Part shown: positions 1 through 39,690 of the stretch, one piece after another
How the letters are laid out: every line of letters begins with the position of its first letter
How positions within the stretch are numbered: position 1 is the stretch's first letter
Virus record (IMG/VR): IMGVR_UViG_3300045988_167796
Span: 132,032 to 171,721 of that record
Source of the DNA: a virus
Direction: 5' to 3' (one strand)
Length of the DNA stretch: 39,690 nucleotides
Notes under the pieces: model-generated
Seen by the model: only the letters and a program-made list of their open reading frames with translations
Databases searched by the model: none
Told to the model about the DNA's origin: nothing
Position numbers and translations under genes: made by a program

Positions 1-434
1 ATCGTTTTTTCCATTTCTCCTACACTCATTGTAGTAAGAACGTCTTTTAAATCTTTTATTGAATACATTGATTCATATACACGCTTCAACTGAGGGAATT
101 TATTAACAAGTTCATCGTCTTCTATAACGAAAAATGGCTTAATAACATATGAACTATTAGATCGAATAGCAGCAAGTAAATCCTGATATTCTACTTCTAC
201 AACGTCGCCATTATCGGTCCATCGATATACAATCTTAGACTTCATCCCTTCCATAAAAAGTTTCCCAGGCGTAATAGATTTACATGGGACACCTTCGTTT
301 TCAGCGTATACTTTCTTTTTTTCTACCGGTTTTGTTTCAACTTCTGTTGTCTCCGAAATAGTAGCCGTTACATCCTGTACTTCTACATCTTCTTTAACAA
401 CTTTAGTATTTTTGTTTTTCATTGCTGTTGCCAT
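1..434 (-). CDS. hypothetical virion-module protein (C-terminally truncated by window edge; start ATG at 434)
   Basis: Open frame on minus strand running off the window start; ATG at 434 preceded by AAAGGAGGAA SD; lies immediately downstream of MCP gene. Confidence 0.6.
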   Translation of the reverse strand, partial: MATAMKNKNTKVVKEDVEVQDVTATISETTEVETKPVEKKKVYAENEGVPCKSITPGKLFMEGMKSKIVYRWTDNGDVVEVEYQDLLAAIRSNSSYVIKPFFVIEDDELVNKFPQLKRVYESMYSIKDLKDVLTTMSVGEMEKT

Positions 435-449
435 GAAAATTCCTCCTTT

Positions 450-486
450 TAATCAAATATAGAGGTGGACGATAATCCACCTCTAT
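450..486 (-). terminator. rho-independent terminator/attenuator downstream of MCP gene
   Basis: 10-bp perfect hairpin TAGAGGTGGA-loop-TCCACCTCTA followed on minus strand by UAUUUGAUU; placed between MCP stop (511) and next SD. Confidence 0.6.
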
Positions 487-510
487 CTAAAAATCTTTAT
501 AAAATAATCA

Positions 511-1647
511 TTAAGCTAAAGTCCAAACCCCGAAATATTTCCCGATCTGAGTACCAACACCCATTGCTCTCTGTACTTCGTATTTCATTGTATCGTCCAT
601 ACGAGCACCTTTTTCGGTAACTTCGAAAATTTCTGTTTCGCCAACATCTACAAATTTGATGAATTTATCTTCAACCTGCGGCATGAAGAAAAGAGTTTTT
701 GGATCAAGCAGTTTCTTAGTAGTATCATTCAGAGCAAATCTCTGAGGAAGTTCAAACAGAGTATAAGGACCATAATATCCAAGTCTTCCTGTACGTGCTA
801 CGGAATCTTTCTGATCGTTTGTAATCCAATCAACATCCATCAGTTTATTGAACTGCTGAAGACCAGTTCTGGTTCCCATAATAACAACAGGAGCACCATC
901 ATTAGCCATAGAAACGTCTTCCAGAAGCTCATCAAGATCATCTTTTACAGACGCACTAAGAGCACCAGATCCTTTAAACTGTGCCGGGAGTTTCTTTCCT
1001 GCGTTCATCATTTCAGCATAAATATCTTCTTGAATTTTTCTTACAAAAGCAGCTGCACACTGATCAGTAAGTTTTGACCAATCAAGTCTTCCTGCAAGAT
1101 ACATATCAATATCTGCACCTACTGCAATACCGTATACAGAAGTAGTAACGGTATAGCTTTCACCAGAACCAAGTCTCTGGAGGGTGAAGTCATGATGATC
1201 GCCTGCAATTTTTGTTACAGACAGAATAACTTTGTCATTTGTCCAGAATTCCTGTCTATCTCCACGAGCAAGATTTCTTGTTTCAACATAATTATTGAAG
1301 AACTCAGACTCTTTAAATCCAGTCTCTACTTTAATATCAATCTCTTCTTCCATAACTTCAAACAGCTCTTTGCCATGTTTAGCCATAGCACGATTTCTGT
1401 CTCGTTTTGAAGAGTTCTCATTCAGTCCCATAATTGCATATACAAAATTACGTACTGTATCTTCAGCTTCTTTCTTAGTAATTTTATTACCGTCTTCATC
1501 AAACATCTCTACACCATGATTCAGATCGTATGTAAGCTGTTTAAATCCTTCGTAATTTTCTTCCGGTGTTACACCGTCTTTGCACAGATCTGTAAACACT
1601 TTCTGTACATGTTCGCTTAAATCAGAAAATAACATTTTCTTTCTCAT
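511..1647 (-). CDS. major capsid protein (HK97-fold-like), 378 aa
   Basis: Size, position after scaffold and small head protein in portal-scaffold-capsid order; strong SD; sequence composition typical of phage MCP. Confidence 0.65.
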   Translation of the reverse strand: MRKKMLFSDLSEHVQKVFTDLCKDGVTPEENYEGFKQLTYDLNHGVEMFDEDGNKITKKEAEDTVRNFVYAIMGLNENSSKRDRNRAMAKHGKELFEVMEEEIDIKVETGFKESEFFNNYVETRNLARGDRQEFWTNDKVILSVTKIAGDHHDFTLQRLGSGESYTVTTSVYGIAVGADIDMYLAGRLDWSKLTDQCAAAFVRKIQEDIYAEMMNAGKKLPAQFKGSGALSASVKDDLDELLEDVSMANDGAPVVIMGTRTGLQQFNKLMDVDWITNDQKDSVARTGRLGYYGPYTLFELPQRFALNDTTKKLLDPKTLFFMPQVEDKFIKFVDVGETEIFEVTEKGARMDDTMKYEVQRAMGVGTQIGKYFGVWTLA

Positions 1648-1666
1648 CGTCTACTACCTCCTTTCC

Positions 1667-2137
1667 TTAAGCTGCAACTTTCAGCTTTTTATTTTCTACA
1701 GTTACTGTCTTTCCTTCTTCCGGAGTCCCATCGAATCCAACTGCAGACAGCTCGAATACATCACCAGGGCAAAGCTCATAAGCTCTTACAACGTCACCAG
1801 CTGCGTTGTACCAACGAGATTCTTTTTTAAAGCTATTTGTCCATTCCTCTGTGATAAACGGCTGCATATATACATAAAGAGAAGTAACTGGATCAGCTTT
1901 AGTTACCTCTACATACCAATTTCCATTTGCAGCCTGTTTTCTAATAATTCCTTCAAATCCGGATGCTGCAGCTTCTGAATAAAGGTCGAGATCAAGAAAT
2001 TCATCTCTGGCAATAATTGCACCATTATCAGTGTCAGTATCCAGAACAACGTTATAAATATGTCCGCATTCCTGGCTTTTCAGTTTTGATGGCCAACTAA
2101 CGGCATGCGTATCATCGATTACATATTTTGTTGCCAT
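1667..2137 (-). CDS. small head-module protein (possible decoration/accessory protein), 156 aa; start moved to ATG 2137 with AAAGGAG SD
   Basis: ORF between scaffold and MCP genes; upstream track start lacks SD, internal ATG has SD. Confidence 0.5.
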   Translation of the reverse strand: MATKYVIDDTHAVSWPSKLKSQECGHIYNVVLDTDTDNGAIIARDEFLDLDLYSEAAASGFEGIIRKQAANGNWYVEVTKADPVTSLYVYMQPFITEEWTNSFKKESRWYNAAGDVVRAYELCPGDVFELSAVGFDGTPEEGKTVTVENKKLKVAA

Positions 2138-2164
2138 AACTTTTTCTCCTTTCATAAAAATTTG

Positions 2165-2195
2165 AGTACAAAAATAAGACCGCATAATGCGATCT
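2165..2195 (-). terminator. hairpin + U-run between scaffold gene and small head gene
   Basis: GATCGCAT-TATGCGGTC imperfect hairpin followed by UUAUUUUUG on minus strand. Confidence 0.4.
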
Positions 2196-2242
2196 TTTAA
2201 AATTGAGTATCTAAATATATTAATTAAAGTTTTTCAACTTAA

Positions 2243-3937
2243 TTACTTTGAAAATAATGAACCATAACGTCTCTTTTTCTGTGTAGTATTAAATGGCAAT
2301 CCTACTTTATTTGTTGCTTTATTTTTCTTTTCTTCTTTTGATATTTCAGAGAAATTAATATTGCCAGATTTAGCACAAGACAAAAGCATAGCATCGAGTT
2401 TTGCATTTAGCTCTTCAAGAGAAAATTCTTCATGATTCTTTGATAATTCAATAAAATCTTCTTTTTCAGAAATTGCTTTATAATCATTAGAGATAAATAA
2501 AGCGTCTTTCTTTTCTGCTTCTTCAGCTTTCTGATACGTTTCTAACTGAGATTTTACTTCAGAATAGTTAGAACGAAGCTCTGCAAGAGAGTCTTCTTCG
2601 TCTTTTGTAAGCCAATTAGCAAAGACTTCAACTCTGTCACCAATGAGAGAGAAGTTGTCATCTTCGCGTTTGTATGTCTGTTTGTAATTCTTATCATTCC
2701 ACCAATCACACATGATCACATAAGAATCATATACAGTTACTCCATACCATGTATTATCAGATTCTGAATATGTATCATTCACAAGATTATAAAGAGCAGA
2801 CTGTACATCATTTAATGAAAGCTCAAATTCTCTAACTGTCCCGTCCTCTTCAGTAATAGAACATTTCTTTTTCTTCTTTTTCTTTGTTGATCCTCCACAA
2901 GCTTCATTTTCTTTTACTTCCGGATCGTCTTCTCCATCTGAACCTTCATTATCTTCATGCTTTTCTTCGCCTTCTGATTCTTCATTTTCCTCAGTGAATG
3001 CTTTAGAAAAAGCAGCCTCCAGTTCTTCATCTGATAAACCTTCATATTCAAATGTAATATCTTCTTTTGTTTTATTGTATTTTTCTAAAAGTTCTTCAAA
3101 TTTATTCACCTGTTTATCCTCCTTTCCTTCAGCATTAGAGTTGTTTATATTGAAATTAGATAAAGAGGAAAGAGTACTATCCAATTTCTCTAATGTTTCA
3201 ATTAATTTTCTATCATTCATATTATTGTAATGAGAACAAATTGAGTTATTTTCTGTGCTGAAATCTTTAATATCAAGACGACTTCCTACCATTCCTTCTC
3301 CAATTTGAGTCCCATCTTTTTCTGATCCAAGACCCGTGCATCCGGAAAAATAAAAATCTTCTAATTCAAGATATTTTTCTTTTGCATTGTAAGACATTGT
3401 ATCAATACATAACTCTGCAGATACTTTTGTTCCTTCTTTTCTTCTTATAATATCAGCAGCAAGAGTGTATTCTTCTGGTATTGCAACTTCTGCAATAACA
3501 TATGTCTTATCCATATCTTTATCATATTCTAAATATGGATCATCTGCAGTGAATGTACCGACTTGTGATTCTTTATAAACAATTTGTTCTTCCCCATTTT
3601 CATCAACAACAATTTCCATATCGTGTCCATGAAAATCATATTCCCCAGAATCCAACTGATGAATATAAGCTAAAAATGGCCTATACTTTAAAGACGGCAT
3701 AGCCTTTTTCATATTATCTTCTGAAATATAAGAACCGTTTCTATTAAGCTCTGTATGACATACTTTTACTGTTGCAAATAATAATCCCTGAGTAGTATCA
3801 CTTTCAAAATACAATTCACCAGGGACCTGGACTGAAAGCGTGTATCCTGAATTTTGCGAGTTGAAACTATAAAACTTATTTTCTTCACAGAATTTAGCCA
3901 ATTGTTCTAAAGTTAATAGCTTATGTTTTTTCCTCAT
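2243..3937 (-). CDS. putative scaffolding protein / prohead protease-scaffold fusion, 564 aa
   Basis: Between portal and capsid genes; central highly acidic Glu/Asp-rich tract, K7 run, coiled-coil-like C-terminus; start at ATG 3937 with AAGGAGG SD (track start 3976 has none). Confidence 0.45.
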   Translation of the reverse strand: MRKKHKLLTLEQLAKFCEENKFYSFNSQNSGYTLSVQVPGELYFESDTTQGLLFATVKVCHTELNRNGSYISEDNMKKAMPSLKYRPFLAYIHQLDSGEYDFHGHDMEIVVDENGEEQIVYKESQVGTFTADDPYLEYDKDMDKTYVIAEVAIPEEYTLAADIIRRKEGTKVSAELCIDTMSYNAKEKYLELEDFYFSGCTGLGSEKDGTQIGEGMVGSRLDIKDFSTENNSICSHYNNMNDRKLIETLEKLDSTLSSLSNFNINNSNAEGKEDKQVNKFEELLEKYNKTKEDITFEYEGLSDEELEAAFSKAFTEENEESEGEEKHEDNEGSDGEDDPEVKENEACGGSTKKKKKKKCSITEEDGTVREFELSLNDVQSALYNLVNDTYSESDNTWYGVTVYDSYVIMCDWWNDKNYKQTYKREDDNFSLIGDRVEVFANWLTKDEEDSLAELRSNYSEVKSQLETYQKAEEAEKKDALFISNDYKAISEKEDFIELSKNHEEFSLEELNAKLDAMLLSCAKSGNINFSEISKEEKKNKATNKVGLPFNTTQKKRRYGSLFSK

Positions 3938-3954
3938 TTTCTCCTCCTTTCTTT

Positions 3955-3989
3955 GAGAATAAAAAATACTCCTCAAATGGGAGAGGAGT
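3955..3989 (-). terminator. hairpin CTCCTC..GAGGAG + U-run just upstream of scaffold gene SD
   Basis: 7-bp GC-rich stem followed by UAUUUUUUAUU on minus strand. Confidence 0.45.
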
Positions 3990-4168
3990 TAAATAAATAA
4001 TTTATCTGTATATGCAATGTTTTTTAAATTATGAAAAAGCATTCTTCCTTCATTTAAAAACGTCCACTGATTTGTATTTCTATTTACTAATTGAAACCCA
4101 GATTTCAACAATAAATCAGCAGAATCACTATCAGTCGTAATAATAAATTTCATATATTTATTTTCCAT
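3989..4168 (-). CDS. small hypothetical protein (59 aa) between portal and scaffold genes
   Basis: ATG at 4168 with weak GGTGAT SD; fills intergenic gap; below track length cutoff. Confidence 0.25.
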   Translation of the reverse strand: MENKYMKFIITTDSDSADLLLKSGFQLVNRNTNQWTFLNEGRMLFHNLKNIAYTDKLFI

Positions 4169-4183
4169 TTAATCACCATCCAT

Positions 4184-5752
4184 TTATTCATTAGCTTTAT
4201 CAGCCTTTTCTCTTGATGCTTCTCCATCGTCAGTAAGTTCGTCCGGATCTTTTACTTGTGATTCACTATCAGAATCATTTTCATTACCACTCTGAGTATA
4301 ACTTGATTGTAATGGGATTAATTTATCAGAAAGATGTAATACTTCTTCTTCTAAGAAATTAAGAGATAACGTATCTTTTTCAGAAAATTGATTAAGATTA
4401 TTATAAGCAAGCTTAGTTGGTAATCCATATTGAGCTGCTTCTAATAAATTTTTCTTTAATTCATTTTTAGTATAAGCACTTACTTCAAAGAACTTTACCT
4501 TTGCAGGACTAGAAACCCAATAACTCAAAAATCTATTAACCCAGCTCTGAGTTTGAGGCAGTAACATTGAAATAGCCATTTCTGTATCTGCCTGTACTGC
4601 AGCTGTAAATGCAGTTGTTCCTGTAATTGATTTAGAATTAAGTATTTGTGCACCACCAGAAGAATTAAATAATGTTTCTGTAGAAGTAGCTATTTTATTT
4701 GTATCCGTAGCTTTATCATTATTAAAAGAAATCTGATCTAGCTTTCCAGGAACAATAGCAGCAGAAGTGTATTCTGGTAATGCTTCATTTATCATCCTAT
4801 TAAAATATTCAATAACAATATCCGGAGAAACTCTCCAGTCATCAACATCTTCACTTCCTGTTATTGTTTCAAGTTCTAACCAAATCATTTTGTATATATC
4901 TTGTTCGTCTGCAATAGCTTGAAGATCGTCAAGATCAATAAGATTTATAATACCGGATAATAATCCTGAAAATACAGGTACTACAGTTTCCCAATCTTCG
5001 GCCCTTGCTTTAAAACACACTGCATATTCATCTGGCATTGGCTGCCATTTACCTGCTGTAGTATCAGATTCGTATGCACTATACATGGAAGTAAATGGTT
5101 CTCCCCACATTTCAAGTATAGTTTGTCTTGATCTAAAATAACTCATATCCATATGAAACGAAAAATCTCCAGTATTATATACTCCGGAGATTTTGCAATA
5201 ATCAGGATCTAGTGGTAAAATAAATAATCCAGTATCATCATAATATGCACATCCATAGAAAACATCTTCTCTGAAACATGTAACATATGCTTTTAGCATT
5301 TCATATTGCAGATTCATTCTATCTAATACATCTATTGTTTCCTGATATGATTTTAGCATTTTATTAGCGTCTCCACCTTTGATTAAATCATACTCTGGAA
5401 TAACAGACCTTGCTTCCAAACAAAACATATTCGCATTATACATAATTAATCTATAATATGGATGACATCTATAATATAAATACCTAGATAAATTCCTTAA
5501 GTTCTTTTCATTACTGCCTATGTTTTGCAAATACTGTCTTAAACTATCTTTATTAAATGCAGTAACTACTTTTGTACTTGTCTTAGTTACATCTCTAAGG
5601 CTTTTAATTCCTTCCATTGCTTCTTGATAATTAGCAATAGATTTTTTGTTTTTTTGGTATATATCACGCATTTCTGCGGCAGTATGATGTACCGGCGGCG
5701 CTGATTCAGTCACCGTATTTTTTGAAGCTCGTCTTTTCATTTTTTGTGCCAC
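4184..5752 (-). CDS. putative portal protein, 522 aa (GTG start)
   Basis: Size and position immediately downstream of terminase large subunit; GTG start 7 nt after AAGGAGG. Confidence 0.55.
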   Translation of the reverse strand: MAQKMKRRASKNTVTESAPPVHHTAAEMRDIYQKNKKSIANYQEAMEGIKSLRDVTKTSTKVVTAFNKDSLRQYLQNIGSNEKNLRNLSRYLYYRCHPYYRLIMYNANMFCLEARSVIPEYDLIKGGDANKMLKSYQETIDVLDRMNLQYEMLKAYVTCFREDVFYGCAYYDDTGLFILPLDPDYCKISGVYNTGDFSFHMDMSYFRSRQTILEMWGEPFTSMYSAYESDTTAGKWQPMPDEYAVCFKARAEDWETVVPVFSGLLSGIINLIDLDDLQAIADEQDIYKMIWLELETITGSEDVDDWRVSPDIVIEYFNRMINEALPEYTSAAIVPGKLDQISFNNDKATDTNKIATSTETLFNSSGGAQILNSKSITGTTAFTAAVQADTEMAISMLLPQTQSWVNRFLSYWVSSPAKVKFFEVSAYTKNELKKNLLEAAQYGLPTKLAYNNLNQFSEKDTLSLNFLEEEVLHLSDKLIPLQSSYTQSGNENDSDSESQVKDPDELTDDGEASREKADKANE

Positions 5753-5764
5753 ATCAGCACCTCC

Positions 5765-8700
5765 TTACTCGTCAAACATTGAATGACGTCTTCCTTTTCT
5801 TATGGTAAGCGAAGATACTAAAGATTTATCAGCTTTTGTCCTTCTTTTACCAGTAATATTCTTTCTTCTTTCACATTGTAAAGCATAAGCACTCATAGCA
5901 GCTGTGTAAGCTCTGTCGTCATGCAGTTTATTTTGCTTTTCTGGACATAATTCAAAAGAGTCTTTACCAGATTCTCTTTTAATACGTACCATATTTACAA
6001 GTTCTTCTTTTAGAGCGTCTATACTCCCAAGAGATGCTTCTTCTTGCCAATTTAATTTTTCTGTATGAGTTTTTACATTTTGAAGTTTATCCAATTCTTT
6101 TTGAACTATATCGTTTACTTCCTCATCTGAAAGATTTTGTTTTTTATACTTTTCCGTCAAAGATTCTTTTGTTTTTTCAAATTTATCTTTATCTATATCA
6201 AATATAGTTAAATATCCTTTTCCATCATAATTAGCAGTGAAACTTATTTTATCCTGATTCATAAGTTCTATCATTGCTTCATACATAATAGATTTATACT
6301 GAGTAGGAGACATAAGATGAATTTTATTTACTGCATTTGGGAACTTTTTCACATATTCTTCAGAATATTCTTTATCGATTAGACCTCTATGCATTTTACC
6401 ATCTTTACCTTTCCAATCAGGCATTAAATAATCGGCAATATTAACACCGCCACCACCAGAACCAGCGTCAATATAAATTCCAAGTATATTGCTATACGTT
6501 TCGTCCCCGCCTTGATTATAGTCAAGAATAACATCTTTTAAATAATCAATCTGATCCGGTGTTTGCATTGGAGTTTTTCGCTTATTACTAATATCAATAA
6601 GATTTATACAATTCAGTAATCTCATCTTATATTCAAGATCACCATCTTTATTTATTTCTGGATATACTTCTGAAACTAATATTACAGAATTATCTCTGGA
6701 TCTTGCCGGGTCATAAGCTATTACAATTTTACGGTCCCCAGTATCATTATATAGAATTGGTTTTCTAACTTCTTCGTTACGAGCTATTACACCTCTACGT
6801 ATGATAGCATTAGCACCTGCATCAGAAGTAAACTCACAATAGTATTCACGCCTTGCTTTTTCAGGATTACTTCTCATTGCCGCTTCAACAGTACTTTTAG
6901 ACAAAAGCGGTTCCATTACTTCGCCACGTATAGTTGGTTTAAATGCTACTTCACAGTCAATATGAGCAACAAAATAATCGGGATCACCCATTAATTGACG
7001 TTTACTAAAATCGCGATATAATTTATAAAACTCTGTATCAGTAGAAGAAGCAGAAGATATATAGAATAATTGATTTGGGATATTTGATGGAATACATCTT
7101 AGACGATTTCGATCGATAGACTTACCGTCACGATCTTTACCAGATTTAAAACTTTTATTTACGATTGCAAACGCTGCATATACAGACATCATTTCTTCAT
7201 CAAGGAAACCACATTCATCAAATACAACAGAACCACGTTTTCCCCTTTTTTTATCTATATTACTATTAAGAGTTTGCGTAAACGAGCCATTATATAAAGA
7301 ATATGAGAACCCATTAGAAGAGTGACTGAACCCATCTCCTGCAGCATTCTTTATCTCTACTTCAGCTTTAAAAATATAACCTGTAGAACCAAGCATTGTG
7401 TCAATATTATCATTTGCTAAACGCTCAAGTGTGGTAAATGTTTCTTCTGCCTGAGATCCAGAACCAGATGCTATATATGTCCAATAATTACTAAACAGCA
7501 TGTCTTTAGCCATTATCATAATATCAATTATAGTGCTATTATGCGTTACTGTATTTTTATTTCCACATAAAAATAGATGGCTTTCGCCATCTACTGATAT
7601 ACATTTTGTAGGTCTTGTTTCAACTTTTTCTATACATATGATTTGTTTTTTTATACTTGTCTTTGGATATTTATCTTTTAGTCTATCGTATTTTCTTTTT
7701 AACATAAAACAAGGATATTCTTTACTAGGAGTAAAGAAAAATCTTTTTGCCAAAAAAGTTTTTCCATTACATTTTCGTTCATATTCTTTACTTGTAAATT
7801 TAATTCCTAACGATGATAATAATGAATAAAATCCATTATATATTTGGTCTTTATCTATACTTTGAGTGAATTCAGCATGTCCTTGTTTGCTAACAGTTCC
7901 ATCTGTATCCATCAATCCACACAATAAATCCAATCGTTGTTCTACAGATGAAAAAATATAATCATTTGGTATATGTTTATTATTTAAAAGATTATTCTTT
8001 CTTAATAATGTTGTTAACGGTATATTGTCATTGTTATGTATAACAATTCTTTTATTATTTCTACTATCATTATTAATACTATGAATAATATACCCTCTTT
8101 TTTTTATTAATGAACACATCTCTTCGCAATCATCTATATGAGTAGTAATATAACCCATTTCAGAACAACCATCTCCTAACCACAATCCTAAAATATAAGG
8201 ATCAATAGGAAGTTCTTTTTCAGAATACTGAATTGGATCCGTCATAGGTACTGAATAACGCACTTCATTATAATCTTTATCCCATTTTTCAGAATACGTT
8301 TTACGTTTTGGAATTTTATATTTTTCATATAAAGTTTTAGTATCAATATCAATTAATTTATTTGGATTCCTTTGCCATCTATCAAATACACTCCAAATAT
8401 GATCTGCGTCAGCTATTATTTCTTCATTATCAGAAAATACTATTTTATAACAATCGTGATTTTGAAATATAGGAGATATATTATTAACTTTTACAGGACA
8501 TCCTTGTTCGTTATAAACATAATCACCAACATGAATATCTTTTATGCATTTATCTCCGTTTGGAGTAGGTATCCTGGTGTTTAAATCTAATGCCTTACCG
8601 AACCCACGCGTACAAACCAATAAAACATTTGGACAATTCCACGATCTCTGAATCACCCATGCTTGTGCATCAAGTAATTCTATATTAAAAAAATCATTTA

Positions 8701-8881
8701 TAAATCTTACGGGATTACATTGATAATATTTTTGTAGATTTGCAATTTTTATAAGACCTTCCAATTTTCTGGAAGATAGAGCATAAGATCCTGGCTTTAC
8801 ATAAATGGTATTATTCTGCACGCATTGATTTTCAAATGTCTCAGTGTACATGTCATGAATTATTTCTCTTTTATTTATCAT
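5765..8881 (-). CDS. terminase large subunit (TerL) precursor containing an intein; 1038 aa precursor, ~686 aa after splicing
   Basis: Walker A reconstituted as TRGFGK|ST across the intein, Walker B VVFDECGF downstream; start ATG overlaps stop of upstream gene (ATGA). Confidence 0.85.
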   Translation of the reverse strand: MINKREIIHDMYTETFENQCVQNNTIYVKPGSYALSSRKLEGLIKIANLQKYYQCNPVRFINDFFNIELLDAQAWVIQRSWNCPNVLLVCTRGFGKALDLNTRIPTPNGDKCIKDIHVGDYVYNEQGCPVKVNNISPIFQNHDCYKIVFSDNEEIIADADHIWSVFDRWQRNPNKLIDIDTKTLYEKYKIPKRKTYSEKWDKDYNEVRYSVPMTDPIQYSEKELPIDPYILGLWLGDGCSEMGYITTHIDDCEEMCSLIKKRGYIIHSINNDSRNNKRIVIHNNDNIPLTTLLRKNNLLNNKHIPNDYIFSSVEQRLDLLCGLMDTDGTVSKQGHAEFTQSIDKDQIYNGFYSLLSSLGIKFTSKEYERKCNGKTFLAKRFFFTPSKEYPCFMLKRKYDRLKDKYPKTSIKKQIICIEKVETRPTKCISVDGESHLFLCGNKNTVTHNSTIIDIMIMAKDMLFSNYWTYIASGSGSQAEETFTTLERLANDNIDTMLGSTGYIFKAEVEIKNAAGDGFSHSSNGFSYSLYNGSFTQTLNSNIDKKRGKRGSVVFDECGFLDEEMMSVYAAFAIVNKSFKSGKDRDGKSIDRNRLRCIPSNIPNQLFYISSASSTDTEFYKLYRDFSKRQLMGDPDYFVAHIDCEVAFKPTIRGEVMEPLLSKSTVEAAMRSNPEKARREYYCEFTSDAGANAIIRRGVIARNEEVRKPILYNDTGDRKIVIAYDPARSRDNSVILVSEVYPEINKDGDLEYKMRLLNCINLIDISNKRKTPMQTPDQIDYLKDVILDYNQGGDETYSNILGIYIDAGSGGGGVNIADYLMPDWKGKDGKMHRGLIDKEYSEEYVKKFPNAVNKIHLMSPTQYKSIMYEAMIELMNQDKISFTANYDGKGYLTIFDIDKDKFEKTKESLTEKYKKQNLSDEEVNDIVQKELDKLQNVKTHTEKLNWQEEASLGSIDALKEELVNMVRIKRESGKDSFELCPEKQNKLHDDRAYTAAMSAYALQCERRKNITGKRRTKADKSLVSSLTIRKGRRHSMFDE
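7538..8593 (-). mobile_element. intein (352 aa) with LAGLIDADG homing endonuclease inserted in TerL P-loop
   Basis: N-terminal block A ALDLNTRI (Ala1 instead of Cys/Ser), two LAGLIDADG motifs (ILGLWLGDG, LLCGLMDTDG), C-terminal ..TVTHN followed by Ser+1; excision restores GFGKST. Confidence 0.8.
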
Positions 8882-10179
8882 GTTTTGCCACCGCCATCTT
8901 CGTATTCCTGTTCTATATTTTCGTCTACCTCATTTTCTTCATCGCTAAAACAAGAGAATAAATCGTTAAGATCTACGAGATTTTCATGATTAAGCATATT
9001 ATGTTCTTCAAGAAAATCCTTTAAATCAATATTCTCACGCAATAATATTCTGGATATTTCTTTATAGTTATCCAGATCTTTGCGCAAATCTACAACTGTT
9101 TCTCTCATTTCCGCAAGCATATCAGAATATTCAGATTCATCTAGTCGTAATTGTTTTAATATAGAAGCGTTGCTCATATCCATAACTTGTTGCATTCCTC
9201 TGCATGTTCCTATATCAAAACCATTTACTTCGCCTTCACGAAGATTCATATCTTTAATCTTCTTGATTTTTCCCGTCCACGTATTTTCCCCTTTCTTAGC
9301 ATTTTTATTATTTTTAAGAGATATACAGCTTTCGGCGGCAAGATCTTTTATCATAGAAGTACATTGCTTTTTACTATCTTGTAAAGACTTTATAGTACCG
9401 GAATTTTTCTGCAGATTTGCAGAATCTGACATATATTTAACAAGACTATCGTCAATTTTTGAATTTTGTAAGAAACCTCTCACAATAGAAATAGCAGAAG
9501 CAGTACGGACCATATCGTCATTTCCTTCTTCGCTTGAATCTAATATACCCAATAATTGCGAATATAATAAAGGTTGATCAGAAATTGCTTCTTTTTCAAA
9601 TGGATCGTAACTAAGCAAACGAATTACATCTTTTTTATTTTTTAAATAATCTGAATATGTATCTTGATCTTCGCGGCCTACCGCAATATTTTCCGGAGTT
9701 TTTTCATCATCATATATTATTTTCTCTTTAAACATATCAGAATCCTGATACGTAAGCCCTACATATTGTCCCATAGCAATATTTTTGATATAACTTGTCC
9801 ATGGATTATACTTTATCCTTCCAGACACAAGATTTTCAGACTCTTGTACGCTTGCATCCCATACTCTGTTAAGAAATGGCTTATTTAAGTATTTTAATGC
9901 TAATTGTACTGATTCCTTTGTAGGTTCGTGCTCATCACCATTTTTATCTACTCGCAAAGCAATCTTTCGTGCGCATTCTTTACAAATAGGTGTTAATTCA
10001 GATTTACACATTGGATCTGTACTTAAATAAAATTTATCTTTGCTTTTTATTGTGTCGCACATATGACACCACGCAGAACTTTTTAATTTATCAATTTCTT
10101 GCTCTAAAGTTTCTATTTTCTTTTTCATTTGAGTCGGAGTTATTTTTACCGGCTCTGTATTTTTCTTTGCAGTTGCCAC
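8878..10179 (-). CDS. hypothetical protein, 433 aa, Cys-rich N-terminus and acidic coiled-coil C-terminus; possible small-terminase/DNA-binding partner
   Basis: GTG start after AAGGAGG; stop overlaps TerL start (translational coupling); C-x2-C clusters. Confidence 0.7.
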   Translation of the reverse strand: MATAKKNTEPVKITPTQMKKKIETLEQEIDKLKSSAWCHMCDTIKSKDKFYLSTDPMCKSELTPICKECARKIALRVDKNGDEHEPTKESVQLALKYLNKPFLNRVWDASVQESENLVSGRIKYNPWTSYIKNIAMGQYVGLTYQDSDMFKEKIIYDDEKTPENIAVGREDQDTYSDYLKNKKDVIRLLSYDPFEKEAISDQPLLYSQLLGILDSSEEGNDDMVRTASAISIVRGFLQNSKIDDSLVKYMSDSANLQKNSGTIKSLQDSKKQCTSMIKDLAAESCISLKNNKNAKKGENTWTGKIKKIKDMNLREGEVNGFDIGTCRGMQQVMDMSNASILKQLRLDESEYSDMLAEMRETVVDLRKDLDNYKEISRILLRENIDLKDFLEEHNMLNHENLVDLNDLFSCFSDEENEVDENIEQEYEDGGGKT

Positions 10180-10202
10180 AACAACCCCTCCTTATATTCT
10201 GA

Positions 10203-10275
10203 AGCCCCTGATAGGAGTTGAACCTACAGCCTTCTCATTACAAGTGAGTTGCGCTGCCAATTGCGCCACAGGGGC
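10203..10275 (-). tRNA. tRNA-Thr (anticodon UGU)
   Basis: Manual cloverleaf: acceptor GCCCCTG/CAGGGGC, D GCGC/GCGC, anticodon loop CUUGUAA, T-loop TTCAACT. Confidence 0.8.
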
Positions 10276-10279
10276 GTAA

Positions 10280-10352
10280 CTGATCCTGTTGGACTCGAAC
10301 CAACGACACTGCGGTTAACAGCCGCATGCTCTACCGACTGAGCTAAGGACCA
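10280..10352 (-). tRNA. tRNA-Asn (anticodon GUU)
   Basis: Manual cloverleaf: acceptor TGGTCCT/AGGATCA (one GU), D GCTC/GAGC, anticodon loop CUGUUAA, T-arm GTTGG-TTCGAGT-CCAAC. Confidence 0.75.
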
Positions 10353-10380
10353 AGAAAAATAGGAGAGCAGAATGCTCTCC
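10353..10380 (-). terminator. rho-independent terminator upstream (5') of tRNA pair
   Basis: GGAGAGCA-gaa-TGCTCTCC hairpin followed by UAUUUUUCU on minus strand. Confidence 0.55.
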
Positions 10381-10439
10381 TGAAATGTATAATATAAGCA
10401 GCTGCGCCACTCATACTATTTAATTTAATTATTGAAAGT

Positions 10440-10740
10440 ATTAACAAATTATGATATTATTCTACATGAGGTGGAGACACTCAAAAGGCGTCAGGAAAAT
10501 GTATGCGCATTTTCCAAGTGGAACCGGGTTGAACGCTGCCCATTGGTCGCCGTTTTACGGTTAGGCGTGAGTCCATACTACTTTCGTTTTGCTCGCAAGA
10601 GTCGGATGGGATGTTAAATGTATGAATGTTATTGAACTTAGTACTTTACTTTGTGATTTAATATTAGTGGGATTTGTAATATATGACCACTGCAAGCGTC
10701 GGTAGCTAGTAAACCCGGTGAGGGTAAGCTATATCATGTA
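10440..10740. ncRNA. candidate structured noncoding RNA (GC-rich island next to tRNAs), identity unknown
   Basis: About 50% GC versus about 30% background; multiple strong local hairpins (GGAAAATG..CATTTTCC, GNRA-capped CTC-GCAA-GAG, CCG-TTTTA-CGG); no SD-preceded ORF. Confidence 0.2.
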
Positions 10741-10777
10741 AATCAAGTATCTATATATTATATTAATACTAATAATA

Positions 10778-11977
10778 CTAATTTAATTTAAAACTATATT
10801 CGCAAACTCTTCCCTGTCCCTGTTCAAAAACAAATAAAGAAGCTCCTGAGTTTGCCGTTTTATTTAATGTCATACTATATGGATTTACTCCAATAATACT
10901 TCTTACAGAAATGACTTCACTATCAATACCTACATCCGATACATTTAAACTATGCCAATGACCGGAAATCAAATAATCAATAGGAGTCATATATGTACGA
11001 GAAAATTCATTAATAGCTTTTCCTAAATCTTTTGTTTCAAAATGTCCACCTAGAACTGTATATGTAGCTATTTGTGCATAATCCAAACCAGTTGGATTTT
11101 CTATAATCAAAACATTTGGATTATTTTTTAATCGTTCTTTTATAAGTGTAAGCATTGATTTACTCATATCTTCATCTGGAAAAGCATTCTTTGGTTGACC
11201 AACAATTCTTAATTGATTATGATTAGATCTTTTTACCATTTGGAATTTAATTCTTACATAATGACTTAATTCGTTTAACCATTCTGATAAAAAATTTGCA
11301 TATAGTATACCTGAATCAATAATTCCATATCTTAATTGCATTAATTGTGAATTTGCCCTTAATATACCGTCAAGAGCATCACCTAATTCAAATATGTGTA
11401 ATTCATGTATATCTTCTTGTTTAATTATTTCTATAACTTTCCCAAGTAAATACCACATTCTACGTTCAAATATTTCTGGACTATATGCATTAATAGTTCT
11501 TCCATACAAATCTTTAATATCAAATTCAATGCCATAATGCGCATCAGAAATTGTTAATAAATATTCTCTTTTTTGATGTTGTGGAATGATAATATCTGGG
11601 ATTTGTAATGGATCTAAATGCTTAATTGCGTCAACAATATGTTCTGTAATTAATTCATCTCTAGCTAATTCACGTACCCATTTTCTATATTCCTGTTTCT
11701 CTGTTTGAAGTTTAATTCTTTCTTTCTGTATTTTAATATCTTCCGAATATTCTCCAAAATCAATAGAAGAGGGCGGTGTAATATTCCATCCCTCTTCTAA
11801 ATATTCCAAAAGTATTTTTGCTCCTTTTCTTACAGTATCTCTATGTTCATATTTTCCATAATAATCTGTTCGAAAATCGGCAATATCCTGCCATTCAATT
11901 GACGGATCATTTTTCTTTCTTTTTAGCAGATTAACTTGTTCTTTAAGAAATTCAGATTTTTCCATATTGGACACCAT
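10778..11977 (-). CDS. calcineurin-like metallophosphoesterase, 399 aa
   Basis: Motifs D-x-H (ISDAHYG), GDxxDG (GDALDG), SNHN, GHWH in canonical order. Confidence 0.7.
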   Translation of the reverse strand: MVSNMEKSEFLKEQVNLLKRKKNDPSIEWQDIADFRTDYYGKYEHRDTVRKGAKILLEYLEEGWNITPPSSIDFGEYSEDIKIQKERIKLQTEKQEYRKWVRELARDELITEHIVDAIKHLDPLQIPDIIIPQHQKREYLLTISDAHYGIEFDIKDLYGRTINAYSPEIFERRMWYLLGKVIEIIKQEDIHELHIFELGDALDGILRANSQLMQLRYGIIDSGILYANFLSEWLNELSHYVRIKFQMVKRSNHNQLRIVGQPKNAFPDEDMSKSMLTLIKERLKNNPNVLIIENPTGLDYAQIATYTVLGGHFETKDLGKAINEFSRTYMTPIDYLISGHWHSLNVSDVGIDSEVISVRSIIGVNPYSMTLNKTANSGASLFVFEQGQGRVCEYSFKLN

Positions 11978-11978
11978 T

Positions 11979-12173
11979 TTAATCCATTTCGTCTAAGTTG
12001 ATAATTTCTTCTGTCTTTGTAGTAGTAGACAGATCAAAAGGTCTTTCTCCGTATGCTTTTGTTAAAATATCCATAATATCAACAATTTCGCCTTCTGAAT
12101 CAACAAGTTGTCCTTCAACGATATGCAATCCCTTTATTTTTCCATCGTATTTTATAGTTTTCTTTAATTCCAT
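11979..12173 (-). CDS. hypothetical protein, 64 aa
   Basis: Tightly packed between ClpP-like and phosphoesterase genes on same strand; SD present. Confidence 0.5.
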   Translation of the reverse strand: MELKKTIKYDGKIKGLHIVEGQLVDSEGEIVDIMDILTKAYGERPFDLSTTTKTEEIINLDEMD

Positions 12174-12261
12174 AATTTTCTCCTTATTTTCCCGAAAATA
12201 TCTTGACTATTGAATTGGAAAGTGATAATATGATATATGTAAAAGTATACATAATTTTATA

Positions 12262-12873
12262 TTACAAAATATAATCTAAATCACAATCTTTTCCAATAAT
12301 TTTTTCAATACATCCTCTTTCTTTTGCTTCGTCAGCATACATATAGTATTCCTGATCATAAATTTTATCATAAAATTCTTCAGTCATATTTGTCCTTGAA
12401 AGAACATAAGATTTTGTTCTTTCTTCCATGCTATCAAAAAATCGCATAGTGTCTTTGGCTTTACTTGTGGAATTCGATATATGTATATTTCCATCATGCT
12501 GCAAAAGAATAGAATTATAAAATGCAATTCTTTCATGACAAGCAAGTAAAATATGATATCCCATAGATGCTGCAAGTCCAAAACAAACACCTTTAATCGG
12601 AGTTTTAGAAGCAGTAATAGCATCTACAAAATTAAATCCATCTATACAATTTCCGCCTGGTGAATTAATATAAATAGTAATCGTCTGTCTTTTCTCTACT
12701 GGCAGATCTTGATCTTCTTTATTCCATTTAAGAATGTATAAAATATAATTATCTAAAACACATTCATCAACAGAATCATTAAAAACCAAAATTCTTTTAT
12801 CTAAATTTTCTCTAAGTAATTCAGTATACATATCATCTGTATTACCATTTAATAATGTCATAATATCCGGCAT
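12262..12873 (-). CDS. ClpP-family (S14-like) serine protease, 203 aa
   Basis: INSPGG and GLAASMG(Y) catalytic-Ser motifs with downstream His in ClpP order. Confidence 0.75.
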   Translation of the reverse strand: MPDIMTLLNGNTDDMYTELLRENLDKRILVFNDSVDECVLDNYILYILKWNKEDQDLPVEKRQTITIYINSPGGNCIDGFNFVDAITASKTPIKGVCFGLAASMGYHILLACHERIAFYNSILLQHDGNIHISNSTSKAKDTMRFFDSMEERTKSYVLSRTNMTEEFYDKIYDQEYYMYADEAKERGCIEKIIGKDCDLDYIL

Positions 12874-12905
12874 ATTTAATAAATCTCCTTATTTTCCTTT
12901 TATTT

Positions 12906-14354
12906 TTATAATCGTATAAACATATCCTTTGTTGCTGCGATAACCTTAAATGATTTATCCTCTTTAGAAATTGCATCTTCTAAATCATCTTTTAATGAAT
13001 TTTTAGCAACAACAGATCCATGAACTAAAATCAGTTTTTCTGTATTAATTTTAGATCCATATGTAATTAAATCTTTTCTGTTAGCATGGCTTGAAAAAGT
13101 AGTTAGTGATATGCAGTCTGCATTATTTTCCACTTTATCACCGCTAATTTTAATAATTTTATTATCTTTGTAGTTTTTTATTCTATATGACAAATAAGAA
13201 TTATCCGCTCCTGTATATCCAGTAAAAATAACCATGCTATTTTCATCAGATAGATATTCATGCAGATAACTTAAAACTCTACCATTTGTGCAAAATCCAG
13301 AGCTGCTTAATACTATTTTAGGTTCATGAGACTTTACACACATAAGAGATTCTTCTTTATCCCTAATAAACTTGACGTTTTTCCATTCTGTTACATTTTT
13401 CCATAATAATAAATCATCGTCATTAAGAATCTGTTCATATAAATCACATATATCACAAGATAATATTGAATCAACAATAACATCATATTTAAAATCTGTA
13501 TTGTTATATATTTCATATAAACTTGTAAGCAACTCTTGTGTCCGGCTAAAACTAAAACAAGGCAATATAACAGTACCGTTTCTTTCAATAACAGTATTAA
13601 TTGCAGTTTTTAAATGCTCTAAATCAAACTTTCTTGTTTTTTTATTTTGCCTTGAAGGTTCACCGTATGTTGATTCCATAATTGTGATTTTATTAAAAGA
13701 TTCAGGAATTTCAGTATCAATAAGATAATGATTATCTGTATTTAACGATCCCATATCAGAAGTATATAGAATAGAATTAGAAATACAATTTTGATTTTTT
13801 AGAATTAAACGTAATTGTCTTGCTCCAACACAATGGCTATTATTAAACCATTCAAATGAAACAACTTCATCAAGATTATATATCGTATGTAACCCATCAA
13901 AAATATAAATATACTTCAATGTATTTAAAACATCTTCTTCGGAATAAATAGGAATATAATCTCTTTTATACTTATGCGACAATATATATGCTTCACTGTT
14001 TAAAATATAAGCAGAATTTAAAAGTAAAGGTTTCATCATTAAAGCAGTGGCAGAAGATGTAATGATCTGACCATGAAACCCTTCTTTAACAAGCCTTGGT
14101 AACAAACCTATGTGATCAACATGACAATGCCCAACAAACACATAATCAATATCACATGGCTTAAATTTGAATTTTTGAGAATTTATATTATAAGATTCTA
14201 AATAATTGTTATTCTGATAAAGCCCGCACTCTAATAGTATTTGTTTACCGTTATATTTTATATAAGTACAGCTACCAGTAACATCATTTGCATTTTGACC
14301 TACAAAATAAATTCCATCATTTTTAAAAATTTTCTTTGCTATTTTAGACACCAA
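12906..14354 (-). CDS. metallo-beta-lactamase fold beta-CASP nuclease (RNase J/CPSF73-like), 482 aa
   Basis: VTGS and HCHVDH (HxHxDH) N-terminal motifs; C-terminal SSHA and VHG (His at motif C, RNA-type). Confidence 0.75.
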   Translation of the reverse strand: MVSKIAKKIFKNDGIYFVGQNANDVTGSCTYIKYNGKQILLECGLYQNNNYLESYNINSQKFKFKPCDIDYVFVGHCHVDHIGLLPRLVKEGFHGQIITSSATALMMKPLLLNSAYILNSEAYILSHKYKRDYIPIYSEEDVLNTLKYIYIFDGLHTIYNLDEVVSFEWFNNSHCVGARQLRLILKNQNCISNSILYTSDMGSLNTDNHYLIDTEIPESFNKITIMESTYGEPSRQNKKTRKFDLEHLKTAINTVIERNGTVILPCFSFSRTQELLTSLYEIYNNTDFKYDVIVDSILSCDICDLYEQILNDDDLLLWKNVTEWKNVKFIRDKEESLMCVKSHEPKIVLSSSGFCTNGRVLSYLHEYLSDENSMVIFTGYTGADNSYLSYRIKNYKDNKIIKISGDKVENNADCISLTTFSSHANRKDLITYGSKINTEKLILVHGSVVAKNSLKDDLEDAISKEDKSFKVIAATKDMFIRL

Positions 14355-14391
14355 CTTTCATAATATTTTATCCTTTTAAATCCATAAAATA

Positions 14392-14568
14392 TTAATCAGT
14401 CTGATGTACTGATTCTCTATATTCTTTTAACAAATTCATGCTTTTTGCACTTGTTGTTAAATAATATTTTTTTGCTTTTCCTTTATGAGTTTTACTTGAA
14501 ATGTGAACATCAAATCCTCTGTTATGTTCACGAATATACTCAGCTTCTTTTTGATTAATTTGAATCAA
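14392..14568 (-). CDS. possible small protein (58 aa, TTG start)
   Basis: TTG 7 nt after AGGAT; Lys-rich; fills gap between MBL nuclease gene and tRNA-Tyr; weak. Confidence 0.2.
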   Translation of the reverse strand: MIQINQKEAEYIREHNRGFDVHISSKTHKGKAKKYYLTTSAKSMNLLKEYRESVHQTD

Positions 14569-14615
14569 TAAAATATCCTCATTTCATAATATATTTCTCC
14601 TGAATGGGAGAGTAG

Positions 14616-14697
14616 TTGGCCAGGTTGGACTCGAACCAACGATGTTTCTTTGTGGGGCATTTACAGTGCCTTGCCTTCGCCACTGGGCCACTGACCA
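14616..14697 (-). tRNA. tRNA-Tyr-like (anticodon GUA), 82 nt, atypical unstructured 14-nt variable region
   Basis: Acceptor TGGTCAG/CTGGCCA (one GU), D-stem GCC/GGC, anticodon loop CUGUAAA, canonical T-arm GTTGG-TTCGAGT-CCAAC; variable region CACAAAGAAACATC lacks a stem. Confidence 0.55.
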
Positions 14698-14708
14698 ATA
14701 TGATATCA

Positions 14709-15287
14709 TCATGATACATTTTTGTATTGCTTTATATAATCATCATAATACATCCATGTTAAACTTTCTTTTGTTTCAGGATGCTTACCAGCTGTTTTTC
14801 TTTTATCTTTTCTGCAGCCCAAATAATCTGATAAAGTTCCTCTATTGCATCCGCACCAGACAGCTGCACATTTAATGCTATCAAATATTATATTATTATT
14901 TAAACATATAACTTTTCTTTTACTGTGATCATTATTTATTAAATTAGTTTTTATTACATGCAACGTATTTTCTCTATATGTTACCCATTCTAAATTTTCA
15001 ACATTATTATTCAATTTATTTCCATCTATATGATTAACAACTGGATAATTATCAATATTATCTATAAATGTTTCTGCTACTGCCTTATGTACTTTAAAAG
15101 TAATTTTGTTATCTCTTGACCCTAAAGAACAAGCAACAAAATAATACCCTTCATGATTTACATTCTTTTTTCTTATTTTTCCTGTTTTTACACCTTTTAT
15201 TTCTCCTGTATTACTTACAAGATATAAATCTCCGTAATCTTTACCTTGGTATATTAATCTTTTCCATATTATTTTATCTTCTACCAT
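14709..15287 (-). CDS. HNH homing endonuclease, 192 aa
   Basis: VNHIDGNKLNNNVENLEWVTYRENT HNH core; free-standing between tRNA genes as typical for phage HEGs. Confidence 0.8.
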   Translation of the reverse strand: MVEDKIIWKRLIYQGKDYGDLYLVSNTGEIKGVKTGKIRKKNVNHEGYYFVACSLGSRDNKITFKVHKAVAETFIDNIDNYPVVNHIDGNKLNNNVENLEWVTYRENTLHVIKTNLINNDHSKRKVICLNNNIIFDSIKCAAVWCGCNRGTLSDYLGCRKDKRKTAGKHPETKESLTWMYYDDYIKQYKNVS

Positions 15288-15305
15288 TTACACCTCTAAT
15301 AATTT

Positions 15306-15392
15306 TATACATAAACGACAGGTGTGGGCTACGACCCCACGAATCATAAAATGATTACTGATTTTCAAGACCAGCGCAATAAACCAACTCTG
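15306..15392 (-). tRNA. tRNA-Ser (anticodon UGA), class II with long variable arm
   Basis: Acceptor GACAGGT/ACCTGTC, anticodon arm CTGGT-CUUGAAA-ATCAG, variable hairpin AATCAT-TTT-ATGATT; T-loop GTCGTAG noncanonical. Confidence 0.7.
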
Positions 15393-15430
15393 CCAACCTG
15401 TCATATTATTATGATACTTCTATAAAATAA

Positions 15431-15513
15431 CGCAGAGCAGTGTATTCGAAACACATACCTTTCGGTACACACTACTTAGCAGGTAGGTTCCATGCCTTAT
15501 GAGTTTACTCTGC
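15431..15513 (-). tRNA. tRNA-Ser (anticodon GCU), class II
   Basis: Acceptor GCAGAGT/GCTCTGC, anticodon loop CUGCUAA, variable TACC-gaaa-GGTA, canonical T-loop TTCGAAT; D-arm poorly paired. Confidence 0.6.
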
Positions 15514-15518
15514 AAAAA

Positions 15519-15590
15519 AGCACTATGTGAGAATTGAACTCACATCTCCGGTTTGGAAGACCAGCGTCATATCCATTAAACCAATAGTAC
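15519..15590 (-). tRNA. tRNA-Gly (anticodon UCC)
   Basis: Acceptor GTACTAT/ATAGTGC, anticodon arm CTGGT-CUUCCAA-ACCGG, T-arm GTGAG-TTCAATT-CTCAC. Confidence 0.7.
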
Positions 15591-15594
15591 ATTT

Positions 15595-15668
15595 TGGGAG
15601 CGGGGATGGGATTCGAACCCATAACTACAACTTATGAGGATGTCGAGCTTCCATTGCTCTACCCCGCT
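15595..15668 (-). tRNA. tRNA with anticodon CAU (elongator Met or Ile-lysidine type), CCA encoded
   Basis: Acceptor AGCGGGG/CCCCGCT with 1-72 paired (not initiator-like), D GAGC/GCTC, anticodon loop CUCAUAA, T-arm ATGGG-TTCGAAT-CCCAT, 3' CCA present in DNA. Confidence 0.7.
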
Positions 15669-15681
15669 ATAATATTAATAA

Positions 15682-15754
15682 TGCAAGTGAAGAGGTTCGA
15701 ACTCTTGACTTACCGGTTAAAAGCCGGTTACTCTACCAACTGAGTTACACTTGC
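15682..15754 (-). tRNA. tRNA-Lys (anticodon UUU)
   Basis: Acceptor GCAAGTG/CACTTGC, D ACTC/GAGT, anticodon arm ACCGG-CUUUUAA-CCGGT, T-arm AAGAG-TTCGAAC-CTCTT. Confidence 0.8.
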
Positions 15755-15837
15755 GTATCTGGTATTATGTTTTTATACATACATACCAGATTCATTTCTA
15801 TTTTCTTTAAGTAGCATATAACTTCTTTTCTCTATAT

Positions 15838-16101
15838 TTAGTTTTTATTTTCAATATGCTGTGAAAACATCTGATGCATACCAGTAGATGCAAGACCAGA
15901 TGCACATCCAGCAACAATAGTAGTCAAATCAATAGTCTGCTTAGATACGCATGCAAGAATTCCACCAAGTACGAACACAATAGTAGGAATCCACTTATTA
16001 TCTACGTCATTAACCCATTTCTTTACAATGTATCCAACAAGCAAACATGCAATAAGTACAACCGGAATATACATTTCCTGAATCATTGCAATGATATCCA
16101 T
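15838..16101 (-). CDS. holin-like small membrane protein, 87 aa
   Basis: Two to three predicted TM helices, charged C-terminus; AAAGAGG SD; no adjacent endolysin in window. Confidence 0.45.
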   Translation of the reverse strand: MDIIAMIQEMYIPVVLIACLLVGYIVKKWVNDVDNKWIPTIVFVLGGILACVSKQTIDLTTIVAGCASGLASTGMHQMFSQHIENKN

Positions 16102-16118
16102 AATTTATACCTCTTTCT

Positions 16119-16150
16119 AAAAATAAAAAGTAGAGGATAGAATCCTCTAC
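16119..16150 (-). terminator. rho-independent terminator after HU gene
   Basis: GTAGAGGAT-aga-ATCCTCTAC perfect hairpin followed by UUUUUAUUUUU on minus strand. Confidence 0.75.
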
Positions 16151-16426
16151 TTAAGCATTAATTGCTTCTTTAATCGGTTTACCGAATTTACACTTTGGAG
16201 CATTCTTTGCTTCAACTTTTACACTTTCACCAGTTCTTGGATTACGTGCTACACGAGCATCTCTTTCCTTTACTTCAAGAGTAACGCCATCCATCAGCTT
16301 AACTTCTTCCTTGCGGCAAAGTGCTGCAAATGTTACATCCTGAATAGTATCAAGAACTTTTCTAACGTCTTTCTGAGTAAAACCTGTCTTTTCTGCAACT
16401 GCTTTTGTTAAATCTACTTTATTCAT
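16151..16426 (-). CDS. hup: HU/IHF-family DNA-binding protein, 91 aa
   Basis: Full-length match to HU fold hallmarks incl. RNPRTGE arm motif and GKF; phage-encoded HU precedent (e.g. SPO1 TF1). Confidence 0.85.
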   Translation of the reverse strand: MNKVDLTKAVAEKTGFTQKDVRKVLDTIQDVTFAALCRKEEVKLMDGVTLEVKERDARVARNPRTGESVKVEAKNAPKCKFGKPIKEAINA

Positions 16427-16884
16427 TGTAATTTCTCCTTTTTATCCATTTATGTTATTTTTTATTTATCATTATTCAATTGTAAGATTTATTTTGTTCC
16501 GGGAATTAGTAAAACTAGAATATGGAGACGGGAATAACACTCCCGACGGATTATTTAAATTCAAGAATAGAAGGAAGTTTTACTGTAGCCGAATATTAAT
16601 ATTGATAATAGAAATTATATAATCTATGTTTGTAATATATTATTTTCTTTAATTAATATGTGTAGAAGGAAGATTATATCTGAGCTATTATCATGTATTA
16701 TAATATTAGATTGGAAATTTAAAAATGTAATACCCTATATCTCATATATCACCTGTACATAAAAGACAGACAAAATACGAGATTATATATATAATCCTTT
16801 ATTAATTACTATTAGAAGGAACATTTATATTAGCCAACTTAATATGATAATCGATTATAAATAATTATGTTTCGTATGTATTTA

Positions 16885-17223
16885 TTAATTGAAAATATTA
16901 TTTGCAATTTCTGCTCCTAAATCATCGAGCAAATCATAAGAAGTGATATAAGAAACAGTTACATTCCCTTCTTTATCTTCATGCTTGACTTCAATTCCTT
17001 TGCATTTAGGATCCAAACATGTCATAATATTTCCACCTGTATATGTCATTGGAGCACCGCAGGCTTTACACCTATGTTTAGACATAAAATCTTCTTGCTG
17101 CTTTTTAAGTTTTACAACATCCTTTGTTTTCTTTGTGACAGGTTCTTTACCCCAGGCAGCTCTTAAAGAAGCTAAATCAGTGTAATGTTCTGTTGTACCC
17201 TTTGACATTCTATATTCTCTCAT
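16885..17223 (-). CDS. zinc-ribbon protein, 112 aa (start moved to ATG 17223 with AAGGAG SD)
   Basis: Two C-x2-C pairs (CKAC..., CLDPKC); track N-terminal extension lacks SD. Confidence 0.55.
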   Translation of the reverse strand: MREYRMSKGTTEHYTDLASLRAAWGKEPVTKKTKDVVKLKKQQEDFMSKHRCKACGAPMTYTGGNIMTCLDPKCKGIEVKHEDKEGNVTVSYITSYDLLDDLGAEIANNIFN

Positions 17224-17417
17224 ATTAGTTATAACTCCTTGTTTATCCAAATATATATTTGTATTTATTATGCTTTTCGCACATTGACTGTGTATAAAGC
17301 CCACAGTCCAGGCTCTTAAATGCGCATTCGTAGGAGAGAAGTACGTCCCCCTAAAAGGCATAATTTCAAAGTATGTAAAATTATCAATTTATCATTATTT
17401 TATCTCATTATTTAACA

Positions 17418-20285
17418 TTATTCAGATGTTTGAAAAGCGTCACTTTTTTTATTACGATATTTTGATTGCCTTAATTTATGTAAATAATCCTTATGTATTT
17501 CCGAGCATCTATCACATCGTTTACTTCTCATATTTGTTGATTGAACATTAAAAACACATCCGCAATCTACGCATACCATTGATTTTTTTCCGTTTAATTT
17601 ATTTACTTCTTTTCCCCTACAAGATCTACATTTACCTCTATATAAAACCTCATCCGTTCTCTTTCCGCATTTTCTACATATATTTTTATAATCAACATTT
17701 TCACACAAATTATTGTATATTTGTTCTCCATATATGTACCATAATAGCTTCTTTTTCCTCGTAGATGGTTTTTTATATAAAAATGATACAAGCGAATTAA
17801 TTACTTTATCATCGTTTGGTTCTATTTTATTTAGATCAGATTTTACCTGCATACATACAGCATTTATATTGTTCTTATCCTTATTATCGTCTTCATCAAG
17901 TTTTATATTGTTACCATATTTCTTATTCCATCTGTCAAACACAGCGTTTACTTCATCATTATAATAGAAGTCATTTTTATCCTTTAAGAACAATTTATAA
18001 TCAACTTTATCAAGTCTTTTTATGTTTTTAAACTGTTTCTTATTATCTTTTATTTCGTTTACTATTTTATTAATAGTACTATCGTTTATAGGTTCAACCT
18101 GTTCTAACGATTTATCTTTTGCGTAATAAAAGAAATACGGGACCTTCTGATTACTATATCTTTTCAGAATCTGATCTACGTGTTGAGGTCTAGTAGGTTT
18201 AAATAACGTTTTTGCATAATCTATAGTAAAATTAGTTTCCATGCATAACCATCTTACTGCATTTAATGATTCCTGCGTAATGTTACCACTGTTCCATATC
18301 TTTGTAATATCGTTACTAATACCACCAATACGACCTCCAGTAAATGCTAATTTAAGACCTTTGAAGATGTTTTCACAGGTAATCATCTCTGCATTTGCCT
18401 TTTTCATCTCATAATACAAAGGATTAACACCTTGCATACATCTCTCAGCAATGTTAATAAGCTTTTCTTGTGCTAAAACAAGCAGCCTGTCTCCATCTAC
18501 ATCAAACTGTAATATTCTACTTATAGGATCATGAACACTTGTATATATAGCATCTGTTGTAAACCATTCATCTAATCTTGTGCACCTAAACTTCTTATTA
18601 CAAACATTTTTTCTAACCGCATGTTCAATATATAAATGAGGGGATCTCAGACAATCAAGTTTTTCTTTATTCTTATATAACCTACAAAATACTTCACCAT
18701 TTGCAAGAAGTCCTATTGGAGATTCTACTCCCATAAATAAACGCTCACAAAATGCATATAGATCAGGTACAACAAAAGTAAATTTGCCAGTAACGTCTAA
18801 CTTCGCACTTCTGTATTTTTTTATCATGCTATTTTTTAAATCCCTAAGATCTGCTTTGCTTGCCGGATCGTTTAATAGCTCTGGATATATTTTTAATGAT
18901 TTCTGGAACCAATCTTTTTTACTTTCGTCATCATCGTCTAAATCAACACCAAAAAAATCAAGAGCATTTTCCAAACTATCACTTATAGTTTCTATTTTCT
19001 TATTTGCAAATTTACACATATCTGAAATTTCTTTATCAGTTGCATCATATAATGTTTGAAGCATTTGATAGTTGATTTTTGCATTTGAAATAGAATCTTC
19101 TTCTATATTGCATATACCTGCTTCGCAATTATATTTCTTAAAATAATACTTATATTCATCCCAGCTGTCATAATACTTGTACATTTTTAACTGAGATTTA
19201 GTGAATATAACTTGAATATCATCATCAAAAATATCGTATTCTTTTCCCCATATATCCCGAATTTTTGACGAGCAGTTATATGTTTTTATAAACTTTTTAT
19301 AATCAAAACTTCCTAATAATCCTTTAATAAACGGCATACGCACCATGAAGTTCTTTTTACTTAACGATGGAAGAATCATACCGGATCCATCTGTATGTGT
19401 AATCGGTATATCCATGACTACATCAGGAGTTATTTCATAAGATTTATAATCAATATTATCAACCTTACAATTTACCATTGTCTCAAAATCATCTACTACA
19501 ATACTTCTATCTATATCAAATGGAACTCCAAGAACATCTTCCCATAAATCAGTAGCAGAGTTTGCAAGAGCAAGATAAGCCAGGAATTTGTTAATATTCA
19601 TTCCGCCTTTTTCATTTATTTTATCTACAGTAAGACCACACATAAGTTTTAATTTACAACTCTCATATTTTTCTTCCTCTACAAATACAGCTTTTTTTGT
19701 TCTTATTTGTCCTGCAGAAGAGGAGAAGTATACGTAATGCTTATTGTTATAATTAAATCCGTCTAAAATTAGATTTTCAGCTATATCATAGTAAAATATT
19801 TCAAGGACAAAAATACCGTATGTAAGCTCATTTGTTTTTATATCAAAGCTTCTGCTTAATGTGGATTCAAACATTGCAATAACATTTGAAATATTTATTT
19901 TTCTATCGCCGTCTTCTTGGTCAACATAAGAAAGATATCTTTCGTCCAAACACCTTATTATTTTATCTTTATGTGTTTTGTTATATTCAAGTATATTTTT
20001 CGAGTTATCAGAGATATATTTTTTCCATCTTTCTTCTTCTGATTTTATTTCTTTATCAAACCACAAAAAATATTCTTCATATTTACTTAATATACATCCA
20101 TCTTTTTTTTCACGTTTTAATTTTGAAACAGTTTTAGTAATGCTTTCTTTATAATGTAATTTCGTATCATATATTTTTTTGTGTATTTTTTTTAATCTTA
20201 TTAATCGTTTTCTTTCATTTTTTTCTTCCTTTGTTAAAAACGCGCTAGTGTCAACCTTGAATAAACTAATTTGTCTATCTAGCAT
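17418..20285 (-). CDS. large 955-aa protein with DxDGD motif (QFDVDGDRL) and C-terminal multi-Cys zinc cluster; candidate YonO-like single-subunit two-barrel RNA polymerase (alternative: primase-polymerase)
   Basis: Uninterrupted 955-codon ORF with SD; DxDGD is the catalytic signature of two-double-psi-beta-barrel RNAPs; function unverified. Confidence 0.3.
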   Translation of the reverse strand: MLDRQISLFKVDTSAFLTKEEKNERKRLIRLKKIHKKIYDTKLHYKESITKTVSKLKREKKDGCILSKYEEYFLWFDKEIKSEEERWKKYISDNSKNILEYNKTHKDKIIRCLDERYLSYVDQEDGDRKINISNVIAMFESTLSRSFDIKTNELTYGIFVLEIFYYDIAENLILDGFNYNNKHYVYFSSSAGQIRTKKAVFVEEEKYESCKLKLMCGLTVDKINEKGGMNINKFLAYLALANSATDLWEDVLGVPFDIDRSIVVDDFETMVNCKVDNIDYKSYEITPDVVMDIPITHTDGSGMILPSLSKKNFMVRMPFIKGLLGSFDYKKFIKTYNCSSKIRDIWGKEYDIFDDDIQVIFTKSQLKMYKYYDSWDEYKYYFKKYNCEAGICNIEEDSISNAKINYQMLQTLYDATDKEISDMCKFANKKIETISDSLENALDFFGVDLDDDDESKKDWFQKSLKIYPELLNDPASKADLRDLKNSMIKKYRSAKLDVTGKFTFVVPDLYAFCERLFMGVESPIGLLANGEVFCRLYKNKEKLDCLRSPHLYIEHAVRKNVCNKKFRCTRLDEWFTTDAIYTSVHDPISRILQFDVDGDRLLVLAQEKLINIAERCMQGVNPLYYEMKKANAEMITCENIFKGLKLAFTGGRIGGISNDITKIWNSGNITQESLNAVRWLCMETNFTIDYAKTLFKPTRPQHVDQILKRYSNQKVPYFFYYAKDKSLEQVEPINDSTINKIVNEIKDNKKQFKNIKRLDKVDYKLFLKDKNDFYYNDEVNAVFDRWNKKYGNNIKLDEDDNKDKNNINAVCMQVKSDLNKIEPNDDKVINSLVSFLYKKPSTRKKKLLWYIYGEQIYNNLCENVDYKNICRKCGKRTDEVLYRGKCRSCRGKEVNKLNGKKSMVCVDCGCVFNVQSTNMRSKRCDRCSEIHKDYLHKLRQSKYRNKKSDAFQTSE

Positions 20286-20296
20286 ATATACCTCCG

Positions 20297-21130
20297 TTAT
20301 TTTTTAATCCATAAATCAGTATTAAATAGATAATCTAATGAATCTATATCTTCTAATCTCTTACAACATGCAGTGCTATAATTTCCAATATATTCATAAT
20401 AACCAGACCATCCGTTTTTAGTACTGTACGAGTAATATCGAAAATCCACATTTTCACTTTTAATTCTCATCATATTATTCTTGTTTTTATCATATCTATG
20501 TTTTTTATAATACATAAATTTTTTATTTTTAATTTTATTGATTGACCATTTATGATTAATGGTCATGAGCATTTCTAAATTACAATCATAATATAATAAG
20601 TTTTCAATCTTCTCTATCGTATTAAATCTCTTTATATTTCCTTCTTTGTTTCCTGAATAATATTCTTGAAAATAATTCTTTGCTCCAAGTATCCATATAT
20701 CTTTTATTCCAGCTGCATTATAAAGATCATGTCTTTCAAAATACTCAGATGCTATAGGAGTACATTGATATTCAATTACGTATTGTTCGGAATCATATTT
20801 AAACATAATGTCAGGACGCTGTTTCGTTCCTGGTATCCATCCTTCAAGAACAACATCATATGTTCCTGGCATATTTTTTATCCAATGAAACAAATCTTGT
20901 TTTCCTTTTAAATGTTCTTGCGTTTCTGATTCTATATATTTAGCTTCGCACATATTTTTGTCTTTATGTCTAAAATACGGCATTTTGATTTGACCATGAC
21001 AGTATTCATATGATTTCCCACATACAGGACATTTTAATATCCCTTTTTTGGACCACGACTTTAATTGGTCCTTGCTGTATATTCCATCTATACAATTAAT
21101 AATTTTGTTATTTAGTACACTTGTTAACAA
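20297..21130 (-). CDS. CoiA-like competence-family nuclease, 277 aa (TTG start)
   Basis: N-terminal CPVCG...H-x-YFRH zinc-finger signature of CoiA family followed by nuclease-like core; AAGGTGA SD. Confidence 0.6.
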   Translation of the reverse strand: MLTSVLNNKIINCIDGIYSKDQLKSWSKKGILKCPVCGKSYEYCHGQIKMPYFRHKDKNMCEAKYIESETQEHLKGKQDLFHWIKNMPGTYDVVLEGWIPGTKQRPDIMFKYDSEQYVIEYQCTPIASEYFERHDLYNAAGIKDIWILGAKNYFQEYYSGNKEGNIKRFNTIEKIENLLYYDCNLEMLMTINHKWSINKIKNKKFMYYKKHRYDKNKNNMMRIKSENVDFRYYSYSTKNGWSGYYEYIGNYSTACCKRLEDIDSLDYLFNTDLWIKK

Positions 21131-21156
21131 TTAATTTATCACCTTTATATAATATT

Positions 21157-23010
21157 TTAGAAAGTGCCGACTGAAGTATAAGGAGCACATACACGTTCAA
21201 CTAATAATGATACGTCAGATGATCCATCAAATGTTGAACTATAATTAGCCGTACATGTTGAAGAATAATTTTGTCTATTTTGCAATCTTTCCGACAGTCT
21301 GCTTAAAGTATCATGTGTAGCATTTCCTGCGCTAACAGCAGAAATTGATTCAATTTCAGTAGCAGTCACAGTTCTTTCTCTAGTCCCAGCATTATCAAGA
21401 CCTCTACCTAAGTCAAAACCTACATAATCAGGTAAAGTACGACTATAGAAATTTGACAATTCTTCTAATCTTTGAATATCCCGTCTAGACATAGACGCAT
21501 TTTCATTATCTTCTTTATTCTTCTTTTTCCTTTTATACTTAGCCAACTCTTTTTGAGCATCATTTAACTCAGACTGCAGGCGCTTCTTTTCCATAAAATT
21601 TGAACAATGATTTAACTTCTTTTTTAAATAAGAAATATTGTCTTTTATCTTTTGAATTTCATCATCAACTTTTTGATCGTTTTCTTTTTTGTTTTTCTTA
21701 TTTAATCTCGTATTGTAATATTTACGTAACTCAATAGAAAATGTACTCATTATATCTTCCCATTGAATACATTCGATTTTTTCAATATTAATAGATTTAG
21801 CAAAATCAATAATGTCTTTTACAAATTCAAAAGTAAGAAGAAGTGTTTCTGGTTTTAATGTACTTTTAAACATACGAAATTCAATCGTATCTCTATGAGC
21901 AAGATTTAATGCAACTCTTTTACCTATACTTTTATAACGTCCGTATAATTCAACTACTGAGTCCTCTAACTTACCTTTGCCTACAAATTGACTATAGTCA
22001 TTATTTCTTCTTGCAATAACACAAATTTGATCATTAAATTTCTCGATAATATATAGTATCTTAGAAATTGTTAATTGCTGCAGAAGAGTAGTCTTTCCAA
22101 GATAGCTTCTGTTTGCATGGATATGTAATCCGGCACAGTCGCAATCGTGTCCTTTATATCCAAGACTATCAAGATACCTAAACATCTCTTTGTAATTCAT
22201 TTTATTTTTATGAAATTCTAAACTACAAGGCATTGTATCTAATTCTATTTGAACAGTACCATCATGCGTACTATAGATTAAATCTTCTTCATCAGAATCA
22301 GATCCGTTCATAATCTGAATACATTTTTTTACAACTTCTTCTCGATTTTTCTCATGTTTATTCCCGGCAATTTCAATTTCGGCACCAAGTAGAAGAGCGG
22401 TATTTTCACTCTCATATGGCATATAGTGAGGAATATATACTGGAGTATAATTAAATTGATGAATGTATTTTTTTTGTGGTTTACTTTCAAATGTAATCTC
22501 ACGTGTGAAGTCAATATTCCTTGCGTTTATAAATTCCGTGCGTGTTGAACTACTACAATAATATGATTGATTTGTAATACTTTCATAGTCTGCGATAGTT
22601 ATTCTATTTTGATTTAATAATATACGTGCATCAAAATGTATATTATCACAATTATATCTTTCACAATTATCACATTGTTCTTTAATTTTTGATATATATT
22701 CATCGTAATTGCTATATGGTATTTCTTTTACAGACCCGTTATAATCTTCGTACAAATTATTGTATTGAAAAATATAAGAATTTAAGGATCTATTAAATTT
22801 ATCTATCAATAGCTCTTCTTTTATAACAAAATTTTCACTATCAATGTTTGTAATTTTTAATACTTTTTTTTCACTTGTATTATTATTCATAAAGTTAAAA
22901 CAGCACATTACAGTTCTAGAACACTTTTTTATTAATTTTCCATTTATTGTATACGGTGGCTGCATACTTAAAACAACACTTTCCACCATTATATCTGGTA
23001 ATAATCTCAT
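21157..23010 (-). CDS. hypothetical protein, 617 aa; weak resemblance to GS-like amidoligase motifs; coiled-coil Lys-rich C-terminal third
   Basis: Motif series GAEIEI, THDGT..ELDT, GLHIHAN, R..EFR in the order seen in Amidoligase_2-type enzymes; unverified. Confidence 0.25.
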   Translation of the reverse strand: MRLLPDIMVESVVLSMQPPYTINGKLIKKCSRTVMCCFNFMNNNTSEKKVLKITNIDSENFVIKEELLIDKFNRSLNSYIFQYNNLYEDYNGSVKEIPYSNYDEYISKIKEQCDNCERYNCDNIHFDARILLNQNRITIADYESITNQSYYCSSSTRTEFINARNIDFTREITFESKPQKKYIHQFNYTPVYIPHYMPYESENTALLLGAEIEIAGNKHEKNREEVVKKCIQIMNGSDSDEEDLIYSTHDGTVQIELDTMPCSLEFHKNKMNYKEMFRYLDSLGYKGHDCDCAGLHIHANRSYLGKTTLLQQLTISKILYIIEKFNDQICVIARRNNDYSQFVGKGKLEDSVVELYGRYKSIGKRVALNLAHRDTIEFRMFKSTLKPETLLLTFEFVKDIIDFAKSINIEKIECIQWEDIMSTFSIELRKYYNTRLNKKNKKENDQKVDDEIQKIKDNISYLKKKLNHCSNFMEKKRLQSELNDAQKELAKYKRKKKNKEDNENASMSRRDIQRLEELSNFYSRTLPDYVGFDLGRGLDNAGTRERTVTATEIESISAVSAGNATHDTLSRLSERLQNRQNYSSTCTANYSSTFDGSSDVSLLVERVCAPYTSVGTF

Positions 23011-23016
23011 TTATAT

Positions 23017-23271
23017 TTAATCCTCTTTATTTCTTTCATTATTCATTTTCATATAGTCTTCAAAAGTTATACCTTTTATAATAAAAAACTCAGAATGACT
23101 TCCAACGTCAATCCAAATACTGTCATCATCAGTACCGCAAACACGTTTGTAATAACTCTTGAAATTATGGTCCTTTAGGAATTTATTTATTGCTACAAAA
23201 GCTTCATCAATTGTCTCAGGTTCGGATAGAAGAGTAGTTCTTCTATCCGAATGTCTAAAATATAATTTCAT
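23017..23271 (-). CDS. hypothetical protein, 84 aa
   Basis: ORF with SD in same-strand gene string. Confidence 0.55.
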   Translation of the reverse strand: MKLYFRHSDRRTTLLSEPETIDEAFVAINKFLKDHNFKSYYKRVCGTDDDSIWIDVGSHSEFFIIKGITFEDYMKMNNERNKED

Positions 23272-23285
23272 CTTTTTCTTGCTCC

Positions 23286-23489
23286 TTACCCAAGAATTAA
23301 TCTAGGTTTTTCATAATTTTTTAATAAAACGTCTGTTAATGCTTCCCTGCAATCGTCATTATTATCATAAAGAATTCCGCACGTATTCGATTCATTTCTT
23401 AACATACAATTTGAACATCCATTTTTATTTTCATTACAAAAATCTTTTAATAATTTAATGGCGTCATAAATTTCTTTTTCTGAATACAT
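23286..23489 (-). CDS. hypothetical Cys-rich protein, 67 aa
   Basis: ORF with SD; 6 Cys. Confidence 0.5.
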   Translation of the reverse strand: MYSEKEIYDAIKLLKDFCNENKNGCSNCMLRNESNTCGILYDNNDDCREALTDVLLKNYEKPRLILG

Positions 23490-23501
23490 AGTTTTATCTC
23501 C

Positions 23502-24197
23502 TTAATTATTCGTTCTTTCTATAATTTTCCTGTCAAGTTTTATAACTCTAACTGATGTGATCATACTCAAAAGTTCATCAATAGAATTAATCGCAACATC
23601 AATCTTTGAACCAGTACTATCGTAAAAATCTAAGCACAATTCATTATATTCATCTCTATAGAATCCATGAGATTCTTCATCCATCCATTCTTCAAACATC
23701 TCTTCAATGTTTTTTAATTCTTCATAAAATGATACGGCGTATCCTCCGTATGTTCTATATTCAGCTGTGAAATATCTGATATAATCATCATCTGCAACAA
23801 AAATAATTTCATATTCTATTTCATAATTAACATTCGTACATTTATCAACATATGTATTAATTACAGTAGGAATAGAAGAGCAGTGCCCTTTTACTCTATA
23901 CGGAATGTAATAATCAGTTACGTAATATGATTTATAAGTATCAATGTCTATTACATTATGTTCTTTTGTAATAAGATGCATATCATTACGAAGACGATCA
24001 AAAATATCTGTATTTCCGTTATCGCAATCAGCTTTAAAGAAAGATTTTACTTTTCCTGATTCGTTATAAATCCGTCCAACTTTATCAGCATATGCGTGAC
24101 CATTCCATTTATGAACAGTAATAGCAATTTCGTCATCTAAGATTCCTGTATATTCCGGAATATGCTCAATTGCTTCTAATTTAATTTTTTTACTCAT
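23502..24197 (-). CDS. hypothetical protein, 231 aa (start moved to ATG 24197 with AAGGAGAA SD)
   Basis: Internal ATG with strong SD; avoids overlap with upstream gene. Confidence 0.65.
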   Translation of the reverse strand: MSKKIKLEAIEHIPEYTGILDDEIAITVHKWNGHAYADKVGRIYNESGKVKSFFKADCDNGNTDIFDRLRNDMHLITKEHNVIDIDTYKSYYVTDYYIPYRVKGHCSSIPTVINTYVDKCTNVNYEIEYEIIFVADDDYIRYFTAEYRTYGGYAVSFYEELKNIEEMFEEWMDEESHGFYRDEYNELCLDFYDSTGSKIDVAINSIDELLSMITSVRVIKLDRKIIERTNN

Positions 24198-24250
24198 TTT
24201 ATTCTCCTTAAAATATATAATTTTAATACCAATATGTTCAGATAAATCAA

Positions 24251-24433
24251 TTAAGAAAACCACTTAGGAACATCTCTATACGCATCTGCAATTTCACATA
24301 AATCCAATTCTTCTAACAAATCACATATAATAGAATCAGCATCTTCATGCTCACATTGATGTGTACATGTGCGTAGCAATTTTACATATTTATGTTCAAT
24401 TCCATATTTATTGTTTTCATCTAAAATAGCCAT
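24251..24433 (-). CDS. hypothetical protein, 60 aa
   Basis: Start overlaps stop of upstream gene (coupling). Confidence 0.45.
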   Translation of the reverse strand: MAILDENNKYGIEHKYVKLLRTCTHQCEHEDADSIICDLLEELDLCEIADAYRDVPKWFS

Positions 24434-24801
24434 TATAATTCTCCTTCAAATTCTTTCTTAAGTTCTTCATATAGCTTTCTTCGTTTTGTTTGTCCTTCTT
24501 TTTTCTTTGCTTCTGCAGCTTCTTTTTTTTTTTTTGCCAGTTCAATTATTCTAATCTGTTCATTTCGAATAATTCTTGCTTCATTTAAATAGTTTGTATC
24601 GCAGAATTTATCATAAGGAATAGTTATGTTATCAACGCAATCTCCTTCATTATCAATGATACTGATAATTAATCTACCACTATCTAATTCGTATTCTAAA
24701 TACGATCTATACAGCAAATCTAACTCTTCACAAATTTCACGACAACGATCATATATCTCATTATCTAATCGTTCATAAAAATTTAATTCAATTTCTGTCA
24801 T
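24433..24801 (-). CDS. hypothetical protein, 122 aa, Lys/Glu-rich C-terminus
   Basis: ORF with SD; degenerate copy of the 21-nt motif upstream. Confidence 0.65.
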   Translation of the reverse strand: MTEIELNFYERLDNEIYDRCREICEELDLLYRSYLEYELDSGRLIISIIDNEGDCVDNITIPYDKFCDTNYLNEARIIRNEQIRIIELAKKKKEAAEAKKKEGQTKRRKLYEELKKEFEGEL

Positions 24802-24825
24802 ATTGTAATGTTTTCTACTTTATTT

Positions 24826-25218
24826 TTAATATCTGATAATATGCACATCTAATCCGTATCTTTCTGCAATATCAATCATATTTTTAGTCCCTTTAGATTT
24901 TCCATCCCAGAAAGCAATCAGCATACCGTAACAATCATCTTCAGAATCATATTTTGCCATATCTGCATTTCTAATAGCTCCTGCACGTTTTCCGTATGCC
25001 GTCCAGTTAGCTGGGAAGCGTTTTATTGGAATATTATATAAAGCAGCAAATTGCTCTCCTAATCTATCTGCACCTTTGGCTGTTCCACTTATAATTTTTG
25101 TTTTTTCATGTATTGGGACATGCGGAGGAGAAATGAGATCGTATACAGTTGTACTAAGTAAATCATAATCTTTAAAATCTCTTCCTCCGGCAATAATCAC
25201 TCTTAACTCTTTACACAT
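24826..25218 (-). CDS. SLOG-superfamily (DUF2493/YspA-like) protein, 130 aa
   Basis: VIIAGGRDF ... GTAKGADRLGEQFA ... RNADM pattern typical of DUF2493/SLOG Rossmann-like proteins; AAGGAG SD. Confidence 0.5.
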   Translation of the reverse strand: MCKELRVIIAGGRDFKDYDLLSTTVYDLISPPHVPIHEKTKIISGTAKGADRLGEQFAALYNIPIKRFPANWTAYGKRAGAIRNADMAKYDSEDDCYGMLIAFWDGKSKGTKNMIDIAERYGLDVHIIRY

Positions 25219-25220
25219 TT

Positions 25221-26123
25221 TTATCTCCTTGCTTCGTACATTTCTTTAATAAGCTCTTTTACATCAGATTCAAATAGCTTGACTGCTAATTCATATAGTT
25301 CTGGGATCATTCCAAGTACTTTATCTACATAATCAAGTTTGTTTTTAAGTTTTGGACTATGATTACGGTTATAGCTTTCAAATCTTAAAGTAAGATTAAT
25401 ATGAAACTTATTTTCAAACTCCCTGTACAGAACACCCCATCTGTTTTCGAATTTACCGCCGTTATGACGCATTACTCTATTTAGAATCATTCTCTGATCA
25501 GCTACAGAGATTTCATCTGTGAATTTTTGAATGATATCCTGTTTATAATCCAAATCTGATTTCTGTTTAGTAATCGTATCCTGCTGTGTCCGGATCAATG
25601 TATTCTGCTCCTGGATTGTATGTAATGTAGTTCTAAATAAGATTTTCGTAGATTCATCTGCAAAAGGAAGATAAGTATTGATAAATACATCTTCATTATG
25701 TACATAGCCGCCTGTCTTACGGATCGTAGGAAGTACTTCTGCAGTTACCCAGTGTTTGAACTTCTTGGCGGAGGGGAGTTTGCTGCTGAAGATCAGTGAG
25801 TAAAGACCAGATTCGTTGATCCATGTAGGAAATTGTTTTCTTCCAATGCTGTCTGTAATAGATGGGGTAGCGTTTGGCGACCCCATAATTTTGTCACATT
25901 CTTCAACATGATTAGTAATAGCGTCTTTTGTATTCTTAAATCCTAACGCTTCTGCTACATCTTTCCCAACAAACCAAGGTTCATTATCTATGGTGAGGAC
26001 TCTTACTGATCCGAACTCAGGATTGGTGAAGATTGATGGAGTTGATGTGGTAGTGTTATTTGTATTAGTATTTGTAGTTGTGTTTGTAGATTCTTTCTTA
26101 TTATTTGTGTTTCTTTTCTTCAT
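25221..26123 (-). CDS. phage antirepressor, Bro-N domain + KilA-C/ORF6C-like C-terminal domain, 300 aa
   Basis: FGSVRVLTIDNEPWFVGKDVAEALGF..HVEE motif block of Bro-N; Thr/Asn-rich low-complexity N-terminus. Confidence 0.75.
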   Translation of the reverse strand: MKKRNTNNKKESTNTTTNTNTNNTTTSTPSIFTNPEFGSVRVLTIDNEPWFVGKDVAEALGFKNTKDAITNHVEECDKIMGSPNATPSITDSIGRKQFPTWINESGLYSLIFSSKLPSAKKFKHWVTAEVLPTIRKTGGYVHNEDVFINTYLPFADESTKILFRTTLHTIQEQNTLIRTQQDTITKQKSDLDYKQDIIQKFTDEISVADQRMILNRVMRHNGGKFENRWGVLYREFENKFHINLTLRFESYNRNHSPKLKNKLDYVDKVLGMIPELYELAVKLFESDVKELIKEMYEARR

Positions 26124-26147
26124 ATTTAATTCTCCTTGCTTTCTACA

Positions 26148-26169
26148 TTTTTAATATTACTCATTATAG
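26148..26169 (-). promoter_or_regulatory. copy of conserved motif CTATAATGAGTAATATTAAAAAT upstream of antirepressor gene
   Basis: TATAAT -10-like hexamer plus AATATT palindromic core, about 45 nt upstream of ATG 26123. Confidence 0.5.
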
Positions 26170-26170
26170 T

Positions 26171-26362
26171 TTAAAATAATTTACGTCCACATGTGGGACA
26201 TCTATATAGAACAAATTCGCTCTTAGGATCATCTTTTACTGCCAAACGGTAATTATTACCGGATACATCACATCGGATTAAAAGATTTCCCATACCAAGA
26301 GATTGTTCTAGCTTGTTGTTTACATTTTCATAATTTTTATAATTGCATGTACTACATGACAT
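26171..26362 (-). CDS. zinc-ribbon protein, 63 aa
   Basis: CSTC...CPTC; GAGGT SD. Confidence 0.55.
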   Translation of the reverse strand: MSCSTCNYKNYENVNNKLEQSLGMGNLLIRCDVSGNNYRLAVKDDPKSEFVLYRCPTCGRKLF

Positions 26363-26377
26363 TTGTTATTACCTCGC

Positions 26378-26400
26378 TTTTTTAATATTGCTCATTATAG
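26378..26400 (-). promoter_or_regulatory. copy of conserved motif CTATAATGAGCAATATTAAAAA upstream of zinc-ribbon gene
   Basis: Same 21-22 nt motif; ends 19 nt before ATG 26362; overlaps stop of HAD gene. Confidence 0.5.
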
Positions 26401-26970
26401 ATTATTATTTAATAAATATATTGCTTCTTTTACATTATCATCCTGTAATCCACCAGGGCGATTCCAGTAAGATGTATGGATCAAATTATTTATACCTAAT
26501 TTCCTATATGCAGTGTATCTGTAATCATCATCAAGAATTACATAATTTGAAATTTCACGATGTTGATCAAGATATACACGTATATCATATGGTCGGCCTT
26601 TTAAAGTTTCAGGCGTTTGATCATATATATGAAGGTTTTCTTCTGCAAGAGAGGAGAGAAGATATTTCCATTGTGGATGTTCTGGAATATCTGATAATGA
26701 TCTCCATGATGAACATAGAACTATTTTTGCACCTGTTTCTTCTATAATAGTGCGTAAACGTTTTGTTCGCACCGGATCTATCTCTGTATAAGATGTAGAA
26801 GTGTTTGGTTGTAGAGATGCCGGAATAATGTGATCCCCAGCACCGTATTCATGTGCAAAATAATAGTCTGAGTTCAAAACCCCATCTATATCTAGGAATA
26901 CACATTTTATTTTTTGCGTATTTTTGGTTTGGTCTGATATAAAGGGTGGTAAAGTCTGTAACGGTTCTAT
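26395..26970 (-). CDS. HAD-superfamily phosphatase/nucleotidase-like protein; N-terminus uncertain (no canonical start upstream of catalytic motif)
   Basis: Motif I VFLDIDGVL and motif II IVLCSSW; track start (TTG 26877) falls after motif I; only in-frame candidate is ATA 9 nt after GGAGG. Confidence 0.5.
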   Translation of the reverse strand: MEPLQTLPPFISDQTKNTQKIKCVFLDIDGVLNSDYYFAHEYGAGDHIIPASLQPNTSTSYTEIDPVRTKRLRTIIEETGAKIVLCSSWRSLSDIPEHPQWKYLLSSLAEENLHIYDQTPETLKGRPYDIRVYLDQHREISNYVILDDDYRYTAYRKLGINNLIHTSYWNRPGGLQDDNVKEAIYLLNNNL

Positions 26971-27064
26971 ATAGCCCCGCCTCCGTTCCTTTTTAGTTTA
27001 TTTTGCTTGTGTTTTAGTGCAGAATTATTAAAACGTATTAAATTGTATTCTTTATGCATTTTGC

Positions 27065-27087
27065 GTTTTTAATATTGCTTGTTATGG
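27065..27087 (-). promoter_or_regulatory. degenerate copy of conserved motif (CCATAACAAGCAATATTAAAAAC) upstream of HAD gene
   Basis: Shares AAGCAATATTAAAAA core. Confidence 0.35.
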
Positions 27088-27229
27088 AAAGAATTATAGC
27101 AATGCTAATGGTATTTGTCAAGCAAAAATTACAAAAATTGTGGCGATAAGCAGTCTGAAATTGATTGACACTTATGTAAACTTCCGAATTAAATATCGAG
27201 AATGAATAATTGAAGAGTGTTGATATGGA

Positions 27230-27320
27230 AATAGAGGTTGGGATTATAAAAATCGATTAAGGATGAGGAGGACGATTAAAGATTGTTATAACGATTTAAG
27301 CGATTTAGGATTGTTATGGA
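27230..27320. repeat. cluster of short direct repeats (GATTGTTAT x2; CGATTAAR x3)
   Basis: Seen directly in the strand-switch intergenic region. Confidence 0.4.
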
Positions 27321-27415
27321 AGGAAGTTAATATAAATATGATCTATTTTTTCAAGTTAGTGTGTGTATAGAACGGCTTTGCAGAATCACGGAAAAACAGA
27401 ACACCCGTTTGGTTT

Positions 27416-27443
27416 TTGTTAGCCCCCACTAACGTCCTATAAT
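27416..27443 (+). promoter_or_regulatory. sigma70-like promoter TTGTTA-16nt-TATAAT facing the rightward gene arm
   Basis: Consensus-like hexamers with 16-nt spacer; upstream of GC-rich structured element. Confidence 0.4.
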
Positions 27444-27482
27444 ACATATTAACGTACGATTAGACATATCTAACCATAAAAT

Positions 27483-27538
27483 ACCACAATATATAGTGTC
27501 GATACAGCCATAAAACACAATTAAACCACAATATATAG
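27483..27538 (+). repeat. two 14-bp direct repeats ACCACAATATATAG (iteron/operator-like) 28 nt apart
   Basis: Exact 14-mer duplicated at 27483 and 27525, each preceded by CCATAAAA. Confidence 0.5.
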
Positions 27539-27599
27539 AATGAACTTTTTGTATCATTTAATCTCGTTTTTCAACTTTTCCATAGTCTGTATAGTATAC

Positions 27600-27960
27600 T
27601 GATTACAAGCTAAAGGAAAGACGTTCTATCGCTTCCTTTAGCTGGTGGGATTGGAAGCCCACATGCATGAACGGTGTCCCCTGTCAAAGGGACTAGGGCT
27701 TGCCCCCGAAATGTCCCTCTTTGGACGTCCGGCTTAGGCTTCCGGCGTCTGCATCCTTGACAACAAAGAATGAATATCTACCACGCCCTTGCGGCGTGTA
27801 TGTAATCCTTGCGATTACCTATATTTATTCGGAATATTGGATTTCGTGCGCAAAATAGCCCACACTAATTTGATTCTGTATTAATTGTTTTTTCGGTATA
27901 GCCGTATGATTCCGGCATGATTCGGTGTTATACGGGCGTACCGAAACGGTATGACTAATA
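27600..27960 (+). ncRNA. candidate structured RNA / highly structured leader (GC-rich hairpin-dense island), identity unknown
   Basis: Seven or more stable hairpins incl. a 10-bp stem at 27609-27642, two hairpins with identical CCTTGCG loops (27782-27797, 27807-27822), nested structure 27892-27946; no ORF; downstream of sigma70-like promoter. Confidence 0.25.
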
Positions 27961-27981
27961 TCATACAAGGGGGTTGTTATT

Positions 27982-28929
27982 ATGACAACAACAACAATTA
28001 ATTATATCACAATCAAAACAGGCAAAATGGTAGAAAAGGATGAAGTAAAGTCTTTCAAAGAGCTTAAATTCATTGTACCTAGAAATGTCGTTTCTGTCGA
28101 TTATTTTCAGCTTGCCGTTCAATACTGGACTTTTAATCTGTATGACATGCAATTACAGGGAGATATCACGAAAAAACAGTACGTTCTTGAAAACATGCCG
28201 GAAGAAAACGAAATACAATCGACGTTAAAAGAGATAGCCGACAAGGAACTGGACGAAATTAAAAAACGTCATGAATTGTTTTCCGCAGAATACAATGCAT
28301 TTTCTAAATGCTTGCCGGACGGAATCATGGATATCATTCAAAACGATATTTTTGCAAAGATGTTTTCTTGCGTTAAGAATGATATCAGCGGTATATCTGG
28401 ACTTAAAAAAGAATATGATAAAAAAGGCAAGGTTTCATTTCCTACTATTCCAATAGCCGGAATATATGACCGGTGGACAGAAAACATTGTAAAATATACC
28501 GATGCATTATCGGATACATTTCATACCGATAAACCTATGCCTAAGCCGGAACGCGAAAAAAGGTATGATAAAATCCGCGAAGTATGCAACTATTACATGC
28601 CAAAAGTCGAAATTGACGGACTGTATAATCACATCAATTTCAACAAAATGACACAAAAAAATATCCTTGCATACTATGATGCTTCTGGCAAACTAAGCAA
28701 TGGTAAAAACGGCGGTTCTGTCCATACAAGAGTAAAAGCAACAAAATTACTTTATAATCTTTTCCACCAGATGCTTATTTGCTTAGGATGCGAAGAACCA
28801 AAAGAAGTAAAAGAGTTGTCTGCCGATACCGCCAATAATATGTCTATGCTTGCAGTAAATGAACTTCTTAATGCATCAAAACAGGCAGAAAATGAAAAAC
28901 CCGAAAAAACAGATATAGAATCAAAATAA
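27982..28929 (+). CDS. hypothetical protein, 315 aa
   Basis: AAGGGGG SD; followed by strong terminator. Confidence 0.75.
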   Translation: MTTTTINYITIKTGKMVEKDEVKSFKELKFIVPRNVVSVDYFQLAVQYWTFNLYDMQLQGDITKKQYVLENMPEENEIQSTLKEIADKELDEIKKRHELFSAEYNAFSKCLPDGIMDIIQNDIFAKMFSCVKNDISGISGLKKEYDKKGKVSFPTIPIAGIYDRWTENIVKYTDALSDTFHTDKPMPKPEREKRYDKIREVCNYYMPKVEIDGLYNHINFNKMTQKNILAYYDASGKLSNGKNGGSVHTRVKATKLLYNLFHQMLICLGCEEPKEVKELSADTANNMSMLAVNELLNASKQAENEKPEKTDIESK

Positions 28930-28940
28930 ATCCAATTTAA

Positions 28941-28972
28941 AAGCCCTGTCGGCAGACGGGGCTTTTTTATTG
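28941..28972 (+). terminator. rho-independent terminator
   Basis: AAGCCCTGTC-ggca-GACGGGGCTT hairpin + TTTTTTATT. Confidence 0.8.
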
Positions 28973-29006
28973 CCTAAATAATATGCAAAAAACAGGGGGA
29001 TGAAAA

Positions 29007-29588
29007 ATGCATAACGAAATGTATAAACCTTTTAAAATTGCCGCTGATTTTACTACGCATTATTTTAATACATGCGTTCCTAAAAATGCATCATATGGAC
29101 GTTTAACAAAAAATATCTATATTTTTATAGATAATTATTCTCAGTTTCGTCCTAATATGCAAGGAATTGATTCGATAACAATAAACGTATTAGACGCAAG
29201 AAAAGACAGTAATTTCCATAAATGTATCATAAAAAAATACATTAGAAATAGAAAAACTAATGAAATGGTACAAAATCCTACGTTTGAATTTTGCTATAAT
29301 TTTGTAGCAAAAAACAAATTATGGAATACAAAATGCGAAAATATTTTGAGATATAACCGTTCTGGTGCTCTGCCGTCTTACTATGTAAAACAGCGTGAAC
29401 CCAAATATAGAGCATATGGAGATTATTCCAAAAGCGTCGGTGTTAACGACGATATTAGATATAAAGAAATCACAGAAAATGCTCATTATGCATATGAACG
29501 TGCATCTATGTCTGCTGAAGGGACTATAGCGGCACAACGATTCGATATTGGTAATCGTTTAAAAAATGGTGTAAGATACGATGATTAA
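29007..29588 (+). CDS. hypothetical protein, 193 aa
   Basis: GGGGGA SD; followed by terminator. Confidence 0.7.
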   Translation: MHNEMYKPFKIAADFTTHYFNTCVPKNASYGRLTKNIYIFIDNYSQFRPNMQGIDSITINVLDARKDSNFHKCIIKKYIRNRKTNEMVQNPTFEFCYNFVAKNKLWNTKCENILRYNRSGALPSYYVKQREPKYRAYGDYSKSVGVNDDIRYKEITENAHYAYERASMSAEGTIAAQRFDIGNRLKNGVRYDD

Positions 29589-29592
29589 ATAT

Positions 29593-29628
29593 AAAAAAAA
29601 CATCTACAAAATAGTAGATGTTTTTTTT
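29593..29628 (+). terminator. rho-independent terminator (A-run/hairpin/T-run, potentially bidirectional)
   Basis: AAAAAAAACATCTAC-aaaata-GTAGATGTTTTTTTT. Confidence 0.75.
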
Positions 29629-29757
29629 ATGCAATTTTTATATATTTCCCCTTTATAACTATTAAACAACCATTTAATTTTTTTTATACAAAGAAATGAG
29701 GTGATATACATGCGGACTAAATAAAACAAACATAAGTCCGAGAAAAGAGGATTTATT

Positions 29758-29931
29758 ATGACAGGAAAAACAAAGGTTACCTTAAAAAATCATCTCATCA
29801 CAGATCCAAATACAGTTGTCTCAACGACTGAAAAAGTGTTTCAAAACCCTCAGTCCGCCCAGGCATTCGCAGATATTTGGAGTAAATTTAAAAACATCGA
29901 AATTATAATTCAAAAATGTGAAGATGATTAA
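29758..29931 (+). CDS. small hypothetical protein, 57 aa
   Basis: AAAGAGGA SD 7 nt before ATG; below track cutoff. Confidence 0.4.
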   Translation: MTGKTKVTLKNHLITDPNTVVSTTEKVFQNPQSAQAFADIWSKFKNIEIIIQKCEDD

Positions 29932-30120
29932 TTCAGAGTGGTCAAGCCCAACAACATGGGCTTGACTAATGAACTATGCTAGCAAATTTATGCTATACGT
30001 GCGCTTTTTATACGTATGTATGCATATGCATAACGGTCACAAGTCCGTATTTTGTTCATTTTTACGATTCACCCAATAATCAAACCAATTCAATCAAATA
30101 TAAACACAAGGAGAACCACC

Positions 30121-30513
30121 ATGAAAAACAATACAATTATCAAACAATTCAACATTTTCATCTCCCGTAATTACGATGGACTTTCCGCTCATACACTTTT
30201 TCAGACTCTCACATTTTCTTTTCCTAAAGAAATAGCGGCTCAATGGGTATACGTAAATATATTTCATGTATTTACAGAAAAGTACACTCCGCAGGATTTG
30301 GATATTGCACATTGTGTTGCTGATGTTATATTTAACAATCCAAATCTTTCTAACGATATTCATTATTTCCGCAGAGAACTCAAAGAGCTGAAATTCTGCA
30401 TAGAGTTTGGATATGCTTACGCCAACACTTCATATTTAAAAGAAAACGCTCTTGATATGTACCTCAAAAATGCAATCAGCCTGTGCGAATTTGAATTAAT
30501 CATGAAATCATAA
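30121..30513 (+). CDS. hypothetical protein, 130 aa (start at SD-preceded ATG 30121)
   Basis: AAGGAGAA SD; track start 30052 lacks SD. Confidence 0.65.
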   Translation: MKNNTIIKQFNIFISRNYDGLSAHTLFQTLTFSFPKEIAAQWVYVNIFHVFTEKYTPQDLDIAHCVADVIFNNPNLSNDIHYFRRELKELKFCIEFGYAYANTSYLKENALDMYLKNAISLCEFELIMKS

Positions 30514-30534
30514 AAACCCAAGGAGAACACAAAT

Positions 30535-31533
30535 ATGAAAATCTTAAACACAAATATCAGACTTGACGGAAATCACCTTTACAAACTTGAACTCACAGTA
30601 GACGAACTTCCTACTACAGATGAAACTGTACTTCTCGAAGACGAAGAGCAAAAATATGTTTACGGAGAAACACCGGACGGGTATGTTACATATGGATGTA
30701 TTGCTAAGAATGCACATCATGGGAATGAGCCTGGATATCGATGGTCTTCTCGTGCATCTGTATTTAACGGTATGTTCGGAAAACGTTGTATGGAAGTAGT
30801 GTTTATAGAGAAATATCGCTATGCAGGAGATATGACTATAGATGCAATTCTACCATTTCTTCCTGACGAATTCTATATTGTTGAACAGGTTGAAACTGAT
30901 AAACATGGGAATATTACAGAGATTACATACAGAATTTCTAATTATGATCACGAAAAAGAGAGACAGTGGTATTTCAAAGATATTACTTGTTCCGACGGCT
31001 CCAGACGTTACATCCGTAACCGTATCTTTAACAACAAACCTCTTAATCCAGATTTATACTCATTTATATCTGCATACAGACGTAACATTATGGATAACGA
31101 TATGTTAGAAAGAGTATGCAGAGATATTTCTGAATCCGGCAAGTACTCGCTTTGCGAACTGAATAAATTTGCTTCTTATATGGAAGAAAACTTTTCAACG
31201 ATTTGTTCTTTAAAGTTTTTTAATAATAGTAATGGCGGTATCACATTCTATTTAACAGTATCTACGCAAAATAATAATGATAATAAATACATTAAATATA
31301 ATTCTGAAGACAATACTTCAAACCAGTCACCAAATTACATCCCGTATCCGGATCAATTTCCTCATCTTACTAGACAGAGTATTGTTGAGACAATTTTAGA
31401 TATGTGGTTATCTAGTAAAGATATTGAATATATCAAAGAATACTGGCTGGGATTTTGGAAGGATCCTTTAAGATACAAAGATTCTGCAATTGCTAATATG
31501 ATTCGACAGGACGTCAGAGAGCGTATGATATAA
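30535..31533 (+). CDS. hypothetical protein, 332 aa
   Basis: AAGGAGAA SD. Confidence 0.75.
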   Translation: MKILNTNIRLDGNHLYKLELTVDELPTTDETVLLEDEEQKYVYGETPDGYVTYGCIAKNAHHGNEPGYRWSSRASVFNGMFGKRCMEVVFIEKYRYAGDMTIDAILPFLPDEFYIVEQVETDKHGNITEITYRISNYDHEKERQWYFKDITCSDGSRRYIRNRIFNNKPLNPDLYSFISAYRRNIMDNDMLERVCRDISESGKYSLCELNKFASYMEENFSTICSLKFFNNSNGGITFYLTVSTQNNNDNKYIKYNSEDNTSNQSPNYIPYPDQFPHLTRQSIVETILDMWLSSKDIEYIKEYWLGFWKDPLRYKDSAIANMIRQDVRERMI

Positions 31534-31736
31534 ATTCCTATGAATTTCCTTTACTGACCGCCAATAAAATATCGAAATTTTCAGTAACGGAATTTTTCAA
31601 AACGGGGTACCCCATTAAAGGCAGTAAGCGAACGCATCAGTATAATACACTGGTGCGTTTTATAGTGTCTTTAATAGATACAAAAGCAAATAACAAAGCA
31701 AACACAAATAAAAAATCACAGAAAGGAACCACAACT

Positions 31737-32006
31737 ATGGCATTCAAAAAATCAACTAACACAAACAAACCTGCAACAGAACCAACTTATGAAGTACTTG
31801 AAGAATGCGGGACTATATCATCCAACGGAAGAGGATGGGAAACAAAACTCCGTTATATCTCATGGAACGGTAACGAACCTAAGTATGATTTACGTTCCTG
31901 GAAAGAAGATGAGAACGGAGAAAAATGCACAAAGGGAATTACGCTCACAGGCGAAGAACTTGAAACACTGTTAAATATCTTAAAGAAAATGGAAAGCGAG
32001 GAATAA
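31737..32006 (+). CDS. PC4/YdbC-like ssDNA-binding protein, 89 aa
   Basis: GWETKLRYISWNGNEPKYDLRSWKEDENGEKCTKGITLTGEE matches the bacterial/phage PC4-like (YdbC) core; AAAGGAA SD. Confidence 0.5.
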   Translation: MAFKKSTNTNKPATEPTYEVLEECGTISSNGRGWETKLRYISWNGNEPKYDLRSWKEDENGEKCTKGITLTGEELETLLNILKKMESEE

Positions 32007-32008
32007 TC

Positions 32009-32251
32009 ATGCCAAAAACATTCAAGGTAAACCAGAAGTATTTCTGGGAATCATGGTTTACCGGCGGGACTATGTTCTACACAGTTTCTTCCAGAACAGA
32101 AAACAAAGTTGCGCTTTCATGTGTAGATTATGAAGCAGACGGTATACATAAACGTACAGAAGTATACGATATTGAAACAGACGAAAACGGAAACGAACGG
32201 ATCCTTATTGTTGAATACAAAGGAGAAAAAGGATATATCTACGCAGAATAA
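32009..32251 (+). CDS. hypothetical protein, 80 aa
   Basis: GAGGAA SD. Confidence 0.65.
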   Translation: MPKTFKVNQKYFWESWFTGGTMFYTVSSRTENKVALSCVDYEADGIHKRTEVYDIETDENGNERILIVEYKGEKGYIYAE

Positions 32252-32275
32252 CGAATAAAGCAGGAGGACATAATT

Positions 32276-32707
32276 ATGAAACGTAAACTTATCGCAACAT
32301 TAACAGCAATATTACTTACAACATCGGTATGTGCATGTGGACAGGTACATGCTTGCGAAATTGAAACAGAATCAATGGAATTCACAGATTCATGTTCGCT
32401 CATAGCATTTACGGACGGAACCGGATATTATTTGGACCAATTAGATTATGATAAAATCTATCCTCTAACCGGGATTGTAACACATATTGAATATGGAGCT
32501 ATTCCAGATCATGATCTTATATTTATTACATGCGCGAACGGAAACGAATTTTCTTTTTATGCACCGGAAACAGACTGTTGGGAAGAAGAAGATATTGCTT
32601 CTTGTATTATGAATTCTAAAGGCACATCTATCGTTTATGATGATGAAGTTATTTTAGCTCATTATGCAGGTGGAATAAAACATTTTGAAAGAATAATATC
32701 TGATTAA
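32276..32707 (+). CDS. secreted/lipoprotein-like protein, 143 aa
   Basis: N-terminal signal peptide MKRKLIATLTAILLTTSVCAC; AGGAGGA SD. Confidence 0.65.
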   Translation: MKRKLIATLTAILLTTSVCACGQVHACEIETESMEFTDSCSLIAFTDGTGYYLDQLDYDKIYPLTGIVTHIEYGAIPDHDLIFITCANGNEFSFYAPETDCWEEEDIASCIMNSKGTSIVYDDEVILAHYAGGIKHFERIISD

Positions 32708-32720
32708 GGAAGTGATACTT

Positions 32721-32927
32721 ATGGCAAATAAATATTTTACCATGCAAGAATTGCAGTCAATGCAATTTTACGAATTGCCAAACAGAATTTACAAGGCAAT
32801 CCTCAATGACATAAAAAATACTTTAGGTATTCTGACAAATAGAATAATAGAAATAATTAATCATGCAAATGTGATGCAACTCGATCAATACTGTAATATT
32901 TGGAAATACATTTCTATTATTGCATAA
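32721..32927 (+). CDS. hypothetical protein, 68 aa
   Basis: AAGGAAGTG SD before ATG 32721. Confidence 0.5.
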   Translation: MANKYFTMQELQSMQFYELPNRIYKAILNDIKNTLGILTNRIIEIINHANVMQLDQYCNIWKYISIIA

Positions 32928-32945
32928 TAAACGGGGTGATTTAGA

Positions 32946-33227
32946 ATGAAGCGCAAAAACAGAATAAGATTATATGCAAAGGCAACTCTGTTCGGAGCTG
33001 CCTTTTTTATTGCAGTAGGTATTGTAGGAAAGATAGACAGCAACACAGAAAATGGATATACCACAACAATAGCATCTGCCTACGGAAACAGGATCTACAC
33101 AAACGACGGCAACATTTATGAAGTAGACCATGATATTTCTGATGGTTCCGAAAAGAAAGTAATTGTTACATTTGATTCTCGTGGCACATCTGATCCAACG
33201 GATGACGTCATTGTAGATATATATTGA
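32946..33227 (+). CDS. small membrane protein, 93 aa
   Basis: One N-terminal TM helix (LFGAAFFIAVGIVG); SD present. Confidence 0.6.
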   Translation: MKRKNRIRLYAKATLFGAAFFIAVGIVGKIDSNTENGYTTTIASAYGNRIYTNDGNIYEVDHDISDGSEKKVIVTFDSRGTSDPTDDVIVDIY

Positions 33228-33284
33228 TTGTATAATTCAATCAAAACACAATTGAATACAGCAAGAAGCAAAGGAGTGAGAAAC

Positions 33285-33488
33285 ATGTTAAAAGAACCAG
33301 AACCGAAACAACAGGTACACAATTGGACGAAAGAAATCCGCGCGCTTTTAAGGGACTTCAAAGTTCCAAATGTAATTATTAATCAGATTATTTATGACAC
33401 TAAAAAGGAAGCAAAATCTTCTGATGACGCATTTATTCTATATAACAAAGCATGGAGAAAAGCTTATGATGTTATAATGGAGATGTAA
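33285..33488 (+). CDS. hypothetical protein, 67 aa (start at SD-preceded ATG 33285)
   Basis: AAAGGAGTGAG SD; track TTG start lacks SD. Confidence 0.5.
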   Translation: MLKEPEPKQQVHNWTKEIRALLRDFKVPNVIINQIIYDTKKEAKSSDDAFILYNKAWRKAYDVIMEM

Positions 33489-33553
33489 GTAGATGGAACC
33501 ATACAACAGTGCAAACAAATAAGTATAAATAATTATAAGAGAGGTTGATTATC

Positions 33554-34594
33554 ATGAAAAATAATAAAATTGAATATATCGAAACAAGAAAAGACAACAG
33601 AGTAAAAGCTTTATCTTTACCAGCAGCAGGAGAGAAAACACCTAGCACATTATACAACGAAACAATCAAAAACAAATTCGTCATTGACGGAATTACATAT
33701 TGTGTACTCCCATTTGACTTGATTGTATTTGATGATTCATACCAGCGCAACAAGTCAGCTGACAAGGCAAAAATCAACGAGCTTGCTAGGAACTGGGATG
33801 ATAACCTGATGGATCTTCCGCTTGTATCAGAACATCCGGAAGAAGGATTGTTCTACGGAATTGACTGCTACCATCGAATTGAAGCTTTGAAAATCAACGG
33901 AAGAACATCTGTACTTTGCAAGATTGCAAATGGACTTTCAAATGTCCCAACAGAAAGAAGTGTACAGGAAGCTGAATTATTCAGCAAGCAGGGACCATGT
34001 GAAAACCTTACAGTCGGCCAGAAACACAAAGCAAACGTTAAGCGTGGTATCCGTAAATATGTTGTGCTTGAAGAATGTATTCAGGATCGTAAACTTTTTG
34101 TCGATCCTAGATATTACCGCAACATGCCTGATGAAGAAAAAGCAAAGTATGCAGACTGGAAAGTGCTGTCTGGATATACGGCCGCATTGCATATTGCAGG
34201 TCTTACAAACGGAAAAGAACTTCTTAATTCTGTACTTGATGTTATTGAAGCAGTAAATTGGAGGAATGCAGTAGGTGGTTATAAATCTTTAATTATCAAA
34301 ACGATCGGTACAATTCTGAATTTACATGAAAACAGTGATTTCGCAAAAATGGCAATGATTAGATATTTCGGTCCAATGGAACCGGAAGAATTCCTTGCAA
34401 GAGCATATGAAAAATATCCGGCAAGAAAAGAGAAAGAGCGTGTAGATATCCTTCTTGAAGAAGAAGTTTCCAAAAGAATGGGATTCGCTCCTATGTATAC
34501 AGGCGGAGGTCTGACTGGAGGTATTGCAACACAGAGAGCAGTGAAAAAGGCAAAAGCAAAGTCAAAAAAAGAAGAAAATGCTTCAAATTTCTGA
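33554..34594 (+). CDS. ParB-like nuclease domain protein, 346 aa
   Basis: ParB/Srx core motif GIDCYHRIEAL (DGxHR-type) in N-terminal half; AGAGAGG SD. Confidence 0.6.
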   Translation: MKNNKIEYIETRKDNRVKALSLPAAGEKTPSTLYNETIKNKFVIDGITYCVLPFDLIVFDDSYQRNKSADKAKINELARNWDDNLMDLPLVSEHPEEGLFYGIDCYHRIEALKINGRTSVLCKIANGLSNVPTERSVQEAELFSKQGPCENLTVGQKHKANVKRGIRKYVVLEECIQDRKLFVDPRYYRNMPDEEKAKYADWKVLSGYTAALHIAGLTNGKELLNSVLDVIEAVNWRNAVGGYKSLIIKTIGTILNLHENSDFAKMAMIRYFGPMEPEEFLARAYEKYPARKEKERVDILLEEEVSKRMGFAPMYTGGGLTGGIATQRAVKKAKAKSKKEENASNF

Positions 34595-34616
34595 CTATAA
34601 TAAATAATATTAAAAA
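34595..34616 (+). promoter_or_regulatory. plus-strand copy of conserved motif CTATAATAAATAATATTAAAAA
   Basis: Same TATAAT-N4-AATATTAAAAA architecture as minus-strand copies. Confidence 0.45.
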
Positions 34617-34627
34617 CAAAGAAACTA

Positions 34628-34656
34628 TTGCAAAATATATATGTTTGTGATATATT
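34628..34656 (+). promoter_or_regulatory. sigma70-like promoter TTGCAA-17nt-TATATT
   Basis: Consensus spacing; followed by tandem CAAATGTTC repeats (34664-34690) and gene at 34713. Confidence 0.4.
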
Positions 34657-34712
34657 AATACAAACAAATGTTCCGAACAAATGTTCACAAAAATAGAAAG
34701 GAAATTAATATT

Positions 34713-34952
34713 ATGACTATAACTTATATTTATCAGAAACCAGGTGAAACATGTAAAATCTGCGGAGGAAATAAACCGCTAATGCTGTACATTACCTACA
34801 AAGATATTCCAGGATGTCATCCGGAAATTACAATTAACGGCTCTGAAAACCCGTTCCCGTTTAAGAAGTTTACTGTCAGTAAGCACGCAACAGATCTTAA
34901 CAAATGGCTTCTTGAAAAAGGATGGGTAGAAATCGGTCACGTTTACAATTAA
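34713..34952 (+). CDS. hypothetical protein, 79 aa (C-x2-C motif)
   Basis: AAAGGAAA SD before ATG 34713. Confidence 0.6.
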   Translation: MTITYIYQKPGETCKICGGNKPLMLYITYKDIPGCHPEITINGSENPFPFKKFTVSKHATDLNKWLLEKGWVEIGHVYN

Positions 34953-34990
34953 ATATGAAGCATGATAAATAATATTAAATAGTAACAACG

Positions 34991-35063
34991 CTGTGCCACA
35001 ATCCAATTGAACGGTATAACCTCAAGTCGAAGGTACGTTTTTTCAGAAGGGAACGTGGCACAG
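34991..35063. repeat. large imperfect inverted repeat CTGTGCCAC ... GTGGCACAG enclosing inner ACGTT/AACGT stem
   Basis: Seen directly; immediately upstream of TATAAT at 35075. Confidence 0.5.
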
Positions 35064-35197
35064 TATATCTGATAGTATAATCAAACATTTATTTTCTATT
35101 ACTCATTTAAAAGGCAGCATGAAATCTAGGGCTGCCGCCTCCAATAAAATAAGTGTTTGGTTATGCTATTAGAGCATAAGAAACGGAGGAAAACACA

Positions 35198-35518
35198 ATG
35201 AAACCAGAAAAATACTTTGTAACAAAAGAAGGAACTATTGTAAACGAATATAATATTAAGATGGCAGCTTTGATCGTACACAACATGCATCTTGACACAG
35301 ATGAACAACTGTATGCATATATCAACGATCATACGGAAGGAATCCTGTTTGAGAGTTCTTCGCCTACTATTGAAGACTTTTTAAAAAATTATCAATATGT
35401 TGCAGCTATTAGATTCTATTATAATGCACATAGAGACGAAGGAATGCTTCTCCAGGATGCAAGAAAATATGTAAACTCTGTAAGAGAAAAAATGATAAAG
35501 GCAGGTGAACTTCATTGA
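35198..35518 (+). CDS. hypothetical protein, 106 aa
   Basis: ACGGAGGAAAA SD. Confidence 0.7.
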   Translation: MKPEKYFVTKEGTIVNEYNIKMAALIVHNMHLDTDEQLYAYINDHTEGILFESSSPTIEDFLKNYQYVAAIRFYYNAHRDEGMLLQDARKYVNSVREKMIKAGELH

Positions 35519-35976
35519 TCCCTAAATACAGAATGGAAACTAGAAATTCGAATCTAGTTCTCGTAAGAGAAAAAAAATATAACACAAATTTTTGTTGTAA
35601 AAACCCTAAAGATGTAGTAAAGTTCTGCATCAACAACCTCAAACTTAGATATGCTCCAGAAGAATATGTATATGTAATTGCTTTAAATACACCAGGAGAC
35701 ATCATTGGGTTATTTGAAGTTTCTCACGGATGCATCAATGCATCAATCTGTTCTCCAAGAGAAATTTTTATCAGGCTTCTTTTATGCGGAGCAGCACAAT
35801 TTATCTGTGTACACAATCATCCATCTGGGAACACAATTCCTAGTAATAATGATAAAAATGTATTCAATCATTTATGTCAATCCGGTCTAATGTTAAATCT
35901 TCCTATGGCAGATTATATTATTGTTGGAAGAAATGAAACTGAATATACATCTTTTAAAGAAAGAGGTGATTTATAA
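35515..35976 (+). CDS. RadC-like JAB/MPN domain protein, 153 aa (TTG start)
   Basis: JAMM-like signature HNHPSGNTIPSNND with upstream EVSH; AGGTGAA SD. Confidence 0.7.
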   Translation: MIPKYRMETRNSNLVLVREKKYNTNFCCKNPKDVVKFCINNLKLRYAPEEYVYVIALNTPGDIIGLFEVSHGCINASICSPREIFIRLLLCGAAQFICVHNHPSGNTIPSNNDKNVFNHLCQSGLMLNLPMADYIIVGRNETEYTSFKERGDL

Positions 35977-36173
35977 TGCAGAAATGCAACATTGAAATAG
36001 TAACAGCTCACAACGGTGCAGAAGTTATCATTCTACGTAAAACAGAATATATTCATACAAAACTGGATGATATAAGGTCAGACTGGCGTGAGCAGGAACG
36101 TAAAAGAAGAGAGATAAATAATAAATCAAAAATAATAGATTTGTTCGATAAGATTAAAAATTGGTGTGCATAA
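35976..36173 (+). CDS. hypothetical protein, 65 aa
   Basis: Start overlaps previous stop (TAATG); GAGGTGA SD. Confidence 0.5.
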   Translation: MQKCNIEIVTAHNGAEVIILRKTEYIHTKLDDIRSDWREQERKRREINNKSKIIDLFDKIKNWCA

Positions 36174-36190
36174 CATATTACATCTATAAA

Positions 36191-36211
36191 CTATAATGAA
36201 TAATATTAAAA
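36191..36211 (+). promoter_or_regulatory. plus-strand copy of conserved motif CTATAATGAATAATATTAAAA
   Basis: Runs directly into SD AGGAGAG of gene at 36224. Confidence 0.5.
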
Positions 36212-36223
36212 GGAGAGAAAACT

Positions 36224-36769
36224 ATGTTAAAAACAAACGAAGCAATCAACGTATTAAAAAACATGAATGAGGTACTCGAAAACATTTATATTGGTTTAAT
36301 GCCAAAAAGCAAAGCATCTCTATTAGAAACTAAACCGGCTCCATACGGAATCGATGATATTGTGCAGTATATGTACATCAAATGCGTTGAATCTTGCATC
36401 ATAATTCCAAATGGAGGATACGGTATTAATACAGATATCCTGTGGGATACAGCATTTAAAAATACAATCAAAGAATCCGACGAATTTAATTTTCTGGGAG
36501 AATTTTCAGTTGTTACAAATAATGCAAAATTATATGGAGCTTCTTCTATTATCAATGCAAAGCTTATGCGGGATATCTATGCAAGGGAGCACACAAATAA
36601 ATTTGTTTTACTTCCATCATCTGTACATGAAGTTCTTCTCCGTTCTGTTTTTGTTAAACCATCAGAAGATGATATGGAAGAATACAATACAATTGTAAAA
36701 GAAGTGAACGCTCAAAAAGTAAGCGAAAACGAAAGGCTTTCAGATCATGCATATTACATTGAGATTTAA
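36224..36769 (+). CDS. hypothetical protein, 181 aa
   Basis: AAAGGAGAGAAAA SD. Confidence 0.75.
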   Translation: MLKTNEAINVLKNMNEVLENIYIGLMPKSKASLLETKPAPYGIDDIVQYMYIKCVESCIIIPNGGYGINTDILWDTAFKNTIKESDEFNFLGEFSVVTNNAKLYGASSIINAKLMRDIYAREHTNKFVLLPSSVHEVLLRSVFVKPSEDDMEEYNTIVKEVNAQKVSENERLSDHAYYIEI

Positions 36770-36781
36770 GGAGGTAAGCAT

Positions 36782-36883
36782 ATGTACAAAGGATATTACA
36801 CGGCCCATGGATACATGGGCTTAACAGAATATGGATGGATCCTGTTTGCAACGGAATTAGATTATAAAGAATTTAGGAAATAA
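36782..36883 (+). CDS. small hypothetical protein, 33 aa
   Basis: AAGGAGGTAAGC SD 5 nt before ATG. Confidence 0.4.
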   Translation: MYKGYYTAHGYMGLTEYGWILFATELDYKEFRK

Positions 36884-36885
36884 TC

Positions 36886-37077
36886 ATGAGTTTATACAAA
36901 ATAGATTTAACCCGTCCATTAACACATCAAGAAACAATCAATATATTAAACGGGACACCGGCATGTCCATTTTCATTATATAAAATTAATAAACCATGTC
37001 CGCCATATGCATTAAATGATTTTGAAGATAAATCATGCCGCAGATGCATACTTGAACATTTTAATAAAAAGGAGTAA
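36886..37077 (+). CDS. hypothetical Cys-rich protein, 63 aa
   Basis: ORF in tight gene string. Confidence 0.55.
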   Translation: MSLYKIDLTRPLTHQETINILNGTPACPFSLYKINKPCPPYALNDFEDKSCRRCILEHFNKKE

Positions 37078-37113
37078 TAACCATGGATATTATAGAAATG
37101 GAGGTAATTACCA

Positions 37114-37272
37114 ATGGTTTTAAAACTTTACACAGAACGGCAGATTATTGAAAAATTCGGTCACTTAGTTCCAAATCATATCATCAAAGATATAAATACT
37201 GTTACATCAATTATGGAATTTAACGGAATCAATATTAAACAGTTTCATGACAGATATGTTATAGCAGAATAA
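37114..37272 (+). CDS. small hypothetical protein, 52 aa
   Basis: GGAGGT SD 9 nt before ATG. Confidence 0.4.
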   Translation: MVLKLYTERQIIEKFGHLVPNHIIKDINTVTSIMEFNGINIKQFHDRYVIAE

Positions 37273-37291
37273 GAATAGGAGCGTGTAAATC

Positions 37292-37747
37292 ATGATTAAT
37301 AAAAATAAAGAATTATTTCTTGATGCAATTTTCGAATTTTACTGCAAAAATATGCAGACAGATAAATCTCCGTGGGAAGATAAATCTAATGTGTTAAAAA
37401 GAAAAATCGTTGAACATTTCCACGGCAACGAAAACGACTTCTTATTTGTAGAGGCATTTATTAATGCATTTGCTTGCGATACTGAACATGACGCGTTTCT
37501 GTCCGGACTGAAATTCTTACAGGATTTTATGCACATCATGAAAGATATTAATCATGAAGATATCTGGTACAAAGAAATCTGGACAGATGAAGACCTGGTA
37601 AACGCTCTTCAGTACAGATGCATTGAACCAACGGAAGAAAACATTGCAAAACTGCGTGAAGGATGTAAGGGATTATTTGATGATAAGTCAACCAGGAACG
37701 AAATGATCGATGATAAAGTATGCAACTTATTTAATGTAGATTTATGA
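37292..37747 (+). CDS. hypothetical protein, 151 aa
   Basis: AGGAGCG SD. Confidence 0.7.
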   Translation: MINKNKELFLDAIFEFYCKNMQTDKSPWEDKSNVLKRKIVEHFHGNENDFLFVEAFINAFACDTEHDAFLSGLKFLQDFMHIMKDINHEDIWYKEIWTDEDLVNALQYRCIEPTEENIAKLREGCKGLFDDKSTRNEMIDDKVCNLFNVDL

Positions 37748-37787
37748 TTGAAGTGACGATTCTAATGAAGAAACGGAGGGATTCACA

Positions 37788-37937
37788 ATGACAGAAAAGA
37801 CTTATGAAACTATTGTATCTGTTTTAATTAATAGCAAAATAGACGCAGAAAAGAATAATAAAGATGGAATCAATAATGCTTATATTGAATCTATCAATAA
37901 TGCTTTAGAAGATTTAAAAACTATAAAACGGCAATAA
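37788..37937 (+). CDS. small hypothetical protein, 49 aa
   Basis: ACGGAGGGA SD 7 nt before ATG. Confidence 0.4.
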   Translation: MTEKTYETIVSVLINSKIDAEKNNKDGINNAYIESINNALEDLKTIKRQ

Positions 37938-37964
37938 ATACACAATGTAAAAAGGAAAAATTAA

Positions 37965-38174
37965 ATGTTTAAAACAGGAGATAGAGTTCATGTATCTGGT
38001 TATTCAGATGAACTTTGGATTGAAGATTATCATGTAAGTGTTGATACCGATGCTACGGTAATGGAAACACCAAACAAAAATGCAAAGAAAATTCTTCTCA
38101 TGCTTGATTCGATAGATGGAGAAGGAAATGTTTGTTGTCTAGTAAGAAAAAGTAAAGTGAAATTATGCGAATAA
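37965..38174 (+). CDS. hypothetical protein, 69 aa
   Basis: AAAAGGAAAAA SD. Confidence 0.6.
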   Translation: MFKTGDRVHVSGYSDELWIEDYHVSVDTDATVMETPNKNAKKILLMLDSIDGEGNVCCLVRKSKVKLCE

Positions 38175-38210
38175 AAACAAGATTTTAATGGAATAAAGTG
38201 AGGAATCGTT

Positions 38211-38459
38211 ATGGAAAAGAAAAAATATTATGCTATTACAACATCTATGACATTTCAAAAAACAGTGTTAGTTCCAGTTGATTCTGTAAAAGATATTAAC
38301 GAAGCGATAGATTTAGTTAACTGTGGCGTTGAGAATTGTTCCATAGACCTTTTAAATGAAGAAGCTGAATGTGAAACTAAACAATCGCCATATGCAGATA
38401 AGGACGGTGTTTATAAATTGTCTGATGAAGAAGCTTCTTTATATCAAATTGTACAATAG
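38211..38459 (+). CDS. hypothetical protein, 82 aa
   Basis: GTGAGGAA SD. Confidence 0.65.
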   Translation: MEKKKYYAITTSMTFQKTVLVPVDSVKDINEAIDLVNCGVENCSIDLLNEEAECETKQSPYADKDGVYKLSDEEASLYQIVQ

Positions 38460-38505
38460 AATTTATTTAAAAAATAATCGGAAGAATATGTGGAGGAAAT
38501 GGAGA

Positions 38506-38778
38506 ATGGATAACAAATTGGAACTCTGCATTTTAGCAGACAAAATTCAAGATAATTTACTTGATTTCATCAATAAAGTAAATGAATCAGGTCAAGGTTG
38601 TCTTTCAAGAGATATAGAAGTTGATTACCCAATGTTATTATTCTACGATCAGGAAACATGGCAAAAATTTGTTGATGTGTTTGATATATTGGGATTTGAT
38701 TTTACAACCGGTGAACCTGATGGGGAAGCAAAAACTTGGTATATTGACTTTGAATTTTCAGACGGAATAAGCGATTAA
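38506..38778 (+). CDS. hypothetical protein, 90 aa (start at SD-preceded ATG 38506; track start 38356 overlaps previous gene)
   Basis: GGAGGAAATGGAGA before ATG. Confidence 0.55.
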   Translation: MDNKLELCILADKIQDNLLDFINKVNESGQGCLSRDIEVDYPMLLFYDQETWQKFVDVFDILGFDFTTGEPDGEAKTWYIDFEFSDGISD

Positions 38779-38822
38779 GTTGATGATAAAAACAATCATA
38801 ATAAAAAATGGAGGAAACTGTT

Positions 38823-39080
38823 ATGATGCAGATTATTAAATTTACAGATGTTGATATTGATGGAAACGGAACAAATATAGAAGTATATATTCAGGTAGAA
38901 GGCAGAATAGAACTTACAAATGGAATTATTGAAAGAATGAAAAAGGAAATTGAAAAATACAAAGAAGAATTTTCTGGAGAATGGGATACTGATAGTATAA
39001 TTAATGTGGCTTGTATGTACCTGGAATCACAAGGTTACATGTGTCATTCTGTGATTCCTGATTATGAGATTGAATTTTAG
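38823..39080 (+). CDS. hypothetical protein, 85 aa
   Basis: GGAGGAA 6 nt before ATG 38823. Confidence 0.6.
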   Translation: MMQIIKFTDVDIDGNGTNIEVYIQVEGRIELTNGIIERMKKEIEKYKEEFSGEWDTDSIINVACMYLESQGYMCHSVIPDYEIEF

Positions 39081-39112
39081 CATATAAAAGCAAGGATCTA
39101 AAGGAGAAAAAT

Positions 39113-39331
39113 ATGTATTTTATTAAAGAAGACAATTACACTTGTCCTTATTGTGGAAGTGTTGTATAAAGAGAAGAACTTTCTGATCCACCTGAATTTA
39201 AAGATGCAATATCTGAAAGACATAATATCAAATGCCCTGGTTGTGGAAATTATGGCATGAATTACATGACAAAAGGTAAAGTTGGGTATGGAATGATTGG
39301 GTATACATTGTCTGATATTCGGAAGAAATGA
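39113..39331 (+). pseudogene. zinc-ribbon gene interrupted by in-frame TAA (39167-39169): 18 codons + stop + 53 codons in same frame
   Basis: AAAGGAGAAAAAT SD; CPYCG before the stop and CPGCG after it complete a C-x2-C...C-x2-C ribbon only if the TAA is read through. Confidence 0.35.
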
Positions 39332-39345
39332 GGTTGAAACGATAT

Positions 39346-39525
39346 ATGGAAAATATGAAAGTATATGTTGTAATAGAAATAATATCAATGAATAGTTTTA
39401 CAGATTCTTATGGTGATGTAGCAAATGATAAAGAAGAAATCATTGGAATCTATGATTCTAAAGAAAAAGCGAAAAGAAGAAAAGAAATTTTAGATAAAGA
39501 CTTTAGGGAAAGCCAAAGCGATTAA
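39346..39525 (+). CDS. hypothetical protein, 59 aa
   Basis: GAGGT 11 nt upstream of ATG 39346 (alternative in-frame ATG 39328). Confidence 0.5.
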   Translation: MENMKVYVVIEIISMNSFTDSYGDVANDKEEIIGIYDSKEKAKRRKEILDKDFRESQSD

Positions 39526-39618
39526 GCGGAATAAAGATAGATACAATTTTTCTTTTGTATCTGCGGACAAATCAATGATTACCATAGAAGAAGTATAAAG
39601 CAAATGAGGTGATTTATT

Positions 39619-39690
39619 ATGATGAGAGACTTAACAGGAATAGCAAAGAATTGTCCTATGTGTGGTTCAGATAGGATTTATATGGAAGAA
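39619..39690 (+). CDS. hypothetical zinc-ribbon-like protein, N-terminal fragment (runs off window end)
   Basis: TGAGGTGA SD; CPMCG motif. Confidence 0.55.
   Translation, partial: MMRDLTGIAKNCPMCGSDRIYMEE

Follow-up and report, generated by a model that had tools for sequence, protein, structure and literature searches.

The large terminase (TerL) gene in the window, by which we mean the whole analysed stretch of 39,690 nucleotides (nt), very probably carries a mobile class-3 intein within its Walker A motif. The intein would bear a two-motif LAGLIDADG homing endonuclease, and the gene would belong to a gut Clostridia phage or prophage of the SPbeta-like kind; to this reading, in which splicing and endonuclease activity are both predicted, we assign a probability of about 0.85. 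The parts of the gene, all on the minus strand, are as follows.

5765..8881, minus strand: TerL precursor open reading frame (ORF), 1038 aa plus stop, 119.6 kDa (ORF list, phrog_2 match, hhalign)
8594..8881, minus strand: N-extein, residues 1-96, ending with the first half of Walker A, CTRGFGK (8594-8614)
7538..8593, minus strand: putative class-3 intein, Ala1 to Asn352, 352 aa, 41.1 kDa (gap relative to intein-free homologues, PDB phmmer, AF2 fold)
8219..8593, minus strand: predicted N-terminal HINT half, intein residues ~1-125 (approximate limits from AF2 secondary structure)
Within 8219..8593, minus strand: block A, ALDLNTRIPTPNG
8450-8452, minus strand: Cys48, in the N-terminal HINT half
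8387-8419, minus strand: block B, IIADADHIWSV, with His65 at 8399-8401 and Trp67 at 8393-8395
7694..8218, minus strand: predicted LAGLIDADG homing-endonuclease domain, intein residues ~126-300 (Pfam, conserved Asp, dN/dS)
8165-8191, minus strand: LAGLIDADG motif 1, LGLWLGDGC
7895-7927, minus strand: LAGLIDADG motif 2, LLCGLMDTDGT
7538..7693, minus strand: predicted C-terminal HINT half, intein residues 301-352 (aligned with VRCVEVD...PTHN of 6bs8)
7565-7612, minus strand: block F, PTKCISVDGESHLFLC, with Cys331 at 7601-7603
7538-7558, minus strand: block G, KNTVTHN, with Thr350 at 7544-7546, His351 at 7541-7543 and Asn352 at 7538-7540
5768..7537, minus strand: C-extein, residues 449-1038, opening with Ser+1-Thr (7532-7537), the second half of Walker A
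7214-7228, minus strand: Walker B, VVFDE, in the C-extein

An insertion in the Walker A motif of TerL

The identity of the host protein was taken from PHROGs and hhalign, because Pfam, PDB phmmer and AF2 gave no usable terminase match. The TerL extein matched phrog_2 'terminase large subunit' (E = 1.5e-29), and hhalign paired it at 96.5% probability over 390 columns with the TerL of Bacillus phage Stills, which itself passes Pfam Terminase_6N; in this alignment Walker A CTRGFGKST faced Stills SRGSGKSY and Walker B VVFDE faced Stills VYVDE. No terminase or intein-splicing model of Pfam or NCBIfam rose above threshold in the precursor, where only endonuclease models passed, the intein-free homologue P0001 had no match in Pfam, and a phmmer search of the PDB with the spliced extein gave no TerL match. 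An AF2 model of P0001, built on a shallow alignment of 22 sequences with at least 73% identity, reached a pLDDT of 39.5 and was unusable. From the profile matches we assign the host protein as a large terminase with a T4-type ATPase, whose N-terminal Walker A and Walker B motifs are in register with those of a recognized TerL; the neighbouring gene encodes a portal protein. Compared by megablast with 50,697 phage records, the terL gene had no match, which leaves the phage with no close sequenced relative in that collection; the closest genome match was a prophage integrated in a Ruminococcus contig of 499 kb. The TerL is SPbeta-like or Terminase_6N-like and comes from a low-GC Clostridia phage; as host of the element we propose a phage or prophage of gut Clostridia related to SPbeta.

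An earlier note on this DNA had proposed that the TerL ORF is about 350 aa too long, owing to a 352-aa segment that starts with block A, ends with THN before Ser+1 and, once removed, restores the P-loop, and each of these points holds. The TerL homologues numbered 3050. More than 100 homologues with 76-89% identity are intein-free and about 683 aa long, against 1038 aa here, and the five of them that were checked by alignment showed a single clean gap of exactly 352 residues (97-448), with TRGFGKST contiguous. The intein occupies residues 97-448 (window 8593..7538), between Lys96 and Ser449 of Walker A (TRGFGK/ST); it starts with ALDLNTRIPTPNG and ends with NTVTHN, followed by Ser449-Thr450, and its deletion joins ...VCTRGFGK to STIIDIM.... 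Shifted splice boundaries were considered and rejected, since the junction residues (Lys against Asn, Ala against Ser) are not alike and GK/A...N/S is the one placement that reproduces the intein-free sequence. The 352-aa segment is an insertion at a conserved site and not a TerL domain.

The coordinates given earlier, 7538-8593, were correct except that the minus strand had been omitted; a plus-strand reading of this interval was rejected, its translation being full of stops. Two plus-strand ORFs that overlap the intein (7500-7829 and 8372-8584) were dismissed as antisense shadows of low-complexity sequence. The calculated masses, 78.5 kDa for spliced TerL and 41.1 kDa for the intein from a precursor of 119.6 kDa, are close to the ~80 and ~40 kDa anticipated from the letters.

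The same GK/(S or T) site is occupied by inteins of the same architecture in the TerL proteins of mycobacteriophage Kostya, Synechococcus phage B23 and many metagenomic phages, and also in TerLs of the Pfam families TerL_ATPase, Terminase_6N and GpA_ATPase, so that homologous inteins share one site across unrelated TerL families. We also considered whether the segment could instead be an ordinary lineage-specific domain of TerL, as would follow if intein-free TerL proteins carried it. This reading, for which we found nothing beyond the sub-threshold scores of the Pfam HINT models, is scarcely credible: it is refuted by intein-free homologues that lack the segment, the five aligned ones by exactly its 352 residues, and by the full-length homology of the segment to inteins that unrelated TerL families carry.

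Class-3 signature and predicted splicing route

In class-3 inteins, by definition, residue 1 is not a nucleophile, B:12 is Trp, F:4 is Cys, G:5 is Thr and the +1 residue is Ser or Thr, rarely Cys (PMC2807308). The insert has the corresponding (WCT) residues, namely Ala1, His65 (B:10), Trp67 (B:12) two residues further on, Cys331 (F:4) in the sequence TKCISVD, Thr350 (G:5), His351-Asn352 and Ser+1. Block B has Asp instead of Thr at position 7, a position that the class-3 prototype was shown not to need (PMC2807308). In the 96 homologous inteins compared, His65, Trp67, Cys331, Thr350 and Asn352 were each present in every one (96/96) and His351 in 93, and the +1 residue was Ser or Thr in 95 (Ser 48, Thr 47, Cys 1). 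Residue 1 was never Cys or Thr and was Ser in just 3, the remainder being Ala (71), Gly (9), Met (5), Gln (5), Asp (2) and one other residue (the homologue P0150 starts with Pro). The protein search with the intein as query yielded only proteins of at most 615 aa and missed the close alleles P0111 and P0112, and its list is therefore not a complete census.

Searching the PDB by phmmer placed three class-3 DnaB intein structures at the top, 6bs8 (Msm DnaBi1, E = 6.7e-13) and 6rix/6riy (MchDnaB-1). In the alignment with 6bs8, Ala1, the His, the Trp, Cys F:4, the Thr and the terminal His-Asn all coincided, and intein residues 1-69 ran alongside residues 1-69 of 6bs8. By tblastn, the intein matched inteins within annotated terminases with E values of ~1e-40. 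The Pfam models Intein_splicing, Hint and Hint_2 stayed below threshold against the intein, and the intein call therefore rests on the phmmer, tblastn and fold evidence. By these comparisons the match to inteins is far beyond chance, and the insert is assigned to the class-3 (WCT) type, with splicing predicted. The suggestion in the earlier note that this may be a class-3 intein is thereby strengthened, since the full signature is present and aligned with Msm DnaBi1, and Trp, Cys and Thr are invariant in the 96 relatives; the alignment to inteins that it had called for recovered blocks B, F and G, in register with the solved inteins and with the TerL inteins of Kostya and B23.

In class-2 (KlbA-type) inteins, Ala1 goes together with Cys+1, F:4 is Asp and there is no WCT triplet. 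A real intein that followed this route, the +1 nucleophile attacking the N-terminal junction and Cys331 being structural only, would account for Ala1 as in KlbA inteins, and in principle a class-3 signature does not by itself decide between the two routes before Cys F:4 is mutated (PMC5222942). However, Ser stands at +1 where class 2 has Cys, Cys stands at F:4 where class 2 has Asp, and this intein shares its WCT triplet with 96/96 relatives; moreover, the nearest solved relatives are class 3, and Msm DnaB-1 absolutely needs its Cys F:4 (PMC5222942, PMC2807308). On the +1 and F:4 residues and the triplet, class 2 was rejected, and we regard such a route as highly improbable.

We infer how the class-3 intein splices from its homology to inteins of proven class 3, among them Msm DnaBi1, for which the class was established experimentally (PMC5222942). 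Translation would yield a 120-kDa precursor in which the ATP-binding loop is split (GFGK / ST), and the precursor is therefore expected to be inactive in packaging. Cys331 (F:4), not residue 1, would attack the Lys96-Ala1 bond with the assistance of His65 and Trp67 and give a thioester-branched intermediate, from which the N-extein would be moved to the Ser+1 side chain to form the standard block G branched ester. Cyclization of Asn352, aided by His351, would then free the 41-kDa intein, and after an O-to-N acyl shift the GFGKST loop would be whole in the 78.5-kDa TerL.

Endonuclease, selection and spread

The two LAGLIDADG motifs noticed earlier, LGLWLGDGC and LLCGLMDTDGT, were corroborated by Pfam, where Hom_end scored 29.5 bits (gathering cut-off 21.1) and LAGLIDADG_3 24.7 bits (cut-off 22.5). 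Both motifs retain their acidic residues and motif Gly residues, and in the homologous inteins the Asp of LGDG (Asp141) was kept in 91/96 and that of DTDG (Asp231) in 92/96. AF2 modelled the intein with a pLDDT of 94.1 and a pTM of 0.92. The top Foldseek match of the whole model was PI-SceI (E = 1.5e-20, TMq 0.70), the HINT part compared with 6bs8 gave a TMt of 0.88, and further matches were TliVMA, PI-PfuI and hedgehog Hog, with I-OnuI matching the endonuclease part as well. The model thus predicts a HINT fold, and the intein bears a two-motif LAGLIDADG homing-endonuclease domain with the alpha-beta-beta-alpha-beta-beta-alpha fold of such enzymes, presumed active.

Relative to two other intein-bearing alleles, dN/dS of the whole intein was 0.10 and 0.15; by part, it was 0.11-0.20 for the endonuclease, 0.075-0.084 for the N-terminal HINT half and 0.02-0.17 for the exteins. 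Purifying selection acts on the splicing part and the endonuclease part alike, with dN/dS of ~0.1-0.2. These values bear on the possibility that the intein is dead, no longer splicing in a decaying prophage, with terL effectively a pseudogene. The closest genome match, being an integrated prophage, would accord with such decay, and there is a precedent in the degenerate class-3-like intein pseudogene Arth_1007 of Arthrobacter FB24 (PMC3196547). Against it, the 1038-codon frame is uninterrupted in the ORF list, all catalytic residues are intact, neither intein nor exteins have lost constraint, and the genes adjoining terL (portal, protease and others) are intact, which together make a dead intein very unlikely.

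Comparison with P0112 gave a dS of 0.60 for the intein, lower than the 1.94 of the C-extein (N-extein dS was saturated), which fits a more recent shared ancestry for the intein than for the host gene. Composition also differed, with 26.7% GC in the intein versus 31-33% in the exteins and a GC3 of 12.8% versus 18-24%. TerL alleles of more than 85% identity carried the intein sporadically, a few having it and more than 100 lacking it. Rfam scans for a group I intron in the interrupted terL of the relative L006 found none.

An intein that still splices while its endonuclease is defunct, passed on only vertically since it is hard to delete precisely, would be unremarkable, given that decayed endonucleases are common among inteins, and the dN/dS of the endonuclease lies somewhat above that of the N-terminal HINT half. 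However, this dN/dS remains well below 1, the catalytic Asp pair and motif Gly residues are kept in a confidently predicted fold, and both the lower intein dS relative to P0112, which suggests lateral spread, and the sporadic distribution among the alleles of more than 85% identity speak for mobility; we judge the loss of the endonuclease unlikely, though still worth keeping in mind.

If the class-3 intein is mobile as we propose, the endonuclease of the freed intein would cut intein-less terL at the conserved P-loop coding sequence when two phages meet in one cell, by co-infection or because a lysogen is superinfected, and homing would then spread the intein. The candidate target, read from intein-less alleles, is ...GGGTTCGGTAAG/AGCACTATAATT..., with the pattern ...GGxTTCGGxAAA/TCTACTTTGATT.... 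One intein-less allele lies in the prophage of Ruminococcus sp. AM36-2AA (QTYB01000001.1, about 400.7-402.7 kb).

Known relatives and possible redox control

Among the closest known systems are the mycobacteriophage TerL P-loop inteins of site TerL1-a, likewise inserted between the invariant Walker A Lys and Ser/Thr; Kostya gp9 serves here as an example of a mycobacteriophage TerL intein at a GK/T site. The Kostya TerL intein shows the same succession of Ala1, ..HxW.., two LAGLIDADG motifs, ..C.., THN and a Thr/Ser at +1, with homology over its full length (35% identity, E ~1e-41), although its host TerL is unrelated in sequence, its +1 residue is Thr where ours is Ser, and it has ~331 aa compared with 352. 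The DnaB intein of mycobacteriophage Bethlehem, the class-3 prototype, agrees in its non-nucleophilic residue 1, WCT triplet, Ser/Thr at +1, LAGLIDADG domain, ATPase host and phage origin (PMC2807308), and even in block B numbering (His65, Trp67); it differs in having a helicase as host, in starting with Pro1 instead of Ala1 and in a mechanism proven by mutagenesis, which for the TerL intein we predict. The closest solved relatives by sequence, Msm DnaBi1 (6bs8) and M. chimaera DnaB-1 (6rix), align at Ala1, Cys48, the His, the Trp, Cys F:4 and Thr-His-Asn, but are mini-inteins without an endonuclease in bacterial DnaB. PI-SceI, the yeast VMA1 intein and best fold match of the whole model, shares the architecture of splicing domain plus two-motif endonuclease; unlike the TerL intein it is class 1 (Cys1, Cys+1), resides in a eukaryotic V-ATPase and has just 16-17% identity.

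Much of this had been established before. What the earlier note says on phage proteins as the place where class-3 inteins were first worked out agrees with the work on Bethlehem DnaB, in which their definition, mechanism and link to terminase P-loops were published (PMC2807308; see also PMC5222942). The P-loop site between K and T in TerL was described as 'TerL1-a' (Kelley et al. 2016, PMC5050341), and five tested TerL inteins, at sites b, c, e, f and g, splice, two of them with active endonucleases (PMC5050341). Class-3 inteins in terminase P-loops were noted in 2010 (Tori et al., PMC2807308) and surveyed in 2016 (PMC5050341). Earlier publications cover the element type, its mechanism class, its abundance in TerL and the preference it shows for the P-loops of ATPases, and the earlier note overrated the novelty. 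A further survey of class-3 inteins in terminase P-loops reportedly appeared in 2025. The TerL intein leaves current understanding unchanged; its value is as a clean, apparently intact class-3 TerL P-loop intein from the poorly studied SPbeta-like phages and prophages of gut Ruminococcus-type Clostridia. Its intein-free close alleles would be natural homing targets, convenient for studies of homing among gut phages, and it offers a low-GC class-3 intein for protein engineering.

Cys48 of the TerL intein lies at the position aligned with Cys48 of Msm DnaBi1, where that residue is required for splicing and, under oxidative stress, forms a reversible disulfide with the block F Cys that traps the precursor (PMC6195587). 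Redox control through this pair (Cys48-Cys118) has been demonstrated for Msm DnaBi1 only (PMC6195587). By analogy, splicing of the TerL intein may be redox-gated, though we consider this unlikely. If it were, a Cys48-Cys331 disulfide could keep the packaging ATPase inactive in an oxidized host, the gut Clostridia being strictly anaerobic, and the intein would act as a post-translational switch on virion assembly instead of being purely selfish; the system is suited to asking whether this pair makes packaging redox-dependent. Cys48 is present in 75 of the 96 homologous inteins, and is thus far more conserved among TerL P-loop inteins than its label 'non-conserved' in PMC6195587 suggests.

The terL insert and its host protein

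The earlier note had placed at 7538-8593 an intein that splits the P-loop of an overlong large terminase. This span proved to be exactly residues 97-448 of a 1038-codon minus-strand ORF, the strand being left unstated in the note; plus-strand translation of 7538-8593 gives stops throughout.

5765-8881, minus strand: TerL precursor ORF, 1038 codons (ORF list)
7538-8593, minus strand: intein, 352 aa, ORF residues 97-448
8165-8191, minus strand: LAGLIDADG motif 1, LGLWLGDGC
7895-7927, minus strand: LAGLIDADG motif 2, LLCGLMDTDGT

The 352-aa segment begins with ALDLNTRIPTPNG and ends with NTVTHN, followed by Ser449-Thr450, and the translation contains everything that had been read from it, namely both LAGLIDADG motifs, the terminal THN and Ser+1. 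Taking the segment out fuses ...LLVCTRGFGK to STIIDIMIMAK..., uniting TRGFGK with ST as had been proposed and as seen in contiguous intein-free homologues. The precursor has a calculated mass of 119.6 kDa; splicing would yield a TerL of 78.5 kDa and an intein of 41.1 kDa.

We used the spliced extein as a query against 5.8 billion proteins, obtaining 3050 hits, and considered the best 120. These share 76-89% identity with the query, and nearly all are 676-696 aa long, apart from some shorter fragments; the only long TerLs among them are two intein-bearing alleles, P0111 (1038 aa) and P0112 (1005 aa). Alignment of the precursor, P0111 and P0112 with five short homologues revealed that the latter carry TRGFGKSTIIDIM unbroken, each with one gap comprising exactly residues 97-448, and the boundaries are unambiguous because Lys/Asn and Ala/Ser differ at the two junctions. 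The alternative that the segment is a normal TerL domain was checked against these intein-free homologues; their exact gap shows that it is an insertion. One intein-free relative (85% identity) lies on a 499-kb contig of Ruminococcus sp. AM36-2AA (Oscillospiraceae, Clostridia).

This TerL lineage is not recognized by Pfam or NCBIfam, a phmmer search of the extein against the PDB gave no match, and the AlphaFold model of an intein-free homologue, made on a shallow alignment, reached a pLDDT of 39.5. The extein matches the PHROG family phrog_2 'terminase large subunit' (E 1.5e-29), tblastn finds annotated terminases in Bacillus phage Stills, PBC4 and SPbeta-like phages, and the UniRef name of an 87%-identical homologue is 'Terminase large subunit'. 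The gene downstream of terL encodes the portal (phrog_2739, E 7e-86), and at related loci terL neighbours genes with YonJ, YonG and YonD (SPbeta) Pfam domains. Stills TerL, which itself passes Pfam Terminase_6N, aligns in profile-sequence hhalign with 96.5% probability over 390 columns, with CTRGFGKST/SRGSGKSY (Walker A) and VVFDE/VYVDE (Walker B) in register; this places the insertion after the Walker A Lys and before the next Ser/Thr. The phrog_2 match, the Stills alignment and the adjacent portal gene bear out the proposal of a large terminase with a split P-loop, and the observation on the terL insert is confirmed.

Class-3 signature, fold and proposed splicing

In class-3 inteins, by the definition of Tori et al., residue 1 is non-nucleophilic, Trp B:12, Cys F:4 and Thr G:5 are present, and the +1 residue is Ser or Thr (PMC2807308, PMC5222942). 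The signature is complete here (Ala1, His65 and Trp67, Cys331, Thr350-His351-Asn352, Ser+1). The best solved sequence relatives are class-3 DnaB inteins from M. smegmatis (6bs8, E 6.7e-13) and M. chimaera (6rix/6riy), followed by the gp41-1 intein and PI-SceI; the DnaB inteins align as ALDLNT/ALALDT, ADADHIW/ADAQHQW, TKCISVD/VRCVEVD and VTHN/PTHN. With all signature residues found and so aligned, the class-3 (WCT-type) interpretation is supported.

Conservation was assessed in 96 homologous inteins extracted from the hits of an intein query against proteins; this search listed only proteins of up to 615 aa, under-samples full-length intein-bearing TerLs and did not return the P0111 and P0112 inteins (70-88% identical), known from the extein query. 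Within this set, His65, Trp67, Cys331, Thr350, Asn352 and the -1 Lys are each present in 96/96, His351 in 93/96 and a +1 Ser or Thr in 95/96, while residue 1 is never Cys or Thr (Ala in 71, Ser in 3). The AlphaFold model built on the 96-homologue alignment is confident (pLDDT 94.1, pTM 0.92). Over the whole chain, the PDB entries that it resembles most are inteins combining HINT and LAGLIDADG domains, namely PI-SceI (E 1.5e-20, TMq 0.70), TliVMA and PI-PfuI, and its splicing domain matches 6bs8 with a TMt of 0.88. Pfam Hom_end (29.5 bits, cut-off 21.1) and LAGLIDADG_3 (24.7 bits, cut-off 22.5) both pass, and the LAGLIDADG acidic residues Asp141 (91/96 homologues) and Asp231 (92/96) are both kept.

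By homology, Cys331 would attack the Lys96-Ala1 bond to form a block F thioester branch, the N-extein would next pass to Ser+1 as a block G branch, and Asn352 would cyclise, after which an O-to-N shift would rebuild GFGKST. The P-loop would stay split until splicing is done, and other P-loop inteins (PMC5050341, PMC6195587) suggest by analogy that the unspliced precursor would neither bind nor hydrolyse ATP and would not assemble. Cys48, kept in 75/96 homologues, aligns with Cys48 of the Msm DnaBi1 intein. In that intein splicing requires Cys48, which under oxidative stress pairs reversibly with the catalytic Cys as a disulfide (PMC6195587). Redox gating of terminase maturation in a phage of anaerobes, suggested by this analogy, seems improbable. 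A further splicing-domain cysteine, Cys343 (HLFLCG), occurs in 55/96 homologues and is Ala in Msm DnaBi1.

Relatives, selection and mobility

Searching GenBank phages with the intein by tblastn yielded 757 records, of which 734 are nearly full-length matches; Mycobacterium accounts for 300, Salmonella for 177 and Vibrio for 63, with other organisms making up the rest. The top 40 matches listed carry a terminase annotation, with 'exonuclease' as the label of some RefSeq copies. Mycobacteriophage Kostya gp9 and Synechococcus phage B23 gp267 carry a homologous intein (35-38% identity) of the same Ala1/W/C/T/HN architecture, placed at ...GK|A...THN|T..., and the site is shared by metagenomic relatives whose TerLs fall into three distinct Pfam ATPase families. 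Tori et al. (2010) had already noted class-3 inteins in the P-loops of terminases (PMC2807308). Kelley et al. (2016) placed their TerL1-a site where the invariant Lys meets the nucleophilic Thr, and found that TerL inteins of five other sites splice, two of them with active endonucleases (PMC5050341). A 2025 survey of actinobacteriophages counted 287 class-3 inteins and found canonical LAGLIDADG endonucleases almost entirely in those of TerL and Cas4. Given these published and database TerL P-loop class-3 inteins, the finding is correct and its kind is not novel; this is a further member of that kind, new for the lineage that hosts it (an SPbeta-like phage of gut Clostridia).

Codon alignments of terL with the other two alleles that bear the intein (loci L003 and L004) gave a whole-intein dN/dS of 0.10 against P0112 (dS 0.60, not saturated) and 0.15 against P0111, with 0.11-0.20 for the endonuclease part and 0.075-0.16 for the HINT halves. 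From these low ratios in both parts, purifying selection appears to act on both the splicing and the endonuclease activity. Against P0112, the intein dS of 0.60 is about one third of that of the adjacent C-extein (1.94), the N-extein being saturated. The intein is also AT-rich (GC 26.7% versus 31-33% elsewhere in terL; GC3 12.8% versus 18-24%), and among near-identical TerL alleles (best 120 of 3050 extein hits) few have it and >100 lack it. The lower dS, AT-richness and sporadic presence fit a laterally moving element, although they leave present-day homing unproven. In the DNA flanking the insertion, intein-plus and intein-minus alleles conserve the amino acids and vary at synonymous sites.

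The terL extein is itself mosaic. Identity to intein-free P0066 is 62% over residues 1-96, 74% over 449-700 and 95% over 701-1038, whereas the pattern is reversed for P0112 (96%, 95% and 71%), which implies recombination with a breakpoint close to residue 700. In P0112 (L004, 1005 aa) the last ~40 residues are wholly diverged from all other alleles and the ORF ends early, likely owing to a frameshift or assembly error in the 3.2-kb metagenomic scaffold.

Other probable mobile elements and neighbouring genes

In several relatives with a homologous P-loop intein (locus L006; proteins P0122, P0123, P0124 and P0126), terL is interrupted a second time, at a site where the terL of the window is unbroken. 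At L006 the ORF stops a few codons past ...NSNVDRKRGK, just upstream of Walker B.

L006 5001-9385: second-interruption region (logan SRR25572004_732)
L006 6702-7661: 319-aa LAGLIDADG_3 ORF after the first terL part
L006 7910-9385: TerL resumes at LKRGNVIFDECGF

A 251-nt stretch after the 319-aa ORF folds better than 200/200 shuffles (z -3.1), and Rfam gave no model match on the interrupted terL. Either a group I intron that carries its own homing endonuclease or a free-standing endonuclease that splits the gene probably accounts for the interruption. A GIY-YIG/NUMOD gene lies at the L006 end. At the intein-free P0066 locus (L005, pig gut metagenome), an additional gene of 396 aa (1818-3008, weak DUF5889 match) lies between a YonG-like gene and terL, and a 50-aa GIY-YIG fragment lies downstream of terL (6946-7098); both hint at the movement of further endonucleases near the packaging module.

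The window also contains large ORFs at 17418-20285 and 21157-23010, matching solely PHROGs of unknown function, and two clusters of tRNA genes (7 by ARAGORN, 6 confirmed by Rfam).

10203-10353, minus strand: tRNA cluster, Thr-TGT, Asn-GTT (ARAGORN)
12262-12873, minus strand: head-maturation (ClpP-like) protease
12906-14354, minus strand: beta-CASP/metallo-beta-lactamase nuclease
14615-15754, minus strand: tRNA cluster, Tyr-GTA, Ser-TGA, Gly-TCC, Met-CAT, Lys-TTT (ARAGORN)
20297-21130, minus strand: CoiA-like nuclease
25221-26123, minus strand: Ant-type anti-repressor

Follow-up and report, generated by a model that had tools for sequence, protein, structure and literature searches.

A recurring 21-nt motif ahead of early genes in an uncultured SPbeta-like phage is a candidate set of operators

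A 21-nt motif that combines a TATAAT hexamer with a conserved downstream block recurs ahead of genes in the DNA of an uncultured phage, and this raises the question of what recognizes it: the host RNA polymerase, a polymerase of the phage or a dedicated regulator. The window analysed here is a stretch of 39,690 nucleotides at one end of a metagenomic contig of 171.7 kb. The phage is regarded as SPbeta-like on account of its YonO homologue and of its gene order from yonO to the portal gene. The order yonO-yonN-...-yonJ-yonG-terminase-portal is syntenic with SPbeta, and homologues of YonN, YonJ, YonG, YonD and YonB are found in order in the window together with the portal. No integrase was seen in the 50 kb of this phage's DNA that was read, and no arbitrium genes were seen.

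A pattern search of the window with CTATAATGARYAATATTAAAA gave five matches at ≤3 mismatches against 0.07 expected, and none of 100 shuffled windows reached five matches. The recurring 21-nt motif of the original prediction is thus real. Its layout is TATAAT, a 4-nt spacer and AATATTAAAA (Table 1). The hexamer, which had been described as perfect, is so in four of the five copies, while copy C has CATAAC. A position weight matrix (PWM) was built from the five copies, as had been proposed; it scores these same copies at 26–30 bits, a circular figure since they are its training sites, against a mean of 12.8 bits and a maximum of 18.5 for the best score in shuffled sequence. The predicted list of copies holds for A, B, C, E and F, but the one placed at 24815-24838 corresponds to the doubtful copy D, in which only the 9-mer ATATTAAAA is retained and which lies outside the top PWM matches.

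Table 1. Motif copies, promoters and genes discussed in the text (positions are those of the window).
Feature	Position	Strand	Remarks
Copy A, CTATAATGAGTAATATTAAAA	26149..26169	-	0 mismatches; PWM 29.5 bits
Copy B, CTATAATGAGCAATATTAAAA	26380..26400	-	0 mismatches; PWM 30.0 bits
Copy C, CCATAACAAGCAATATTAAAA	27067..27087	-	3 mismatches; pattern search
Copy E, CTATAATAAATAATATTAAAA	34595..34615	+	1 mismatch; pattern search and PWM
Copy F, CTATAATGAATAATATTAAAA	36191..36211	+	0 mismatches; pattern search and PWM
Doubtful copy D, GCATATTATCAGATATTAAAA	24824..24844	-	ahead of 122-aa gene 24433-24801
Weak copy G, GCATGATAAATAATATTAAAT	34960..34980	+	PWM 12.7 bits, not significant alone
Relative-type copy, ATATTGGTATTAAAA	24221..24235	-	ahead of gene 23502-24197
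P_L, leftward early promoter	27093..27121	-	TTGACA-17-TATAAT with TG extension
Rightward promoter-like site	27416..27443	+	TTGTTA-16-TATAAT; without motif copy
YonO-type single-subunit RNA polymerase gene	17418..20285	-	about 45% identical to SPbeta YonO; DVDGD
Bro-N gene	25221-26123		ATG 25 nt beyond copy A
63-aa gene	26171-26362		between copies B and A; cassette missing from L026
DUF5688 gene	36224-36769		ATG 12 nt beyond copy F

All five copies are intergenic: they occupy the short gaps that separate early genes, and each is sense to the gene downstream of it. The orientation that had been predicted is therefore confirmed, and copies inside genes or in random orientation, which were looked for in the window, were not found; the 10 kb to its left has no copies. 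The predicted distance of 20–100 nt before the gene start was not borne out, as the distances from the motif end to the start codon are 12, 17 and 25 nt, either 52 or 97 nt, and some 190 nt. Copy A starts 1 nt past the stop codon that ends the 63-aa gene. Copy B overlaps the stop codon of a HAD-family gene, and 17 nt separate its end from the ATG of the 63-aa gene; copy E directly follows the TGA of a 349-aa gene and ends 97 nt before a likely ATG at 34713, and copy F adjoins the Shine-Dalgarno sequence GGAGAG.

It had been suggested that the motif is either a site for a dedicated regulator or a promoter for a phage-encoded polymerase. The first suggestion holds as a candidate. For the second, it was correctly suspected that an RNA polymerase is encoded in the window, and a conserved element of 21 nt would fit the promoter size of single-subunit polymerases (about 23 bp for those of the T7 type), the likeness extending to the degree of conservation and to the polymerase gene nearby. 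The promoter sequence of YonO is itself not yet defined in SPbeta (PMC5467207). However, the motif is found at early genes. Copies A-D precede yonO in the same leftward gene block and so must be read before YonO exists; the remaining copies belong to a rightward early block, and there is no copy in window positions 1-24000 or in 10 kb of structural genes to their left, stretches which add up to some 34 kb of late or structural sequence. SPbeta YonO carries out late transcription from a single start site upstream of yonK and transcribes only 37 late genes (PMC5467207), in contrast to the several motif copies here. Moreover, YonO of the relative L026 is 92% identical to that of the window, yet the motif differs at homologous sites and thus is not conserved together with the polymerase. 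The motif as a YonO promoter was rejected on these grounds and is extremely unlikely.

A host-type promoter lies directly beside one of the copies. P_L is the sole 12/12 consensus match in the promoter scan of 20-39.7 kb and heads a leftward operon reaching yonO. Copy C, the single flanking copy of P_L in the window, starts 5 nt past its -10 and spans about -1 to +20 of the transcript, a placement which, judged from the sequence, is that of an operator. The rightward promoter-like site heads a conserved leader of ~540 nt and an orphan 315-aa gene (27982-28929).

Comparison with related phages showed that the motif switches in a concerted manner. L026 and L029 are close relatives, with early proteins mostly 65-90% identical and YonO 92%, and they carry a different 15-mer, ATATTGATATTAAAT, at the sites homologous to copies A, C, E, F and G. 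This sequence itself stands at the copy A site, and at the copy F site it adjoins an identical Shine-Dalgarno sequence; the copy E site has ATATTGAAATTAAAA, and in the alignment of the copy C site the promoter is retained with the motif type switched. P_L is kept at 12/12 in both L026 (9217-9189) and L029, with TTGACA-17-TATAAT intact, whereas at the homologous motif sites CATATT, AATATT or ACATTG replaces TATAAT. At seven sites common to L026 and L029 the 15-mer is 99% identical, compared with 83% and 62% in the 20-nt flanks. Another motif, TAAACTARTYAAAATAATAA, is used by a third lineage (L032 and L033). Throughout the window and these relatives the TTGACA-17-TATAAT promoters are constant and are directly followed by the lineage-specific motif. 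Promoters can also be flanked by paired copies: in L026 P_L lies between two inverted copies 64 bp apart, and in L033 two sigma-A-like promoters are flanked by copies 66-67 bp apart, one downstream flanking copy being antisense. One copy in L026 faces no gene for about 750 nt. In the more distant YonO phages L012, L016, L024, L013 and L030 no clear repeated element was found.

The hexamer within the motif allows a different reading, in which the motif is a class of promoter made of a -10 and a conserved downstream block, used by the host RNA polymerase with a phage specificity factor or as a -10-only promoter, and involving no repressor. Each small gene cassette would then get its own start. 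CTATAAT is perfect in four of the five copies, all of which are sense, and like sigma-A/sigma-70 promoters they lie close to the Shine-Dalgarno sequence and have AT-rich DNA upstream. Where the upstream gene differs between phages, the motif moves with the downstream Shine-Dalgarno sequence and gene; a lineage-specific sequence would suit a phage-specific factor, and TATAAT is embedded in the repeated elements of SPbeta and of phage Perkons too. On the other hand, the motif differs from such promoters by ten more invariant bases downstream of the -10 and by the absence of a -35 or TG extension. Copies A, B and E have at most 2/6 matches to TTGACA at 16-18 nt upstream of TATAAT, and a TG extension is absent from every motif copy. 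Copy F, the sole motif copy among the 60 promoter-scan sites listed, has only ATAACA (4/6) with a 16-nt spacer. As four of the five copies are without a recognisable full promoter, a factor-dependent promoter is equally possible for those copies. Copy C and its counterparts in L026, L032 and L033, however, directly follow a complete consensus promoter, which makes another promoter there needless; L026 and L029 lose the hexamer at the motif while true -10 boxes are kept elsewhere, and neither the antisense copy of L033 nor the copy of L026 without a gene ahead fits a promoter. The reading as a promoter class is therefore considered rather unlikely.

Action in the mRNA, as an AU-rich 5'-UTR site that a phage translational repressor or a processing nuclease would recognize close to each ribosome-binding site, is improbable. 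Every copy in the window is sense and would be transcribed, three of them end 12-25 nt before the start codon and one adjoins the Shine-Dalgarno sequence; but the distance to the start codon ranges from 12 to about 190 nt, and the motif is AU-only with no predicted structure. In addition, relatives have copies upstream of a -35, which would thus not be transcribed from that promoter, besides the antisense one, and the counterpart in SPbeta is known from experiment to be bound as DNA (PMC10516654).

The repeats could also be mainly recombination joints between mobile gene cassettes, with no dedicated regulator. Promoter-stem-loop cassettes of T4-type phages offer a parallel, and genes gained or lost between the window and L026 indeed have motif copies at their borders: the 63-aa gene sits between B and A, and L026 has an additional 182-aa gene ahead of copy F. 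Cassette shuffling is, however, a side effect to be expected wherever a repeat is dispersed. The copy over the start site of P_L, the flanking of promoters at 64-67 bp, the genome-wide switch of motif and the strong conservation of the 15-mer relative to its flanks would all be left unexplained, which makes joints alone very improbable.

The motif is most likely, as far as sequence comparison can tell, a candidate binding site for a phage regulator that silences early genes. The closest known system is that of SPbeta, in which the master repressor MrpR (YopR) binds the SPBRE element at about 10 early promoter regions, as demonstrated by ChAP-seq, EMSA and lacZ fusions (PMC10516654). Both phages encode YonO with a syntenic late operon, and in both the element occurs as dispersed asymmetric copies (about 10 in SPbeta) in early intergenic gaps, sense to the downstream gene. 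Such copies overlap a -10, adjoin a Shine-Dalgarno sequence or come after a full promoter, the last being the case in the window for copy C alone. Our scan of SPBc2 found 13 SPBRE matches at ≤2 mismatches; all 11 at ≤1 mismatch are sense to the downstream gene, as is one of the other two, and some overlap TAGACA-17-TATAAT while some adjoin GGAGG. The same scan showed the yonX promoter flanked by two SPBRE 64 bp apart, an arrangement shared with P_L of L026 and with L033 but not with the window. In Perkons, which encodes a homologue of MrpR (31% identity, E 2e-39), the first 45 kb hold 16 copies of ATATTATAATTAAG, 14 of them sense. The systems differ in sequence, CTATAATGARYAATATTAAAA against the SPBRE ACAAAWAATATGTATA: the motif does not match the SPBRE consensus and only the core AATAAT(A)T is common. 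Binding and repression, demonstrated in SPbeta, are predictions for the present motif. The MrpR families PF22822 and PF22823 had no match among the window ORFs scanned, nor was a protein of this family found in the 50 kb read of the 171.7-kb contig, and none of the 15 clusters from the MrpR homologue search lies on a contig of 171,722 nt.

A further parallel exists with the stoperators of mycobacteriophage L5 and the Cluster A phages (PMC9283540, PMC6550527). There also many asymmetric sites occupy short gaps between genes and keep a single orientation with respect to transcription, a rule to which L033 provides the one exception here, and one of the sites is at the early lytic promoter, like copy C at P_L. 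The consensus changes in step among related phages, by immunity group in the one case and as three motif types in the other. Stoperators differ in being 13-14 bp long, GC-rich, present at ~30 per genome and without a -10 box (PMC9283540, PMC6550527); they belong to another phage group and host, their repressor is a known HTH protein, and the copies here are confined to the early region sampled. On balance we favour, at somewhat better than even odds, an SPBRE-like or stoperator-like operator set which is here fused to a -10 box. By these likenesses the motif would be a new example of an already known type of repeated operator.

Under such an operator model, the motif would be an asymmetric DNA site for a sequence-specific regulator encoded by the phage, most likely a repressor of lytic early genes. 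A protein bound at copy C, over the P_L start site, would block initiation or escape. Each of the other copies heads a small cassette of early genes, past the stop codon upstream and ahead of the ribosome-binding site, and there the bound protein could either occlude the putative weak -10-only promoter of the motif or block read-through by RNA polymerase in the manner of a stoperator. The system could thus be the functional counterpart of SPBRE/MrpR in SPbeta.

It is possible, though this is offered tentatively, that the large and mostly uncultured clade of YonO phages, for which 4030 YonO clusters were obtained at E ≤ 1e-50, shares one early-gene silencing system. In such a system operator pairs ~64 bp apart would flank sigma-A promoters and further copies would head each cassette; specificity would be rewritten fast between sister phages through changes in a half-site and a 5-bp shift in spacing. 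The regulator of gut and Clostridia-type lineages would be other than MrpR, and might be one of the orphan proteins encoded beside the divergent promoters.

Two minor sites touch on the switching of motif types. Weak copy G, absent from the original prediction, lies just past gene 34668-34952, with a conserved RNA-like stem-loop following it, and at the aligned site L026 and L029 carry a copy of their own motif, ACATTGATATTAAAA/G. The relative-type copy of the window is the variant used throughout L026 and L029; it aligns with an L026 copy at 6858(-), and the core ATATTGGTATTAAA is present in both.

The window forms the final 39,690 nt of a 171,722-nt ENA metagenome contig. The ORF at 17418-20285(-), proposed to be an RNA polymerase, is indeed a homologue of YonO, the single-subunit RNA polymerase of Bacillus phage SPbeta, with about 45% identity and the DVDGD motif present. 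Downstream of yonO lie an HU-like YonN homologue, tRNAs, YonJ, YonG, an intein-bearing terminase, portal, YonD and YonB, in the same order as in SPbeta. YonO homology and late gene order thus indicate that the phage is SPbeta-like. A leftward gene block begins at about 27.1 kb and a rightward one at about 28.0 kb. Within 20-39.7 kb a perfect TTGACA-17-TATAAT occurs just once, at 27121-27093(-); this is the leftward early promoter P_L, which heads the block ending with yonO. Megablast of 12 kb of the window against GenBank phages gave no match, nor did a YonO query against GTDB genomes. With the window ORF as query, YonO-like polymerases fall into 4030 protein clusters at E <= 1e-50, many on 100-210 kb contigs, and their carriers are a large, mostly uncultured phage group. 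The terminase large subunit (5765-8881(-)) is split by an intein with a homing-endonuclease domain (Hom_end/LAGLIDADG). Seven tRNA genes (Thr, Asn, Tyr, Ser, Gly, Met, Lys) occupy 10203-15754(-) with an HNH endonuclease gene (14709-15287) among them, and genes for a beta-CASP/MBL nuclease and ClpP adjoin this cluster in the late block.

The original prediction of a recurrent 21-nt motif was confirmed, as a pattern search of the window with CTATAATGARYAATATTAAAA at <=3 mismatches gave 5 sites against 0.07 expected from shuffles. The five copies score 26-30 bits with a PWM trained on the same five, so that this score is circular; the next best site reaches 12.7 bits, against a mean of 12.8 for the top score of shuffled sequences. 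Each copy occupies a short intergenic gap and is sense to the following gene, whose start codon comes 12, 17, 25, 52-97 or about 190 nt after the motif. No copy was found in window 1-24000 or among the structural genes of the 10 kb to the left of the window. What had been counted as a sixth copy is really GCATATTATCAGATATTAAAA at 24824-24844(-), which is without statistical support and keeps just the 9-mer ATATTAAAA. A possible half-site at 27199-27212 was discarded, its 12/14 matches being no more than chance would give. The hairpin 26183-26201 upstream of copy A was rejected as a terminator, since it lies inside coding sequence over a CxxC motif. The exact motif has seven single-copy matches in IMG/VR, all in unrelated AT-rich contigs without further degenerate copies, and these were treated as chance.

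Positions of the motif copies in the window and of the motif-flanked promoters in a related phage sequence (L033)
Feature	Sequence	Position	Strand	Remark
Motif copy A	window	26149-26169	-	match to CTATAATGARYAATATTAAAA, <=3 mismatches
Motif copy B	window	26380-26400	-	match to CTATAATGARYAATATTAAAA, <=3 mismatches
Motif copy C	window	27067-27087	-	match to CTATAATGARYAATATTAAAA, <=3 mismatches
Motif copy E	window	34595-34615	+	match to CTATAATGARYAATATTAAAA, <=3 mismatches
Motif copy F	window	36191-36211	+	match to CTATAATGARYAATATTAAAA, <=3 mismatches
Weak copy G	window	34960-34980	+	relatives carry a motif copy of their own type at the aligned site; missed in the original prediction
Flanked promoter TTGACA-17-TAAAGT	L033	6029-6057		
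Flanked promoter TTGCAA-17-TATAAT	L033	2354-2326		downstream motif copy antisense

Close relatives were found through the orphan 315-aa protein (window 27982-28929), namely L026/L027, a 169.8-kb scaffold, and L029. Most of their early proteins share 65-90% identity with the window counterparts. The window motif is absent from both. In a concerted switch, L026 and L029 carry another 15-mer, ATATTGATATTAAAT, at the sites homologous to copies A, C, E, F and G, together with two additional copies, and one copy of this type is kept in the window at 24221-24235(-), aligned with an L026 copy. The two types share the 3' half ATATTAAA(A/T) and differ in the 5' half and in how it is spaced, the P_L alignment having a 5-nt indel. 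L026 and L029 share seven sites, at which their 15-mers agree to 99% and the 20-nt flanks to 83% and 62%. A third type, TAAACTARTYAAAATAATAA, exists in L032/L033 (YonO 72-75% identity), with nine strong copies in L033, and has the frame TAAACTA-N5-AATAATA in common with window copies A and F. Different types at homologous sites, and a 15-mer kept over its flanks, thus indicate that the element is under selection and that its sequence is re-specified lineage by lineage. The window motif was absent from YonO relatives at 41-74% identity (L012-L024), and de novo repeat searches in L012, L016, L024, L013 and L030 gave nothing convincing, only AT-rich noise.

P_L is kept 12/12 in the window, L026 and L029, and the lineage-specific motif comes after it. 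Copy C begins 5 nt past the P_L -10 and spans about -1 to +20; the L026 motif begins 15 nt past the -10. A second, inverted copy lies just upstream of the P_L -35 in L026 and L029, 64 bp from the first, and the window P_L has a single copy. In L033 two sigma-A-like promoters each lie between two motif copies 66-67 bp apart, and in L032 a copy directly follows TTGACA-17-TAAAGT. Host-type promoters stay constant while the motif beside them varies, which speaks for a DNA-binding factor encoded by the phage, as do an antisense copy and a copy aimed at no gene. The same observations argue against a simple host promoter or RNA element. Action of the motif at the mRNA level is improbable, since relatives have copies that are antisense or not transcribed. 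For copies A, B, E and F a class of promoters that need a factor, or consist of a -10 alone, could be considered, though we regard it as rather unlikely. Copies A, B and E have neither a -35 nor a TG extension, copy F has a 4/6 match to the -35, and the TATAAT part of the motif becomes CATATT, AATATT or ACATTG in L026 and L029. Such a promoter role may coexist with operator function.

Where the window and L026 differ in gene content, motif copies mark the borders (window 26149-26400 and 36191-36211; L026 17714-18290). In the window copies B and A enclose a 63-aa gene, and in L026 an additional 182-aa gene immediately precedes the L026 copy F, which suggests cassette exchange through recombination at motif repeats. 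The ending of cassette differences at motif copies would fit a pure recombination joint, but this is very improbable as it leaves the promoter geometry unexplained.

The original prediction had left a choice between a regulator site and a promoter of the phage polymerase, and the regulator site is the part that stands. It is known that in SPbeta the 37 late genes form one operon, which YonO reads from a single start upstream of yonK (PMC5467207). The motif has no copy in the late region covered. It lies upstream of yonO within the same gene block and must therefore be read before YonO exists. Moreover, L026 YonO is 92% identical, yet the L026 motif is different. The chance that the motif is the YonO promoter is close to negligible, and a tempting but wrong candidate is eliminated.

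It is reasonably likely that the 21-bp site is bound by a phage regulator, probably one that represses early lytic genes. The sequences themselves show where the copies lie and how they are oriented, their promoter context, the concerted switch of type and selection on the motif; the binding of a protein, the sign of regulation and the identity of the protein are what we infer here. At P_L the bound regulator would block initiation or promoter escape, and at the heads of cassettes it would either mask the built-in -10 or halt read-through. SPbeta has a layout like that of the window and, with paired copies around a promoter, that of its relatives. Its repeated operator SPBRE was predicted in 1999, and ChAP-seq, EMSA and lacZ fusions in 2023 established that the master repressor MrpR (YopR) binds it, at about ten early promoter regions (PMC10516654). 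A consensus derived from SPBc2, ACAAAWAATATGTATA, gave 13 matches there at <=2 mismatches, 11 of them at <=1; all of these 11 and one of the two weaker ones are sense to the downstream gene. Five copies lie inside TAGACA-17-TATAAT-like promoters, three abut GGAGG, and a pair 64 bp apart encloses the yonX promoter. In Psychrobacillus phage Perkons a yopP-Q-R-like operon includes a homologue of MrpR (31% identity, E 2e-39). Perkons 1-45000 also contains 16 copies of ATATTATAATTAAG (14/16 sense, several abutting a ribosome-binding site), which are without annotation in its record and are probably the SPBRE equivalent. Mycobacteriophage L5 and Cluster A phages offer a further close functional analogue in their stoperators, which are asymmetric, intergenic and oriented, with one at the early promoter, and co-vary with the repressor (PMC9283540, PMC6550527). 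The principle of dispersed asymmetric operators is thus not new. If the repressor reading is true, control of lysogeny or of early genes in the style of SPBRE/MrpR would reach beyond Bacillus SPbeta into a large uncultured group of low-GC phages. The main value lies in the three motif types at homologous sites, natural material on how operator and repressor specificity, and hence superinfection immunity, is rewritten in such a group.

Among about 50 window ORFs, Pfam and PHROGs revealed no HTH or repressor; what matched was Bro-N, a PC4-like protein and, weakly, something ParB-like. The MrpR family (PF22822/PF22823) was not found among these ORFs, and their BLAST comparison with SPbeta gave no YopR. 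For the 315-aa protein, which lies beside the divergent promoters, PDB had no sequence match, and its AlphaFold model is poor (pLDDT 53), with meaningless Foldseek matches. It had no match in IMG/VR, nor did a 349-aa protein. Protein identities across the window, L026 and L029 gave no clear factor co-varying with motif type.

Other elements were noticed nearby. A conserved stem-loop at 34988-35066(+), directly after weak copy G, is predicted to form 24 pairs, and 4 of these show compensatory changes across the window, L026 and L029. It is followed by conserved TGATAGTATAAT and then gene 35198-35518, and may be an unclassified phage ncRNA or leader. In the region 27416-27981(+), a leader of about 540 nt comes after a rightward promoter-like TTGTTA-16-TATAAT; it includes a GC-rich block (27590-27830) and shows strong conservation, with 80% column identity, across L026 and L029. 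This leader precedes the orphan 315-aa protein, of which just 4 protein clusters are known. Rfam gave no family for either structured region. Just past the rightward promoter CCACAATATATAG occurs twice as a direct repeat (27484-27496 and 27526-27538(+)); it forms an inverted pair in L026 and may be a second operator, for another regulator. A direct repeat made of two ACAAATGTTC units at 34664-34686(+), between copy E and the start codon at 34713, is partly conserved in L026 and L029. Conserved ATATTTGYCTTTTAGGGGARAC (L033 12941, L032 12948, L014 3654), absent from the window, lies about 45-75 nt past the yonO stop codon and just downstream of a motif copy, and it might be a late promoter or RNA element of these lineages.

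Follow-up and report, generated by a model that had tools for sequence, protein, structure and literature searches.

The GC-rich segment at the strand switch of this phage DNA is best read as a structured 5' leader of approximately 380 nt heading a short early unit, which consists of the leader, two protein-coding genes (hereafter gene A and gene B), and a terminator. We are highly confident that its folding reflects selection on a plus-strand RNA structure and represents neither chance nor a DNA signal. The leader is probably a cis-acting element for gene A and gene B, since its most conserved part includes the ribosome-binding site and the element was never found without gene A.

Genomic setting and organisation of the leader

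The window (the whole stretch of DNA that was analysed, 39,690 nucleotides in length) is part of a 171.7-kb metagenomic contig and has a GC content of 33%. It contains six tRNAs and, on the minus strand, a 955-aa homologue of YonO (17418-20285), the single-subunit RNA polymerase type of Bacillus phage SPbeta, with a terminase-like gene located farther left. The source phage is a giant SPbeta-like phage that encodes a YonO-type RNA polymerase. Minus-strand ORFs stop at 26877 and plus-strand ORFs begin at 27982, which places the leader within a 1.1-kb divergent gap. Judging from the position of the YonO homologue and the SPbeta map, this gap is syntenic with the yonP-yonR gap beside yonO. A twister ribozyme was also observed two genes downstream, with RNA-repair genes adjoining. 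The features of the leader and its surroundings were as follows.

27416-27443, plus strand: promoter-like site P1, TTGTTA-16-TATAAT, overlapping the conserved R-CCCCC box (27422-27427)
27483-27496 and 27525-27538, no strand assigned: two exact 14-bp repeats, ACCACAATATATAG, each a near-palindrome, CACAATATATAGTG
27568-27595, plus strand: promoter-like site P2, TTTTCA-16-TATAGT (-10 at 27590-27595), directly before hairpin H1
27608-27705, plus strand: 5' peripheral domain of four hairpins holding most of the leader GC, identified from folding and compensatory changes
27608-27643, plus strand: hairpin H1, 11-bp stem, present in the sequence
27645-27662, plus strand: hairpin H2, GTGGG/CCCAC, present in the sequence
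27676-27693, plus strand: hairpin H3, GTCCC/GGGAC, present in the sequence
27696-27705, plus strand: hairpin H4 of the 5' domain
27710-27838, plus strand: core domain closed by helix P1h (27710-27717 with 27831-27838), from the consensus structure and per-lineage folds
27724-27749, plus strand: hairpin P2h inside the core, containing CCGG/CCGG
27753-27767, plus strand: single-stranded boxA-like motif AUCCUUGACAACAAA = AUCCUUGACAAC, core CCUUGAMAAC, conserved in position and unpaired
27768-27830, plus strand: helix P3 (27768-27777 with 27821-27830), enclosing the twin hairpins, from independent MFE folds
27782-27798 and 27802-27818, plus strand: twin hairpins P3a and P3b, 6-bp stems with CUUGC pentaloops
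27846-27863, plus strand: hairpin P4, GUG...CAC, in all lineages
27892-27945, plus strand: long hairpin P5, predicted in 9/9 lineages
27937-27953, plus strand: alternative hairpin P5', CGUACCG-AAA-CGGUAUG, using the P5 3' strand again
27949-27966, plus strand: hairpin P6, GTATGA/TCATAC, present in the sequence
27967-27973, plus strand: Shine-Dalgarno (SD) sequence AAGGGGG, followed by the AUG at 27982
27973-27989, plus strand: start-codon hairpin GUUGUUA/UGACAAC, with the AUG at 27982 inside it
27982-28929, plus strand: gene A, 315 aa, the first gene after the leader
29007-29588, plus strand: gene B, 193 aa, after gene A
29590-29631, plus strand: intrinsic-terminator-like hairpin right after gene B, with an A-run, an 18-bp stem, and a U-run

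The segment at 27608-27989 was the most GC-rich non-coding island of the window. Its GC content was 52.5% over 27600-27799, in agreement with the original prediction of a segment above 50%, and its 150-nt peak (56.7% at 27647) was the top value among 17 non-coding gaps; the tRNA clusters reached 54%. The minimum free energy (MFE) z-scores against dinucleotide shuffles were -3.6 and -4.0 for the plus and minus strands, respectively, and none of 100 shuffles folded as well. Each of the hairpins that had been predicted was found, with H1 extending to 11 bp at 27608-27643 instead of the claimed 10 bp at 27609-27642. Both members of the predicted pair of 6-bp stem-loops with an identical CCTTGCG loop were likewise present, but the second lies at 27802-27818, approximately 5 nt away from the claimed 27807-27822, and the common heptamer comprises the CUUGC pentaloop and its closing C-G pair. 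A C-W-U-G-Y pentaloop on a stem of at least 5 bp occurred only at P3a and P3b on the plus strand of the whole window, and the statement that nothing similar exists elsewhere in the window is thus true for the twin hairpins. The element also reaches the SD sequence of the gene starting at 27982, where it had been predicted to end.

Upstream of the leader, the view that the element is promoter-driven was retained in part. The TTGTTA-16-TATAAT site is present at 27416-27443, with its -10 hexamer retained in L005 and in lineage A. The P1 spacing, however, is disrupted in L003/L026 by an insertion of 10 bp, and a second -10 is better conserved. This is the -10 of P2, which is, at the level of sequence, the better conserved of the two promoter-like sites: a -10 hexamer (TATAGT, TATAAT, TGCTATAGT or TGCTATACT) lies immediately upstream of the first leader hairpin in other lineages. 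Going by these promoter-like hexamers, the predicted transcript from P2 would start at approximately 27602, just ahead of H1. The RCCCCC box was found in 9/9 lineages and in the syntenic SPbeta gap.

The 14-bp repeats had been described as iterons. Two exact copies are indeed present, with no third copy in the window at up to two mismatches, but they do not behave as iterons: the 14-mers are near-palindromic, their two copies are inverted relative to each other in L003/L026, and L024 has unrelated palindromes (ATGCA...TGCAT) in their place, all of which is operator-like behaviour. They are therefore probable lineage-specific repressor operators. An iteron-type origin calls for several direct repeats in fixed orientation, an AT-rich unwinding region next to them, and an initiator gene; here only two copies were found, and neither of the two genes matched an initiator family.

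Across lineages, the products of gene A and gene B were approximately 300 and 190 aa long, respectively, and both had metagenome homologues. Neither matched a Pfam or PHROG family, their N-termini were not arginine-rich on direct reading, and no N-like or other recognisable RNA-binding protein was identified between the two. The AlphaFold models for the two proteins, with pLDDT values of 53 (gene A) and 48 (gene B), were too poor for fold searches. No terminator was found between the leader and gene A, and U-tract hairpins equivalent to the one after gene B were present in L002, L003, and L005, with none obvious in L024.

Conservation and covariation in related phages

Homologous loci were reached through protein searches with gene A and gene B and then through their contigs. 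The element was present in nine divergent lineages, namely the window, L002, L003 with L026, L005, L024, L036, L038, L039, and L040 with L041, where the L024 lineage includes seven IMG/VR variants. All of the loci found via the two proteins carry the element ahead of gene A, at the strand switch; the gene after the leader was gene A without exception, with gene B coming next on every contig that continued. On contigs of sufficient length, gene A was the first gene past the strand switch, after a non-coding gap of approximately 600-1200 nt; the contig of L038 ends too soon on the left for the switch to be seen. Two loci located through YonO (L021 and L022) had neither gene A nor the element. 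SPbeta also had no homologous element, as judged by the lack of a significant local alignment to its gap and of twin hairpins; the SPbeta gap carries a DUF3800-VIII motif instead. At the DNA level, no relatives were found among GenBank phages in distant mode or by exact and degenerate motif scans of IMG/VR, and when JGI metagenomes and genome contigs were scanned with degenerate motifs, the 14 matches were all chance ones with no blastn similarity and no hairpins.

Each lineage was folded on its own, since MAFFT did not bring the deep lineages into register. When a model of 92 pairs derived from the window was scored on four sequences, 84.8% of cells paired, compared with 36-43% when the partners were slid. 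The check for covariation in related phages gave compensatory changes, with 24 pairs changed on both sides versus 4-7 in the slid controls (0/500 shuffles). RNAalifold independently gave much the same structure, and the per-lineage folds agreed in five lineages for the core and in nine for the 3' region. In L002 and L003, whose sequences were not used to define the model, G-U pairs outnumbered A-C pairs by 20:5, which indicates that selection acted on the plus-strand RNA and not on duplex or minus-strand DNA.

Within the core, P1h was 90.6% paired over the four sequences, with a change from CC/GG to GG/UC in L005. The P3 twin-hairpin architecture was identical in independent MFE folds of the window, L002, L003, L005, and L024, and the P3 stem sequence was wholly different in L005, L024, and L036, yet pairing was retained. 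The P4 stems also varied among lineages (GUGCGC/GCCCAC, GUGUAC/GUACAC, GUGAG/CUCAC, and GUAGU/ACUAC). The loops of the twin hairpins followed a C-N-N-G-Y pattern in lineage A, L005, L024, and P3b of L036; the loop sequence is not universal, as P3a of L036 deviates and neither hairpin of L039 clearly conforms. The two inner loops were alike within a lineage and different between lineages (CWUGY versus CCAGY), and their 20-nt spacing was exact in four loci. A kissing interaction between the loops and CAAG was considered and dropped, given that the L024 loops become CCAG and that no CUGG partner was seen on reading the L024 leader.

The two ends of the leader evolve at different rates. Among eight L024-type variants (95-96% identical), the 3' half of the leader had 0-3 variable sites per 100 nt, with none at all in the P5 region, compared with mostly ~2-17 per 100 nt in the flanking coding DNA. 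The 5' domain, in contrast, was hypervariable in the L024 population (17-29 variable sites per 100 nt), and its stems were maintained by compensatory substitutions and even by paired insertions (compensatory indels). Compensatory changes were also seen within lineage A, where an A-U pair of H1 became C-G and H3 changed from GTCCC/GGGAC to GTACC/GGTAC. In L036, L039, and L040, only one or two hairpins of the domain remained.

The boxA-like motif and the proposed switch beside the ribosome-binding site

At the 3' end of the leader, P5' formed a perfect helix of 6-8 bp in 9/9 lineages, followed by a conserved tail, ACUAWW. The strand common to P5 and P5' had seven different sequences in the nine lineages, and both partners were complementary to it every time. 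For P5', 93% of cells were paired, and four of the five pairs changed on both sides, versus 0-1 in slid controls. Mutually exclusive helices, which characterise a riboswitch-type platform, were thus found in nine lineages, with covariation. The hairpin in the start region was predicted in 8/9 lineages (weakly in L005 and L024), and the spacer between SD and AUG pairs with codons 2-4 in at least five lineages in a covarying manner, such as GUAGUUG/CAACUAC in L038 and GUAUUUG/CAAAUAC in L039. SD accessibility was nearly unchanged when P5 was blocked in silico. The suggestion of a long cis-regulatory leader or riboswitch-like element is supported by the covarying plus-strand structure, by its constant fusion to the SD and start of gene A, and by the exclusive helices beside the ribosome-binding site. 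Riboswitch and attenuator platforms share with the leader a covarying strand common to two exclusive helices just upstream of the SD; the leader differs from them in that no known aptamer was matched and in that its platform has no terminator.

The core of the boxA-like motif was present in 8/9 lineages; L038, the exception, had CAUUGAAAAU, which differs by one mismatch. It lay 223-247 nt before the AUG in every lineage and was unpaired in the consensus structure, with promoter-like -10 elements upstream. A second match in the window, at 28185, had one mismatch, fell inside gene A, and was not conserved in other lineages. Two further readings of the motif were set aside: TTGACA within it as a -35 box has no -10 at 16-18 bp and becomes TTGAAA in other lineages, and pairing of the motif with the start region, which is speculation only, fits lineage A and L005 and does not fit L024.

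The motif core was similar to UGUUCUUGAAAACUAG, located just past a hairpin in the 16S-23S spacer of a Peribacillus plasmid rRNA operon (L037). The rRNA spacer boxes compared here are presumably the Firmicute form of boxA, and the consensus, which was drawn from this one rrn spacer and a mycoplasma spacer, may not be the boxA of the host. A Monoglobus record taken as a second rrn example had no clear spacer boxA. The mycoplasma sequence, GTTCTTTGAAAACTGAAT, is conserved in the 16S-23S spacer and has been used as a genus-wide PCR primer (PMC4312986). In the BoxA of A. aeolicus, GGCUCCUUGGCA, the key contacts of NusB/NusE are G2, C5, C/U6, and U8 (PMC3177189). L024 and L039 read UGUACCUUGAAAAC, with similar sequences in L040, L036, and L005, and in these five lineages G2, C5, Y6, U7, U8, G9, and A10 are in register. 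The window lineage, GCAUCCUUGACAAC, keeps C5 through A12, with the G equivalent to the critical BoxA G2 one position off, and L038 reads CAUUGAAAA, with a mismatch in the core. The motif thus resembles the boxA of Firmicute rRNA operons and may be a putative Nus-factor site.

The order of promoter, hairpins, boxA-like motif, hairpins, two genes, and terminator recalls rRNA leaders and the PL-nutL-N-tL1 region of lambda. As in the boxA sites of rrn, suhB, and CRISPR leaders, a single-stranded box near the host-type core C-Y-U-U-G-A-A-A-A-C lies in an untranslated leader with adjoining hairpins, downstream of a strong promoter. The folded RNA is much larger here, a translated gene comes next, the element is encoded by a phage, and the G of this candidate box is out of register in the window lineage. 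The lambda nut site shares the order of promoter, boxA-like motif, pentaloop hairpin(s), first early gene(s), and terminator, and the loop sequence varies among phage lineages, as boxB does. Lambda has one hairpin at 8 nt, whereas two helix-enclosed hairpins follow here ~15-35 nt past the box (twin 6-bp C-N-N-G-Y hairpins 15 and 35 nt past it in the window, L002, L003, L026, L005, and L024); the loops are C-N-N-G-Y and not GNRA-like, no arginine-rich N-like protein was identified, and the host is presumably a Firmicute. A closer relative by phage type is the late operon of SPbeta, whose leader contains an 'unannotated non-coding RNA' upstream of yonK (PMC5467207). Both are long structured non-coding stretches heading an operon in a YonO-encoding phage, but the yonK leader sits after yonN in the late operon and is transcribed by YonO, and no sequence or motif similarity was found between the two.

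Taken as a whole, the mechanism that we infer from these features combines Nus-factor loading at the boxA-like motif with a P5/P5' switch that gates translation, and we hold it tentatively, at slightly below even chances. The host RNA polymerase would initiate at the sigma-A-type promoter just upstream, under the control of lineage-specific palindromic operators. The hairpin-flanked boxA-like motif would then recruit host NusB/NusE-type factors to the elongating polymerase, a part of the scheme that may hold on the strength of resemblance in sequence. Such recruitment would shield the long untranslated leader from premature termination and might let the polymerase pass the terminator behind gene B and continue into downstream early genes. 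Near the gene, P5 and P5' would compete for their common strand, leaving the segment that follows (P6, the SD, and the start-codon hairpin) open or closed and thereby gating the translation of gene A. The switch could be triggered by protein binding at the twin hairpins, by a ligand, or by the kinetics of folding.

Competing explanations and implications

The strongest competitor, which we consider possible but rather unlikely, is a purely translational riboregulator, either riboswitch-like or protein-dependent and perhaps serving autoregulation by one of the two genes. The sensor would be the central core, P5/P5' would be the expression platform, and the boxA likeness would be coincidental, with no role for Nus factors. 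The exclusive helices beside the SD in all lineages, the covariation of the start-codon hairpin among lineages, and the strict linkage to gene A are all in line with this explanation, and the CWUGY versus CCAGY loop pairs fit a co-evolving dimeric protein partner. However, no known aptamer was matched, the modelled SD accessibility is alike in the two states, and an invariant single-stranded motif that matches a known protein-binding RNA box is left unexplained.

Rfam searches bear on this point and on the possibility of a free RNA. With Rfam 15, whose families include riboswitches, ribozymes, phi29 pRNA, ROOL/GOLLD, T-box, and EAR, no leader match at the gathering score was obtained in the window or in ten related loci, and no family was matched in any lineage; at E<=10, the region 27200-28100 gave four chance-level matches only, all to eukaryotic families. 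The suggestion of a stable ncRNA or ribozyme was consequently not upheld, as there was no ribozyme or Rfam match at E<=10 and no terminator separates the element from the gene. It is improbable that the element is a trans-acting stable ncRNA, such as an anti-defence decoy or scaffold, that is cut from the 5' end of the mRNA and lies ahead of gene A for convenience of expression. A large, GC-rich, multi-hairpin element with a fast-evolving, arms-race-like 5' hairpin domain would suit such an RNA, as would the twister ribozyme and RNA-repair genes of the same phage. Nevertheless, neither a terminator nor a ribozyme lies between the element and the SD, and the most conserved portion is the 3' one with the SD and the start codon, a pattern that cis control would predict and a released RNA would not.

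A DNA-level pac site or replication origin using the hairpins and the two repeats is very improbable and is unsupported for this segment. In its favour, the genome opening (pac) point of SPbeta lies between yonP and yonR, in the divergent gap that is syntenic with this one (bioRxiv 10.1101/2021.11.22.469490), and a C-poor, G/A-rich repeat tract with an RCCCCC box, the latter shared with SPbeta, occurs in the same gap of all lineages. These SPbeta-like features (the C-poor purine tract and ACCCCC box), however, are located at 27190-27427, upstream of the structured RNA segment and outside it. The stems tolerate G-U and not A-C pairs, the repeats are only two, palindromic, reoriented in L003/L026, and replaced in other lineages, and the sequence shows no significant similarity to the SPbeta gap.

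The structured leader of an early unit therefore remains the best reading, and the element is a new family-level candidate among structured cis-regulatory leaders with antitermination-type and switch-type modules. With low confidence, we further suggest that it represents an undescribed class of leader RNA in SPbeta-like phages of Firmicutes, in which a host-type boxA and twin hairpins whose loops co-evolve with a gene A or gene B protein are combined with a bistable switch at the ribosome-binding site. If this is true, the leader would be a nut-like hub for antitermination and translation control without an Rfam family, and we know of no example of such a hub in a Gram-positive phage. If the boxA reading is true, it would also mean Nus-factor capture by a Firmicute phage. 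Early-gene control in SPbeta-like phages is poorly known, and the leader provides a testable handle on it in large gut phages. Whatever its mechanism, the element is a well-supported candidate for inclusion in the catalogue of structured RNAs.

Kinship with SPbeta

Window 17418-20285, minus strand: 955-aa homologue of SPbeta YonO, a single-subunit two-barrel RNA polymerase
L020 (SPbeta locus) 6458-6523, minus strand: DUF3800-VIII RNA motif (RF03075), 47.5 bits, in the yonN-yonK gap

The YonO homologue showed 67% identity to that of the IMG/VR phage L021, and its presence indicates that the window is part of an SPbeta-like phage of approximately 172 kb. In the Bacillus phage SPbeta, a non-coding gap of 1.68 kb, between yonN and yonK, lies upstream of the late operon. 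The RF03075 match falls within this gap, which is said to harbor, downstream of the YonO start site, an ncRNA that has not been annotated (PMC5467207).

Sequence elements in and beyond the leader unit

Window 28183-28194, plus strand: GTTCTTGAAAAC within gene A, the gene following the leader
Window 29710-29757, plus strand: small conserved hairpin, CGGACU...AGUCCG
Window 29932-30048, plus strand; L002 4049-4134; L003 5957-6041: Type-P5 twister self-cleaving ribozyme, by Rfam score

Two genes downstream of the leader unit, the twister match lies directly 3' of a 57-aa gene. Scores in the related phage loci L002 and L003 (38.1 and 38.5 bits, respectively) exceeded the Rfam gathering threshold of 37.6; the candidate in the window, which contains a large insertion, remained below it (28.8 bits, E=8e-4). 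The hairpin is located immediately 5' of the Shine-Dalgarno sequence of the same 57-aa gene, and it was retained in L002 and L003 and found in an altered form, GGACU...AGUCC, in L024. The gene A sequence is identical to the boxA-like Peribacillus rrn spacer box; this match is probably due to chance, since no conservation was observed in the other lineages.

The divergent gap and its leftward side

Window 26395-26877, minus strand; L024 2138-2974, minus strand: first leftward gene at the strand switch
Window 27093-27121, minus strand: sigma-70-type promoter sequence, perfect consensus with extended -10, TTGACA-17-TGcTATAAT
Window 27190-27345: tract of approximately 150 nt, plus strand nearly C-free, GC skew up to +0.62
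Window 27350-27427: conserved block TTCAAGTTAGTGTG...AACGGCTT...GTTAGCCCCC

The promoter sequence faces left, toward the minus-strand operon, and is conserved in L002, L003, and L024. The first leftward gene encodes an RNA-repair-type protein. In the window, L002, L003, and L026, this protein carries a HAD_SAK_2 domain, and in L024 it is a tRNA-His guanylyltransferase of the Thg1-like type. The gene has two neighbors beside it, one Bro-N anti-repressor-like and the other YAcAr.

The C-poor tract contains the repeat units CGATTAAGG, CGATTAAAG, and CGATTTAGG. Comparable C-poor, G/A-rich tracts were present at the equivalent position in L002, L003, L005, L024, L036, L039, and L040, as well as in the SPbeta yonP-yonR gap, where the pac site is located, and the tract is a possible terminase recognition region. 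In the conserved block, an RCCCCC box, preceded by a TTAAAAGT-like sequence, was found in all nine lineages and has a counterpart, AATATACCCCCATATA, in the syntenic SPbeta gap. ACCCCC is otherwise rare: the loci checked, 18-40 kb in length, have 0-4 copies on each strand. The conserved block could serve as a promoter element or as a pac cut site, or it could mark the end of a small RNA.
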